Part shown: positions 1-24,000 of the stretch, piece by piece
How the letters are laid out: every line of letters begins with the position of its first letter
How positions within the stretch are numbered: the stretch's first letter is position 1
NCBI GenBank assembly: GCA_049289035.1
Contig: JBAQIV010000048.1
Coordinates: 1 to 24,000, forward strand
Direction of reading: 5' to 3'
Source: Candidatus Saccharimonadales bacterium
Lineage (GTDB): Bacteria; Patescibacteriota; Saccharimonadia; Saccharimonadales; Saccharimonadaceae
Length of the DNA: 24,000 bases
Program-made: the position numbers and the translations under genes
The notes under the pieces: model-generated
Told to the model about the DNA's origin: nothing
Databases searched by the model: none
The model's input: the letters and a program-made list of their open reading frames with translations, nothing else

Positions 1-61
1 AGAAGACAACAAGATAGGCTCAACAACGTACAAACAAGCATGTACCAACAGAAATGGGAGG

Positions 62-99
62 TCATAAAACCGAGCATCCAGCTAGCGCTGGAAGCTCGG
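62..99 (-). terminator. Putative intrinsic terminator downstream of the ABC transporter gene
   Basis: Hairpin CCGAGCATCCAGC-TAGC-GCTGGAAGCTCGG at 70-99 (12 bp, one A/A mismatch). On the minus strand it is followed directly by TTTTATG (69-63). It lies about 87 nt past the ABC transporter stop at 186. Confidence 0.55.
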
Positions 100-185
100 A
101 TGGGGTGCTGAGGTGCGAAATGCGTGACAGTTTGTATTATACGACACTACACAACAAATGCAAGCAGGAGTAGCTTATCCTTTAC

Positions 186-2411
186 CTAGTGTAGTTTTAT
201 AACCACTTCGTCGTCTCCAGATGACCGCTCTTCGTCAAGGTTAGGTATGGGCTCTTGACTATCGCGTCTCGAGCGGCCTACGTAGTCATCGTCGGTATGT
301 TTGACCGTAAAAATTAGCGTCTTGCCATCCGGGGCAGGTTGGTCACCTTCTCTATCGGCCGAAGGTGTAATAATCGTTTGCACAGGCTGAGCGGCTTCTT
401 TCAGGCCTATATAGTCATCGACTGAGTTTGGCAGTATGTAGCTTTTTTCTTCGGCCACCTCGCGGGCGATCTGTTGCTCGGTGATACCCTCGAGGAGACG
501 GAGGTAATAGTCCAGCCCGCCCAGCTCGTTCACATTGCGCAGTGTACCGTTGTCGAGTACATAGACTGTGTCCATGAGAGCAAGCAACGATTTACGGTGA
601 GTCACCATAAGAACGGTTTTGTCCTTGATGATCTGCATCAAAGAATCGCGGATGTAGTTTTCACTTTTCGCGTCAAGGGCCGCAGTCGGTTCGTCGAGAC
701 AAAGTATGGGCGCGTTCTTAATGAGTGCCCGCGCTATAGCCACGCGCTGGCGCTGACCGCCACTGAGCGATGAACCATTTTCTCCGACTGGCGAATTAAC
801 ACCAAGCGGCATCTTGACGACAAATTCTAGCACATTGGATGTCTCAATTGCCTGCTTCACTTCGTCCATAGTTATCTGTCGATAGACATCACCGTCGTAG
901 ATATTTTCGAGGATACTACCAGTAAACAACTGTGGCGACTGACTCACCCAGGCTACCTTTTGGCGTAAGTCACGAAGTGAAAAGTTTTGCGTGTCATAGC
1001 CGCCCAGCATAACACGCCCTGCCTCCGGTTCGATAAAGAGCGGCAATAGTTTGAGTACCGTACTCTTACCGCCGCCACTTGGGCCAATAATTGCCACCTT
1101 TTCGCCTTCAGCAATGTGAAGATTTAGGTCATCAAAGACCGTCTGGCCATTGTAGGAGTACTTGACGTGTTCGAAATCTATGACGCCGCGAACATTGGGT
1201 GGTAGTGGATTGTTTTTCCTGAGATCATCGATCCCTTCGTGGTCACTCAAAACTTCATAGACACGACCGACATCGATGATTTTTTGGTACCGCGAAGTAA
1301 TTTTCTGCACCAGACTTTCGACCGGTCCAAGTAAATACCCCATATACGTCATAAATATAAAGAGCTGACCAAATGTCATCTGGTGATGCATGGCCGCAGA
1401 ACCACCAAAATACATGACTGTCGACGTCGCAAGTATGACAAGAAATGAGTTGCTGTTTTTGAGCAGATTGCCCCACATCATACTTTTGTAACTCAGGCGG
1501 AAACCTTCTTGCCAATACTCATCAACCCGAAAAAGCTGCTTGTCTTCAAGCGTAAAGGTTTGGACTGTCTCAGCGTTGTCGACTGCTTCGTTGATAGCAC
1601 TTGCCGTTTTGCTATTGAGCTGTGTCAATTTTGTCGAATACTTACCAAGCTGCGGGCCGATTAACTTCATTGTTAGATACAAAAACGGCATCAAGATAAC
1701 CGAGACAATTGTCAGCGGTAGGTTAAACAACATCATGATGATAAGCACACCAATGATCATAATGATGGAACTTATGATCGACGAGGTCGTGCCGAGGACT
1801 AAATCCGACAGGCTATTGGTCACAACGTTTTGCCGATAAACATAGTCGCCCTTGGCGAGGCGTTCCTGGTGGTACAGCGGCAAGTGCAAGATATGCCGAA
1901 ACGACTCAGCTTTGATAGAACGGTTGAGCCAAAACCCTATGCGCAGTAGTATGTAGTCGCTGATCCAGCCAACAACAGCCCCAATAAAAAATATCGCAAT
2001 CGACATGAGTGCCGTAATAGCGATGAGATCAGTTGTGCCTGTATATGGCGCAAGCGGGCCTGGTGCTGGTATAGTCCCAAACGCTGAGTCTGCCATGATC
2101 TTCATCGGCCACGGCTTGAGTAGCATTATGCCAGCTTGGATAGTGCCAAGCACCACCACAACGGCCACTGCTGGACGAGCGCGTTTTTGGTATTTCTTCA
2201 GCCAGGTCTTAAAGTCGGTCTTGATTGTCTGACGGCCATTGTTTCGAAACCATATCTCGATCGCTTGGTTGATCAGTCCCGCTGGCCAACCGACACGTAT
2301 AAGCACATCGGCCAACATATTTGGCGGCACCTGGCTAGCCACGGCCATCTGAACCGCATTGAGCGCCTTCGCCAGAGCTCCAGATTCGTCGGGGCTATTT
2401 TGGTTATGCAT
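186..2411 (-). CDS. ABC transporter, fused permease/ATP-binding protein (MsbA/multidrug-exporter type) with extra N- and C-terminal regions
   Basis: 741-aa ORF. Walker A GPSGGGKST, ABC signature LSGGQRQRVAIARAL, Walker B ILCLDEPTAALD and H-loop LMVTHR are present. A hydrophobic multi-helix transmembrane domain precedes the NBD. About 80 aa N-terminal and about 110 aa acidic C-terminal extensions lie outside the canonical core. Confidence 0.9.
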   Translation of the reverse strand: MHNQNSPDESGALAKALNAVQMAVASQVPPNMLADVLIRVGWPAGLINQAIEIWFRNNGRQTIKTDFKTWLKKYQKRARPAVAVVVVLGTIQAGIMLLKPWPMKIMADSAFGTIPAPGPLAPYTGTTDLIAITALMSIAIFFIGAVVGWISDYILLRIGFWLNRSIKAESFRHILHLPLYHQERLAKGDYVYRQNVVTNSLSDLVLGTTSSIISSIIMIIGVLIIMMLFNLPLTIVSVILMPFLYLTMKLIGPQLGKYSTKLTQLNSKTASAINEAVDNAETVQTFTLEDKQLFRVDEYWQEGFRLSYKSMMWGNLLKNSNSFLVILATSTVMYFGGSAAMHHQMTFGQLFIFMTYMGYLLGPVESLVQKITSRYQKIIDVGRVYEVLSDHEGIDDLRKNNPLPPNVRGVIDFEHVKYSYNGQTVFDDLNLHIAEGEKVAIIGPSGGGKSTVLKLLPLFIEPEAGRVMLGGYDTQNFSLRDLRQKVAWVSQSPQLFTGSILENIYDGDVYRQITMDEVKQAIETSNVLEFVVKMPLGVNSPVGENGSSLSGGQRQRVAIARALIKNAPILCLDEPTAALDAKSENYIRDSLMQIIKDKTVLMVTHRKSLLALMDTVYVLDNGTLRNVNELGGLDYYLRLLEGITEQQIAREVAEEKSYILPNSVDDYIGLKEAAQPVQTIITPSADREGDQPAPDGKTLIFTVKHTDDDYVGRSRRDSQEPIPNLDEERSSGDDEVVIKLH

Positions 2412-2471
2412 AGATAGATGTAGTATACAAGGTTTTGGGTGTCAGGCGCCAGTCATAAGCACTTTGAAATA

Positions 2472-3560
2472 TCACTGATGACACAATTTTTTGCAGTACG
2501 CCGCGATGTTGGCATTGTGCTCGGCTTCGGTACGGGCAAAATGCGTTGTGCCGTCGTCGCCTGCGACAAAATACACATAATCACCGGCCGCCGGTGCGGC
2601 CACAGCCTCGAGTGCCGAGAGATTGAAGTTGGAAATCGGTCCGGGAGGTAAGCCTTTTACGCGGCGGGTGTTATAGGGCGAAGGATCGTTGACGCTGGGC
2701 GTCCGCCCCTCTTTGGCGGCGATATAGAGAAAGGTTACGTCCGACCCAAGTGCTATATTGTCGCGTAGTCGTTTTAAAAATACCTGGGCTACTTGCGGCT
2801 GAACTTTGGGGTCGGAGACTTCTTTTTGAACGATTGAAGCAAGGATAATACCTTGGCGAAGCGTCAGTCCTTGCGCTTGCAAGCGTTGTTCGAATTTCCC
2901 CTCGGCAACGACTCGCTCCATTTCACGAAAACTCATCTTGAGCACCGCCTCGAGCGGATCGGCCGTCGATATGCCATAGGTGTCGGGATGTATGTAGCCC
3001 TCAAGTGATGTACCAGCTGGTTTGTCGGTAAAAATCGTAGACACATATGAGGCGGCAAACGCTGTTTTCACTTCATTTGGTGTAAAACCTTGATCGGCGA
3101 GACTGCCGCGTATGGTTGGGTCGGCCAGCTGTTCAAGCGTGAGACCGGGCAGGATAATAACACTGTATTTGTCTGTCGAGCCATCGACCAAACCAGCTAC
3201 AATTTCTGCAACTGATTGCGATTTTTTCAAGGCATGACCGCCAGCACGAAGACTACTCTTTGTACCAGTGAGTAGTGTATAGATTTCAAACGCCATGCGA
3301 TTTCTAATGAGATGGTGTTCCTCAAGCAGCCGCCCAATATCTGCCGCTGTGGCGCCTTCTGGTACAACAATACGTACAAATGTAGTGGCCGATCTATCGA
3401 CCGGGCTCAGCGCAAAGGCATACGAGGCAGCCGCAAGCAACAAAAACAAGCTGAAGCCGCTCGCAATAGCGATAATTTTTTTGCGATACGATGGTCGTCT
3501 AATCTTAAGTTGGCCTGGCGATGGCGGTAACGACGGACCGCGTAGCAAGTCGCCAATCAT
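2472..3560 (-). CDS. mltG: Endolytic murein transglycosylase MltG (YceG family)
   Basis: 362-aa ORF with an N-terminal TM helix (IIAIASGFSLFLLLAAASYAF). YceG-like motifs LASIVQKE and YNTRRVKGLPPGPISN are present. Its start overlaps the ruvX stop by 4 nt. Confidence 0.85.
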   Translation of the reverse strand: MIGDLLRGPSLPPSPGQLKIRRPSYRKKIIAIASGFSLFLLLAAASYAFALSPVDRSATTFVRIVVPEGATAADIGRLLEEHHLIRNRMAFEIYTLLTGTKSSLRAGGHALKKSQSVAEIVAGLVDGSTDKYSVIILPGLTLEQLADPTIRGSLADQGFTPNEVKTAFAASYVSTIFTDKPAGTSLEGYIHPDTYGISTADPLEAVLKMSFREMERVVAEGKFEQRLQAQGLTLRQGIILASIVQKEVSDPKVQPQVAQVFLKRLRDNIALGSDVTFLYIAAKEGRTPSVNDPSPYNTRRVKGLPPGPISNFNLSALEAVAAPAAGDYVYFVAGDDGTTHFARTEAEHNANIAAYCKKLCHQ

Positions 3561-3961
3561 AGCGTCTCCAGATAATCCTGGAGTATGATAGCTGCTGCAT
3601 GCGCATCGACATCGGCCTTGCTATACGGCAATCGACCAGAGTCTAGCTGTGCTTCGGCGACAACTGACGTCAGAGATTCGTCTTGAAAACTATACGGCAC
3701 ACCGAGTGAAGAGATGTGCGCCTCGACAAATGCTTCAACCTGGCGCGACTGTTCGGTCGCTTCACCAGACTGGTTGCGCGGGTAACCGACGATGATACGA
3801 TTGATCTGCTGCGTCGTAATCAGTTCTTTGAGTGCATCTATCTCGTTGCCGTCGACATCGATCGTCATGAGGGGTACTGCCAATTTCACACCATCGCGCG
3901 CCAGAGCCACCCCTATGCGGCGTGTGCCAACGTCGAGACCTAAGAAATTATTTCTTGGCAT
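3557..3961 (-). CDS. ruvX: Putative pre-16S rRNA nuclease / Holliday junction resolvase-like RuvX (YqgF)
   Basis: 134-aa ORF with the N-terminal RNase H-fold motif LGLDVGTRRIGVA. Size is typical of YqgF. It is adjacent to mltG, as in many Gram-positive genomes. Confidence 0.85.
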   Translation of the reverse strand: MPRNNFLGLDVGTRRIGVALARDGVKLAVPLMTIDVDGNEIDALKELITTQQINRIIVGYPRNQSGEATEQSRQVEAFVEAHISSLGVPYSFQDESLTSVVAEAQLDSGRLPYSKADVDAHAAAIILQDYLETL

Positions 3962-5576
3962 TGTCGACGAGGAATTTGATAGTTATCTTGTCTGCTGACG
4001 GCGCTGTCGAGACCCAAAACGGCGACAACGACACATTGACGTTTTGAATGCCTTCGTAGGTTTTGACATCAGCGATAATCTCGCCTTCTCGTTTGCCGAC
4101 GAGTTTTTTGGCAAGGGCCGTGGTGTCGATCGACGGGCCAATACGTCCTGAGGTAACGACATTGACCGTATAGGTAGCATCTTGGGTAGAATACCCGGCG
4201 AAACGAATCGCGTCCAGTCCGGCATCGTAGATTGTTTGGTTGGGAAGTCCGGCAAGCTGTTTGGTAAGATCTTTTTCGACAATAGCACGTAGGTCGCTAC
4301 GCGTTAAACCAATCATGCTATAGGTCGTCTCGACCGACAATTTCGCTGTCGTAGCTTCTTGCCCAACGGCCGGTGCGACCGATGGATTACCTGGTACGAC
4401 GACATAACTCTCTTCGATCACGATGACGTCAGCAGAAAACTGTTTTTTGAGGTCAGATTTGATGGCTGTCGCATCTTGGGTTTGCAACTTTTCTTTGGCG
4501 GCCTGTGCATCTTGTTCGCTCACAACCGTGATGGTTTTGTCTGTACCGCCACCAGTGGCTTCAGTAAAGGCTACCGATGAGACTCCTTGTACGGTCATAG
4601 TAGCGCTTCCAGTCGCGCCATTATACGATGCGCCACTCGCCGTCGCTGTAACGCCAACAGATGCACCGCTAAGACCGGTTGCGTCACCTTTTGCAAATGT
4701 TACTGAACCATCTGTCGTATAGGTTTTGCCCCCTGCTGAAGTGACGGTCGAGCCAGCCGGTACCGTGAGGCCTGACACCAATATAGTATATGCGTCGGTT
4801 TTTATTTTTACTTTGCCCGTGGCTTTTTCGCCGACATCTTTTGTGCCGGTAGCTTGAAAATCAACAGAAGCAGTTTTCTTGATCTCTTTGACAACAGTCG
4901 GCAAAATGCCTTTGTCGGCATCGAGCGTCGCTCCGCTTCGTGCGGTCAGCGGCTTGTTGACGCTATATGGTGTCGTCTTGGCCGTAATCGTAATCGTGGC
5001 ACGCGGTGCGAACACGATCGCCCAGACCAAAAACGTAATCAGCAGCGCTACACCACCGCCAATCAACAATAATTTCTTGCGGAATGCGTCAAAATTAGGC
5101 ACGCCCGCCGCACCTCGGCGTCGTGGGCGATCAGATGCTATAGTGACAGCGGAAGCAGCAGGTGCTATCTCGTCTTCTATCTCCTCAGTTACCGCATCGT
5201 CCTCTGTGGGAGGTCCCGCAGGGGTAACATCACTGCCTTCAATCACCTCATCATCCTCATTTGCTAGTTCTGGCTTTTCGGCAATTTCTGGCTTACTTTG
5301 AAGATTACGAGCAACCGGTAGTGACACCCCCGCGGCAAGTGCCGTCAGTGCATGGTCACTCGTAATAAGGACAATGCGTTTATGCGCACTGGTCGCTGCT
5401 CGATCGAGTAATTTTAGATTCACCACACTTTGCAGAGCGCCAAGCCGTTTGGGCGGCACGAGCGCCACAATTGCCGACTTAGAAGATTTAACTTTTTCGA
5501 TTATCGACGTAATGTCGTCTTCGACGTCGACATAGACGACATCTTTCTTGGTTTTTGCTTCATCTAGTTTGGTCAT
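3948..5576 (-). CDS. Uncharacterized bitopic membrane protein translationally coupled to the ftsA-like gene
   Basis: 542-aa ORF whose start overlaps the ftsA-like stop by 4 nt. It has a ~90-aa N-terminal globular region, an acidic linker, a basic patch (RPRRRG), one TM helix (LLLIGGGVALLITFLVWAIVFAP), then ~340 aa rich in T/S/G/V. I recognise no family. Confidence 0.75.
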   Translation of the reverse strand: MTKLDEAKTKKDVVYVDVEDDITSIIEKVKSSKSAIVALVPPKRLGALQSVVNLKLLDRAATSAHKRIVLITSDHALTALAAGVSLPVARNLQSKPEIAEKPELANEDDEVIEGSDVTPAGPPTEDDAVTEEIEDEIAPAASAVTIASDRPRRRGAAGVPNFDAFRKKLLLIGGGVALLITFLVWAIVFAPRATITITAKTTPYSVNKPLTARSGATLDADKGILPTVVKEIKKTASVDFQATGTKDVGEKATGKVKIKTDAYTILVSGLTVPAGSTVTSAGGKTYTTDGSVTFAKGDATGLSGASVGVTATASGASYNGATGSATMTVQGVSSVAFTEATGGGTDKTITVVSEQDAQAAKEKLQTQDATAIKSDLKKQFSADVIVIEESYVVVPGNPSVAPAVGQEATTAKLSVETTYSMIGLTRSDLRAIVEKDLTKQLAGLPNQTIYDAGLDAIRFAGYSTQDATYTVNVVTSGRIGPSIDTTALAKKLVGKREGEIIADVKTYEGIQNVNVSLSPFWVSTAPSADKITIKFLVDNAKK

Positions 5577-6841
5577 ATGCGTAATATTCGATTGAATTTT
5601 TCTTTGATAGTTTCGTTGTCGCTACCGATAATTGTATCATATCCAACCCGCAGCAAACCCATGGCCGTAATGTAGGTGTGGTCGTTGGCTTGACCGGTCA
5701 GATCGCGAATACCCACCACGTCGTCGGGCGAGATTAAGTGCACCGTTGGTCGTTTGGTAAACGGCAGGCTCTTGTACCAGTCTTCGCGCTGGAGTGCCTC
5801 TACGAGCGGCTTAAGGCTCGCACCGCCGCCACAGAGTAAAATGCGAGGCGGTAAGTGATCAACTGAGTCAAATTCACTGAGTGCCAGCTCGACACCGCCT
5901 ATCCAGACCTCAAGCGTTTTATCGATCGATTTGTGTAATTTCTCGGCAACTGTTTGTTTCAGCTGCGGCTCACTCAGGTTAACTTTGAGTTTTTCAGCGT
6001 CGTCATAGCTTATGTCCATATCGGTCGCAATAGTGCGGGTAAAACTGCGTCCACCAATGCCAAACATTTTTGTGCCTTCCACGCCGCCGTCATTGACGAC
6101 AGCGATGTCGGTCGTGCCGCCACCGACGTCGGCCAATATAGCCGTGAAGGTGCTGCTAGCATCGGTACCAAGTACGCTACGACTGACGGCAAACGGCTCT
6201 GCCGCCACCGCAATGAGGTCGAGGTCGAGTTCGGTAGCAGCTCGTTCTAGCGCGCCAATATGCACCATGGGTGCAAATGCTGTGTAGATCTGTATAGCAA
6301 CGTCTTTGCCTTGAAAACCAATCGGATTACTGACTTTATAGCCGTCAATGTGAATGCTCACGAGCGCTGAGTTAACCAGTTTTACTTCCACGTCACGATT
6401 GCCGGTCTCAAGCGCAATCTGTGCTTGAGCTTTTGTCTGGGCACGTTCTTGGACTTTTTCAATAATTAGCTCCATCTCAGAAACGTCCAGCGGCCGATCA
6501 GGCTGGGGACGACGGTAACGAATCGTCTGAGTGACGCCTTTCACTAGTTCACCGGCAATACCAATCACCGCCCGTTTGCCCTGCAAACCAGCCTGCTCCT
6601 CCGCAGCGGCTAGTGCTGTTTCGCAGTTTCGCACCACGCCAGCAATGTCAGCAATCGCGCCACTATGCATGTCATCAACTGATTGATGTGCTCGTCCAAC
6701 GCCAATTATCTCTATGTCGTCGTGTTTTATCCGCGCAATCAACGCCTTGACGTACTCGGTACCGATGTCCAACCCAACGACAATCGAATCGGTATCGGTC
6801 GATCGACCAGGCAATTTGCTCTTTATTTTATCTAAAATCAT
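5573..6841 (-). CDS. ftsA: Cell division protein FtsA-like actin-fold ATPase
   Basis: 422-aa ORF with actin/Hsp70-fold phosphate motifs VGLDIGTEYVKA and DVGGGTTDIAVV, followed by GIGGRSFTRTIA and AEKLK. LLCGGGASL is present. The basic/hydrophobic C-terminal tail (IKEKFNRILRI) is consistent with a membrane-targeting helix. Confidence 0.7.
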   Translation of the reverse strand: MILDKIKSKLPGRSTDTDSIVVGLDIGTEYVKALIARIKHDDIEIIGVGRAHQSVDDMHSGAIADIAGVVRNCETALAAAEEQAGLQGKRAVIGIAGELVKGVTQTIRYRRPQPDRPLDVSEMELIIEKVQERAQTKAQAQIALETGNRDVEVKLVNSALVSIHIDGYKVSNPIGFQGKDVAIQIYTAFAPMVHIGALERAATELDLDLIAVAAEPFAVSRSVLGTDASSTFTAILADVGGGTTDIAVVNDGGVEGTKMFGIGGRSFTRTIATDMDISYDDAEKLKVNLSEPQLKQTVAEKLHKSIDKTLEVWIGGVELALSEFDSVDHLPPRILLCGGGASLKPLVEALQREDWYKSLPFTKRPTVHLISPDDVVGIRDLTGQANDHTYITAMGLLRVGYDTIIGSDNETIKEKFNRILRI

Positions 6842-6849
6842 TATGATTG

Positions 6850-6879
6850 ATTATATAACAATACTGCATATGCTCGCAA
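6850..6879 (-). promoter_or_regulatory. Putative sigma70-type promoter for the ftsA-like operon
   Basis: The minus strand reads TTGCGA (6879-6874), an 18-nt spacer, TATAAT (6855-6850), then only 8 nt (CAATCATA) before the ATG at 6841. No Shine-Dalgarno sequence is present. Confidence 0.5.
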
Positions 6880-6922
6880 ATCTGCATAAACCGCGTCTGA
6901 AGAGTCGTTCTTTAAGCAACCA

Positions 6923-7063
6923 CTATACCATAGCCGCTTTGATACGGCGGATGCCCGCTGAACTGGCTTCTTCTTTGAGGATTTTGTACGTTTTGCCATT
7001 GGGGGTGCCGTCATCGTTCTGGGCCAACTGACCAGTGTGATCGACATGCGGGCCGCCGCAGAT
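6923..7063 (-). other. alaS: Conserved 3' continuation of the alaS reading frame beyond an in-frame TAA
   Basis: Same frame as alaS. After the TAA at 7064-7066 it translates as [46 protein letters not shown], ending at TAG 6923-6925. This contains the AlaRS editing-domain CGGxH zinc-ligand motif and the G(I/V)RRI(E/K)A motif. Confidence 0.8.
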
Positions 7064-8938
7064 TTAGAGACTCGCCAGGTGCTCACCTTCACCCATCTGG
7101 TAGACTTTCACCGTGTCACCATAGCGTTCGCCAAAGGGACCAATGGCGCCCATATCGAGCGCTGTCTGCGTGGGATATTCTTTGAATGTAACCGGTAAAT
7201 CGGCTGCTATCCAGCCATTGACCAGTGCTTCGGCACGCGCAATCTCCTCGGGCGTCATTTTACGGTCGAGGTTGAAGTCAAAACGCAGGCGCTCTTCGGT
7301 AATGTTACTCCCGTGCTGGCGCAGTTCTGGACCAAAAATTTCACGCAGAGCCGACTGCAGCAGGTGCGTCCCCGTGTGGTAACGTTTGTGTTGCATAGTG
7401 TGGCCGCCGAGGCCGCCTTTGAACACACCTTTTGCGGCGGTCTTACTCCGTTCACGCTGTTCGACCATTTTGGCGTCAAATTGTTCGCGCCAATTTGCTG
7501 GTAACTTGATGTCGCGCTTAAAGCACTCCTCGACACTAAGTTCAACCGGAAAACCGTACGTATCATAGAGCGTAAATAGAATCGCGCCAGCCGACGAATC
7601 ACATTCATCATCAGAAGGGGCCCGCCCCTTCTCGGGTGCCGCTGCTTCGCTGCGCGGCAGCCCGCCTTCCCCCGACTCATCGGCAGTAGCCGCTGAGTCG
7701 CCCGCGCTTCGCACGGGTGCGAATGCTTTTTCAAGCATTCGCAGGCCCTTCCTGAGCGTCTGGCGGAAGGTCTTCTCTTCCTTCACCAGCACAGCGATCA
7801 CGTTTTCACGGTTTTCTTTCACCTCAGGGAAATCTGCTTCGTATATGTCAGCGATGACCGGCACGATGGCCTCCAGAAAATTCTGCTCGATGCCCAGTTC
7901 AAACGCAAAGCGAATCGCCCGCCGCAGCAAACGGCGCATGACATAGCCTTGCTCTTTGTTGCTCGGCGTCACGCCGTCAACCGCAAGGAAGGTCGCCGCA
8001 CGCAGGTGGTCGGCAATCACGCGCATGCTTACAGTGTGGCTGTCGTAGTTTTTGCCACTTATGCTTTCGAGTTTCTCAACAATCGGCCACATGATCGATA
8101 TTTTAAACATGTCTGGACTATCTATCGCAGCCATTGCAATACGTTCCAACCCACCGCCAAAATCAATATTTTTGTTCGGTAAATGCTCAAAGCCTTTTTC
8201 GGTGCGGTAATACTGCATGAGGACGTTGTTACCGATCTCTACAAATCGGCCACAATCACAGTTCGGGTGGCATTTCTCTCCATATGAGGTGTCATGATCT
8301 ACAAAATCGAACTCATAGAATATCTCCGTGGACGGGCCGCCAGGTTCGCCGACAGGCATATCTTTGATCTTGCCGTTACGACACCACCAGTTTTTGCTTG
8401 CATCATAATAAAATACCCGTTCACCAACCTGCATACCTCTCTCGGCTGCATCTTGTTCGGATCCTAACTCGGCGTCGGTTGCCTCGACTCCAGCATCTTC
8501 GAAAAGTTTCAACCAAATATTTGCAGACTCGGTATCTTTGGGGATGTTAAAATCTTTGTCACCTATAAATGCCGTGACGTACAGCTTGTTTGGATCAAGC
8601 CCGATGATTTTAGTGTAAAATTCAAAGATCCACGGCAACTGCTCGGTCTTGAAGTAATCACCCAGCGACCAGTTACCCAACATCTCGAAAAATGTATCGT
8701 GCCGATTATCGCCTACTTCTTCTATATCTTGAACACGAATCACTGTCTGCGAATCAACCAGTCGCGCACCATGCGGATGTTTTTCGCCCAGCAGATAGGG
8801 CAGTAGCGGCTGCATACCACTGCCAGTAAACAGCGTCGTGGGGTCATTGTCTGGCACTAGGCGCGCCCGCGGGATCACCGCGTGGCCGCGTTCGGCAAAA
8901 AATTGCAAATAAGCTGTGCGTATGTCTTGTGCATTCAT
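7064..8938 (-). CDS. alaS: Alanine--tRNA ligase (class II), interrupted by an in-frame TAA before the last 46 codons; no C-Ala domain
   Basis: 624-aa ORF. The N-terminus MNAQDIRTAYLQFFAERGHAVIPRARLVPDNDPTTLFTGSGMQ is typical of AlaRS. LYDTYGFP and the editing-domain HTGTHLL (HxxxH) are present. The ORF ends ...GEGEHLASL-TAA exactly where the family has S-x-E-L-C-G-G-x-H. Confidence 0.9.
   Translation of the reverse strand: MNAQDIRTAYLQFFAERGHAVIPRARLVPDNDPTTLFTGSGMQPLLPYLLGEKHPHGARLVDSQTVIRVQDIEEVGDNRHDTFFEMLGNWSLGDYFKTEQLPWIFEFYTKIIGLDPNKLYVTAFIGDKDFNIPKDTESANIWLKLFEDAGVEATDAELGSEQDAAERGMQVGERVFYYDASKNWWCRNGKIKDMPVGEPGGPSTEIFYEFDFVDHDTSYGEKCHPNCDCGRFVEIGNNVLMQYYRTEKGFEHLPNKNIDFGGGLERIAMAAIDSPDMFKISIMWPIVEKLESISGKNYDSHTVSMRVIADHLRAATFLAVDGVTPSNKEQGYVMRRLLRRAIRFAFELGIEQNFLEAIVPVIADIYEADFPEVKENRENVIAVLVKEEKTFRQTLRKGLRMLEKAFAPVRSAGDSAATADESGEGGLPRSEAAAPEKGRAPSDDECDSSAGAILFTLYDTYGFPVELSVEECFKRDIKLPANWREQFDAKMVEQRERSKTAAKGVFKGGLGGHTMQHKRYHTGTHLLQSALREIFGPELRQHGSNITEERLRFDFNLDRKMTPEEIARAEALVNGWIAADLPVTFKEYPTQTALDMGAIGPFGERYGDTVKVYQMGEGEHLASL
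7613..7717. other. GC-rich, hairpin-dense in-frame extra segment inside alaS
   Basis: Consecutive hairpins: AGAAGGGGC/GCCCCTTCT (7613-7632); GGG-TGCCGC/GCGGCA-(G)-CCC (7634-7663); CGACTCA-x-CGGC/GCCG-x-TGAGTCG (7673-7700); CCCG/CGGG (7701-7717). The segment encodes the low-complexity peptide PVRSAGDSAATADESGEGGLPRSEAAAPEKGRAPS, which canonical AlaRS lacks. Confidence 0.6.
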
Positions 8939-8982
8939 ACTAGTCAGTATAACAGATACGGGCGACGCGCTCTAGACTGGTA

Positions 8983-9192
8983 TTACTGTTGGCCGGGAAT
9001 GTTTTTCTTTATGTCGTCAAATTTTTCTTGGATCTGGTCGACTTGCTTGTTGGCCGACTCGACAAATTTGTCATCGGCATCGCCAGGGATCATCTTGGTA
9101 ACTGCTTCGGCTTGCGCCTGAGCGTCATCGATAGTTTTTTCGAGTTTTTTGGTCGATTTGAATAGGTTTTTAAATGAGTCCAGTAGTGCCAC
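8983..9192 (-). CDS. Small hypothetical helical protein (69 aa)
   Basis: GTG start at 9192 is preceded by a perfect Shine-Dalgarno AAGGAGG (9203-9197) with a 4-nt spacer. A TATACT -10-like box lies at 9226-9221. The product is charged, helical-looking and K/D/E-rich, with no family I can name. Confidence 0.6.
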   Translation of the reverse strand: MALLDSFKNLFKSTKKLEKTIDDAQAQAEAVTKMIPGDADDKFVESANKQVDQIQEKFDDIKKNIPGQQ

Positions 9193-9236
9193 GTTACCTC
9201 CTTGTTATCGCTATGGCCTTAGTATACTCCAGCGCG

Positions 9237-10283
9237 TTAGACAATGATACCGCCGCCAAGCACTTCGTCGCCACGGTATAGTACCGCCGACTGACCCGCG
9301 GTCGCCGCCCGTTCCGCTTCCTCGAGCTGCAGGGAGTCTCCTTGCAAACGACACGGTAGCAACTGGCCCCGGTGGCGTAGGCGCGCTAGGAGTACCTCGC
9401 CCTCGCGCGGCGCATCATTGATCCAGTGTATACCTGTCAGCTCGACTGTATCTCGCCACATTGATTCGTCAGATAAGTCACGGCTCACAATCACACGGTT
9501 AGCTGCCATGTCTTTGCCGACCACATAATACGGCAAACCACCGCCCATGCCGAGACCATGCCGCTGGCCAAGCGTGTAGTAGATCGCCCCGTCGTGATAG
9601 CCTATGGCATGTCCTGTCGCTTTATCGATAATTTCACCTGGCTCCGTCGTGACGTACTGACTCAAAAATTCTTTGATCCCGACCGACCCGACGAAGCAAA
9701 TGCCCTGACTATCTTTTTTACGAGCCGTCGCCAAGCCTTTTGCTTCCGCGATGGCACGTACCTCTGTTTTTGTCAGCATCCCAAGTGGAAAGAGGGTCTT
9801 ACCGAGCGCCTCGGAGCTGATGCGGTAGAGGAAGTAGGTTTGGTCTTTGGTTTCATCGCGAGGACGAAGCAATACGGGGTTGGTTTGCTCATTACTTTTC
9901 CCTATTTTTGCATAGTGTCCCGTCGCAATCATATCGGCCCCATCGGCGAGTGCGGTATCGAGAAACAGTTTAAACTTCACCTCTTGGTTGCACATGATGT
10001 CAGGGTTGGGTGTGCGGCTGGCCTGGTATTCACTGATCATATAGTCGACGACCCGCTGTTTGTATTGGGTTTGAAAATCATAGACCTTGAGTGGTATACC
10101 TAGCTGCACCGCGACGCGCTTGGCGTCGGCCAGATCATCGGCCCACGGGCATCTCATACCAGGCAAATCTTGTGTCCAGTTTTTCATATAAATGCCCGTG
10201 ACGTCGTAGCCCTGGTCAACGAGCAGCGACGCCGTCACCGAGCTGTCGACCCCACCGCTCATGCCCACATACACACGCGTCAC
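9237..10283 (-). CDS. mnmA: tRNA-specific 2-thiouridylase MnmA
   Basis: 348-aa ORF with the PP-loop VGMSGGVDSSV at the N-terminus. ATGHYA, DQTYFLY and QGICFVG motifs are present. Length is typical for the family. Confidence 0.9.
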   Translation of the reverse strand: MTRVYVGMSGGVDSSVTASLLVDQGYDVTGIYMKNWTQDLPGMRCPWADDLADAKRVAVQLGIPLKVYDFQTQYKQRVVDYMISEYQASRTPNPDIMCNQEVKFKLFLDTALADGADMIATGHYAKIGKSNEQTNPVLLRPRDETKDQTYFLYRISSEALGKTLFPLGMLTKTEVRAIAEAKGLATARKKDSQGICFVGSVGIKEFLSQYVTTEPGEIIDKATGHAIGYHDGAIYYTLGQRHGLGMGGGLPYYVVGKDMAANRVIVSRDLSDESMWRDTVELTGIHWINDAPREGEVLLARLRHRGQLLPCRLQGDSLQLEEAERAATAGQSAVLYRGDEVLGGGIIV

Positions 10284-10888
10284 GTCACTGCCCCAAGCGT
10301 CACTGACAGCACGAGTATCTTAAACAGCTCGCTATAAGCCAGCCACCACCCAGTCATGGTCAGCCACCAGCGGTCAGTCCATTGTCGATCATGCGCCACC
10401 GGATGATTCATAATTGTCACGGCGTCGCCCAGGCGTGCCCCAAACTCAATCGATGCACGGCGTTGATGATACACGCTCGTCACCAAAATAATCTTTTTAA
10501 TGTTGTTTTTTTGTATAAACAGACCAGTGTTTACCGCATTTTCAGCCGTGGTTTGCGAAAATTCTTCTATCAAGATATCCGACTCTGGCACACCAAGCCC
10601 GAGCGCGTATTTTTTCATAGCTTCGGCATTACTTACCCCCGTTTTATCGGCAGCGGCACCAGAGAAAATCAGACGCCTACCCCAGCCATCTTTGTAGAGC
10701 CGTACGGCTTCGCCGGTACGCGCGGTTGTGTCACCACCGCTAATCGCTACTATGGCATCGGCTGCGGCACATGTACCTGGACGGGGCGCATCACACTGGG
10801 CCAGATCGTCGGGCCCCAAATAGCCAGGCAGTACAAATATCGTAAACCCAGCGGCAAGCGCAATACCGGCGACAAATACGCGTATCAT
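10280..10888 (-). CDS. DUF218 (YdcF/ElyC/SanA-like) domain membrane-anchored protein
   Basis: 202-aa ORF with an N-terminal TM helix. The DUF218 pattern is present: IVAISGGD...RLIFSGAAA...NAEAM...GVPESDILIEE.S..TAENA...ILVTSVYHQRRA. It has 4-nt overlaps with both neighbours. Confidence 0.8.
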   Translation of the reverse strand: MIRVFVAGIALAAGFTIFVLPGYLGPDDLAQCDAPRPGTCAAADAIVAISGGDTTARTGEAVRLYKDGWGRRLIFSGAAADKTGVSNAEAMKKYALGLGVPESDILIEEFSQTTAENAVNTGLFIQKNNIKKIILVTSVYHQRRASIEFGARLGDAVTIMNHPVAHDRQWTDRWWLTMTGWWLAYSELFKILVLSVTLGAVT

Positions 10889-12042
10889 CGCCCCCGCTCC
10901 TGTGCAATCACTTCAGATATGATAGTCGCGGCAGTGTCTATATCTGCCTCAGTGGTCGCACGGCCAAAACTACAGCGCACACTACCATCGGCAAGCGCAT
11001 CGGACATAGCAATTGCCGTCAGTACATGTGAGCGCGTGCCGCGATTGGCGGCGCAGGCCGAACCAGTCGCAACCTGTACGCCCCGTTGATCAAGCGCGTA
11101 GACCACTCGCTCACCATCAAGACCGGGCACCGAAAAATGCAATATGTGCGGGGCGCGGCGTTTCGGGTGGCCATTGATCACAATGTCAGCAATACGCTCA
11201 GACAGTGCACGCTGCAAACGATCGCGCAGACTAGTAAGTCGGTGACTTTCTGCCTTGCGCCCCGCCGTCGCCAGCATCAATGCTTCGGCAAATCCCACGA
11301 TGCCCGCCACATTTTCGGTCCCACCACGGACGCCTCGCTCTTGCCCGCCGCCATACATGAGCGGTGTCACCTGCATGCCGGTGCGCAGCCACAATAACCC
11401 CACGCCTTTTGGTCCATAGCATTTGGCCGATCCGAGTGTCATCATGTCGACACCCAGACGAGACACAGAGATATCGAGCATGCCAGGTGCTTGCGACGCA
11501 TCGGTATGAAGCCAAATAGGCAACACCTCGCCCATCGACAAACGACGTTGACGCTCGGTTTCAATAACAGCGGCAATATCGCGAAGCGACTGTACAGTGC
11601 CTAGTTCGTTATTGATCATACCCACACTGACAATCGTCGTCGTCGAAGTTATAGTCTGTTGAACTGCTTCCGGCGTGACAACACCCCGTTCATCGACCGG
11701 TATCCAGTCGACTTCACCTGCTTCCGCGGCACGCACCACGGCCGCATGTTCAATACGGCTGGTCGCAATACGCCCACCATAGTGAGCAACTATGCCACGC
11801 AGCGCTAGGTTGATCGATTCAGTCGAGCCAGAGGTAAGTATGATCTCAGTCGGACGCACCCCCAGCGCCATGGCTAGTTGTTGACGGGCTGTTTCATAGT
11901 CACTTCGCACGGTAGTCGCGGCACGATAGGCCGATGACGGATTATAAAACTGCTGCGAAAAATACGGCTCCATGCGAGCAAAAACCCGCGGGTCACACGG
12001 GGTAGCAGCTGCATAATCGAGGTAAATACTCCGCTCACCCAT
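10885..12042 (-). CDS. Cysteine desulfurase (class V aminotransferase, NifS/IscS/YrvO-like)
   Basis: 385-aa ORF with IYLDYAAATP at the N-terminus. TSGSTESINLA, HTDASQA, a PLP-lysine region SAKCYGPKGVG, GGGQERGVRGGTEN and an active-site loop ATGSACA are present. Confidence 0.85.
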   Translation of the reverse strand: MGERSIYLDYAAATPCDPRVFARMEPYFSQQFYNPSSAYRAATTVRSDYETARQQLAMALGVRPTEIILTSGSTESINLALRGIVAHYGGRIATSRIEHAAVVRAAEAGEVDWIPVDERGVVTPEAVQQTITSTTTIVSVGMINNELGTVQSLRDIAAVIETERQRRLSMGEVLPIWLHTDASQAPGMLDISVSRLGVDMMTLGSAKCYGPKGVGLLWLRTGMQVTPLMYGGGQERGVRGGTENVAGIVGFAEALMLATAGRKAESHRLTSLRDRLQRALSERIADIVINGHPKRRAPHILHFSVPGLDGERVVYALDQRGVQVATGSACAANRGTRSHVLTAIAMSDALADGSVRCSFGRATTEADIDTAATIISEVIAQERGR

Positions 12043-12045
12043 AGC

Positions 12046-12468
12046 TTATATTGTAGCAGGCTGAGCAGTGAGTGGCTGGCCCGAGGTGGGATCACGGCGA
12101 TACACGTTACGCATGACGCGTTCGTAATAGGCCTGCACTGCGGCCGAAAGGTTGTGTAATTCTTCGCCTTCGATAAACGAATACATACCGTTGTCTTGAA
12201 CTTTCAAGATGCCGCTACTGTGTAGCTCATACCGAGTCGTGCGCGATTGTTTTTTGTTGTGTTCGTCTTTCCACTCTTCGTACCACACCCAGGTGTGATC
12301 GTCGAGACGAAAAAATTCACGGCGATGACCAGCCGCAACGGGGCCAAATATCGTCGCGCCTTGTTCGCTCTCGATCTCTATCAACTGGCGTTTGGTCAAA
12401 TGTTTTGGCTGATAGGGTGTTGCCGTCTGACCAGTAAGTAGTGTTGTGATTTTCTGGAGCGCCTTCAT
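12046..12468 (-). CDS. Hypothetical protein (140 aa)
   Basis: ORF with a 4-nt overlap to the upstream ORF. Composition looks globular (WVWYEEWKDEH..., YYERVMRNVY). No recognisable motif. Confidence 0.6.
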   Translation of the reverse strand: MKALQKITTLLTGQTATPYQPKHLTKRQLIEIESEQGATIFGPVAAGHRREFFRLDDHTWVWYEEWKDEHNKKQSRTTRYELHSSGILKVQDNGMYSFIEGEELHNLSAAVQAYYERVMRNVYRRDPTSGQPLTAQPATI

Positions 12469-12884
12469 GACGACCTGCCTTTGTTGATTTGCTGGAGGTG
12501 CGTAACTCGGCAGGCTTCGAGAAATGCTGTAATTTGAGTAATACGCAGGCGGGCAGCTGTATCTGTCTCACCACTGGGTGACGTTTCCGTTGAGGCTTGA
12601 GCATGGCTAGCCGCTTCCTCTGTCATAGTACCTAACAATGCCGGGTCAAACGCATGGTCAGGACTGTAGAGGTTGATGGTTCGTTTTTCGAGGGCACGCT
12701 GCGTCAGAAACGGTGCAGCGTCGCTCGTACCATACGATTCATTGACGGCTTTGCGGGCCAGATCAACAGAAAATACCGACTCGGCACCCGCTGCCTCATC
12801 GGTATATATACGCTCTGGCGCACCACGGCCAGGAATCATAAATGTATTGGGGACGGTTGCTAAAGCCACTGTCAATCTCTCCAC
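12465..12884 (-). CDS. Hypothetical protein (139 aa; start uncertain)
   Basis: The longest ORF starts at GTG 12884. An alternative GTG at 12869 is preceded by GGAGAG with a 7-nt spacer. No recognisable motif. The C-terminal third is overlapped by another open frame (12317-12604), so the coding call is moderate. Confidence 0.5.
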   Translation of the reverse strand: MERLTVALATVPNTFMIPGRGAPERIYTDEAAGAESVFSVDLARKAVNESYGTSDAAPFLTQRALEKRTINLYSPDHAFDPALLGTMTEEAASHAQASTETSPSGETDTAARLRITQITAFLEACRVTHLQQINKGRSS

Positions 12885-12918
12885 AAATTAAATAGTTAGT
12901 GGGTGTTTATGGTGGTGT

Positions 12919-13815
12919 TTATTTGAGATGAAATAGATGCGTGGCACTAGCCTCTGTTGCACGCGAGAGCTCCTGGAGATTGATAGACTGGAGATTCGCA
13001 ATATGTTCGGCAACATGCTGTAATAGTGCTGGCTCATTGACTTTACCACGATGAGGCACGGGCGTCAAGTACGGCGCATCTGTTTCGAGTAGAATTTTTT
13101 CATAAGGGATAGCTCGGTAAACCTCTTGGCGGTCACGCGCAAACGTGGCGATACCGTTGACGCCTATCAGGAGGCCACGTGATAGCGCCGCTTCCATATT
13201 TGACAAATTGTCGGTAAAGCTGTGCAATACGCCCCTGAGGCCCTTGTATTGGTCGAAAATAGGCCAAAAATCATCCCAGACCGATGTGCGCCCCTCTAGG
13301 GACGATGCCTCACGCACATGGAAAATAACCGGCAAATTATGCTCGAGTGCTAGTTCAATCTGCGCATGAAGCATGTCGATCTGCTGCTCGCGCGGGGAGT
13401 TGTCGTAGAAGTAGTCGAGACCGATTTCACCGATTGCAACGATGCTCGATATTCGATGTGCGCCAGCCGCATCTGCAGCCTCTCTACTAAAAGTGACTCT
13501 GCTTCCCGCAGTAGGCGCACTGTTCTTTTCAGTGCGCCGGTCACTTTTACGTAGAGAGGCTGCAGATGCGGCTACTATTGCACGAATATCATCTATCGCT
13601 TCCAACCCTCGCACCGCATCATGCGGGTGTAATCCGACTGCCGCCCAAGCGTTGGCGTGCGCCGCGGCAAATTCAACCGCCTCGCGCGACGTCACCTCGT
13701 CTGTCCCGACCACAATCATACGCCCGACGCCAACAGCGAGCGCCCGCTCATACGCCCCCTCGCTGTCGAGGTAACTCGCTTCTTGGATATGACAATGTGT
13801 GTCGGTGAGTGTCAT
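12919..13815 (-). CDS. TatD-family metal-dependent hydrolase/DNase carrying a ~36-40-aa in-frame insertion
   Basis: 298-aa ORF with family motifs DTHCHI, GLHPH, AIGEIGLDY, VIFHVREA, GVLHSF and LETDAPYL. About 60 residues separate HP from IVAIGE, versus about 20 in E. coli YcfH as I remember it. Confidence 0.85.
   Translation of the reverse strand: MTLTDTHCHIQEASYLDSEGAYERALAVGVGRMIVVGTDEVTSREAVEFAAAHANAWAAVGLHPHDAVRGLEAIDDIRAIVAASAASLRKSDRRTEKNSAPTAGSRVTFSREAADAAGAHRISSIVAIGEIGLDYFYDNSPREQQIDMLHAQIELALEHNLPVIFHVREASSLEGRTSVWDDFWPIFDQYKGLRGVLHSFTDNLSNMEAALSRGLLIGVNGIATFARDRQEVYRAIPYEKILLETDAPYLTPVPHRGKVNEPALLQHVAEHIANLQSINLQELSRATEASATHLFHLK
13465..13573. repeat. 109-nt near-perfect palindromic element (33-bp outer stem enclosing two hairpins) inside the tatD-family CDS
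   Basis: 13465-13487 is the exact reverse complement of 13551-13573. After a bulged C at 13550, 13488-13497 pairs with 13540-13549. Inner hairpins lie at 13499-13511 and 13514-13538. Confidence 0.9.
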
Positions 13816-15296
13816 AGCTTTGGTGCGTGCGGGTCGGGCGTATGTAGGTATTTTTTTGGAAACAGTACGCCTTCGTACGGCGTAATGACCCCACCTTCAA
13901 AAATCTTTGTAATCGCAGCGCTCGTGTCAGGCAAAAATGGCGCCAGCAATTCAGCAACTTGCTGCAGCGTACCCGCCGCGTGCAACAAAATTTCTTCCAA
14001 GTGTGCGGCCGCTTCGGGGTCGGTGTCTTTGGTCTTTGCTACCGTCCACGGTTTGACGTCCTCGAGGTACTGGTTGAGCGAGCGTACCGTAAGCCAAACA
14101 TGATCGAGCGCTTTATTGAACTCAAGAGCATGCATCGCCTCATGATACGCGTCTGAGTCATGCTCAGCCTTGACGCCATCACCGACCACACCCTGCTGAT
14201 AGCGGTTGACCATGGCAACCACACGCTGCACGAGGTTGCCCAGTTCGTTACTTAGCTCGTTGTTGTAAGCAGTTTCAAACTTTTCATACGTAAAATCGCC
14301 GTCTTCGAGAGTCGGTATGTGACGCGCAAAGAAATAACGAAAGGCGTCGAGTCCGTATTGGTCGATTATCTCTGATGGGTCGATACCGTTGCCGAGGCTT
14401 TTCGATATCTTTGAGCCACCAATATTCACAAAACCATGCGCCAATATCTTTTTCGGCAGTGGCAACCCAAGACCAAGTAAGATCGCTGGCCAAATAATGG
14501 CGTGAAACCGCAATATATCTTTGCCGATCACCTGCACATCAGCTGGCCAAAATTCGTGCCACGTTTCACTCTGCGGATAGCCAAGTACCGTGATGTAGTT
14601 ACTGAGCGCATCTATCCAGACATAGATGACCTGCTCGGGGTCATCTGGCACCTGCACGCCCCAGCTCAGGCTCTTTTTTGGGCGGCTAATAGACACGTCG
14701 TGCACGCCGTCCTTGATCAGCTCAAGTATCTCATTGCGGCGAAATTCTGGCACAATTCGCATCGTACCCGACGTTATCGCGTCACGGATCTGGTCGGTAA
14801 AATCGCTGCAGCGTAAATAATAATTCTCCTCGCTCAACTGTTCGTATGGTTTTTGGTGGTTCGGACAAATACCGTTCGTTGACTCAACCTCTTTGTCGGT
14901 ATAAAACTGTTCACAGCCCGTGCAATACCAGCCCTGGTACGTATTTTTGTAGATATGCGGACGGAGTTGCTGCCATATATACTGCACTGCTGCGATATGC
15001 TGGGCATCGGTTGTACGAACAACATCGGTAAAGCTCGCGCCAACCTTCTCGGCCATTTGGCGAAAAGCCTGCGAAGACTGGTCCACAAACGTCTGCGGTG
15101 CTATACCGTGCTCGGCGGCTTTCATGGCATTTTTGTTGCCATGTTCGTCAGTGCCTATCTGATAGCGAACTTCTTGGCCGTTGACCCTATGATACCGCGC
15201 CCAAATGTCCGCCAGCAAATAGTCCATAGCATGCCCAATATGCGGTGCGCCGTTGACATAGGGAATAGCGGTCGTAATATATAATTTTTTGCTCAT
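13812..15296 (-). CDS. metG: Methionine--tRNA ligase (short form)
   Basis: Motifs YITTAIPYVNGAPHIGHA (HIGH) and KISKSLGN (KMSKS) are present. The ORF track starts at GTG 15302. I prefer ATG 15296 (MSKKLYITT...) because a TATAAT box at 15310-15305 would exclude the GTG from the transcript. The stop overlaps the tatD-family start by 4 nt. Confidence 0.92.
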   Translation of the reverse strand: MSKKLYITTAIPYVNGAPHIGHAMDYLLADIWARYHRVNGQEVRYQIGTDEHGNKNAMKAAEHGIAPQTFVDQSSQAFRQMAEKVGASFTDVVRTTDAQHIAAVQYIWQQLRPHIYKNTYQGWYCTGCEQFYTDKEVESTNGICPNHQKPYEQLSEENYYLRCSDFTDQIRDAITSGTMRIVPEFRRNEILELIKDGVHDVSISRPKKSLSWGVQVPDDPEQVIYVWIDALSNYITVLGYPQSETWHEFWPADVQVIGKDILRFHAIIWPAILLGLGLPLPKKILAHGFVNIGGSKISKSLGNGIDPSEIIDQYGLDAFRYFFARHIPTLEDGDFTYEKFETAYNNELSNELGNLVQRVVAMVNRYQQGVVGDGVKAEHDSDAYHEAMHALEFNKALDHVWLTVRSLNQYLEDVKPWTVAKTKDTDPEAAAHLEEILLHAAGTLQQVAELLAPFLPDTSAAITKIFEGGVITPYEGVLFPKKYLHTPDPHAPKL

Positions 15297-15329
15297 TGCC
15301 ACCTATTATATCCTATTTTCCTCTTTCCC

Positions 15330-15383
15330 CTGCTATAAGGTTCAACCCTGAGCAATATTGCTCAGGGTTGAACCTTATAGCAG
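15330..15383. repeat. Perfect 54-nt palindrome (two inverted 27-nt REP-like units) flanking the transposase gene
   Basis: CTGCTATAAGGTTCAACCCTGAGCAAT followed directly by its exact reverse complement. It abuts the transposase stop codon (15384-15386). Confidence 0.95.
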
Positions 15384-15983
15384 TTATCCGGCAAGCTGTT
15401 TTGACAGCAACTTTAGTTCGTCACGACGATCGACATAGTCATCGAGAAACTTCCTGTAATTACTCACATCCGGCAGCAGCTCCGTGTTAAGCCACGCGGC
15501 GTGTTTGTCGCCTAGGTAATAGCCAAGGCTCGACCATGGCCATCGTATATAATCTTCTGGATTGAGGTGGATGTACCGACTGATATGTGCAAATTGTGCG
15601 TCATCAGTCATTCGCACCGCCCGATATCGCTGCTGAAAAACAGTACCGACATGATGATATTTCCTGTTAAAATACATGCTATAGGCCGTCCCGATAGAAG
15701 TAAGAAGTTTTTTCATACCATCTTTTGAACTTTGATACACTAGCAAATGATAATGGTTCGGCATAAGACAATACGCCATAAGACTCACCTCTTTTGCATA
15801 ACACGGATACGGTTGACGGTTGGGCATTTTTGCGCCTTTTGGATCAAGATACCTTTTAAACAAGCTTAAGAATACCTCATAATCCTCATCGTCACGAAAA
15901 ACTTTTTGCTTTGATGCTCCCCTGTTATAAACATGGTAGTAAGAATCCTCAACATAGACTTTTGTCACATTTTTTGCAGGCAT
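15384..15983 (-). CDS. IS200/IS605-family HUH tyrosine (Y1) transposase, REP-associated (RAYT-like)
   Basis: HUH motif in YCLMPNHYHLLV. Also YYHVYNRG, YFNRKY..GTVFQQRY and the tyrosine-helix motif SRYIHLNP. I start at ATG 15983 (MPAKNV...). The 15 extra codons of the track ORF (to 16028) are read out of the flanking palindrome. Confidence 0.8.
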   Translation of the reverse strand: MPAKNVTKVYVEDSYYHVYNRGASKQKVFRDDEDYEVFLSLFKRYLDPKGAKMPNRQPYPCYAKEVSLMAYCLMPNHYHLLVYQSSKDGMKKLLTSIGTAYSMYFNRKYHHVGTVFQQRYRAVRMTDDAQFAHISRYIHLNPEDYIRWPWSSLGYYLGDKHAAWLNTELLPDVSNYRKFLDDYVDRRDELKLLSKQLAG

Positions 15984-16011
15984 ATATTCATCATACGCCT
16001 CTTCGCGATTT

Positions 16012-16069
16012 CCTGCTATAAGGTTCAACCCCGAGCAATAGTTTGCTCAGGGTTGAACCTTATAGCAGG
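16012..16069. repeat. 58-nt near-perfect palindrome, second copy of the REP-like doublet
   Basis: CCTGCTATAAGGTTCAACCCCGAGCAA-TAGT-TTGCTCAGGGTTGAACCTTATAGCAGG. It forms 27 bp with one C/A mismatch and uses the same 27-nt unit as 15330-15383. Confidence 0.95.
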
Positions 16070-16079
16070 TGAGTTATTG

Positions 16080-16703
16080 TTATTTACCGGCCAGTCGTAG
16101 CAAGATACGGCGCATGGCCGGACGGAAAAACAGCCAGCCGAGTGTCGTAACAAGGCCGATTGCAAAAAAGGCAATCCATGAAAACCGTCGCAAATACGGT
16201 TCGGCGGCTAGCCCAGCGAAGTACACACCTGCCGTAACCGTACCGGCCCACAGGACCGCCCCTGTAACATTGGCAACCAAAAACTTTGGATAATGCATCT
16301 TGAGTATGCCAGCGAGCGGCCCAGCAAATATGCGCAGCAGTGCGACAAACCGCCCAAAAAACACCGCCCACATACCGTGCCGGTGAAAAATCGCCTCTGA
16401 TAGCGCAATATTATCATCACTAAATTCATGCGGCAACTTTGTCTGCAGCACTCGCAACAAACGCCGCCCATAATGGTATCCGAACCAGTACCCCACTGAG
16501 TCGCCAATACTTGCGCCTACTATAGCAACAGACGCCACGACGACTGGGTTAATATGTGGATTATGTGCCGCTAAAAAGGCCGCGCTCATCAGGGTAATTT
16601 CACCTGGGAGCGGCACCCCAAAACTCTCGATCATGACCACACCAAAGACAAACGCGTAAATAAGATCAGGTGAAAGTGACTGCAAAAATTCCATGACATG
16701 CAT
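16080..16703 (-). CDS. DedA-family (SNARE-associated/VTT domain) membrane protein
   Basis: 207-aa polytopic membrane ORF with the DedA signature region MIESFGVPLPGEITL and FFGRFVALLRIFAGPLAGI. Confidence 0.85.
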   Translation of the reverse strand: MHVMEFLQSLSPDLIYAFVFGVVMIESFGVPLPGEITLMSAAFLAAHNPHINPVVVASVAIVGASIGDSVGYWFGYHYGRRLLRVLQTKLPHEFSDDNIALSEAIFHRHGMWAVFFGRFVALLRIFAGPLAGILKMHYPKFLVANVTGAVLWAGTVTAGVYFAGLAAEPYLRRFSWIAFFAIGLVTTLGWLFFRPAMRRILLRLAGK

Positions 16704-16709
16704 ACGTTT

Positions 16710-16738
16710 AGCCTACATTACAGGGGTATTGTTGTCAA
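16710..16738 (-). promoter_or_regulatory. Putative promoter for the DedA gene
   Basis: The minus strand reads TTGACA (16738-16733), a 17-nt spacer, TAGGCT (16715-16710), then 6 nt before the ATG at 16703. No Shine-Dalgarno sequence is present. Confidence 0.4.
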
Positions 16739-16740
16739 AA

Positions 16741-17490
16741 TTATGGTGTCATGACCGCTGCAACCATCATACGGCCCTGGCGATCTGAGCGATCCAGCTC
16801 AGTCGCGGCGCGGTGCGAGTAGTAACGCTCGTCGGTGTAGGTATTGATCGGGCTGACGTAGATACTGCCTGGCTTTACACCCAGCCGCTCGAATCGATCG
16901 CGGTTATGGCCGGGTATGTCGATGTGTATCATGCCGTCTGCTCCTGGTCGTTGCCAGGCCTGCCACTGCTCGGGGTGCGGCGGGGTAAAATACGTCATGC
17001 GATCGTGGTCGGGCTTGAGGCTCGGGCTCATCCAGACATGCCAGTCGCGCGGATCCGAACCCACTTCGTCGGCCACGCGTATGGCAAATTCTTCGATCAG
17101 CCCCGCCACACTGGCGTGGCGACCGAGGTGCAACACACCGAATAGATGTGCCACGGGGTCGTATACCACCGTCGCTACACAGTCTGCCACCGGCAGGGTG
17201 ATGACTTTGCCCGAGATCGTCGTAAACAGCGCATCACATTTGATCGCACCTGCTGTGTCTGCATCGACTCGCTCGATGTGCGTATAGGTATTTTCTGGTA
17301 GGTACGTGACAAAAACCTTTGCCCGCCCCTCCGGCTCAAAGCCATATTTTTTCAAAAAAACTTCTGTATTTTGCTCATGTTCTGGTAGCGATGGTTTGCC
17401 GCCACCCGCCGCAATCGACCCATCCTCGACGCTCGAAAACACCACGTGAACACCATGAGGAAAAGTGTCGATAGGTTTATATGTTTTCAT
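16741..17490 (-). CDS. pgeF: YfiH/PgeF-family (DUF152, laccase-domain) protein
   Basis: 249-aa ORF with LPVADCVATVVYDP and GVLHLGRHASVAGL, matching the family ADC...H.GW.G pattern. The tail is YYSHRAA...GRMMVAAV. Several canonical residues diverge, so confidence is moderate. Confidence 0.65.
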   Translation of the reverse strand: MKTYKPIDTFPHGVHVVFSSVEDGSIAAGGGKPSLPEHEQNTEVFLKKYGFEPEGRAKVFVTYLPENTYTHIERVDADTAGAIKCDALFTTISGKVITLPVADCVATVVYDPVAHLFGVLHLGRHASVAGLIEEFAIRVADEVGSDPRDWHVWMSPSLKPDHDRMTYFTPPHPEQWQAWQRPGADGMIHIDIPGHNRDRFERLGVKPGSIYVSPINTYTDERYYSHRAATELDRSDRQGRMMVAAVMTP

Positions 17491-17516
17491 ATAGTATTTA
17501 TCTTATCATCAAATGG

Positions 17517-17546
17517 TATGAGCCAGGATGTTACTCCTGGCTCATA
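17517..17546 (-). terminator. Putative terminator hairpin after the small membrane-protein gene
   Basis: Perfect 12-bp stem TATGAGCCAGGA / TCCTGGCTCATA with a 6-nt loop, 22 nt past the stop at 17568. On the minus strand it is followed by CCATTTGATGA, a weak U-tract. Confidence 0.5.
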
Positions 17547-17567
17547 CGTTCTGCTCGAGTGGAACTG

Positions 17568-17924
17568 TCACGCAGCGGCGCGTGCCGCGGTGATGGCACG
17601 CCGGACATACATGTCCGACCAACCACACACCAGCAGCATGACGGTCGCACCGACGACGAAGAAGATGGTATCGGTGGGCATGAGCTCAGACCTTCGCACC
17701 TGCATCGCAAGAGCGAAGACCTCCACCATGATGGAGCATGTGTACATACCCAACATGGGGGTACCGTACATGCCGAGCGTCTTGTGCGCGAGGTAGTCCT
17801 CGGCGTAGACGATACCCGTCTCGCCTGCAGACTCGGCCATGTGCGCGTGGTACAACGCCATTCCCACAGCCAGAGCCGCAACGAACAGCAACAGGCCGAT
17901 GGTTGTGATCTGGAAGGTGTTCAT
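17568..17924 (-). CDS. Small hypothetical membrane protein (118 aa, about 3 TM helices), compositionally foreign
   Basis: ATG 17924 is preceded by GAAAGG 7 nt upstream and by a consensus promoter. The hydrophobic segments are plausible TM helices. By my hand count about 95 of 118 codons end in G/C, unlike the flanking genes. Two other long frames overlap it, as expected in a GC-rich stretch. Confidence 0.55.
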   Translation of the reverse strand: MNTFQITTIGLLLFVAALAVGMALYHAHMAESAGETGIVYAEDYLAHKTLGMYGTPMLGMYTCSIMVEVFALAMQVRRSELMPTDTIFFVVGATVMLLVCGWSDMYVRRAITAARAAA

Positions 17925-17974
17925 TACTTGCCTTTCGAGTCAGCTGATGGAAACGTGCAGAACGTATCTTTACT

Positions 17975-18003
17975 ATAATATCACACTAAGATAAATTTGT
18001 CAA
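17975..18003 (-). promoter_or_regulatory. Near-consensus sigma70 promoter for the small membrane-protein gene
   Basis: The minus strand reads TTGACA (18003-17998), a 17-nt spacer, TATTAT (17980-17975). It overlaps the last codons and stop of rsmA and predicts a ~45-nt leader. Confidence 0.6.
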
Positions 18004-18852
18004 TGTTTGCCACTGTTCTATACTTAGTTCCTGCGCGCGGGCATCGGGAGAAATATTGGCTTTTTGCAATAGTGCCCCTGCGTCAGTTTTGCTGATAGCG
18101 AGGCCGGCGGCAAGCGAGCTACGCAGTTTTTTGCGGCGTTCGGCAAAACCGGCATGCGCGAGACGAAAAAAGGCTTTTTGCTGGTCGGTAGGCACGAGTG
18201 GCTGGTCGCGGCGGCGTAGTATGACCACTTGGCTATCAACTTTGGGTGGTGGCGTGAATTTGTCGCGCAGCACCACGGGCCCCAGACTGACGTCATGAAA
18301 CACCTGAGCCGACAGTGACAACAGGCTCATCTGCCCCGGACCAGCCGCGAGCCGCTCGGCCACTTCTTTTTGTACCAGTAGCACCGCAATTTTTGGCCTA
18401 ATAGGCCCTTCAGACACTTTACGAACGATTTTATTCGTGATGTAGTATGGAATATTGCCTACAACGATAAAGTCATCAGGCAGCCCCGTAAAGTCGTACG
18501 AGAGTATGTCCTGGTGTACCACCTCGAGATTTTTGCCTGGGAACTGCCCCAGCAACTTGCGTGCCAAATCCGCGTCATATTCTACCGCAATCACCCGTTC
18601 GGCCCGCGCCAACAGTACACTTGTCAAAGCGCCTTGTCCCGGGCCTATTTCCACTACTATAGAGGGGCTGGCAAACCCGCCCCGTGTGCCTTGCGAAGTA
18701 AATTCGCGACGCACACTCCCTGCCCCTAAAGGCTGCTCTACCGCTTGCTTTGTAGCCATAGGAAGCTGCTGTCTTGGGAGGGCACAATCGACAATCGCCT
18801 CGAGAACGAGGCGATCAGTGAGCCAATGCTGGCCGAGTTCTTTTTTGGGCAC
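17986..18852 (-). CDS. rsmA: 16S rRNA (adenine1518/1519-N6)-dimethyltransferase RsmA/KsgA carrying a ~34-aa in-frame insertion
   Basis: Motifs LGQHWL (family LGQNFL), SAM-binding VEIGPGQGALT, VVGNIPYYIT, FTPPPKVDS and FAERRKKL are present. 42 residues lie between AIVDCA and VEIGPG, versus about 8 in E. coli KsgA as I remember it. Confidence 0.88.
   Translation of the reverse strand: MPKKELGQHWLTDRLVLEAIVDCALPRQQLPMATKQAVEQPLGAGSVRREFTSQGTRGGFASPSIVVEIGPGQGALTSVLLARAERVIAVEYDADLARKLLGQFPGKNLEVVHQDILSYDFTGLPDDFIVVGNIPYYITNKIVRKVSEGPIRPKIAVLLVQKEVAERLAAGPGQMSLLSLSAQVFHDVSLGPVVLRDKFTPPPKVDSQVVILRRRDQPLVPTDQQKAFFRLAHAGFAERRKKLRSSLAAGLAISKTDAGALLQKANISPDARAQELSIEQWQTLTNLS
18655..18780. other. Extra in-frame segment of rsmA containing an imperfect 14-bp hairpin
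   Basis: The segment encodes LPRQQLPMATKQAVEQPLGAGSVRREFTSQGTRGGFASPSIV. Hairpin GTGTGCCTTGCGAA-GTAAA-TTCGCGACGCACAC lies at 18684-18716 (one mismatch, one G-T). A GGGGC...GCCCC pair lies at 18664-18683. Confidence 0.55.
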
Positions 18853-18854
18853 GA

Positions 18855-20225
18855 TTAGTGACTCGCGAGTATGTTGTAGGCAAACTGGATTCGTTTACTT
18901 TCGGCGCAAATACCGCAGCGTTCATAGCCATTTTGAAAGGCCCGCACCGCTCCTTCGACAGAAGACGAAGCACGAATCTGCCCTAGTACCGAAGCGTAGG
19001 AGCCACTCAATTCGTACCAGAGGAAATCTAGCTGTGTGTGAATACTATAAGGATCAGGCCGCGACAACAAGGCACTCTTGCGTCCGCCAGTCCATTGAGC
19101 GAGTCCATCACCTGTCGTGTTGAAGCCGTGCTCTTGCTGCAAGTTGCCCATAATACCGGCGGTTTGCTCGCGCGAGAGGCCCTTGCCCATCAAGAAATCC
19201 CAGGTAATCGACTCATTTTGGCTCGGTGTTGTGTAGGCCCCCTTAAACTTTGTGCCGATAACGATCACTTGTTTGACAGGTTCGACTGTCGTGACACTTG
19301 CTATAACCGTGCGTGAGACTTCGCGGCCGCCTTTCATCTCGATCTCATAGGTCACATTTTTCTTGCCGTCTGAGCCTTCGGTGCGTACTTCGCGCGTGCC
19401 GGCGTCTTTGTCGGCGTCTTTGACTTCTTCGGTGGTTTTGGGTATCACTTCTTCTTGCGTCAATGTCTGCTTGCCATCGCGCCAGATAGAAATAGACATG
19501 CCAGCAACCAACGGCGCGGTATCTGGCACTGACTGGCCGTCTTGAGCGCCGAGTTTGATACCTTTTTCGCGTAGCATTGCTCCAACAGTCGCCGCTTGAG
19601 AGCGAATATCGGTCGCTTTGCCAAATAGCGACACGTGGACGAGTTTCGCGCGTTTTACCGACAACTGCAAGCCCGCCCCACCATCACGGAGGGGGTCAGT
19701 CGAACGATCAAACGACGTGGTATCTTCAGGGTAAAGTGTCAGACCGGCTGTGTCCATGATCTTTTTAGGGCTCTGTTCGGCCGTCAATACTTGAATGCGC
19801 CGCAAACCATCATTGATCACAACCCCGCGAGCACGGTAAATATTGACGCGATAATTCTTTGCAACGAGCGTCGTGTCGACCCGTGGTTCGACATTGTCGA
19901 TCGACTCAACTATTATGCCGCCATCGCGCAAGGCACTACCGATAGTGTTTTTGGTCGTGATAAACGTCTTTTCTTCGCCTTGATCATACACTGTTATCAG
20001 ATGTCGAGAGCTACTGTCGTCGGGACTAGCTGCCGCTGCCATACGAGAAAAAGCTATGCCGCCAGCCGCAATACATAGCAAGGCAAAGCTCCAGAAGATG
20101 TGGTGGGAGCGTATATATGTCGTCACCTGTGTATATTTACTACTCACAATTAGCTTTGCTATTGTACCAAAAAGCTTACTTATCTGCAAATTCTCGGCGT
20201 ATGATAGCGCGCGACAACGGATCAA
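18855..20225 (-). CDS. Membrane-anchored cell-wall hydrolase: DUF348 repeats + G5 domain + C-terminal phage-tail-lysozyme-like domain (start uncertain)
   Basis: 456-aa ORF with a TM helix (IFWSFALLCIAAGGIAF). DUF348-like repeats and a G5-like region (REVRTEGSDGKKNVTYEIEMKGGREVSRTVI) follow. The C-terminal domain reads GIMGNLQQEHGFN...GLAQWTGGR...QLDFLWYEL. The ATG at 20225 overlaps the Nudix gene by 50 nt, so a downstream start (e.g. GTG 20147) is possible. Confidence 0.8.
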   Translation of the reverse strand: MIRCRALSYAENLQISKLFGTIAKLIVSSKYTQVTTYIRSHHIFWSFALLCIAAGGIAFSRMAAAASPDDSSSRHLITVYDQGEEKTFITTKNTIGSALRDGGIIVESIDNVEPRVDTTLVAKNYRVNIYRARGVVINDGLRRIQVLTAEQSPKKIMDTAGLTLYPEDTTSFDRSTDPLRDGGAGLQLSVKRAKLVHVSLFGKATDIRSQAATVGAMLREKGIKLGAQDGQSVPDTAPLVAGMSISIWRDGKQTLTQEEVIPKTTEEVKDADKDAGTREVRTEGSDGKKNVTYEIEMKGGREVSRTVIASVTTVEPVKQVIVIGTKFKGAYTTPSQNESITWDFLMGKGLSREQTAGIMGNLQQEHGFNTTGDGLAQWTGGRKSALLSRPDPYSIHTQLDFLWYELSGSYASVLGQIRASSSVEGAVRAFQNGYERCGICAESKRIQFAYNILASH

Positions 20226-20637
20226 TATCGTGCGGCAAGGCTCGTACTTTGTACCATTTGCGATCGATAATTTCTGCTCGACGATACCACGGCAATGCTG
20301 GCAAGGCGTGTTTTTTTGTCTGAAGGGTGTAAAAGATTAGGTCGCAGCGCAATGGGTACAGCGCCGGCTGCGTCGTCAGATACGTAAGTGCCGCGCGGTC
20401 AACCACAAGCCCTGTTTCTTCACGTACCTCGCGTATCGCCGCCCGTGATGGCGCTTCACCTCTGTTGACGCCCCCGCCGGGCAAGGTCCAGCGCTGGTGC
20501 GAAAACCATGTCTTGGTGAGCAGCACATAGCCGCCACGAGTTCGTAACTCTACCCGAGTACGCGGACGTGTGCGCGAGGAAACCACTGCAATCAATGGCA
20601 TCATGAGGAAATGTAGCCACTTACCAAGCCATTTCAT
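20176..20637 (-). CDS. Nudix hydrolase
   Basis: 153-aa ORF with a Nudix box GGGVNRGEAPSRAAIREVREETGL (GX5EX7REUXEEXGU). Its start overlaps the helicase stop by 4 nt. Confidence 0.8.
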   Translation of the reverse strand: MKWLGKWLHFLMMPLIAVVSSRTRPRTRVELRTRGGYVLLTKTWFSHQRWTLPGGGVNRGEAPSRAAIREVREETGLVVDRAALTYLTTQPALYPLRCDLIFYTLQTKKHALPALPWYRRAEIIDRKWYKVRALPHDIDPLSRAIIRREFADK

Positions 20638-22763
20638 GACAGCTTCTCCAGCGGCGCAAACGCAACATTGAGTTTTTTGACACCTTTGCCACGAAACGCC
20701 ACTGTCACCACCGTGCCGTCGATGTGCGTCACTAGCCCCTGTCCAAATACCCGGTGCGCCACACGGTCGCCCACCGCCAGATCAAGCTGATCATCCACCT
20801 CATAATGCACTTCGTTCTCTGTTCGTTTTACCCCATATTGCATGGTCGGAGCAATTTCAGTCACTTCTATTTCGCTCAGAAAGCGCGATGGCGGGTTGTA
20901 CTGTGTGCTACCAAAAATCATGCGGCTACTGGCTGAACTTAGGTATAATTCCTCGCGCGCCCGTGTCATGCCGACATAGCATAGACGGCGTTCTTCTTCC
21001 ATTTGCTCCGGCTCGTAGAGTGCCCGAGTATGCGGAAAGATAGTCTCTTCCATGCCGATCATAAACACCACCGGAAATTCTAGGCCTTTAGCGGCATGCA
21101 GCGTCATAAGCGTAATTGCGTCTTGCGTGCTATCGCTCATGTCGAGGTCGGAGATAAGTGAAATTTCCTCGAGGTAACTCGGTACGTCTAGGTCGGCGCG
21201 CTCACGAGCATCGCTGACGAGTTCGCGTACGTTACCCTGGCGGTCTTCAGCTTGTGGCGTGCCATCGTCGAGGTGATCGAGATATTTAAACCGTTTGATG
21301 ATGAGTTCGCACATATCGGCAAGATTGGTGGTGGGCATTTCGCGCTGTAAGGAGGTGAGGGCCTCGCCCAGTTCGCGCAGTGCCGTCTTGGCCCGTGGCG
21401 TCAACGGTGTGCATAGATCGACCGAATTCATAGCCGTAATCAAGTCCATATCAGTTTGTGATTGCCAACCCAGAAACTTTTCGACACTGGTTGCGCCCAG
21501 ACCGCGCGTCGGCACGTTGACAATGCGCGCAAAACTAGGACGGTCATGCGGCTGGTAAAGGAGTCTTAGATACGCGATGATATCTTTGATTTCCTTGCGA
21601 TCATAAAACCGCATGCCACCGACAATTCGGTACGGGACCCCGTAGCGAATACACATCTCCTCGACAGCCCGCGACTGAGCGTTGGTACGGTACAGTACAG
21701 CATAGTGCTGAAACCGCCGTACACCTCGCTCGACATCGCTTTTTATCCGCGTGACGACACTTTCGGCTTCTTGTAGCTCTGAGCCGGTGTACATTACCTG
21801 CACCGGCAAGCCGCCAGTCTTATCTGTAAATAGACGCTTGTCAATTCGGCGTGTATTTTTTTCAATCACATTTTGTGCAGCATCTAGGATAGGCTGCGTG
21901 CTGCGATAATTTTGCTCGAGCTTGACAACGACTGCTCCTTGATGGTCTCGTTCAAAATTGAGTATATTGGTAAAATCTGCACCTCTCCAACTGTAAATCG
22001 ATTGCGCGTCGTCACCGACGACGCAGATGTTTTGTGATTCGTTGGTGAGGAGTTTGATCAGGCGGTACTGGGCAGCGTTGGTGTCTTGGTACTCGTCAAT
22101 CAATATATACTGAAAGCGTTTACGCCACACGGCGAGTAGTTCGTCAGATGAGCGCAGTAGTCGGACCGCTTCGGCAATGAGATCATCAAAATCAAGTGCG
22201 GCAGTTGATTGAAGGAGTCGCTCGTAAACTGGAAAGACTTCTGCAGCGGCTTTTTGTAATGGTAATTTCGCGAGACTAGCGTACTCTGACGCGCTGACAA
22301 GATCATTTTTGGCGGTACTGATCTGACTCGCGATACCACGCGGGGTATAGGATTTTTCAGAGATACCGAGCTGCTTCATAGCTTGTTTGATCAAACTTAA
22401 GCGATCAGCTTCGTCCAGAATGATGAAGTTTTTAGGTATACCGATATGCTCGCCGTCGAACCGGAGCATACGCACACAAATGGAGTGAAATGTGCCCATC
22501 CAAAACATAAAACTACGGTTTGAGGCATCTTCACCAGTGAGGTGCGCCAGACGTTCGCGCATTTCGCGTGCGGCCTTGTTTGTAAAGGTCACGGCCAGTA
22601 TCGCGCCCGATGGCACGCCCTGTTCGAGTAGGTAGGCTATGCGATGCGTCAATGTCTTGGTTTTTCCCGAACCCGCACCAGCCAATATAAGCAACGGCCC
22701 CGACTCGTGCAAAACGGCCGTTTTTTGTGCATCATTAAGACCAGCGACAATAGAATGAGACAT
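20634..22763 (-). CDS. ATP-dependent DNA helicase, UvrD/PcrA family (SF1)
   Basis: 709-aa ORF. Motif I AGAGSGKT, motif Ia TFTNKAAREM, motif II ILIDEYQDTN, motif III VVGDDAQSIYSWRGA, LEQNYRS and motif VI VGMTRAREEL are present. The C-terminal tail is Tudor-like (VGDRVAHRVFGQGLV). Confidence 0.92.
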   Translation of the reverse strand: MSHSIVAGLNDAQKTAVLHESGPLLILAGAGSGKTKTLTHRIAYLLEQGVPSGAILAVTFTNKAAREMRERLAHLTGEDASNRSFMFWMGTFHSICVRMLRFDGEHIGIPKNFIILDEADRLSLIKQAMKQLGISEKSYTPRGIASQISTAKNDLVSASEYASLAKLPLQKAAAEVFPVYERLLQSTAALDFDDLIAEAVRLLRSSDELLAVWRKRFQYILIDEYQDTNAAQYRLIKLLTNESQNICVVGDDAQSIYSWRGADFTNILNFERDHQGAVVVKLEQNYRSTQPILDAAQNVIEKNTRRIDKRLFTDKTGGLPVQVMYTGSELQEAESVVTRIKSDVERGVRRFQHYAVLYRTNAQSRAVEEMCIRYGVPYRIVGGMRFYDRKEIKDIIAYLRLLYQPHDRPSFARIVNVPTRGLGATSVEKFLGWQSQTDMDLITAMNSVDLCTPLTPRAKTALRELGEALTSLQREMPTTNLADMCELIIKRFKYLDHLDDGTPQAEDRQGNVRELVSDARERADLDVPSYLEEISLISDLDMSDSTQDAITLMTLHAAKGLEFPVVFMIGMEETIFPHTRALYEPEQMEEERRLCYVGMTRAREELYLSSASSRMIFGSTQYNPPSRFLSEIEVTEIAPTMQYGVKRTENEVHYEVDDQLDLAVGDRVAHRVFGQGLVTHIDGTVVTVAFRGKGVKKLNVAFAPLEKLS

Positions 22764-22791
22764 ATCTACACTCTATTGTAGACCAAAGTTG

Positions 22792-24000
22792 CTACTGTTG
22801 ACCGTATAGAAAATACAACACGCCAAGAACCGAGCCAGTCAAGAACAATACGCCAGCTATTATAAACCAGACGACCTTCGAGACACCGTGTTTGGCAGCA
22901 CCAGCCTCGAGCGGCTTGTGATAGGTATCGGCGTCGAAGACTGGGTGTGACTGTGTATCGGTTTTCTCTTCTGCAGCGCGGTACTGTGGTGCAATCGAGG
23001 TTGCAGCAGTTGGGGTTTTGGCTGGAGCATCGGCCGGCTTACTGTCTGATTCTGCTGGCACTGCTTCACCAACTGTTTCGTTAGCTTCTACAGCCATGAT
23101 CTCTTCGCCAAATTCTTTTGGCATCGCTGCTGGTGGCATGTCCGATGGTGCGCTCAAGGTGTCAGATGCAGGTGTCGAAGCGTCGGCATTGAGCGGGCGT
23201 TTTTCAACTGGTACATCAGGTATAAATGGCGTTTGGTGTGATGTCGGCACTGTCGGTTCAGTTGTTTCACTTGGTTCTGGGGTCGCTTCAGACATGGTGG
23301 CGTCAGAGGGTTGTTCGGGTGTTTCGAGACCATGCTCAGCCAGGCTAGGTTCAGCTTCTTCAGTCATGACGTCACCGTCTGCCGGCTGGTCGTCAGGGCT
23401 ATCAGAAATAGACGCATCGGTCGGTGATGGCTCTACCTCTTCATCTACCATATTTGGCATATCTGGCGAGGTGACGGTCTCAGTCGCACCATCACTGATG
23501 GGGGCTTCTTCTTCAACTTTAAAGTCAGCTGAGGGTGCCAAAGCAACGCCACTCCGAGTTGGCATAGGCCGTGGCGTCATATCGGTATGACCAGCAGGTG
23601 GTACGACGTCCATAAATCGACCTCGTTTGTGAGGAATGGTGTCAACTTTGACAAGTTCAGCCTCTGGAGCTTCCATAAGCGTATTTTCTTGCTCGGGAGT
23701 TGTGGTAACTGGTTGCTTAGCCGGTTCTTCAACTACAGGAGAACTTTGGTCAAGTGACTCATCAGTCGTCTCATGGCTTTCTTCATGAAATGCGTCGAGA
23801 GTTGGCACGGCGGGCAAATCTTCTGGGGTCAATGCAGCATCGACTGTAGACTCTGGCGTAGTAGACTGCTCGGGTTCAAGTGAAACAGGAGGCTCATCGA
23901 TAACCGACTGCTCTGGTTCGGTAATCGGTGGCAGCACTGGAGCCGATGAAGTGTCGTCGGTAGCATCTGTCACAGCACTATCACCTGGTTCATCACTCTG
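22792..24000 (-). CDS. Highly acidic Pro/Thr/Glu/Asp-rich protein with a C-terminal TM anchor (5' end not determined)
   Basis: Stop at 22792. The C-terminal hydrophobic helix is VVWFIIAGVLFLTGSVLGVLYFLY. The rest is low-complexity and acidic. The nearest in-window start is GTG 23973, but the frame stays open with the same composition (QSDEPGDSA) to the window edge. Confidence 0.6.
   Translation of the reverse strand, partial: QSDEPGDSAVTDATDDTSSAPVLPPITEPEQSVIDEPPVSLEPEQSTTPESTVDAALTPEDLPAVPTLDAFHEESHETTDESLDQSSPVVEEPAKQPVTTTPEQENTLMEAPEAELVKVDTIPHKRGRFMDVVPPAGHTDMTPRPMPTRSGVALAPSADFKVEEEAPISDGATETVTSPDMPNMVDEEVEPSPTDASISDSPDDQPADGDVMTEEAEPSLAEHGLETPEQPSDATMSEATPEPSETTEPTVPTSHQTPFIPDVPVEKRPLNADASTPASDTLSAPSDMPPAAMPKEFGEEIMAVEANETVGEAVPAESDSKPADAPAKTPTAATSIAPQYRAAEEKTDTQSHPVFDADTYHKPLEAGAAKHGVSKVVWFIIAGVLFLTGSVLGVLYFLYGQQ

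Follow-up and report, generated by a model that had tools for sequence, protein, structure and literature searches.

The AlaRS gene (alaS) of a Saccharimonadales MAG carries an in-frame TAA that is either a sequencing or assembly slip or a mutation of very recent origin, rather than a new reading of the genetic code. Apart from the base that creates this codon, position 7066, the gene shows no damage and is under selection, and no recoding machinery was found in the genome. On balance, we favor the reading that the T at 7066 is a consensus error or an unrepresentative allele and does not belong to the organism's working gene.

An in-frame TAA divides the editing domain of an otherwise ordinary AlaRS

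The window, by which we mean the whole stretch of 24,000 nucleotides that was analyzed, lies on contig C48 of a MAG of 880,249 bp in 77 contigs that is ~91% complete and ~2.8% contaminated, with 49.9% G+C. When translated on the minus strand, positions 6923-8938 yield 624 residues, a stop, 46 residues, and a second stop. The coding strand around the first of these stops reads GGT GAG CAC CTG GCG AGT CTC TAA ATC TGC GGC GGC CCG CAT GTC GAT CAC. The features of the locus are as follows.

7064..8938, minus strand: alaS frame as written, with ATG at 8938, 624 codons and the premature TAA; it encodes the aminoacylation domain and the first half of the editing domain
7064..7066, minus strand: the in-frame TAA (codon 625), which stands at the invariant Glu of S-x-E-I-C-G-G-P-H
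7066..7066, minus strand: the private base, T on the coding strand (A on the plus strand) and G in 9 of 9 outside conspecific contigs covering 7066
6923..7063, minus strand: 46-codon in-frame tail and natural TAG (6923-6925), the remainder of the tRNA_SAD editing domain
7364..7378, minus strand: HTGTH, residues 521-525, the HxxxH half of the editing-site metal-binding motif, retained in the truncated product
7046..7060, minus strand: CGGPH, residues 627-631, the CxxxH half, equivalent to E. coli C666/H670 and missing from the truncated product
6935..6955, minus strand: GIRRIKA, residues 662-668, close to the natural C-terminus; G-[IV]-R-R-[IV]-K-A in relatives

The role of HxxxH as an editing-site metal-binding motif is established in the AlaRS and ThrRS literature. 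The alaS product matched PF01411 (tRNA-synt_2c) over residues 5-408/409 (E=9e-108, 361 bits against a cut-off of 30.3), indicating that the class II AlaRS catalytic core is present, and AlaRS catalytic fragments in the PDB matched it with E=1e-76 to 1e-68. PF07973 (tRNA_SAD) matched residues 610-666 only when the stop was replaced, and this match straddles codon 625. As written, the 624-residue product is without PF07973, and the TAA splits HTGTH from CGGPH so that the two halves of the editing site do not lie on one polypeptide; the conspecific 671-residue form, P0121, carries both half-motifs, with PF07973 at 610-666.

These Pfam and motif positions bear out the preliminary description, according to which a product terminated at the TAA would keep the aminoacylation domain and HxxxH and lose the Cys/His half. 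Its account of a frame that stays open for 46 codons past the TAA, with CGGxH and GIRRIKA, as far as TAG 6923 is likewise confirmed by translation, while its size for the intact gene (670 codons) needs correction, since 6923-8938 holds 671 sense codons. The C-Ala domain of canonical bacterial AlaRS (~870 aa) is absent, and the protein and all of its relatives end a few residues past GIRRIKA; this absence characterizes the clade and has nothing to do with the TAA.

A low-complexity insert was also observed at window positions 7583-7720 (alaS residues ~407-450), between ...EKAF and AGAILFTLYDTYGFP. The nearest species (P0002, at locus L057) has unrelated sequence of similar length at this site, and the insert is missing in most relatives, whose alignments break at ~residues 404-450.

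Relatives keep the glutamate codon

In all 40 related genomes searched, alaS is one long open frame, which is shortened by a contig end in one genome. AlaRS identity to these 40 relatives and to database homologues named alanine--tRNA ligase is 55-83%, the closest homologues in public sources being alanine--tRNA ligases of Candidatus Saccharimonadales / Saccharibacteria, and 671 aa falls within the range of AlaRS lengths in the clade (~617-710 aa). The gene end was read in 28 of the 40 relatives, and Glu occupies the position equivalent to the TAA in all 28, within S-[FLIRM]-E-[IVL]-C-G-G-[PS]-H. The codon is GAA in 17 of them and GAG in 11, and CGGPH is invariant except for one CGGSH. The preliminary description had placed the TAA at 7064-7066 on the Glu of the AlaRS motif, which both the coordinates and the 28 relatives confirm, and the comparison with sister-genome alaS that it proposed returned GAA in conspecifics and GAA or GAG in these relatives.

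Among known systems, the short AlaRS of Saccharimonadales/CPR (tRNA-synt_2c plus tRNA_SAD, no C-Ala) shares with this gene PF01411 (E ~1e-107), length, and 55-83% identity, as well as PF07973 once the stop is read as Glu, whereas the MAG frame is cut at codon 625 within tRNA_SAD and its CxxxH half is missing. The gene is an ordinary short, C-Ala-less Saccharimonadales AlaRS, and the lesion in it amounts to either an error or an ordinary nonsense point change.

The tail downstream of the TAA evolves as coding sequence

In a comparison with P0002 (L057), which at 83% identity represents the nearest other species, 44 of the 46 tail residues are identical, and the codon differences in the tail comprise 10 synonymous and 2 non-synonymous ones; in the 100 codons upstream of the stop, 39 differences are synonymous and 15 non-synonymous. 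No frameshift and no second stop occurs in the tail before TAG 6923, and no difference between conspecific haplotypes falls within it. The conspecific 671-aa gene ends at the same TAG (6923-6925), 81 nt short of the ftsA-like gene, in agreement with the earlier proposal that TAG 6923 is the true gene end.

The open frame of the tail is not due to chance. Its conservation shows that purifying selection maintained the tail as coding sequence practically up to the present, and because the tail is undecayed, the TAA either arose extremely recently or is not biological. A decaying pseudogene was rejected given that no further lesion and no relaxed selection is seen downstream of the TAA, and separate translation of the tail was rejected because its first start codon, TTG at 7027, comes after CGGPH and could not restore the editing site.

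The TAA base is private to one MAG

The 90%-identity protein cluster of the truncated product has one other member only, P0121, which is 671 aa long and residue-for-residue the same as the two pieces in the window, with Glu at 625. Contigs encoding P0121 come from eight independent runs (SRR29974357, SRR28060502, DRR685534, SRR29061993, SRR29974358, SRR31968663, SRR22386961, and SRR22386960), and their ungapped alignments to the window show 99.05-99.99% identity. Codon 625 is GAA in all eight (G at coding-strand base 7066), although this count is partly circular, as the contigs were fetched by exact match to the intact protein and the search could return GAA alleles only. With GAA and an otherwise identical protein in these eight outside contigs, the single GAA-to-TAA change in an otherwise intact gene that was first proposed is upheld. 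The truncated 624-aa protein is recorded from one NCBI contig, the MAG's own, and an exact look-up, which would miss contigs breaking inside alaS, gave no Logan, ENA, or JGI record of it. A DNA pattern over the site with N at the variable base found no match in JGI metagenome contigs and GTDB genome contigs, a result that is uninformative on either allele.

Further conspecific contigs were gathered via four other proteins of the MAG. Contigs from SRR29974356, SRR29974357, ERZ27268725, and others are 100% identical to the MAG over 5-15 kb stretches of its contigs C22 and C29. In the nearest strain, that of SRR28060502, contig L037 differs from the MAG at 7066 alone in 8,016 bp, and the four contigs of this run (L037, L047, L056, and L067) together match at 23,707 of 23,708 bases, the one mismatch again being 7066. 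The outside contigs cover 52,448 MAG positions, and the MAG stands alone at 19 of these. Eighteen lie in 3641-3866 and 11970-12343, where only divergent haplotypes give coverage or no same-haplotype contig aligned. The nineteenth is 7066, which is covered by nine contigs, none of which agrees with the MAG. Position 7066 is the only one of the 52,448 covered bases at which the MAG differs from contigs of its own haplotype, and no indel separates them either. The TAA base is private to one MAG, and the lineage of this MAG is effectively clonal with strains in several runs.

Within alaS, 7066 is the sole difference in three of the eight P0121 contigs. The other five (L038, L039, L041, L042, and L043) carry a second haplotype in which 20 further alaS codons (21 bases) differ, all of them synonymously. 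Sixteen of these codons are clustered in 309-358 (window 7865-8012), three fall in 26-31 (8846-8861), and one is at 225, a clustering that looks like short recombination tracts imported between strains.

Two observations concern another assembly of the species, GCA_964593035.1. Window positions 3505-3546 align to its contig CAZQJG010000081.1 (L054) in two pieces with a short discontinuity, suggestive of a rearrangement or a small indel in the interval between the mltG-like gene and the gene next to it. In its contig CAZQJG010000002.1 (L066), recG is broken into three ORFs of 265, 163, and 207 aa and the PIN/TRAM gene into two of 166 and 107 aa (locus coordinates ~6470-7270 and 11295-13295); both are single genes in the MAG and in Logan contigs. 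GCA_964593035.1 appears to contain frame-breaking errors or real pseudogenes.

A consensus error or unrepresentative allele is the favored explanation

The TAA comes down to a single G-to-T difference on the coding strand at base 7066, confined to this MAG, and the species' real alaS is an ordinary intact 671-codon gene with aminoacylation and editing domains and no C-Ala. If the T is a consensus error or an unrepresentative allele, it would have a technical source (base-call, PCR-duplicate, assembly, or polishing) or would be a transient harmful allele caught in the consensus. The cells would make a normal full-length AlaRS, with no need for recoding, suppression, or programmed read-through, and we infer that T is not the dominant allele in the sampled cells.

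The gene is essential and single-copy; a lone change at one of its invariant active-site codons resembles changes that escape selection, such as errors, and the absence of the allele even from a strain that is identical at every other compared base favors an artefact or an unrepresentative allele. However, since no other mismatch or indel was found against same-haplotype contigs over ~50 kb, a random consensus error is also unlikely. Short-read assemblers usually need several concordant reads, and this favors an allele that is genuinely present in some or all of the population. Because the GAA allele makes a TCGA site, a systematic error at a methylated motif was considered as well; we rejected it by inference, as no other base differs over ~50 kb in which many TCGA sites are expected by chance.

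The strongest rival explanation is a genuine nonsense allele that arose very recently and predominates in the population that was sampled, in which case the strain makes a 624-residue AlaRS with intact aminoacylation and broken editing. We regard this as a credible reading that falls somewhat short of being probable. The truncated editing domain, keeping HxxxH and losing CxxxH and the last 46 residues, would probably misfold, and the strain would charge tRNA-Ala and be unable to clear Ser-tRNA-Ala or Gly-tRNA-Ala. Technical error is not a cheap assumption for an assembly that is otherwise error-free against same-haplotype contigs; nevertheless, the allele is seen in no other assembly of the species, nor in the strain that is identical at all other compared bases. 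The undecayed tail would fit a mutation only generations old. The 40 of 40 relatives with one long frame and the full motif at 28 of 28 gene ends speak against this reading, as does the finding that all other within-species changes in alaS are synonymous. With alaS single-copy and AlaX and DTD not found in the ~91%-complete genome, the cost of the allele should be high. Conversely, Saccharibacteria live as epibionts in small populations that pass through bottlenecks, where drift can raise the frequency of mildly harmful alleles, and N-terminal AlaRS fragments reportedly retain aminoacylation, an observation said to go back to Jasin, Regan and Schimmel in 1983. An editing-dead AlaRS is also survivable in E. 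coli, where the AlaRS C666A strain is viable despite slow growth and the misincorporation of Ser for Ala (PMC7603204).

If the allele is real, it would resemble E. coli C666A and mouse sti A734E in the loss of the Cys/His half and in the expected Ser/Gly mischarging of tRNA-Ala. Those are point substitutions in a folded domain, whereas here 47 domain-core residues would be missing, and the allele may not exist in cells. For the earlier prediction of an editing-defective AlaRS to hold, the allele must be both real and dominant.

Back-up editing genes were not found in the genome

The preliminary description had suggested a search for a free-standing AlaX protein that could compensate, but none was found in the ~91%-complete genome, the two other tRNA_SAD matches being ThrRS genes. 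Nor did the genome contain a second copy of alaS, which is represented by one gene in the MAG, or any match to DTD (Tyr_Deacylase).

The two ThrRS genes (C70:199-1992, L001, and C72:346-1794, L002) are 53% identical, alike in the N-terminal editing part and divergent in the catalytic core. One is complete (597 aa) and the other is cut at the end of a 1.8-kb contig, and the pair represents either a true paralogue (e.g. an antibiotic-insensitive spare) or a mis-binned contig. Contigs C36 (3,129 bp) and C62 (4,151 bp) share 94.9% identity over all 3.1 kb of C36, which reflects either a repeated region or two co-binned strain variants; the latter would fit the contamination estimate of 2.8%.

Recoding and read-through do not account for the TAA

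That full-length AlaRS is made from the TAA allele via read-through, suppression, or reassignment is very improbable, even though the frame past the stop is intact and conserved and near-cognate decoding of UAA occurs at a low level in all bacteria. Genome-wide, TAA is the commonest terminator, ending 229 of the 603 open frames of at least 200 codons, and it also ends neighboring genes, since the stops at 3948, 8983, and 9237 in the window are all TAA, just as the preliminary description had it. None of the 45 tRNAs called by ARAGORN has a suppressor anticodon (UUA, CUA, or UCA), an absence that is not absolute in a ~91%-complete genome, and the MAG encodes two class-I release factors (RF-1 family, 364 and 378 codons). 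A genome-wide codon-usage scan, which was crude and insensitive, gave no convincing case of another in-frame stop with coding-like flanks, its top candidates being adjacent same-frame genes or antisense shadow frames; as far as such an insensitive scan can tell, the assembly does not appear to be visibly riddled with nonsense errors. TAA reassignment, which had been judged unlikely from the outset, was rejected because TAA is not rare as a terminator and, as far as the crude scan shows, does not recur at conserved sense positions, no matching tRNA was detected, and the release factors are kept.

Programmed read-through fared no better. The stop at codon 625 is not conserved, being GAA in 8/8 conspecific contigs and GAA or GAG in 28/28 relatives, and the 100 nt starting at the stop show no folding advantage over shuffled sequence (MFE -19.7 kcal/mol compared to a shuffle mean of -24.5, z=+1.52), so that programmed read-through was rejected for an unconserved stop with no stimulatory structure downstream. 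Of the explanations listed in the preliminary description, a consensus error and a recent nonsense variant both stand, while read-through is without support from structure, tRNA, or conservation. The case recalls CPR code 25 (TGA=Gly; Gracilibacteria, Absconditabacteria) in that a stop stands at a conserved sense position in a CPR-group genome, but here the codon is TAA, which is the main terminator, the case is single, there is no matching tRNA, and conspecifics have GAA.

Among the tRNA calls, ARAGORN reported a tRNA-Asn with the unusual anticodon ATT at C4:11931-12002 (minus strand), beside a normal tRNA-Asn(GTT) elsewhere, which could be a false call or an atypical tRNA.

Implications

The locus is best annotated as one alaS gene at 6923-8938 with a suspect base at 7066; labels such as truncated synthetase, pseudogene, or altered genetic code are not warranted. 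That the TAA is genuine and dominant, and that the strain lives with an editing-truncated AlaRS with AlaX and DTD not found, seems unlikely to us; it would be an example from nature of an epibiont with a reduced genome that tolerates Ala-to-Ser/Gly mistranslation, with a parallel in the editing-deficient synthetases of Mycoplasma. To our knowledge, AlaRS is the one synthetase in which editing has otherwise been retained nearly everywhere. If the T were real and dominant, it would represent a very young natural knockout of AlaRS editing for which no trans-editing back-up (AlaX or DTD) was found and, while still one strain-level mutation and no new system, would be relevant to translational fidelity in reduced genomes.

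Follow-up and report, generated by a model that had tools for sequence, protein, structure and literature searches.

The window analysed here, a continuous stretch of 24,000 nucleotides, comes from the genome of an uncultured Saccharibacteria (CPR) representative of the Saccharimonadales, i.e. from the phylum Patescibacteria/CPR. In three of its genes, namely alaS, tatD and rsmA, a loop is extended by a single insert of 102–130 nt that keeps the reading frame, is free of stop codons and is specific to the lineage, the corresponding sites being empty in close relatives. The features concerned are as follows:

7064–8938, minus strand: alaS, alanyl-tRNA synthetase, host of the first insert (Pfam tRNA-synt_2c, E = 9e-108; PDB alignment; orthologue alignment)
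7591–7720, minus strand: alaS 'type A' cassette, an in-frame row of four successive hairpins (fold z = -5.25; relatives in L008/L009, L011 and L001)
12919–13815, minus strand: tatD-family hydrolase, host of the second insert (Pfam TatD_DNase, E = 2e-63; PDB alignment; orthologues)
13273–13299, minus strand: second, small optional tatD indel of 9 codons, SSLEGRTSV (orthologue alignment; indel census; sequence)
13465–13573, no strand assigned: tatD cassette, near-perfect Y-shaped palindrome of 109 nt (inverted repeat I2; fold; same element in L001 and L004)
15330–16069, minus strand: RAYT-like Y1 transposase with two flanking palindrome copies (Pfam Y1_Tnp, E = 2.5e-11; repeats I1 and I3)
17986–18852, minus strand: rsmA/ksgA, 16S rRNA dimethyladenosine transferase, host of the third insert (Pfam RrnaAD, E = 4e-46; PDB alignment; representatives)
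within 18661–18780, minus strand: rsmA insert, net 102 nt or 34 codons (clean 102-nt gap versus L017 and L011)

That each of the three genes carries an extra segment, as proposed in the initial annotation, is corroborated by both PDB homologues and orthologues; the positions lie near those claimed, and all three segments are indeed free of stop codons in the host frame. At the protein level, they amount to 34–43 hydrophilic, low-complexity residues. Residues 408–451 of AlaRS align to just 8 residues of the solved homologue 9jc7, residues 71–123 of TatD to just 16 residues of 6l25/2gzx, and residues 24–65 of RsmA to just 7 residues of 6ifs. Without the insert, AlaRS has 626 aa (orthologues), and TatD, with its 37 extra codons, is 298 aa long here versus 250–258 aa in most Saccharimonadales TatD proteins. 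The AlaRS segment, with a peptide reading roughly PVRSAGDS...SDDECDS, is located in the linker leading from the catalytic to the tRNA-recognition domain, that of RsmA between helix 1 and the SAM-binding strand; the alaS ORF itself stops at an in-frame TAA (7064–7066), at a position occupied by Glu in orthologues. The AlphaFold (AF2) model of RsmA has a mean pLDDT of 88.9, with residues 25–64 as coil at 41–56, and that of TatD a mean of 81.8, with residues ~90–122 at 45–52. Given that the inserts keep the host frame, lack stop codons and are predicted as disordered coil on otherwise confident folds, translation straight through them is most likely.

The richness in hairpins, also claimed for all three, holds to very different degrees. 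When folded as DNA and compared with dinucleotide shuffles, the tatD insert is extreme (-55.9 versus -19.2 kcal/mol, z = -12.7; the two strands giving -12.7 and -14.0), the alaS insert moderate (-38.2 versus -24.7 kcal/mol, z = -5.25) and the rsmA insert marginal (-23.8 versus -17.4 kcal/mol, z = -2.4, with 2 of 200 shuffles as good, and z = -1.2 for the insert alone), the last exhibiting two clear but short hairpins and a weaker third one. When 6,942 windows were scanned with a correction for GC content, the only outliers in the 24-kb stretch were the tatD palindrome and the repeats of the RAYT gene, the alaS and rsmA inserts not being among them. The tatD element is thus the almost perfect palindrome that it was taken for, made up of an outer/inner stem of 33 bp and two hairpins, one of 9 bp with an A-rich loop and one of 4 bp whose loop is GGGAA; it is translated as AASAASLRKSDRRTEKNSAPTAGSRVTFSREAADAA.

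This palindrome occupies the identical site in L001 and L004, i.e. it is present in three lineages, the TatD proteins of which are 65–72% identical. As judged from these three copies only, 18 of the 46 pairs have changed on both sides and 94% are paired, none of 500 shuffles scoring as high; pairing falls to about 40% on sliding the register. The sense strand exhibits 3 G-U wobbles versus 4 A-C mismatches (our own count from the alignment and pair table), i.e. no strand bias in wobble pairs. The pairing of the 9-bp hairpin has been kept while its amino acids differ (RRT..SAP, RKI..DFP and RHI..NVP). It should be pointed out that synonymous sites of the core are conserved in 43 of 46 cases versus 318 of 560 for the gene (p = 1.6e-7), which could mean a function instead of a passenger. 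The second, 9-codon indel in the same gene is patchy across orthologues. In it lies CGCACAT, which on the opposite strand reads ATGTGCG, a heptamer that the host has 22 nt upstream; the remaining indels recorded in the census of the compared genomes are short and unstructured.

Concerning alaS, the type A cassette is found in the same orientation in L008/L009 and L011, and inverted at the same site in L001, where the part inverted (7595–7720, 126 nt) is 87% identical (107/123) versus 66% for the rest of the gene; an inverted copy also occurs in P0202, which belongs to an independent protein cluster. Within this set of only five copies, the stems change by compensation, e.g. CCGC/GCGG versus AAGT/ACTT versus CAAC/GTTG; the segment is a conserved string of four hairpins and not, as had been suggested, a decayed copy of a palindrome. 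The same site holds several unrelated palindromic cassettes across lineages. The alaS genes of L008, with type A, of L013, with an empty site, and of L014, with type C, share ~95% DNA identity except for a tract of ~350 nt around the site, and if a tract of ~90 residues there is disregarded, the AlaRS proteins P0123 and P0137 agree to about 98%. The type C cassette, a palindrome with z = -7.1, is 88–97% identical between L014 and L007, compared with 60–88% for the remaining gene. The type B cassette of L015 is a doublet of inverted hairpin units.

The rsmA insert corresponds to a clean 102-nt gap against the close relative L017 and also against L011, so that the presence/absence polymorphism among close relatives that had been anticipated is seen in rsmA as well as, in P0123 versus P0137, in alaS. 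A peptide search with this insert matched only the window's own protein; because it has no known relatives and its structure is marginal, we infer, rather than observe, its membership in the same class as the other two.

Neither local alignment nor nhmmer revealed any sequence relationship among the three inserts, which speaks against a single family or decayed copies of one another; the motif thought to be common to alaS and rsmA is at chance level (local alignment z < 3), the nhmmer profile of the alaS insert giving no match to rsmA. The search for further copies used exact matches of 20–26 bases, which diverged dispersed copies would escape, and covered the source genome within the window only. 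In the genome contigs, the tatD core pattern was found in tatD alone, in the one species-representative genome bearing it, and in the metagenome and viral contigs it had no match; the hairpin-junction pattern of alaS type A matched once among metagenome contigs, namely in alaS of a 667-kb Saccharibacteria contig. No additional copy of either cassette was detected by nhmmer in 179 kb of related loci. Many copies at unrelated loci of one genome, as expected of a repeat family, were thus absent from these exact-pattern scans, and so were multiple copies per genome, as expected of MITEs, for the tatD and alaS cassettes. With regard to MITE-like ends, the palindromy of the whole element gives inverted ends; no target-site duplication was convincing for the three inserts, ATTCG (alaS) and CTAT (rsmA) being short and ambiguous, and neither a terminal signal nor a parent IS was recognised. 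Since no second locus was found in the scans for the tatD or alaS cassette, the colonisation of coding sequence envisaged earlier is, as far as transposition is concerned, not what the data document, but rather allele exchange at the homologous site plus one inversion. What stands of that earlier hypothesis is discrete, polymorphic hairpin DNA residing in frame in permissive loops; one family comprising all three inserts is not supported.

The RAYT-like gene of the same window was confirmed together with its flanking repeats, its ORF covering 15384–16028 instead of 15384–15983; its own palindromes of 54–58 nt (15330–15383 and 16012–16069) occur within the 24-kb window at these two positions only and, as already stated in the initial annotation, have no similarity to the inserts. 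Mobilisation of the inserts as REPs or REPINs by this RAYT finds no support, the inserts being genic and having no sequence in common with its palindromes. A search of the whole window against Rfam gave just two sub-threshold matches, both at the RAYT palindromes. In the syntenic locus L011, tblastn found neither a RAYT nor a VTT-domain gene, metG adjoining there a Cu-oxidase_4 gene.

Based on the above results, a given site may in related genomes be empty or occupied, the occupant being the same cassette in either orientation or a palindromic one unrelated to it; between lineages, the cassettes resemble each other more closely than the host genes do, with mosaic flanks, and substitutions in the stems come in pairs that leave the arms complementary, G-U not being favoured over A-C on the sense strand. 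It appears, with a probability of about one half, that the inserts are three unrelated optional cassettes of hairpin DNA, each site-locked in one housekeeping gene, spread by recombination and translated as disordered loops. Recombination at the homologous site, resembling gene conversion or homing, would carry the cassettes from one allele to another, probably following natural DNA uptake by these epibionts. The inverted type A copy is impossible by simple homologous recombination, a second mechanism therefore being needed; at least once, a cassette would have flipped where it stood or have been inserted anew the other way round. What keeps the hairpins might act on the DNA: quasi-palindromes could be restored by template switching or by conversion of one arm to the other, or selection could favour a single strand able to fold. 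Such cassettes would be selfish or neutral passengers making new surface loops and no adaptive domains, persisting because removal from an essential gene requires a precise in-frame deletion; candidates for their origin are the insertion of a mobile hairpin repeat, as seen for type B in relatives, and the copying of local sequence by fold-back.

Among the competing explanations, the inserts could be non-autonomous mobile repeats of an ordinary kind (MITE, RPE or REPIN) that, as in Rickettsia, happened to enter permissive loops in frame, the numerous copies elsewhere in each genome having been missed by the searches. In their size, their residence in frame and the palindromy of the entire element, they agree with RPEs (PMC10969869), a RAYT with its own palindromes lies inside the window, and unrelated palindromes occupy one alaS site in differing lineages. 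Type A in both orientations suggests orientation-independent insertion, and an exact 25-mer of the type B hairpin unit occurs in 22 IMG/VR contigs of 28–71% GC, that repeat being truly dispersed. The confinement of the tatD and type A patterns to tatD and alaS, the lack of an extra copy in the 179 kb of related DNA, the unrecognised target-site duplications and the dissimilar RAYT repeats nevertheless render this explanation unlikely. It is quite improbable that the tatD element, and perhaps the alaS hairpins, are a functional structured nucleic-acid motif within coding sequence, kept by selection on structure, be it an mRNA structure for stability, processing or translation speed, or a protein-bound site of folded single-stranded DNA. 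The classical pattern of conserved junction and loops with covarying stems in tatD, the pairing retained in its 9-bp hairpin, the frozen synonymous sites of the core and an element more conserved than its host gene would all suit it. On the sense strand, however, G-U mismatches occur as often as A-C ones, which speaks against the mRNA strand as the target of selection; no Rfam match was obtained, pairing together with amino-acid constraint can itself yield frozen synonymous sites, and a site that is empty in most orthologues, including close ones, or taken by unrelated cassettes fits badly with an indispensable regulatory role.

A further reading, which would concern mainly rsmA and partly alaS, is that loops of rapidly evolving CPR proteins have simply expanded in particular lineages, the hairpins being incidental to GC-rich, low-complexity sequence. 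Consistent with it are the marginal rsmA fold, the absence of both inserts from the outliers of the GC-corrected scan, the many differing loop inserts of RsmA representatives and the unstructured inserts seen in relatives, i.e. in the same loops of L007 tatD (z = -0.95) and L016 alaS (z = -0.7), as well as in L013 mnmA. This reading is highly improbable, leaving unexplained the tatD palindrome with its covariation, the compensatory changes of the alaS hairpins, the inversion at 87% identity and the type C palindrome. Returning to optional, site-locked cassettes, a more far-reaching version, which we put forward only tentatively, is that Saccharibacteria harbour a class of single-copy, selfish palindromic cassettes in essential genes, propagating between genomes at the homologous site. 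Instead of transposing within the genome, they would rely on conversion or something akin to homing, with no endonuclease gene involved and with breaks caused by the hairpins as a possible driving force; they could flip their orientation with the frame staying open, and would keep their fold by concerted evolution of the arms. If true, this would be selfishness of a kind undescribed for bacteria. A bolder variant would see in the conserved tatD core a functional RNA or single-stranded-DNA motif.

With homing introns and inteins, the inserts share the optional, site-locked residence in conserved genes, the patchy distribution and the co-conversion of flanks, but they contain no endonuclease or splicing motifs and are apparently translated and retained. 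Inteins, which start with Cys/Ser, end in His-Asn ahead of a Cys/Ser/Thr and contain splicing blocks, have at least ~130 residues, a size far above the 34–43 codons found here; with no Pfam intein match on the three proteins, an intein was rejected. The UvrD of a relative does have one. The GC-cluster palindromes of yeast mitochondria, e.g. in var1, reportedly studied by the Butow laboratory in the 1980s, are said to be optional in-frame inserts at a fixed site that pass by gene conversion to insert-less alleles. The likeness lies in the optional, GC-rich in-frame palindrome at a fixed site of a protein gene; the yeast clusters are, however, organellar, much shorter and a dispersed family, and biased conversion is a candidate mechanism for the cassettes here. 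REPs and REPINs, whose connection with RAYTs was reportedly described by Nunvar et al. in 2010 and by Bertels and Rainey in 2011, are extragenic, high-copy and common in sequence with the RAYT-flanking repeats. Hairpin units, ~100-nt doublets—the type B cassette being one—and the RAYT with its palindromes recall them and the REP super-families (PMC3733652); the inserts of the window are, in contrast, genic, single and without anything in common with the RAYT repeats. In mitochondrial genes of Nematomorpha, coding palindromes of a 'parasitic' character have been proposed to be maintained by template switching or arm conversion (PMC6649704). Shared with them are long hairpins in translated genes, gain and loss between species, and arms kept complementary by paired changes, as in the tatD pairs and the alaS hairpins. 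Both arms of the Nematomorpha palindromes are, however, perfect repeats encoding conserved protein parts (PMC6649704), whereas the cassettes are imperfect, extra loop segments missing in most orthologues and exchanged between lineages.

To our knowledge, 'protein-coding palindromes' have so far been known mainly from Rickettsia, where the RPEs were reportedly described by Ogata et al. in 2000 (Science 290:347) and 2002 (Genome Res 12:808). The three inserts are best read as resembling this phenomenon, although the scans found a single locus each for the tatD and alaS cassettes. RPEs are palindromic DNA of ~100–150 nt, lying in frame within housekeeping genes that are unrelated to one another, in a bacterium that depends on a host and has a reduced genome; they form multi-copy families at many unrelated loci that decay over time, with 44 copies of RPE-1 in R. 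conorii (PMC10969869). A palindrome of such length with a stable hairpin is present in tatD and alaS and marginal in rsmA, and, as with RPEs, the inserts are in frame, stop-free, most likely translated, at a position tolerated by the fold and varying in presence between related species. Unlike RPEs, each cassette is found at one site of one gene only, with pairing kept by compensatory change, exchange of alleles, mosaic flanks and one inversion in place; the host phylum, Patescibacteria/CPR, differs as well.

The window holds three unrelated, optional, in-frame and hairpin-forming cassettes, each tied to one site, in the genes alaS, tatD and rsmA. The window is part of a Candidatus Saccharimonadales MAG (Saccharibacteria/TM7, CPR); for TatD, AlaRS and RsmA there are NCBI entries of 100% identity, on a contig of 26.4 kb. 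The genes under discussion lie on the minus strand throughout and are arranged as follows.

Genes of the window and positions of the three inserts
7064-8938, minus strand: alaS, with its insert at 7591-7720
following alaS, minus strand: mnmA, a DUF218 gene, a class-V aminotransferase gene and two small ORFs
12919-13815, minus strand: tatD, with its insert at 13465-13573; then metG
15384-16028, minus strand: RAYT-like Y1 transposase gene; then a VTT-domain gene and a Cu-oxidase_4 gene
17986-18852, minus strand: rsmA, with its insert within 18661-18780; then a G5/lysozyme gene, a NUDIX gene and uvrD

The initial annotation had taken each of the three genes to contain one extra segment, and this is borne out by structure alignments, orthologue lengths, a gap in rsmA and the reading frames. 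Compared with solved structures, residues 71-123 of TatD correspond to 16 residues of 6l25/2gzx, residues 24-65 of RsmA to 7 residues of 6ifs, and residues 408-451 of AlaRS to 8 residues of 9jc7. TatD has 298 aa in the window versus 250-258 aa in most TatD of Saccharimonadales, AlaRS without the insert has 626 aa, and the alignment of rsmA with that of a close relative (locus L017, encoding protein cluster P0242), as well as with that of the related locus L011, leaves a clean 102-nt gap; none of the three inserts contains a stop codon in frame. The AlphaFold models of TatD and RsmA (mean pLDDT 81.8 and 88.9, respectively) are confident outside the inserts, and the inserts themselves come out as coil (pLDDT 41-56). 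An indel census of the window versus ten related loci singles out the same segments: they are the only inserts of at least 28 codons in the window, the remaining indels covering 6-23 codons and being unstructured. An assembly artefact was rejected, the cassettes recurring, diverged, in independent assemblies and samples (cluster P0004 on 24 contigs; cluster P0202 with the inverted form). Inteins, translational bypass and RNA-level excision were rejected as well, given that every insert is short, lacks stop codons and has a length divisible by three.

Concerning the hairpins in which the inserts had been described as rich, folding as DNA against dinucleotide shuffles gave -55.9 versus -19.2 kcal/mol (shuffled) for tatD (z = -12.7), -38.2 versus -24.7 kcal/mol for alaS (z = -5.25) and -23.8 versus -17.4 kcal/mol for rsmA (z = -2.4; 2 of 200 shuffles fold equally well). 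In a GC-corrected scan (6,942 windows), the outliers in this window are the tatD palindrome and the RAYT palindromes only. The case for structure is accordingly a strong one in tatD, a moderate one in alaS and a marginal one in rsmA.

The tatD element occurs at the identical site in two more TatD lineages, those of clusters P0004 (locus L001; 65% protein identity) and P0002 (locus L004; 72%), all three sharing a common Y-shaped fold (z = -12.7, -8.5 and -6.8). The stems of the cassettes evolve compensatorily. In the 46-pair structure of the three-sequence tatD alignment, 94% are paired—versus 80% when shuffled and ~40% with the register slid—and 18 pairs have changed on both sides, none of 500 shuffles being as high. 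The stems of a 9-bp hairpin read GGCGCACTG/CAGTGCGCC, GGAAAATCG/CGATTTTCC and GGCACATTG/CAATGTGCC in the three lineages, encoding RRT..SAP, RKI..DFP and RHI..NVP, respectively; the encoded residues differ, so it is the pairing that is kept and not the peptide. The outer arms are 51% identical between lineages, yet still paired. The sense strand exhibits three G-U wobbles and four A-C mismatches (our own count from the three-sequence alignment and the pair table), and this lack of strand bias points to constraint at the DNA level rather than selection on mRNA. It should be noted that a patchy, optional 9-codon indel elsewhere in tatD (13273-13299; SSLEGRTSV) contains CGCACAT, the reverse complement of host ATGTGCG situated 22 nt upstream, as would be expected from fold-back/template-switch insertion, hinting at a possible fold-back origin.

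In alaS, the linker from FRQTLRKG to LYDTYGFP is a hot spot for inserts among orthologues, being empty or occupied by type A (the four-hairpin unit of the window), type B (a hairpin doublet of the related locus L015), type C (a long palindrome of the relatives L007 and L014, unrelated to type A; z = -7.1) or other sequences. Three near-identical alaS genes present three states—type A in L008, empty in L013 and type C in L014—and their DNA is ~95% identical outside a tract of ~350 nt that surrounds the site, within which identity drops to 31-82%. Type C of L014 is 88-97% identical to that of L007, versus 60-88% for the rest of both genes. The cassette alleles are exchanged and their flanks are mosaic: polymorphism in presence/absence and in the cassette itself signifies that recombination swaps alleles at the homologous site. 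Presence/absence polymorphism among close relatives, which the initial annotation had suggested looking for, is thus seen for alaS in these three loci and also for rsmA, L017 being empty. Type A is, moreover, inverted in place: at this very site, L001 carries it in reverse orientation, the plus strand of the window (7595-7720) and the sense strand of L001 agreeing in 107 of 123 positions (87% identity versus 66% in the rest of the gene), and the unit is an open reading frame in both orientations. The inverted form recurs in the independent cluster P0202, so it is no assembly artefact. Stem changes of type A are compensatory as well (TGCCGC/GCGGCA, TGCAAC/GTTGCA and TGCAAGT/ACTTGCA; GACTCA/TGAGTC versus GAATCA/TGATTC).

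The initial annotation had hypothesized one or more families of small palindromic elements; the three inserts of the window are mutually unrelated. All-vs-all local alignment with shuffled controls confined similarity to comparisons inside either the tatD or the alaS type A family; neither it nor nhmmer profiles revealed cross-similarity among the alaS, rsmA and tatD inserts, an mnmA insert of L001 and the RAYT repeats, the last of which had already been judged unlike the inserts. With nhmmer, neither the tatD nor the alaS cassette profile found an extra copy in 179 kb (the window plus related loci) or matched rsmA; the motif said to be shared by the alaS and rsmA inserts is therefore at chance level. 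A search of the window against Rfam (E-value threshold) gave no match at the inserts, and exact-pattern scans of genome, metagenome and viral contigs for the core of the tatD element and the hairpin junction of alaS type A returned same-gene copies, otherwise chance or terminator-like matches (L006, L010, L012). The junction had one real match in the metagenome scan, in alaS of a 667-kb Saccharibacteria contig (L011), where it is the sole match; in GTDB species genomes, one chance match aside, the tatD core turned up solely in the L001 genome, within tatD, and it was not found at all in the metagenome or viral scans. Target-site duplications at the inserts and flanking inverted repeats able to mediate the alaS inversion were looked for, none being convincing. 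Beside these negatives stands the rival explanation of a dispersed family of the MITE or Rickettsia palindromic element (RPE) type that the searches would have missed. A protein search for further host proteins, with concatenated stop-free insert translations, returned the window's own RsmA and TatD only, with no relative of the rsmA insert; it missed AlaRS itself and known TatD relatives, and is therefore too insensitive as a negative. A dispersed hairpin repeat is, furthermore, found in type B (L015:1350-1437), which is made up of the hairpin units GTCATCCTGAACTTGTTTCAGGATC and GTCATCCCGGGCTTGATCCGGGATC, inverted with respect to each other; the 25-mer GTCATCCTGAACTTGTTTCAGGATC is exact in 22 IMG/VR contigs (L018-L039) of 28-71% GC, frequently with GTCAT-stem-loop-stem-ATC sister units next to it. 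The alaS site can thus receive mobile hairpin repeats, and the idea of elements colonising coding sequence is supported in spirit for relatives, though not for the window's own three inserts. The peptides VILNLFQDL, HPELVSGS and DPETSSG recur in translations of the GTCATCCTGAACTTGTTTCAGGATC hairpin; no paper naming it was found in the literature.

Conservation is higher in the cassettes than in the genes that host them, and in the 21-codon core of tatD 43 of 46 same-residue codon pairs are identical versus 318 of 560 elsewhere in the gene (p = 1.6e-7). Such conservation would also suit a functional structured motif in the core, a less likely rival explanation. Incidental loop expansion is the other rival, chiefly for rsmA with its marginal fold. 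The 34-codon insert of rsmA is absent from L017 and nearly all representatives; a few RsmA representatives carry different inserts, in this loop or another one. The insert has two clear short hairpins and a weaker third, and we infer that it is to be classed with those of alaS and tatD. In L007, the closest relative of the window, the tatD insert at the same site (3560-3670) consists of short direct repeats TTCGA[A/C]AT with no palindrome, so that the loop expands by tandem duplication, too. Taken together, the inserts themselves and the structure in tatD and alaS stand, the structure in rsmA is marginal and the shared motif is at chance level; the reading given by the initial annotation is supported in part.

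Several further features of these genes and their surroundings should be pointed out here. The 9-mer CGGCTGGCG (minus strand, 7585-7593 and 13461-13469) lies at the sense-3' junction of both the alaS and the tatD insert and also adjoins the tatD and alaS cassettes of relatives; its three exact copies in the window compare with ~0.2 expected for a random 9-mer in 48,000 positions (our own arithmetic). It was considered as a target or end signal but is not relied on here: in alaS it is partly host sequence (GCT GGC GCG = AGA), a part that also adjoins the inverted cassette copy, and its third copy (20060-20068) lies within a signal peptide. The alaS gene has an in-frame TAA (7064-7066) precisely where all orthologues have Glu (SL-E-ICGGPHV), past which 46 codons up to a TAG (6923-6925, minus strand) still encode the conserved C-terminus; a nonsense mutation that arose very recently may account for it, or else a consensus error or read-through. 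The product is named 'alanine--tRNA ligase-related protein' by NCBI. Residues 129-198 of AlaRS comprise ~35 extra residues relative to solved bacterial structures, conserved in all Saccharimonadales orthologues and so a clade-wide feature, not an optional cassette. The mnmA gene of L001 (14001-14074) has its own in-frame palindromic insert of ~22 codons with purine/pyrimidine-rich arms (z = -5.7), of which the window's mnmA is free; in L008 and L013 this loop is occupied by different inserts, which are unstructured.

Two palindrome copies of 54-58 nt, CTGCTATAAGGTTCAACCCTGAGCAAT and its complement, flank the RAYT-like Y1 transposase gene (15330-16069), the first being perfect and without a loop; no further copy exists within the window. 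In the syntenic locus L011, tblastn found no RAYT or VTT-domain gene, and metG adjoins the Cu-oxidase_4 gene. The ~500-nt gap between the Cu-oxidase_4 gene and rsmA (17491-17985) contains a perfect 13-bp hairpin (17516-17547) and has predicted folding of above average strength; no ORF in it has a Pfam annotation, and a 165-aa plus-strand ORF gave no hit. The UvrD/PcrA helicase of L017 (1018-4227) has 1069 aa and an intein (Intein_splicing hit), so that a further housekeeping gene of the clade has an optional insertion; that of the window (20634-22763) has 709 aa and no intein.

The cassettes may spread between lineages via recombination or gene conversion. Their hairpins would be kept by template-switch/arm conversion, as proposed for the upkeep of the coding palindromes of Nematomorpha (PMC6649704), or by selection for foldability, the cassettes probably persisting as selfish or neutral passengers translated into disordered loops.

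Protein-coding palindromes have so far been regarded as peculiar to Rickettsia ("a unique but recurrent feature") and to a few organelles. The CPR/Patescibacteria represent another reduced-genome, host-dependent lineage with this outcome, and both cases point to a general route from hairpin DNA to new surface loops in essential enzymes. Single-site cassettes, covarying stems, frame-keeping inversion in place and swapping among near-identical alleles are absent from the RPE picture, and they make the upkeep and spread of palindromes testable in terms of template-switch conversion versus selection versus transposition. The cassettes also create divergence islands and length variation in alaS, rsmA and tatD, marker genes that serve phylogeny and quality control of CPR MAGs.

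No account of inserts of this kind in Saccharibacteria or CPR turned up in full-text literature searches. The nearest known systems are the RPEs (PMC10969869), alike in size, palindromy and in-frame residence in housekeeping genes; the RPEs are, however, defined by being multi-copy, and the scans above found each cassette described here at one site of one gene only. The coding palindromes of Nematomorpha resemble them in arm maintenance, but are no insertions, whereas the REP/REPIN-RAYT systems differ in sequence relatedness and genic location. Site-locked, conversion-type behaviour is what the cassettes have in common with homing elements and probably with the GC clusters in var1 of yeast mitochondria.

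Follow-up and report, generated by a model that had tools for sequence, protein, structure and literature searches.

How does a near-perfect DNA palindrome of 109 nt come to lie within the gene of an enzyme, and what keeps its arms complementary as that gene evolves? Such a palindrome occupies positions 13465-13573 of the window (the whole 24-kb stretch of DNA analysed here), where it makes up ~37 codons, residues 82-117, of a TatD-family hydrolase in a Saccharimonadales (CPR) bacterium. To our knowledge, in-frame "protein-coding palindromes" have so far been viewed as a peculiarity of Rickettsia, and we know of no earlier description of a 46-bp compound palindrome that several species keep in-frame within the gene of an enzyme, with the sequence of its core conserved. 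The initial annotation of this DNA took the palindrome for a miniature mobile element, similar to the Rickettsia palindromic elements (RPEs) or to a REPIN-type doublet.

Results

Structure and authenticity of the palindrome

The element and its host gene comprise the following features.

12919..13815, minus strand: TatD-family hydrolase gene, 298 aa, hosting the element (ORF and Pfam PF01026)
13465..13573, minus strand: 109-nt compound palindrome (pairing, fold z of about -13, in-frame translation)
13486..13549, minus strand: conserved core, 64 nt, TAAAAGTGACCGG...CCTAyTGCGGGAAGCArAsTCACTTTTAGT
13465-13487, no strand: outer-stem arm, exact reverse complement of 13551-13573 (23/23)
13551..13573, no strand: outer-stem arm, partner of 13465-13487, adjoining C13550
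13488..13497, no strand: inner-stem arm TAAAAGTGAC, pairing 10/10 with 13540-13549
13540..13549, no strand: inner-stem arm GTCACTTTTA, partner of 13488-13497
13514..13538, no strand: hairpin of 9 bp with a 7-nt loop, first in the coding sense
13499..13511, no strand: hairpin of 4 bp with a 5-nt loop, GGGAA in the coding sense

Every pairing described in the initial annotation was verified, with 23/23 pairs in the outer stem, 10/10 in the inner stem, the two hairpins, and C13550, beside the arm 13551-13573, as the sole bulge. The coding strand of the element folds as RNA at -90.6 kcal/mol (z = -13.0, with 0/200 shuffles equally good), and as DNA the 109 nt fold with z = -13.5. A 120-nt sliding MFE scan of the 24 kb places the element as the top outlier (GC-corrected z = -8.3), the only other outliers being two hairpins on either side of a transposase gene, and the 23-mer arm has two sites in the window, both in the element, where none is expected. 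The self-complementarity of 13465-13573 is confirmed as real and far above chance. A search of the window with Rfam 15 at the gathering score gave no matches, with only noise for the element alone at E <= 10, whilst no tRNA was found to overlap the element and no antisense ORF spanning it is conserved across the carriers described below. Short repeats (7-8 nt) that the 9-bp hairpin has in common with the 3' flank were dropped, as on a rough estimate chance could account for them.

The tatD DNA is identical in four Logan assemblies from different runs and in one NCBI MAG, a strain variant 98.8% identical likewise has the element, and the P0004 version is present on 24 contigs from three sources. 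Whilst chimeric reads are able to generate palindromes, and Logan contigs of the same organism break at a different palindrome, an assembly or foldback artefact, named in the initial annotation as a possible refutation, is excluded because at least five independent assemblies agree, with the strain variant and the diverged homologues, which two further species from different samples carry with the reading frame intact, leaving it a negligible probability.

The host protein and its loop

Pfam PF01026 (TatD_DNase) matches the host protein over its full length (E = 2e-63), with the catalytic-motif residues H7, H9, E130, H166, H198, and D246 unchanged throughout the TatD alignment, and the match to NCBIfam TIGR00010 is broken in two by the insert. 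As originally read, the palindrome is translated in frame, uninterrupted by any stop codon, to give AASAASLRKSDRRTEKNSAPTAGSRVTFSREAADAA (residues 82-117 of the ORF 12919..13815), and the segment between HPH and GEIGLDY is enlarged, at 63 residues where 26-30 is the commonest length among 120 relatives. Alignment with solved YcfH/TatD structures breaks at the insert, passing from residue 70 to 124 of the query and from 86 to 102 of the 6l25 chain, and AlphaFold2 assigns a pLDDT of 46-59 to residues 91-120, flanked by helix 72-96 and strand 125-133. The insert lies in the alpha3-beta4 loop, on the face of the TIM barrel opposite the catalytic one, with the open frame, the structure alignment, and the low pLDDT all supporting the proposal of a palindromic insertion translated within a TatD surface loop.

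Covariation among orthologous carriers

Two orthologues, with TatD proteins 72% and 65% identical to that of the window, share both the element and its site with the window, and their elements (L005 and L006) adopt the same three-way junction. The element is homologous and collinear, at the same codon position, in these three species-level lineages, and the three sequences (window, L005, and L006) form the comparison that follows. Base-pair cells are paired in 94.2% of cases, compared with 34-45% when partners are slid, and double-sided changes affect 18/46 base pairs, a number matched by 0/500 shuffles, with RNAalifold recovering the same structure from the carriers. The cells comprise 127 Watson-Crick pairs, 3 G.U pairs, and 8 mismatches (including 2 C.A), whilst those of the core comprise 68 Watson-Crick pairs and no G.U among 69 (P ~1.5e-4 if 12% are expected). 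By manual classification of the pair table, ~8/19 double changes are of the transversion type, which lacks a wobble intermediate.

All four helices covary, to differing degrees. In the outer stem, perfect in the window (23/23), 17/23 pairs are variable across carriers, 12 of them via double changes; in the 9-bp hairpin 5/9 pairs are doubly changed, and all 27 cells remain Watson-Crick. The inner stem has the same sequence in 3/3 carriers except for one C.C cell, and the 4-bp hairpin has an unchanged loop and a single compensatory pair, C-G to U-A, such that 2/14 pairs vary in these two helices compared with 22/32 elsewhere (p = 0.001). The conservation extends to unpaired core positions, only 2/17 of which vary, and to synonymous sites, with the third base invariant at 13/14 invariant-residue codons of the core compared with 63/157 elsewhere in tatD (Fisher p = 1.3e-4).

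Changes in both arms keep the stems complementary even as the encoded residues are replaced, the peptide reading RRT..SAP, RHI..NVP, and RKI..DFP where the stems covary. An old, lineage-specific protein loop, selected at the peptide level and only incidentally palindromic as DNA, would be in keeping with the residues KSDR, EKN, P.AGS, and TFS, unchanged in 3/3 carriers, but is highly improbable, with residues in the covarying stems varying freely whilst pairing is maintained, the third codon positions of the core frozen, the model of low confidence across the insert, and a fold z of -13 that is impossible from coding constraints, in agreement with the earlier assertion that the symmetry has no protein-coding explanation. 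Such a loop had been linked in advance to a single-copy segment whose equally long orthologous counterparts have no palindrome; the element is apparently single-copy, but the equally long segments of its orthologues retain the palindrome by compensatory change, which makes it more than just an old protein loop; the covariation is already an effective refutation of that reading.

The neighbouring genes IscS, MnmA, and DUF218 pair the window and L006 as the closest carriers, relationships that would fit vertical descent of the element. A recent transfer, with the element younger than the gene, was rejected, as no part of tatD is more diverged than the outer arms and the immediate flanks (41-52% identity).

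The same loop in other relatives

The element is missing from most of the TatD family, and close relatives appear to hold it in decayed or collapsed form. The P0003 insert keeps its non-palindromic tail and, of the palindrome, only a short hairpin corresponding to the stem base (TCCGCC-CGCCAGCT-GGCGGA), such that this empty-site-like locus holds a short palindrome and not one target copy, and the P0006 insert has lost the ability to fold. As regards an ancestral sequence from which one arm might have been copied, P0003 keeps the stem base only.

Enlarged loops of unrelated sequence are present in ~15/120 relatives, and in other lineages this loop contains tandem repeats, palindromes unrelated to the element, or no insert at all. 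Repeats of 7 nt in tandem occur in the loop of L009, TATTCGA repeats in that of L010, and CGTCCAA repeats adjoin the palindrome in both L005 and L006, from which we infer that the TatD loop is permissive and error-prone (slippage-prone). The distant lineage L025 has an unrelated compound palindrome in this loop (z = -10.5), of the same architecture and at the same site as the element, yet with none of its core motifs conserved. Additionally, P0007 corresponds to the 91%-identical P0033 plus a clean 41-residue insertion with a hairpin at the same loop, in an otherwise insert-free clade, which hints at recurrent insertion there. A covariance-model match at the P0007 locus (26 bits) was rejected as evidence of homology, as the same model scores unrelated RAYT hairpins at 23-30 bits.

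Copy number and mobility

For the window's organism the search covered the 24-kb window, and no second copy was found there or in ~150 kb of related loci, whilst the MAG of the carrier L006 gives one core match. Scans of the collections required identity at 19-21 fixed bases of the core and left 2-3 positions free, such that even copies 5-10% diverged would escape; they found none among 185,579 species-representative genomes, JGI metagenomes, and IMG/VR, or in phage and plasmid collections. A match in a Latescibacterota genome (L014) and all five metagenome matches (L015-L019) have neither partner arm nor fold and are ascribed to chance, as are the 48 sites in IMG/VR that match the inner inverted repeat (30-40 by a rough estimate of the chance level), none of which the covariance model recognises. 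A HMMER search with the 47-residue insert against 1.84 billion representatives returned five matches, all DUF11-type repeat proteins, again attributed to chance.

A gene resembling those of Y1_Tnp/REP-associated transposases (Y1/RAYT-like) lies at ~15384-15983, 1.8 kb from the element, bracketed by two hairpins with 27-bp stems. No repeat seed is common to these RAYT-flanking CTGCTATAAGGTTCAACCCTGAGCAAT hairpins and the tatD element. The flanks of the element (...AATAGT / GGCGCA...) are not direct repeats, and inspection of them revealed no target-site duplication at its boundaries.

Discussion

Relation to known palindromic elements

RPEs provide a close precedent, as in-frame palindromic insertions of 100-150 bp which the gene of a housekeeping enzyme survives; they are situated in a loop distant from the active site and are kept at the orthologous site across related species (PMC10969869, PMC1779305). 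The tatD element is similar in size and folding (109 nt, -90.6 kcal/mol, z = -13), lies in-frame in an intact gene, and occupies a site compatible with the fold. However, RPEs are interspersed families of tens to hundreds of copies, both genic and intergenic, and are conserved as whole elements, whereas the tatD element has no detected second copy, is conserved in its interior, folds as a three-way junction, and belongs to a CPR bacterium, of a phylum unrelated to that of Rickettsia. The initial comparison with RPEs holds as to outcome, an in-frame palindrome in a loop, and fails as to a repeat family; membership of RPE, REPIN, or MITE families is not established, because no second copy was found and the RAYT hairpins are unrelated.

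REPINs are hairpins of ~100 nt with two inverted arms and compensatory stem changes (PMC3116915). The tatD element shares their inverted arms and spacer, long hairpin, and compensatory changes, and has a RAYT-like Y1 transposase gene with flanking hairpins nearby; REPINs, however, are extragenic, highly repeated, and share their REP sequence with that flanking the cognate RAYT, whereas the tatD element is intragenic, apparently single, and unrelated in sequence to the RAYT-flanking hairpins, all of which counts against the suggested REPIN-type doublet. It differs from MITEs in its lack of a target-site duplication and of further copies, the window's only transposase having unrelated ends. PARCELs are likewise coding DNA having dyad symmetry, but membership was rejected because they repeat a 25-residue amphipathic motif in tandem, in ORFs whose function is unknown (PMC2996958), whereas the tatD element is one non-repeated insert in an enzyme.

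We consider it distinctly unlikely that the element belongs, either as a relic or at low copy number, to a family of mobile hairpins (RPE-, MITE-, or REPIN/PATE-like) that may be moved as ssDNA by a Y1/HUH transposase and would survive in genes only in permissive loops. Beyond the RPE precedent and the proximity of the Y1/RAYT-like gene, this possibility draws on the clean insertion in P0007, whose short collinear matches to the element reach z = 3.6, and on L025, where two long palindromes lie <= 1.5 kb apart, one of them intergenic and lineage-specific. Those two palindromes are, however, unrelated to each other (a likeness of 20/28 in one arm is not significant), and the mobile or repeated element initially proposed has gained no support from any searched locus or collection. 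Furthermore, the conservation of the interior and variability of the termini across carriers are the reverse of what recognition of termini by a transposase would predict.

Selection on structure or concerted evolution of the arms

Selection on a structured nucleic acid within the ORF, RNA or DNA, with the peptide incidental, is on balance an unlikely explanation, if one of appreciable weight. In the RNA version, a three-way junction in the tatD (metG-tatD) transcript could act, for example, as a putative RNase III or decay entry site by way of its 33-bp duplex, or as a ribosome-pausing element adjusting TatD expression; in the DNA version, a hairpin or cruciform would be bound by a protein. 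The strong covariation of the helices, the near-invariant 64-nt core with its loops and junction, the conserved synonymous sites, and the presence of a like architecture at this site in L025 all point in this direction, as does a comparison of two strains with 21 tatD differences elsewhere and none within the element (P ~0.07). Against it stand the lack of any Rfam match or of a terminator-like U tract on inspection of the sequence 3' of the element, its decay in P0003 and P0006 and absence from most of the family, and the lack of any conserved core motif in L025. Selection on the sense RNA alone is disfavoured because G.U enrichment and strand asymmetry are absent.

Our tentative preference, with a likelihood somewhat short of even, is for a translated DNA palindrome that is confined to one locus and inherited vertically, its two arms evolving in concert. 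The element would have entered a permissive, slippage-prone TatD loop a single time, in an ancestor shared by a small clade, originating either from a replication error or from a hairpin element. It would then have been inherited vertically, with the ribosome reading through it to yield a disordered passenger peptide, and may have decayed or collapsed in some descendants. Its persistence would be due mainly to concerted evolution of both arms at the DNA level, with one arm recopied from the other during replication via intramolecular template switching or hairpin-templated repair, and selection limited to an open frame and a tolerable peptide. The element would, in effect, be a self-perpetuating, non-transposing "protein-coding palindrome" for which a dedicated cellular function is unnecessary.

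Template switching is described to create and to repair perfect stems (PMC8794818). Quasipalindromes of this kind resemble the tatD element in their Watson-Crick arms and multi-base changes of both arms without wobble intermediates, and in their local, single-locus occurrence, here beside slippage repeats (PMC8794818, PMC5453318), and the element also has no strand-specific excess of G.U (3 G.U compared with 2 C.A on the sense strand); the described cases differ in having short stems, mainly in RNA genes or non-coding DNA. The perfect stems, the near-absence of G.U, and the transversion-type changes would fit published template-switch behaviour (PMC8794818), a reading drawn from only three independent sequences, in which template switching is the putative process. 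The conservation of the core far above the periphery is unexplained by template switching alone, and the compensatory change in the 4-bp hairpin is hard to ascribe to it. The frozen core and synonymous sites look like the product of sequence-specific selection, although pairing, if combined with a modest peptide-level constraint, could alternatively account for the conservation of the core.

Implications

CPR/Saccharibacteria are, like Rickettsia, reduced-genome symbionts, and a Rickettsia-type outcome is now seen in this lineage without a detectable repeat family, with base pairing at one orthologous site having outlasted speciation. It is a doubtful though serious prospect that the element is a selectively maintained three-way junction within the tatD reading frame, for instance an intragenic site of processing or regulation or a protein-bound DNA hairpin, or else a hairpin element that repeatedly targets the TatD loop, spreading among the Saccharimonadales; if true, such a maintained structure or loop-targeting hairpin element would be the first described in CPR bacteria. 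The locus offers a natural test case for whether covariation of stems always reflects selection on structure, or whether template switching alone is sufficient. For annotation it advises caution, in that a "conserved insertion" in a protein may partly reflect constraint on the nucleic acid and not on the protein. Additionally, it provides an example of how enzymes in tiny genomes gain new loop sequence.

Structure and setting of the palindrome

The 109-nt compound palindrome at 13465-13573 lies within a tatD-family gene, with all structural claims of the initial annotation (stems, bulge and two hairpins) confirmed base for base:

12919..13815, minus strand: TatD-family hydrolase ORF, 298 residues (PF01026, E = 2e-63)
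13465-13487 with 13551-13573: outer stem, 23 bp, perfect
C13550: single bulged base between outer and inner stems
13488-13497 with 13540-13549: inner stem, 10 bp
13499-13511: enclosed hairpin, 4 bp
13514-13538: enclosed hairpin, 9 bp

RNA folding of the coding strand gives -90.6 kcal/mol (z = -13.0, 0/200 shuffles), folding as DNA gives z = -13.5, and no other segment of the 24 kb deviates as far when MFE is scanned in sliding 120-nt steps of sequence (z = -8.3). The outer arm has no further match within the window (0 expected). The palindrome is not an assembly artefact, with identical protein and DNA present on contigs of four separate Logan runs as well as in a Candidatus Saccharimonadales MAG at NCBI (MFZ1812500.1), and the element unchanged in L022, a strain variant with 98.8% identity across 12.4 kb.

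Translated without a stop, the element forms TatD residues 82-117, and the HPH-to-GEIGLDY stretch spans 63 residues compared with the usual 24-31 in 120 relatives. Alignment to solved YcfH/TatD structures splits precisely at the insert (query 70->124 against 6l25 chain 86->102), and in an AlphaFold2 model with a mean pLDDT of 81.8 the insert has pLDDT 46-59 and lies between helix 72-96 and strand 125-133. In the TIM-barrel topology, alpha-to-beta loops lie on the face opposite the catalytic face, and the insert is predicted from the model to be such a loop, on that opposite face. The metal and catalytic residues of TatD are invariant in the alignment.

A second TatD indel of 9-10 residues (window 13276-13305, residues 171-180, SSLEGRTSVW) occurs in a phylogenetically scattered subset of protein clusters (P0001, P0003, P0007, P0008, P0014, P0026 and others), and is absent from the remaining relatives, carriers P0002 and P0004 of the palindrome among them. 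Near the tatD 3' end, a 37-nt block (12963-12999, minus strand; GCGAATCTCCAGTCTATCAATCTCCAGGAGCTCTCGC, encoding IANLQSINLQELS, with AATCTCCAG occurring twice inside it) was examined with 17 related loci and is identical, third codon positions included, in seven of eight diverse lineages, L011 differing by one base. Neighbouring proteins of the lineages sharing this block are merely 53-83% identical, and the block appears to be under nucleotide-level constraint.

Covariation and conservation among carriers

Of the clusters (at 90% identity) that make up the 120 best TatD relatives, just two more hold a homologous insert, P0002 (72% identical) and P0004 (65%), and their DNA (L005 and L006) folds into the same three-way junction as the window element. 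A real in-frame palindrome thus occupies the orthologous position in three lineages. In an ungapped 128-nt alignment of these three distinct sequences, standard pairs fill 94.2% of pair cells, compared with 34-45% after the 3' partners have been shifted 1-3 columns; both sides have changed in 18 of 46 pairs, 0/500 shuffles reach any of five measures, and RNAalifold independently gives the same structure. The arms of the 9-bp hairpin are GGCGCACTG/CAGTGCGCC, GGCACATTG/CAATGTGCC and GGAAAATCG/CGATTTTCC, and the encoded residues differ accordingly (RRT..SAP, RHI..NVP and RKI..DFP); as arms and residues change together, conservation lies in the pairing and not in the peptide, which is variable and predicted to be disordered.

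Pairing is maintained through double changes, and the 64-nt core (13486-13549) is conserved at the nucleotide level, with hardly any variation in its inner stem, 4-bp hairpin, two loops and junction bases. Only 2/14 pairs vary in the inner stem and 4-bp hairpin, compared with 22/32 in the outer stem and 9-bp hairpin (p = 0.001), and 2/17 unpaired core positions vary. Codons for invariant residues have an invariant third base in 13/14 cases within the core against 63/157 in the rest of tatD (p = 1.3e-4). That the element is merely younger than the gene was ruled out by a sliding identity profile, in which tatD is at its most diverged in the outer arms of the element and the sequence directly flanking it (41-52% identity). 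Two strains show 21 differences across tatD and none within the element (2.6 expected, P about 0.07).

The 138 pair cells comprise 127 Watson-Crick pairs, 3 G.U pairs and 8 mismatches, two of which are C.A, that is, G.U on the opposite strand; none of the 69 core cells is G.U. Roughly 8 of 19 double changes are of transversion type by our own classification of the pair table, and no conserved antisense ORF crosses the element in the three carriers. Together these give no sign of selection acting on a single transcribed strand, and the symmetry of the element is that of DNA.

Neighbour-gene identities, by which the window and L006 are the closest pair of carriers, fit a history in which a small clade acquired the element once and some of its descendants saw it decay or collapse. 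The closest palindrome-free relative, P0003, retains the non-palindromic tail of the insert and has, in place of the palindrome, a short hairpin (TCCGCC-CGCCAGCT-GGCGGA) matching the stem base, as if the interior of the hairpin had collapsed.

Copy number

Searches with the arm and a covariance model of the element (R1) find a single copy in the window and, in ~150 kb of related loci, nothing but the tatD copies. An exact-pattern scan for the invariant 3' core in one genome for each of 185,579 species recovers, once, the tatD copy of the L006 MAG; one further match there, and all five matches in a metagenome scan with the core, were attributed to chance. No real copy was found in IMG/VR, phage and plasmid collections, and no translated copy in any other protein by an exhaustive protein-level scan. 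The collection scans required an exact core match, and the copy count for the window organism rests on the 24-kb window rather than a complete genome, so low-copy diverged relatives are possible.

The same loop in other lineages

The loop is enlarged in about 15 of the 120 TatD relatives. Those of L009 and L010 hold short tandem repeats (ACGATGG/ACGATAG x4 and TATTCGA x3; L009 ~10275-10305, L010 ~10330-10360), and CGTCCAA-type repeats stand immediately 3' of the palindrome in L005 and L006; such repeats indicate that the alpha3-beta4 loop is slippage-prone and permissive. The loop inserts of L011 and L012 show no folding (z between 0 and -1.4). At 77-187 of the L011 locus, within what is annotated as an N-terminal extension of P0097 TatD, stands an inverted repeat with 18-nt arms that are 89% complementary and separated by 75 nt; this may be another hairpin element, and the region may be 5' untranslated DNA rather than the TatD N-terminus.

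At the same loop, the distant lineage L025 (P0104, TatD 56% identical) carries an in-frame 145-nt compound palindrome (1658-1802). It shares the architecture of the window element, an outer stem (here of roughly 25 bp) that encloses two hairpins (-93 kcal/mol, z = -10.5), but has no sequence similarity to it. L026 (P0007) equals its insert-free, 91%-identical relative P0033 plus a clean 41-residue insertion, which folds weakly (z = -3.4) and has just two short collinear matches with the window element; its covariance-model match is no evidence of homology, since unrelated hairpins score as high with that model. The TatD loop has repeatedly taken up insertions of the slippage and hairpin types.

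A further compound palindrome in L025 (3013-3208, 196 nt, 25-bp perfect termini, GAAACTTCCTCTTATCTTATCGACC; RNA MFE -109 kcal/mol, DNA fold z -6.7) fills a lineage-specific 247-nt intergenic gap that measures 3 nt in the window genome, and has no sequence similarity to the L025 tatD palindrome 1.3 kb upstream.

Neighbouring transposase

A REP/RAYT-like arrangement (RAYT, REP-associated tyrosine transposase) occupies 15330-16069 of this Saccharimonadales genome, with no IMG/VR match:

15384..16028, minus strand, probable start 15983: Y1/IS200-like, RAYT-like transposase ORF (Pfam Y1_Tnp, 44 bits)
15330-15383: flanking palindrome, perfect, 54 nt, 27-bp stem
16012-16069: flanking palindrome, 27-nt arms, 96% complementary, 4-nt spacer, 27-bp stem

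The ORF scores 44.6 bits against NCBIfam REP_Tyr_transpos, under the model cut-off of 80. The two flanking hairpins are nearly identical to each other and share no sequence with the tatD element, so the REPIN-type doublet proposed by the initial annotation fails on sequence, as it does on location and copy number. All Logan contigs of the window organism (L001-L004 and L022) stop precisely in the middle of the perfect palindrome on the RAYT side (position 1 = window ~15357), which is a k-mer graph break and alone no evidence of repetition.

In the window (13812-15302), metG directly abuts tatD, whereas L006, L009, L010 and L012 have a divergently oriented NAD-synthase gene directly upstream; longer contigs of relatives hold a multi-gene block from NAPRTase to NAD synthase there, with metG ~8 kb upstream in L010. 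The abutment is probably a rearrangement beside the transposase gene. Further along, 17431-17625, immediately upstream of where the 16741..17490 gene starts, is moderately over-folded, with a GC-corrected z that falls to -3.8.

Discussion

We tentatively favour a reading in which the element has a single origin, in a permissive loop, and would persist through concerted evolution of its arms as DNA, with template switching, which makes and repairs perfect stems (PMC8794818), creating and restoring the symmetry; selection would act for an open frame, and no function of the element's own would be needed. We place this at a little short of even likelihood, as template switching alone does not explain the conserved core. 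That core is accounted for by the main rival, a selected nucleic-acid structure (an RNA element acting in processing, stability or pausing, or else a hairpin site in the DNA), which we consider possible but rather unlikely, since it leaves unexplained why G.U pairs are lacking, why close relatives have lost the element and why L025 has a different sequence. A relic of a mobile element is more doubtful still: the precedent of Rickettsia palindromic elements (RPEs) speaks for it, as do the Y1 transposase close by, the cleanly gained insertion of P0007 and the additional, intergenic palindrome of L025, but no family of copies was detected.

As in RPEs, a hairpin-forming insert is tolerated in-frame in an enzyme loop, and the outcome is alike (PMC10969869, PMC1779305); however, the searches revealed no repeat family of the kind that defines RPEs, REPINs (PMC3116915) and MITEs. 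No Rfam family matches it, and our literature search found no description of such elements in CPR/Saccharibacteria, making this the first such case that we can find for the group. What sets the element apart is its confinement to a single locus, its three-way-junction shape and its maintenance by covariation across species.

Follow-up and report, generated by a model that had tools for sequence, protein, structure and literature searches.

Between dedA (16080) and metG, the window (the whole stretch of DNA analysed, 24,000 nucleotides from Candidatus Saccharimonadales bacterium) carries a Y1 HUH endonuclease gene bracketed by two palindromic doublets, an arrangement that a preliminary description of the sequence had recognised and that is borne out here (Table 1). 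Both doublets are head-to-head pairs of one 27-nt unit. As had been noticed, this unit is present four times within 740 bp; its 26-nt sequence CTGCTATAAGGTTCAACCCTGAGCAA is expected 0 times on the basis of 100 shuffles. The 5' doublet starts 10 nt past the dedA stop codon, and the TAA stop codon of the Y1 gene directly adjoins the 3' doublet. Folded as single-stranded DNA, the 3' and 5' doublets reach -30.4 kcal/mol (z -11.3) and -31.9 kcal/mol (z -13.0), respectively, whereas a lone 27-nt half unit folds poorly (-1.9 kcal/mol, z -0.6), strong folding being found in the doublet only.

Table 1 Coordinates of the features between dedA and metG in the window.
Feature	Position	Strand	Description
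5' hairpin doublet (upstream of the Y1 gene)	16012..16069	none	58 nt; two inverted 27-nt units, 1 mismatch, 4-nt loop
Putative -10 box of the Y1 gene, TATGAT	15990..15995	minus	read from the sequence; putative
Y1 HUH endonuclease gene	15384..15983	minus	199 aa from ATG; predicted TnpAY1 class 2, subclass-2.1-like (TIRYT-like), without distal HTH tail
3' hairpin doublet	15330..15383	none	perfect 54-nt palindrome; 27 + 27 nt inverted units, no spacer
-10-like box of metG, TATAAT	15305..15310	minus	19 nt beyond the 3' doublet, 8 nt before the metG ATG (15296); downstream boundary of the module

The putative TATGAT box lies 6 nt 5' of the Y1-gene ATG and 16 nt past the 5' doublet, in a leaderless-type layout, and the orthologues in two related genomes (G004 and G001) have a matching arrangement of TATACT, 6 nt and ATG. 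The hairpins occupy the expected -35 position, both for the Y1 gene and for metG. The -10 boxes were called by eye and from conservation; at the hairpins, a consensus scan predicted neither a promoter nor a terminator on the minus strand, and it missed TATGAT. The downstream palindrome had been placed about 20 nt before the metG -10 box, in agreement with the position of TATAAT, but the terminator role suggested for it is unsupported, as no T-run terminator was found at the hairpins. Rfam searches of this locus and of the solo-copy locus described below returned nothing but spurious miRNA-hairpin matches below threshold.

The Y1 protein

The 199-aa protein matches a single Pfam domain, Y1_Tnp (PF01797, 44.6 bits against a gathering cut-off of 23), and contains the motifs NHYH, FQ (in FQQRY), YIHLNP and WSS (in WPWSSL). 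The HUH motif NHYH (H77, H79) and the tyrosine motif RYIHLNP (Y137) are invariant among 45 homologues. A TTG-extended reading of 214 aa was rejected, since it overlaps the upstream palindrome and since M1-P2 of the shorter form are invariant in the same 45 homologues.

In the AF2 model (pLDDT 89.6), in which the C-terminal extension is structured, the protein has the TnpA-Y1 fold. The top Foldseek match is 4er8_A, a RAYT in complex with a REP hairpin (E 3.7e-7 over 182 columns); IS608 and ISDra2 rank below it, with about 135 columns and E about 1e-5. A PDB sequence search with the single protein gave no match, and a search with a profile of 45 sequences retrieved ISDra2 alone, marginally (E 0.18); among the PDB comparisons, the fold search alone was informative.

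A tree at 13-16% identity to reference RAYT and IS200 proteins would be unreliable, and the protein was classified by its diagnostic motifs, by the cut-offs of curated HMMs and by the ranking of fold matches. Its motifs and its nearest annotated relatives place it in TnpAY1 class 2, with a likeness to subclass 2.1 (TIRYT, RAYT group 1 of Bertels); it is neither an IS200 transposase nor a canonical RAYT.

Cognate repeats in the genome and in the phylum

Five Y1 paralogues, with 46-50% identity to the protein of the window, are encoded in the 880-kb genome that contains the window (G000). The closest two copies reach about 50% amino acid identity at most and the 740-bp unit was found once only, in an assembly that is 91% complete in 77 contigs and in which collapsed repeats are possible. 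Each paralogue is flanked by a private hairpin family, every repeat type being specific to one paralogue. The gene of the window is single-copy for its repeat type. It lies between cognate palindromic doublets, as the preliminary description had it.

The description had gone further and proposed a REPIN system. Outside the locus, the unit of the window has one solo copy genome-wide (C25:12182-12208), which is a singlet, and its doublets are confined to the flanks of the Y1 gene; a dispersed REPIN population is not supported. Of the two outcomes that the description had named as refuting it, identical 740-bp copies and a repeat confined to the locus, neither was observed. The five copies of this unit, including the lineage-specific solo copy, are near-identical, and the solo copy is missing at the aligned site in four sister genomes. 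In the four genomes with the window's lineage, this unit has 0-1 solo copies beyond the flanks. The other four hairpin types of G000 have 1-6 solo copies each (chance expectation for such matches about 2e-6), and the units of all five types amount to about two dozen in the whole genome. The bases preceding the units are CTCA/CCC (C48), TTCA (C13), TATC (C28), CTAG (C55) and CTTC (C68). In-frame palindromes in tatD, alaS and rsmA of the window were considered as family members and discarded, having no sequence relation to the five hairpin families.

The association of gene and repeat extends beyond this genome. At 33 of 36 Saccharimonadales loci the two flanks share a repeat that scores at least 14, the median being 23; of 250 control ORFs, with a median of 8, only 7 do so. 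Shared flank repeats also occur in 15 of 20 distant members of the phylum. Stem cells of the hairpins are paired in 89% of cases versus 35-49% in slid controls, the former value being inflated because units were centred by maximising pairing. Double-sided changes occur at all 11 pairs of the stem, and G9 G10 / C16 C17 are nearly invariant. The hairpin sequence varies with the protein clade, and in some hairpin families a conserved box containing TGnTA... stands beside the hairpin. The orientation of flank units is variable, direct at about half of the loci and inverted at the other half, and the orthologues in G004 and G001 are not alike in this respect.

The family has a patchy distribution (0-7 copies per genome); about a quarter of the sampled Patescibacteria genomes carry 1-7 copies, most of them with cognate flank repeats, many of which are hairpins. 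It is almost absent from plasmids and phages. Some members are decaying, such as G006_C3, with two in-frame stops, and the highly divergent G019_C5. A literature search for RAYT, REPIN, IS200 or tyrosine transposase in Saccharibacteria, TM7 or Patescibacteria gave no paper on the subject among the top-ranked matches.

The metG junction in related genomes

Four species have the Y1 gene at one and the same chromosomal position, and it is under strong purifying selection. Orthologues directly upstream of metG are found in three sister species (G006, 79% identity; G004, 64%; G001, 62%), at the orf249|metG junction that they share with the gene of the window. The module does fill the dedA-metG gap, as had been described, but dedA is an addition specific to G000 and the ancestral site is orf249|metG. 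That dedA might be cargo inside the module was rejected, as orf249 and dedA have no remnant of a hairpin between them.

Comparison with relatives revealed clean empty sites in four other members of the genus, in which the orf249 stop codon adjoins the metG -10 box and no hairpin is present; in G007, the closest relative, one hairpin remains at the junction. The box matching the metG -10, TCTGTTACAAT, is kept in the empty-site genomes as well as in G001, G004 and G006. Occupied and empty genomes are interleaved on a two-gene host tree, which is too poorly resolved to tell whether the occupied ones form a clade; the occupancy of the site may thus reflect either vertical descent with losses or site-specific gains.

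The sole unsaturated orthologue pair has a dN/dS of 0.057 at a dS of 0.72; for the other pairs pS is saturated at 0.81-0.86, with pN at 0.13-0.25. The hairpins of G000_C13 and G004_C35 are identical at 25 of 25 positions despite a pS of 0.84. Furthermore, a second Y1 clade is syntenic in five species. One position in four species, together with strong purifying selection, indicates that the gene behaves like a domesticated or sedentary gene and not like a multi-copy IS200, and on this point the preliminary description was right.

Interpretation and comparison with known systems

The locus is probably a module of the REPtron/TIRtron type, that is, a single-copy gene for a Y1 HUH single-strand-DNA endonuclease together with its own cognate hairpins. 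DNA binding, cleavage, strand choice, the cleavage site and any benefit to the host are inferences. On the model of E. coli TnpA-REP and IS608 TnpA, the Y1 protein would bind the hairpin form of its own unit in single-stranded DNA. It may recognise the conserved GG/CC pairs near the hairpin tip, the lineage-specific outer stem giving specificity, and would cleave and rejoin beside the hairpin via Tyr137 and the H77-x-H79 metal site. Such an activity would explain why the four flank units and the solo copy are nearly identical, why several lineages have acquired head-to-head doublets independently, why solo units have on rare occasions been seeded at intergenic spots, and how the entire module could be cleanly gained or lost at the junction of the orf249 stop codon and the metG promoter. 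Points that count against this reading are the poor folding of a lone half unit, the variable orientation of the flank units and the minimal dispersal.

An ordinary autonomous insertion sequence of the IS200/IS605 type, made of tnpA only, would have the same hairpin-gene-hairpin anatomy with a Y1 HUH enzyme. The entire element would move by peel-and-paste, the hairpins forming its left and right ends, and the empty sites would either never have been occupied or have arisen by precise excision. The seamless presence/absence polymorphism at one site, the interleaving on the host tree, the patchiness of the family (0-7 copies per genome) and the direct orientation of end hairpins at some loci, like LE and RE of IS200, would all fit. 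We nevertheless consider this unlikely: no copies in G000 are closer than about 50% identity and the 740-bp unit is unduplicated, the tyrosine motif is the Y...NP of class 2 and not the Y...Q of IS200, and the NCBIfam IS200/IS605 models give no match to the window protein. Moreover, the orthologues are syntenic although their synonymous divergence is saturated, they have the low dN/dS given above, plasmids and phages hardly ever carry the family, and gene-less solo hairpins exist.

The palindromes could instead be host regulatory DNA or RNA (transcript-end stem-loops, operators or insulators for metG and its neighbours), next to which the Y1 gene landed and on which its protein does not act. 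Units do follow stop codons directly and precede -10-like boxes by 5-19 nt, one solo unit occupies a divergent promoter region at distances of 14 and 17 nt from the two start codons, other solo units are located 3-30 nt past stop codons, and the TGnTA... box of some families could be read in the same way. This is very unlikely, however, since the hairpin sequence tracks the protein clade and flanks 33 of 36 genes on either side, the empty orf249|metG sites keep the metG promoter box without any hairpin, a T-run is absent, and relatives in other phyla have the homologous core as the terminal inverted repeats of the gene. Least probable of all is a dead relic, an old and inactive insertion of which the gene and the ends have survived fortuitously: the single solo copy of the window's unit, the sister genomes with no copies beyond the flanks and the decaying members would agree with it, but the ORF is intact, its catalytic residues are invariant in 45 homologues, dN/dS is low, the hairpins are conserved well past synonymous-site divergence, and five near-identical copies of the unit, including a lineage-specific one, are present in G000.

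A REPtron/TIRtron-type module with such low dispersal (0-1 solo copies in four genomes) may have a task other than multiplying repeats. Among bacterial transposases, those encoded by RAYT and TIRYT genes are the best-known candidates for domestication. Here, within one genus, Y1 copies occupy fixed positions under strong purifying selection, in genomes of less than 1 Mb that keep little dispensable DNA, which argues for a retained function. A wider reading, which we find rather unlikely, is that across Patescibacteria an HTH-less subclass-2.1 branch has turned its terminal repeats into compact hairpins and persists, under strong selection in ultra-small genomes, as several co-resident and mutually specific enzyme/hairpin pairs. 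The hairpin, often with an adjacent -10 box, would then be a portable module at stop-codon/promoter boundaries, installed, flipped, doubled or removed by the enzyme, in some cases in frame within a core gene, pheT for example. If so, this would be a host-level editing system for intergenic and linker DNA and not a selfish repeat multiplier. With a 199-aa enzyme and a 25-nt substrate, the system is small and handy for biochemistry.

With the IS200/IS605 transposases (IS608, ISDra2, IS200; TnpAY1 subclass 1.1) the module shares the HUH/Y1 catalytic core and fold and the hairpins beside both gene ends, and its seamless presence or absence fits peel-and-paste chemistry. It differs from them in its YIHLNP (Y...NP) motif instead of Y...Q, in a protein about 50 residues longer than their core-only form of about 150 aa, in having neither near-identical copies nor tnpB, and in its syntenic orthologues under strong purifying selection.

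REPtrons combine a canonical RAYT (TnpA-REP, E. coli YafM, PDB 4ER8) with REP, BIME or REPIN sequences (Nunvar 2010, PMC2817692; Messing 2012, PMC3479197; Bertels & Rainey 2011). Resemblances are the Y1 HUH fold, with 4ER8 as the best structural match, the Y...NP motif and C-terminal extension, one gene per repeat type with cognate flank hairpins coevolving with it, the presence of inverted doublets, and a chromosomal location with long-term retention, as far as a host tree too weak to exclude site-specific regain can tell. The RAYT identity first proposed therefore holds for the RAYT-like Y1 HUH class, given the Y...NP motif and the fold match, but not for the canonical gammaproteobacterial RAYT: NCBIfam NF047646 scores 44.9 bits against a cut-off of 80 (40-48 bits over all five paralogues), and NP(L/V)(R/K)xG beside the catalytic tyrosine is absent, the window reading YIHLNPEDYIRW and the family consensus YIHLNPxDY. 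Unlike REPs, the units have no 5' GT[AG]G foot, GTAG occurring only within the stem of the G004 and G001 units; they number 1-6 copies instead of tens to hundreds, and solo copies are singlets, not REPINs. Canonical RAYT genes always lie between inverted REPs, whereas here cognate units stand on both sides as symmetric doublets and the family is about half inverted and half direct.

The signature that the protein does match is that of the TIRtrons, whose TIRYT (Di Nocera et al. 2013, PMC3733652) corresponds to TnpAY1 subclass 2.1 (PMC6006769) and to RAYT group 1 of Bertels (PMC5581495). Published surveys list this subclass as lacking an association with hairpin repeats, and most CPR genomes postdate them (PMC6006769, PMC5581495). 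The window protein has its signature of NH[YF]H, FQ, Y[IV]HLNP and a proximal tail with SS (Table 1 of Quentin et al. 2018, PMC6006769), which is also found in annotated members from Legionella and Sporomusa. Low copy number, the co-occurrence in one genome of divergent paralogues that have separate flank repeats, dispersed repeat families that are small or absent, and the flank-repeat core (A/G)GGGTCAG / CTGACCC common to the orthologues' hairpins are likewise shared. The protein is unlike TIRYTs in its length (199 aa versus about 240-295), in ending at residue 199 without the distal C-terminal HTH (Bac_DnaA_C / HTH_23 / HTH_28-like) and in an insert of about 15 residues past the first helix. 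The ends are compact self-complementary hairpins (23-27 nt, sometimes doubled) instead of plain TIRs of 26-34 nt, the unit of the window departs from the TIRYT motif GGGGWSAS, and the present host belongs to Patescibacteria. The nearest annotated relatives, on Legionella and Sporomusa plasmids (30-32% identity), have Y1_Tnp with a Bac_DnaA_C-like tail and flanking TIRs that carry GGGGWSAS, which the G004 and G001 orthologue units AGGGTCAG match at 7 of 8 positions and the window's unit AAGGTTCA at 3 of 8. The core CTGACCCTGTAG of the Legionella TIR recurs unchanged as the hairpin arm in the orthologues of G004 and G001. The module is thus of a type already known, set apart by its unusual host group and by the near absence of scattered repeat copies, and the shared core sequence connects plain TIRs with REP-like hairpins.

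The module and its coordinates

The gene studied here, which encodes a 199-aa HUH/Y1 protein, is enclosed by two palindromes, and the minus-strand gene order is dedA (16080-16703), hairpin, Y1 gene, hairpin, metG (ATG at 15296). The 3' palindrome directly abuts the stop codon TAA of the Y1 gene. The 26-nt unit of these palindromes is present four times in the window and in none of 100 shuffles, and is private to this gene, in agreement with the flanking by cognate palindromic doublets put forward in the preliminary description. Folded as single-stranded DNA, the two doublets reach -30.4 and -31.9 kcal/mol (z -11.3 and -13.0), and the 27-nt half unit alone is a poor folder (-1.9 kcal/mol, z -0.6). 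The in-frame palindromic segments in tatD (13465-13573), alaS (7613-7717) and rsmA (about 18660-18770) resemble in sequence none of this genome's five RAYT-cognate hairpin families (RAYT, REP-associated tyrosine transposase).

Coordinates in the window of the module features, and hairpin families of the genome with their solo copies
Feature	Position	Strand	Description	Solo copies
3' palindrome	15330-15383		perfect, 27+27 nt	
Y1 gene ORF	15384-15983	minus	199 aa counted from ATG; flanked by both palindromes	
5' palindrome	16012-16069		27-nt arms, 1 mismatch, 4-nt loop	
Window-type hairpin	solo copy at C25:12182-12208		CTGCTATAAGGTTCAACCCTGAGCAA	1
C13 paralogue hairpin			CTGCTAAGAGGTGCCTCCTCTTAGCAG	2
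C28 paralogue hairpin			TATGAAAAGGATTATCCTTTTCATA	6
C55 paralogue hairpin			TTGTTTCAAGGACGGACCTTGAAACAA	1
C68 paralogue hairpin			TTTCGGAGCCGTACTCCGAAA	1

The metG start region (15294-15310; stretches L050-L059) contains a conserved extended -10-like box only 8 nt 5' of the ATG, without a Shine-Dalgarno sequence; the box reads TCTGTTACAAT in six genomes of the genus and TATAAT in G000, the window's own genome. Y1 genes have the same layout (-10 box, 6 nt, ATG), and this spacing suggests that the transcripts of both genes are leaderless.

A subclass-2.1-like protein and the terminal repeats of its relatives

The protein matches the Pfam model Y1_Tnp with 44.6 bits (cut-off 23) and the NCBIfam equivalog for canonical REP-associated tyrosine transposases with 44.9 bits, below the cut-off of 80; no IS200/IS605 model of NCBIfam matched it. 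Its AlphaFold2 model is confident (pLDDT 89.6, pTM 0.84), and the top PDB match obtained with Foldseek is 4er8_A, the E. coli REP-associated tyrosine transposase with a bound REP hairpin (E 3.7e-7, 182 aligned columns), followed by the IS608, ISDra2 and IS200 TnpA structures over ~135 columns. Residues H77 and H79 (HUH), Y137, H139, N141, P142 and S152 are invariant in a 45-sequence alignment. Diagnostic motifs separate class 1 (IS200, Y---Q) from class 2 (RAYT-like, Y---NP), and the NHYH, FQQRY, YIHLNP and WPWSSL motifs of the window's protein match the second of the signatures listed for subclass 2.1, or Bertels group 1 (Quentin et al. 2018, PMC6006769, Table 1). The RAYT motif NP(L/V)(R/K)xG of Nunvar (PMC2817692) is absent from the protein. 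Thus the class-2 motifs and the top fold match uphold the RAYT-like identity proposed earlier; some family members already carry the database labels "RayT" or "transposase".

Beyond the phylum, the nearest annotated relatives are 287-295-aa "transposases" (30-32% identity) on plasmids of Legionella adelaidensis and Sporomusa termitida. They share the NHYH/FQQRY/YIHLNP/WPWSSL set and display the subclass-2.1 architecture, a Y1_Tnp core with a sub-threshold Bac_DnaA_C-like HTH tail, whereas the window's protein has no such distal HTH tail and carries an insert of ~15 residues following the first helix. Both genes are bounded by 26-34-nt terminal inverted repeats containing AGGGTCAG and GGGGTCAG, which represent the motif GGGGWSAS of TIRYT, another name for subclass 2.1 (Di Nocera et al. 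2013, PMC3733652). Since CTGACCCTGTAG of the Legionella right end recurs unchanged as the hairpin's 3' arm at the orthologues of the window's gene in two other Saccharimonadales genomes (G004 and G001), the CPR hairpin looks like a TIRYT end core folded back on itself, and its conserved GG/CC pairs correspond to the G-run of GGGGWSAS. The window's own unit has drifted from this motif (AAGGTTCA).

Private hairpin families in the genome, the order and the phylum

The G000 assembly (880 kb, 77 contigs, about 91% complete) contains no second copy of the 740-bp module. It does contain four paralogues of the gene, on contigs C68, C13, C55 and C28, at 46-50% amino-acid identity and none near-identical, each with its own private flanking hairpin. 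With as many as 5 mismatches per 27 nt permitted (chance expectation about 2e-6), a search recovered few solo copies of each type, mainly intergenic and frequently 3-30 nt past a stop codon. Furthermore, an architecture-based scan returned 14 hairpins of this kind, shuffled genomes giving 0-4, and 12 of the 14 belong to the five families. With private flank hairpins, few solo copies and no second module, each Y1 gene is single-copy for one private, very small repeat family. The idea of a REPIN population is not supported: solo copies are singlets, the window type having only one, and doublets are confined to gene flanks. Nor was a terminator role of the palindromes borne out.

The solo unit on C25, missing at the aligned site in four sister genomes, occupies a variable spot within a ~430-nt conserved noncoding region (C25 about 12085-12510; L004:1404-1828). 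This region is 66-74% identical in nucleotides across five genus members, contains invariant blocks such as CATATGAAATAGCATGATTTGACACA, has no match in Rfam and directly adjoins a RAYT-like gene in G003 (G003:C7); it could represent an RNA or regulatory region not described before. C28-type units (C28:3670, C19:15581, C19:20839, C22:36499, C31:1309) have an extra conserved box, CATCTGTTA, 7 nt past the hairpin, whose reverse complement TAACAGATG recurs next to hairpins of other clades (G006_C2, G025_C26, G003_C15). As the box resembles the TGnTA... extended -10 of metG, a promoter element or a cleavage/guide site may be part of these units. Outside the window, pheT of G000 contains in frame a C55-type hairpin, CCATTTCAAGGTCCGTCCTTGAAATCA (C49:373-399), in the linker that follows the tRNA-binding domain; the hairpin encodes LTPFQGPSLKS. 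In G007 pheT (L084) the corresponding position also has a hairpin, whose stem has changed in a compensatory way (TTGCAAGG...CTTTGCAA); G001, G004, G006 and G003 have none there. This RAYT-type hairpin in a core gene recalls the intragenic REPs of Di Nocera 2013.

Homologues were found in 15 of 41 genomes of the order (0-6 copies per genome) and in 26 of 100 further genomes sampled across the phylum (1-7 copies). Plasmids and phages almost entirely lack the family, which matched 14 of 72,556 plasmid records with no more than 36% identity. When 5' and 3' flanks were compared by their best ungapped match, 33 of 36 family loci scored at least 14 (median 23) versus 7 of 250 control ORFs of G000 (median 8, 95th percentile 11). 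The shared segments are nearly all 23-27-nt hairpins, 10-40 nt 5' of the ATG and 0-35 nt past the stop codon. In an alignment of one centred unit from each of 28 loci, G9, G10, C16 and C17 are nearly invariant and the outer stem is lineage-dependent. Paired cells amount to 89.3% versus 35-49% with a slid partner, a percentage inflated by centring the units on maximal pairing, the repeats themselves having been found by flank-to-flank similarity and not palindromy. Both-sided changes occur in all 11 pairs, with 103 compensatory cells against 36.5 in shuffles. Judged by loop asymmetry, flank units are inverted in about half of the loci and direct in the other half, and even orthologues differ (G004 direct, G001 inverted). 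Head-to-head doublets like those of the window arose independently at G003_C7, G030_C4, G025_C5 and, with a spacer of 44 nt, G006_C4. Among 20 distant loci, NH[FY]H is kept in all, Y---NP in 19 (YIHLNP in 17) and shared flank repeats in 15.

Some members are decaying: G006:C3:73599-74183 has two in-frame stops, and G019:C5:161697-162188 is very divergent (25% identity, long branch), with flanks matching those of G007_C2 and G036_C6 across families. The 3' flank of the G001:C19 orthologue (L052) contains a 15-nt tandem duplication, TAAATCTATAGGGTCTGA x2, that takes in the stop codon together with the 3' hairpin's left arm.

Retention of the module and relation to known systems

Orthologues lie directly 5' of metG in G006, G004 and G001 (79%, 64% and 62% identity), with orf249 on the opposite side and neighbours 68-77% identical. 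Synteny across five species also holds for a second clade, made up of G000_C13 and its relatives, and a basal set shares flanks across families. G004/G001, the sole pair unsaturated at synonymous sites, gives a dS of 0.72, a dN of 0.041 and a dN/dS of 0.057; other syntenic pairs have pS 0.81-0.86 and pN 0.13-0.25. Synteny and dN/dS thus substantiate the earlier view of a domesticated-looking gene. The C13-type hairpin is 25/25 identical between G000 and G004 despite synonymous saturation.

In G002, G003, G005 and G010 the orf249 stop codon is directly followed by the metG box, with the metG ATG 8 nt on, and where the site is occupied, the hairpin-gene-hairpin module fits precisely between this stop codon and the box. 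The dedA neighbour is specific to G000, where it lies between orf249 and the module; dedA paralogues of sister genomes are found elsewhere only (31-37% identical), a lineage-specific gene gain right at the 5' boundary of the module. The closest relative, G007 (MetG 88%), has no gene at the site and keeps one hairpin, TCTCAAGG-CCGCA-CCCTGAGA, to be read with caution: in its assembly (G007:C4, L050) the orf249-metG spacer contains, exactly where G000 has the module, an N-run bordered on either side by one and the same ~55-nt sequence, which may be a scaffolding artefact, a stretch withheld or a sign of population heterogeneity. The MetG+orf249 tree is star-like with the supported pairs (G000,G007), (G006,G003) and (G004,G001), and the Y1 gene tree is ((G000,G006),(G004,G001)); occupancy can therefore be explained by two or more losses or else by repeated gains at this specific site.

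The analogy with TnpA-REP (PMC3479197) makes it most likely that the enzyme binds its own hairpin on single-stranded DNA and cuts and rejoins the DNA beside it. Such activity would explain why the five copies of the unit are homogeneous, why doublets recur and loops flip, why solo copies are rare and why the module indel is clean. That a genome below 1 Mb retains the gene under strong purifying selection argues against its being junk. The module is a unit of the REPtron/TIRtron type, in which a single-copy class-2 Y1 endonuclease gene coevolves with its flanking cognate repeats (Nunvar 2010, PMC2817692; Di Nocera 2013, PMC3733652; Quentin 2018, PMC6006769). This kind of system is already known, and what is new in detail is its host group, its loss of the HTH tail and ends that take the form of hairpins.
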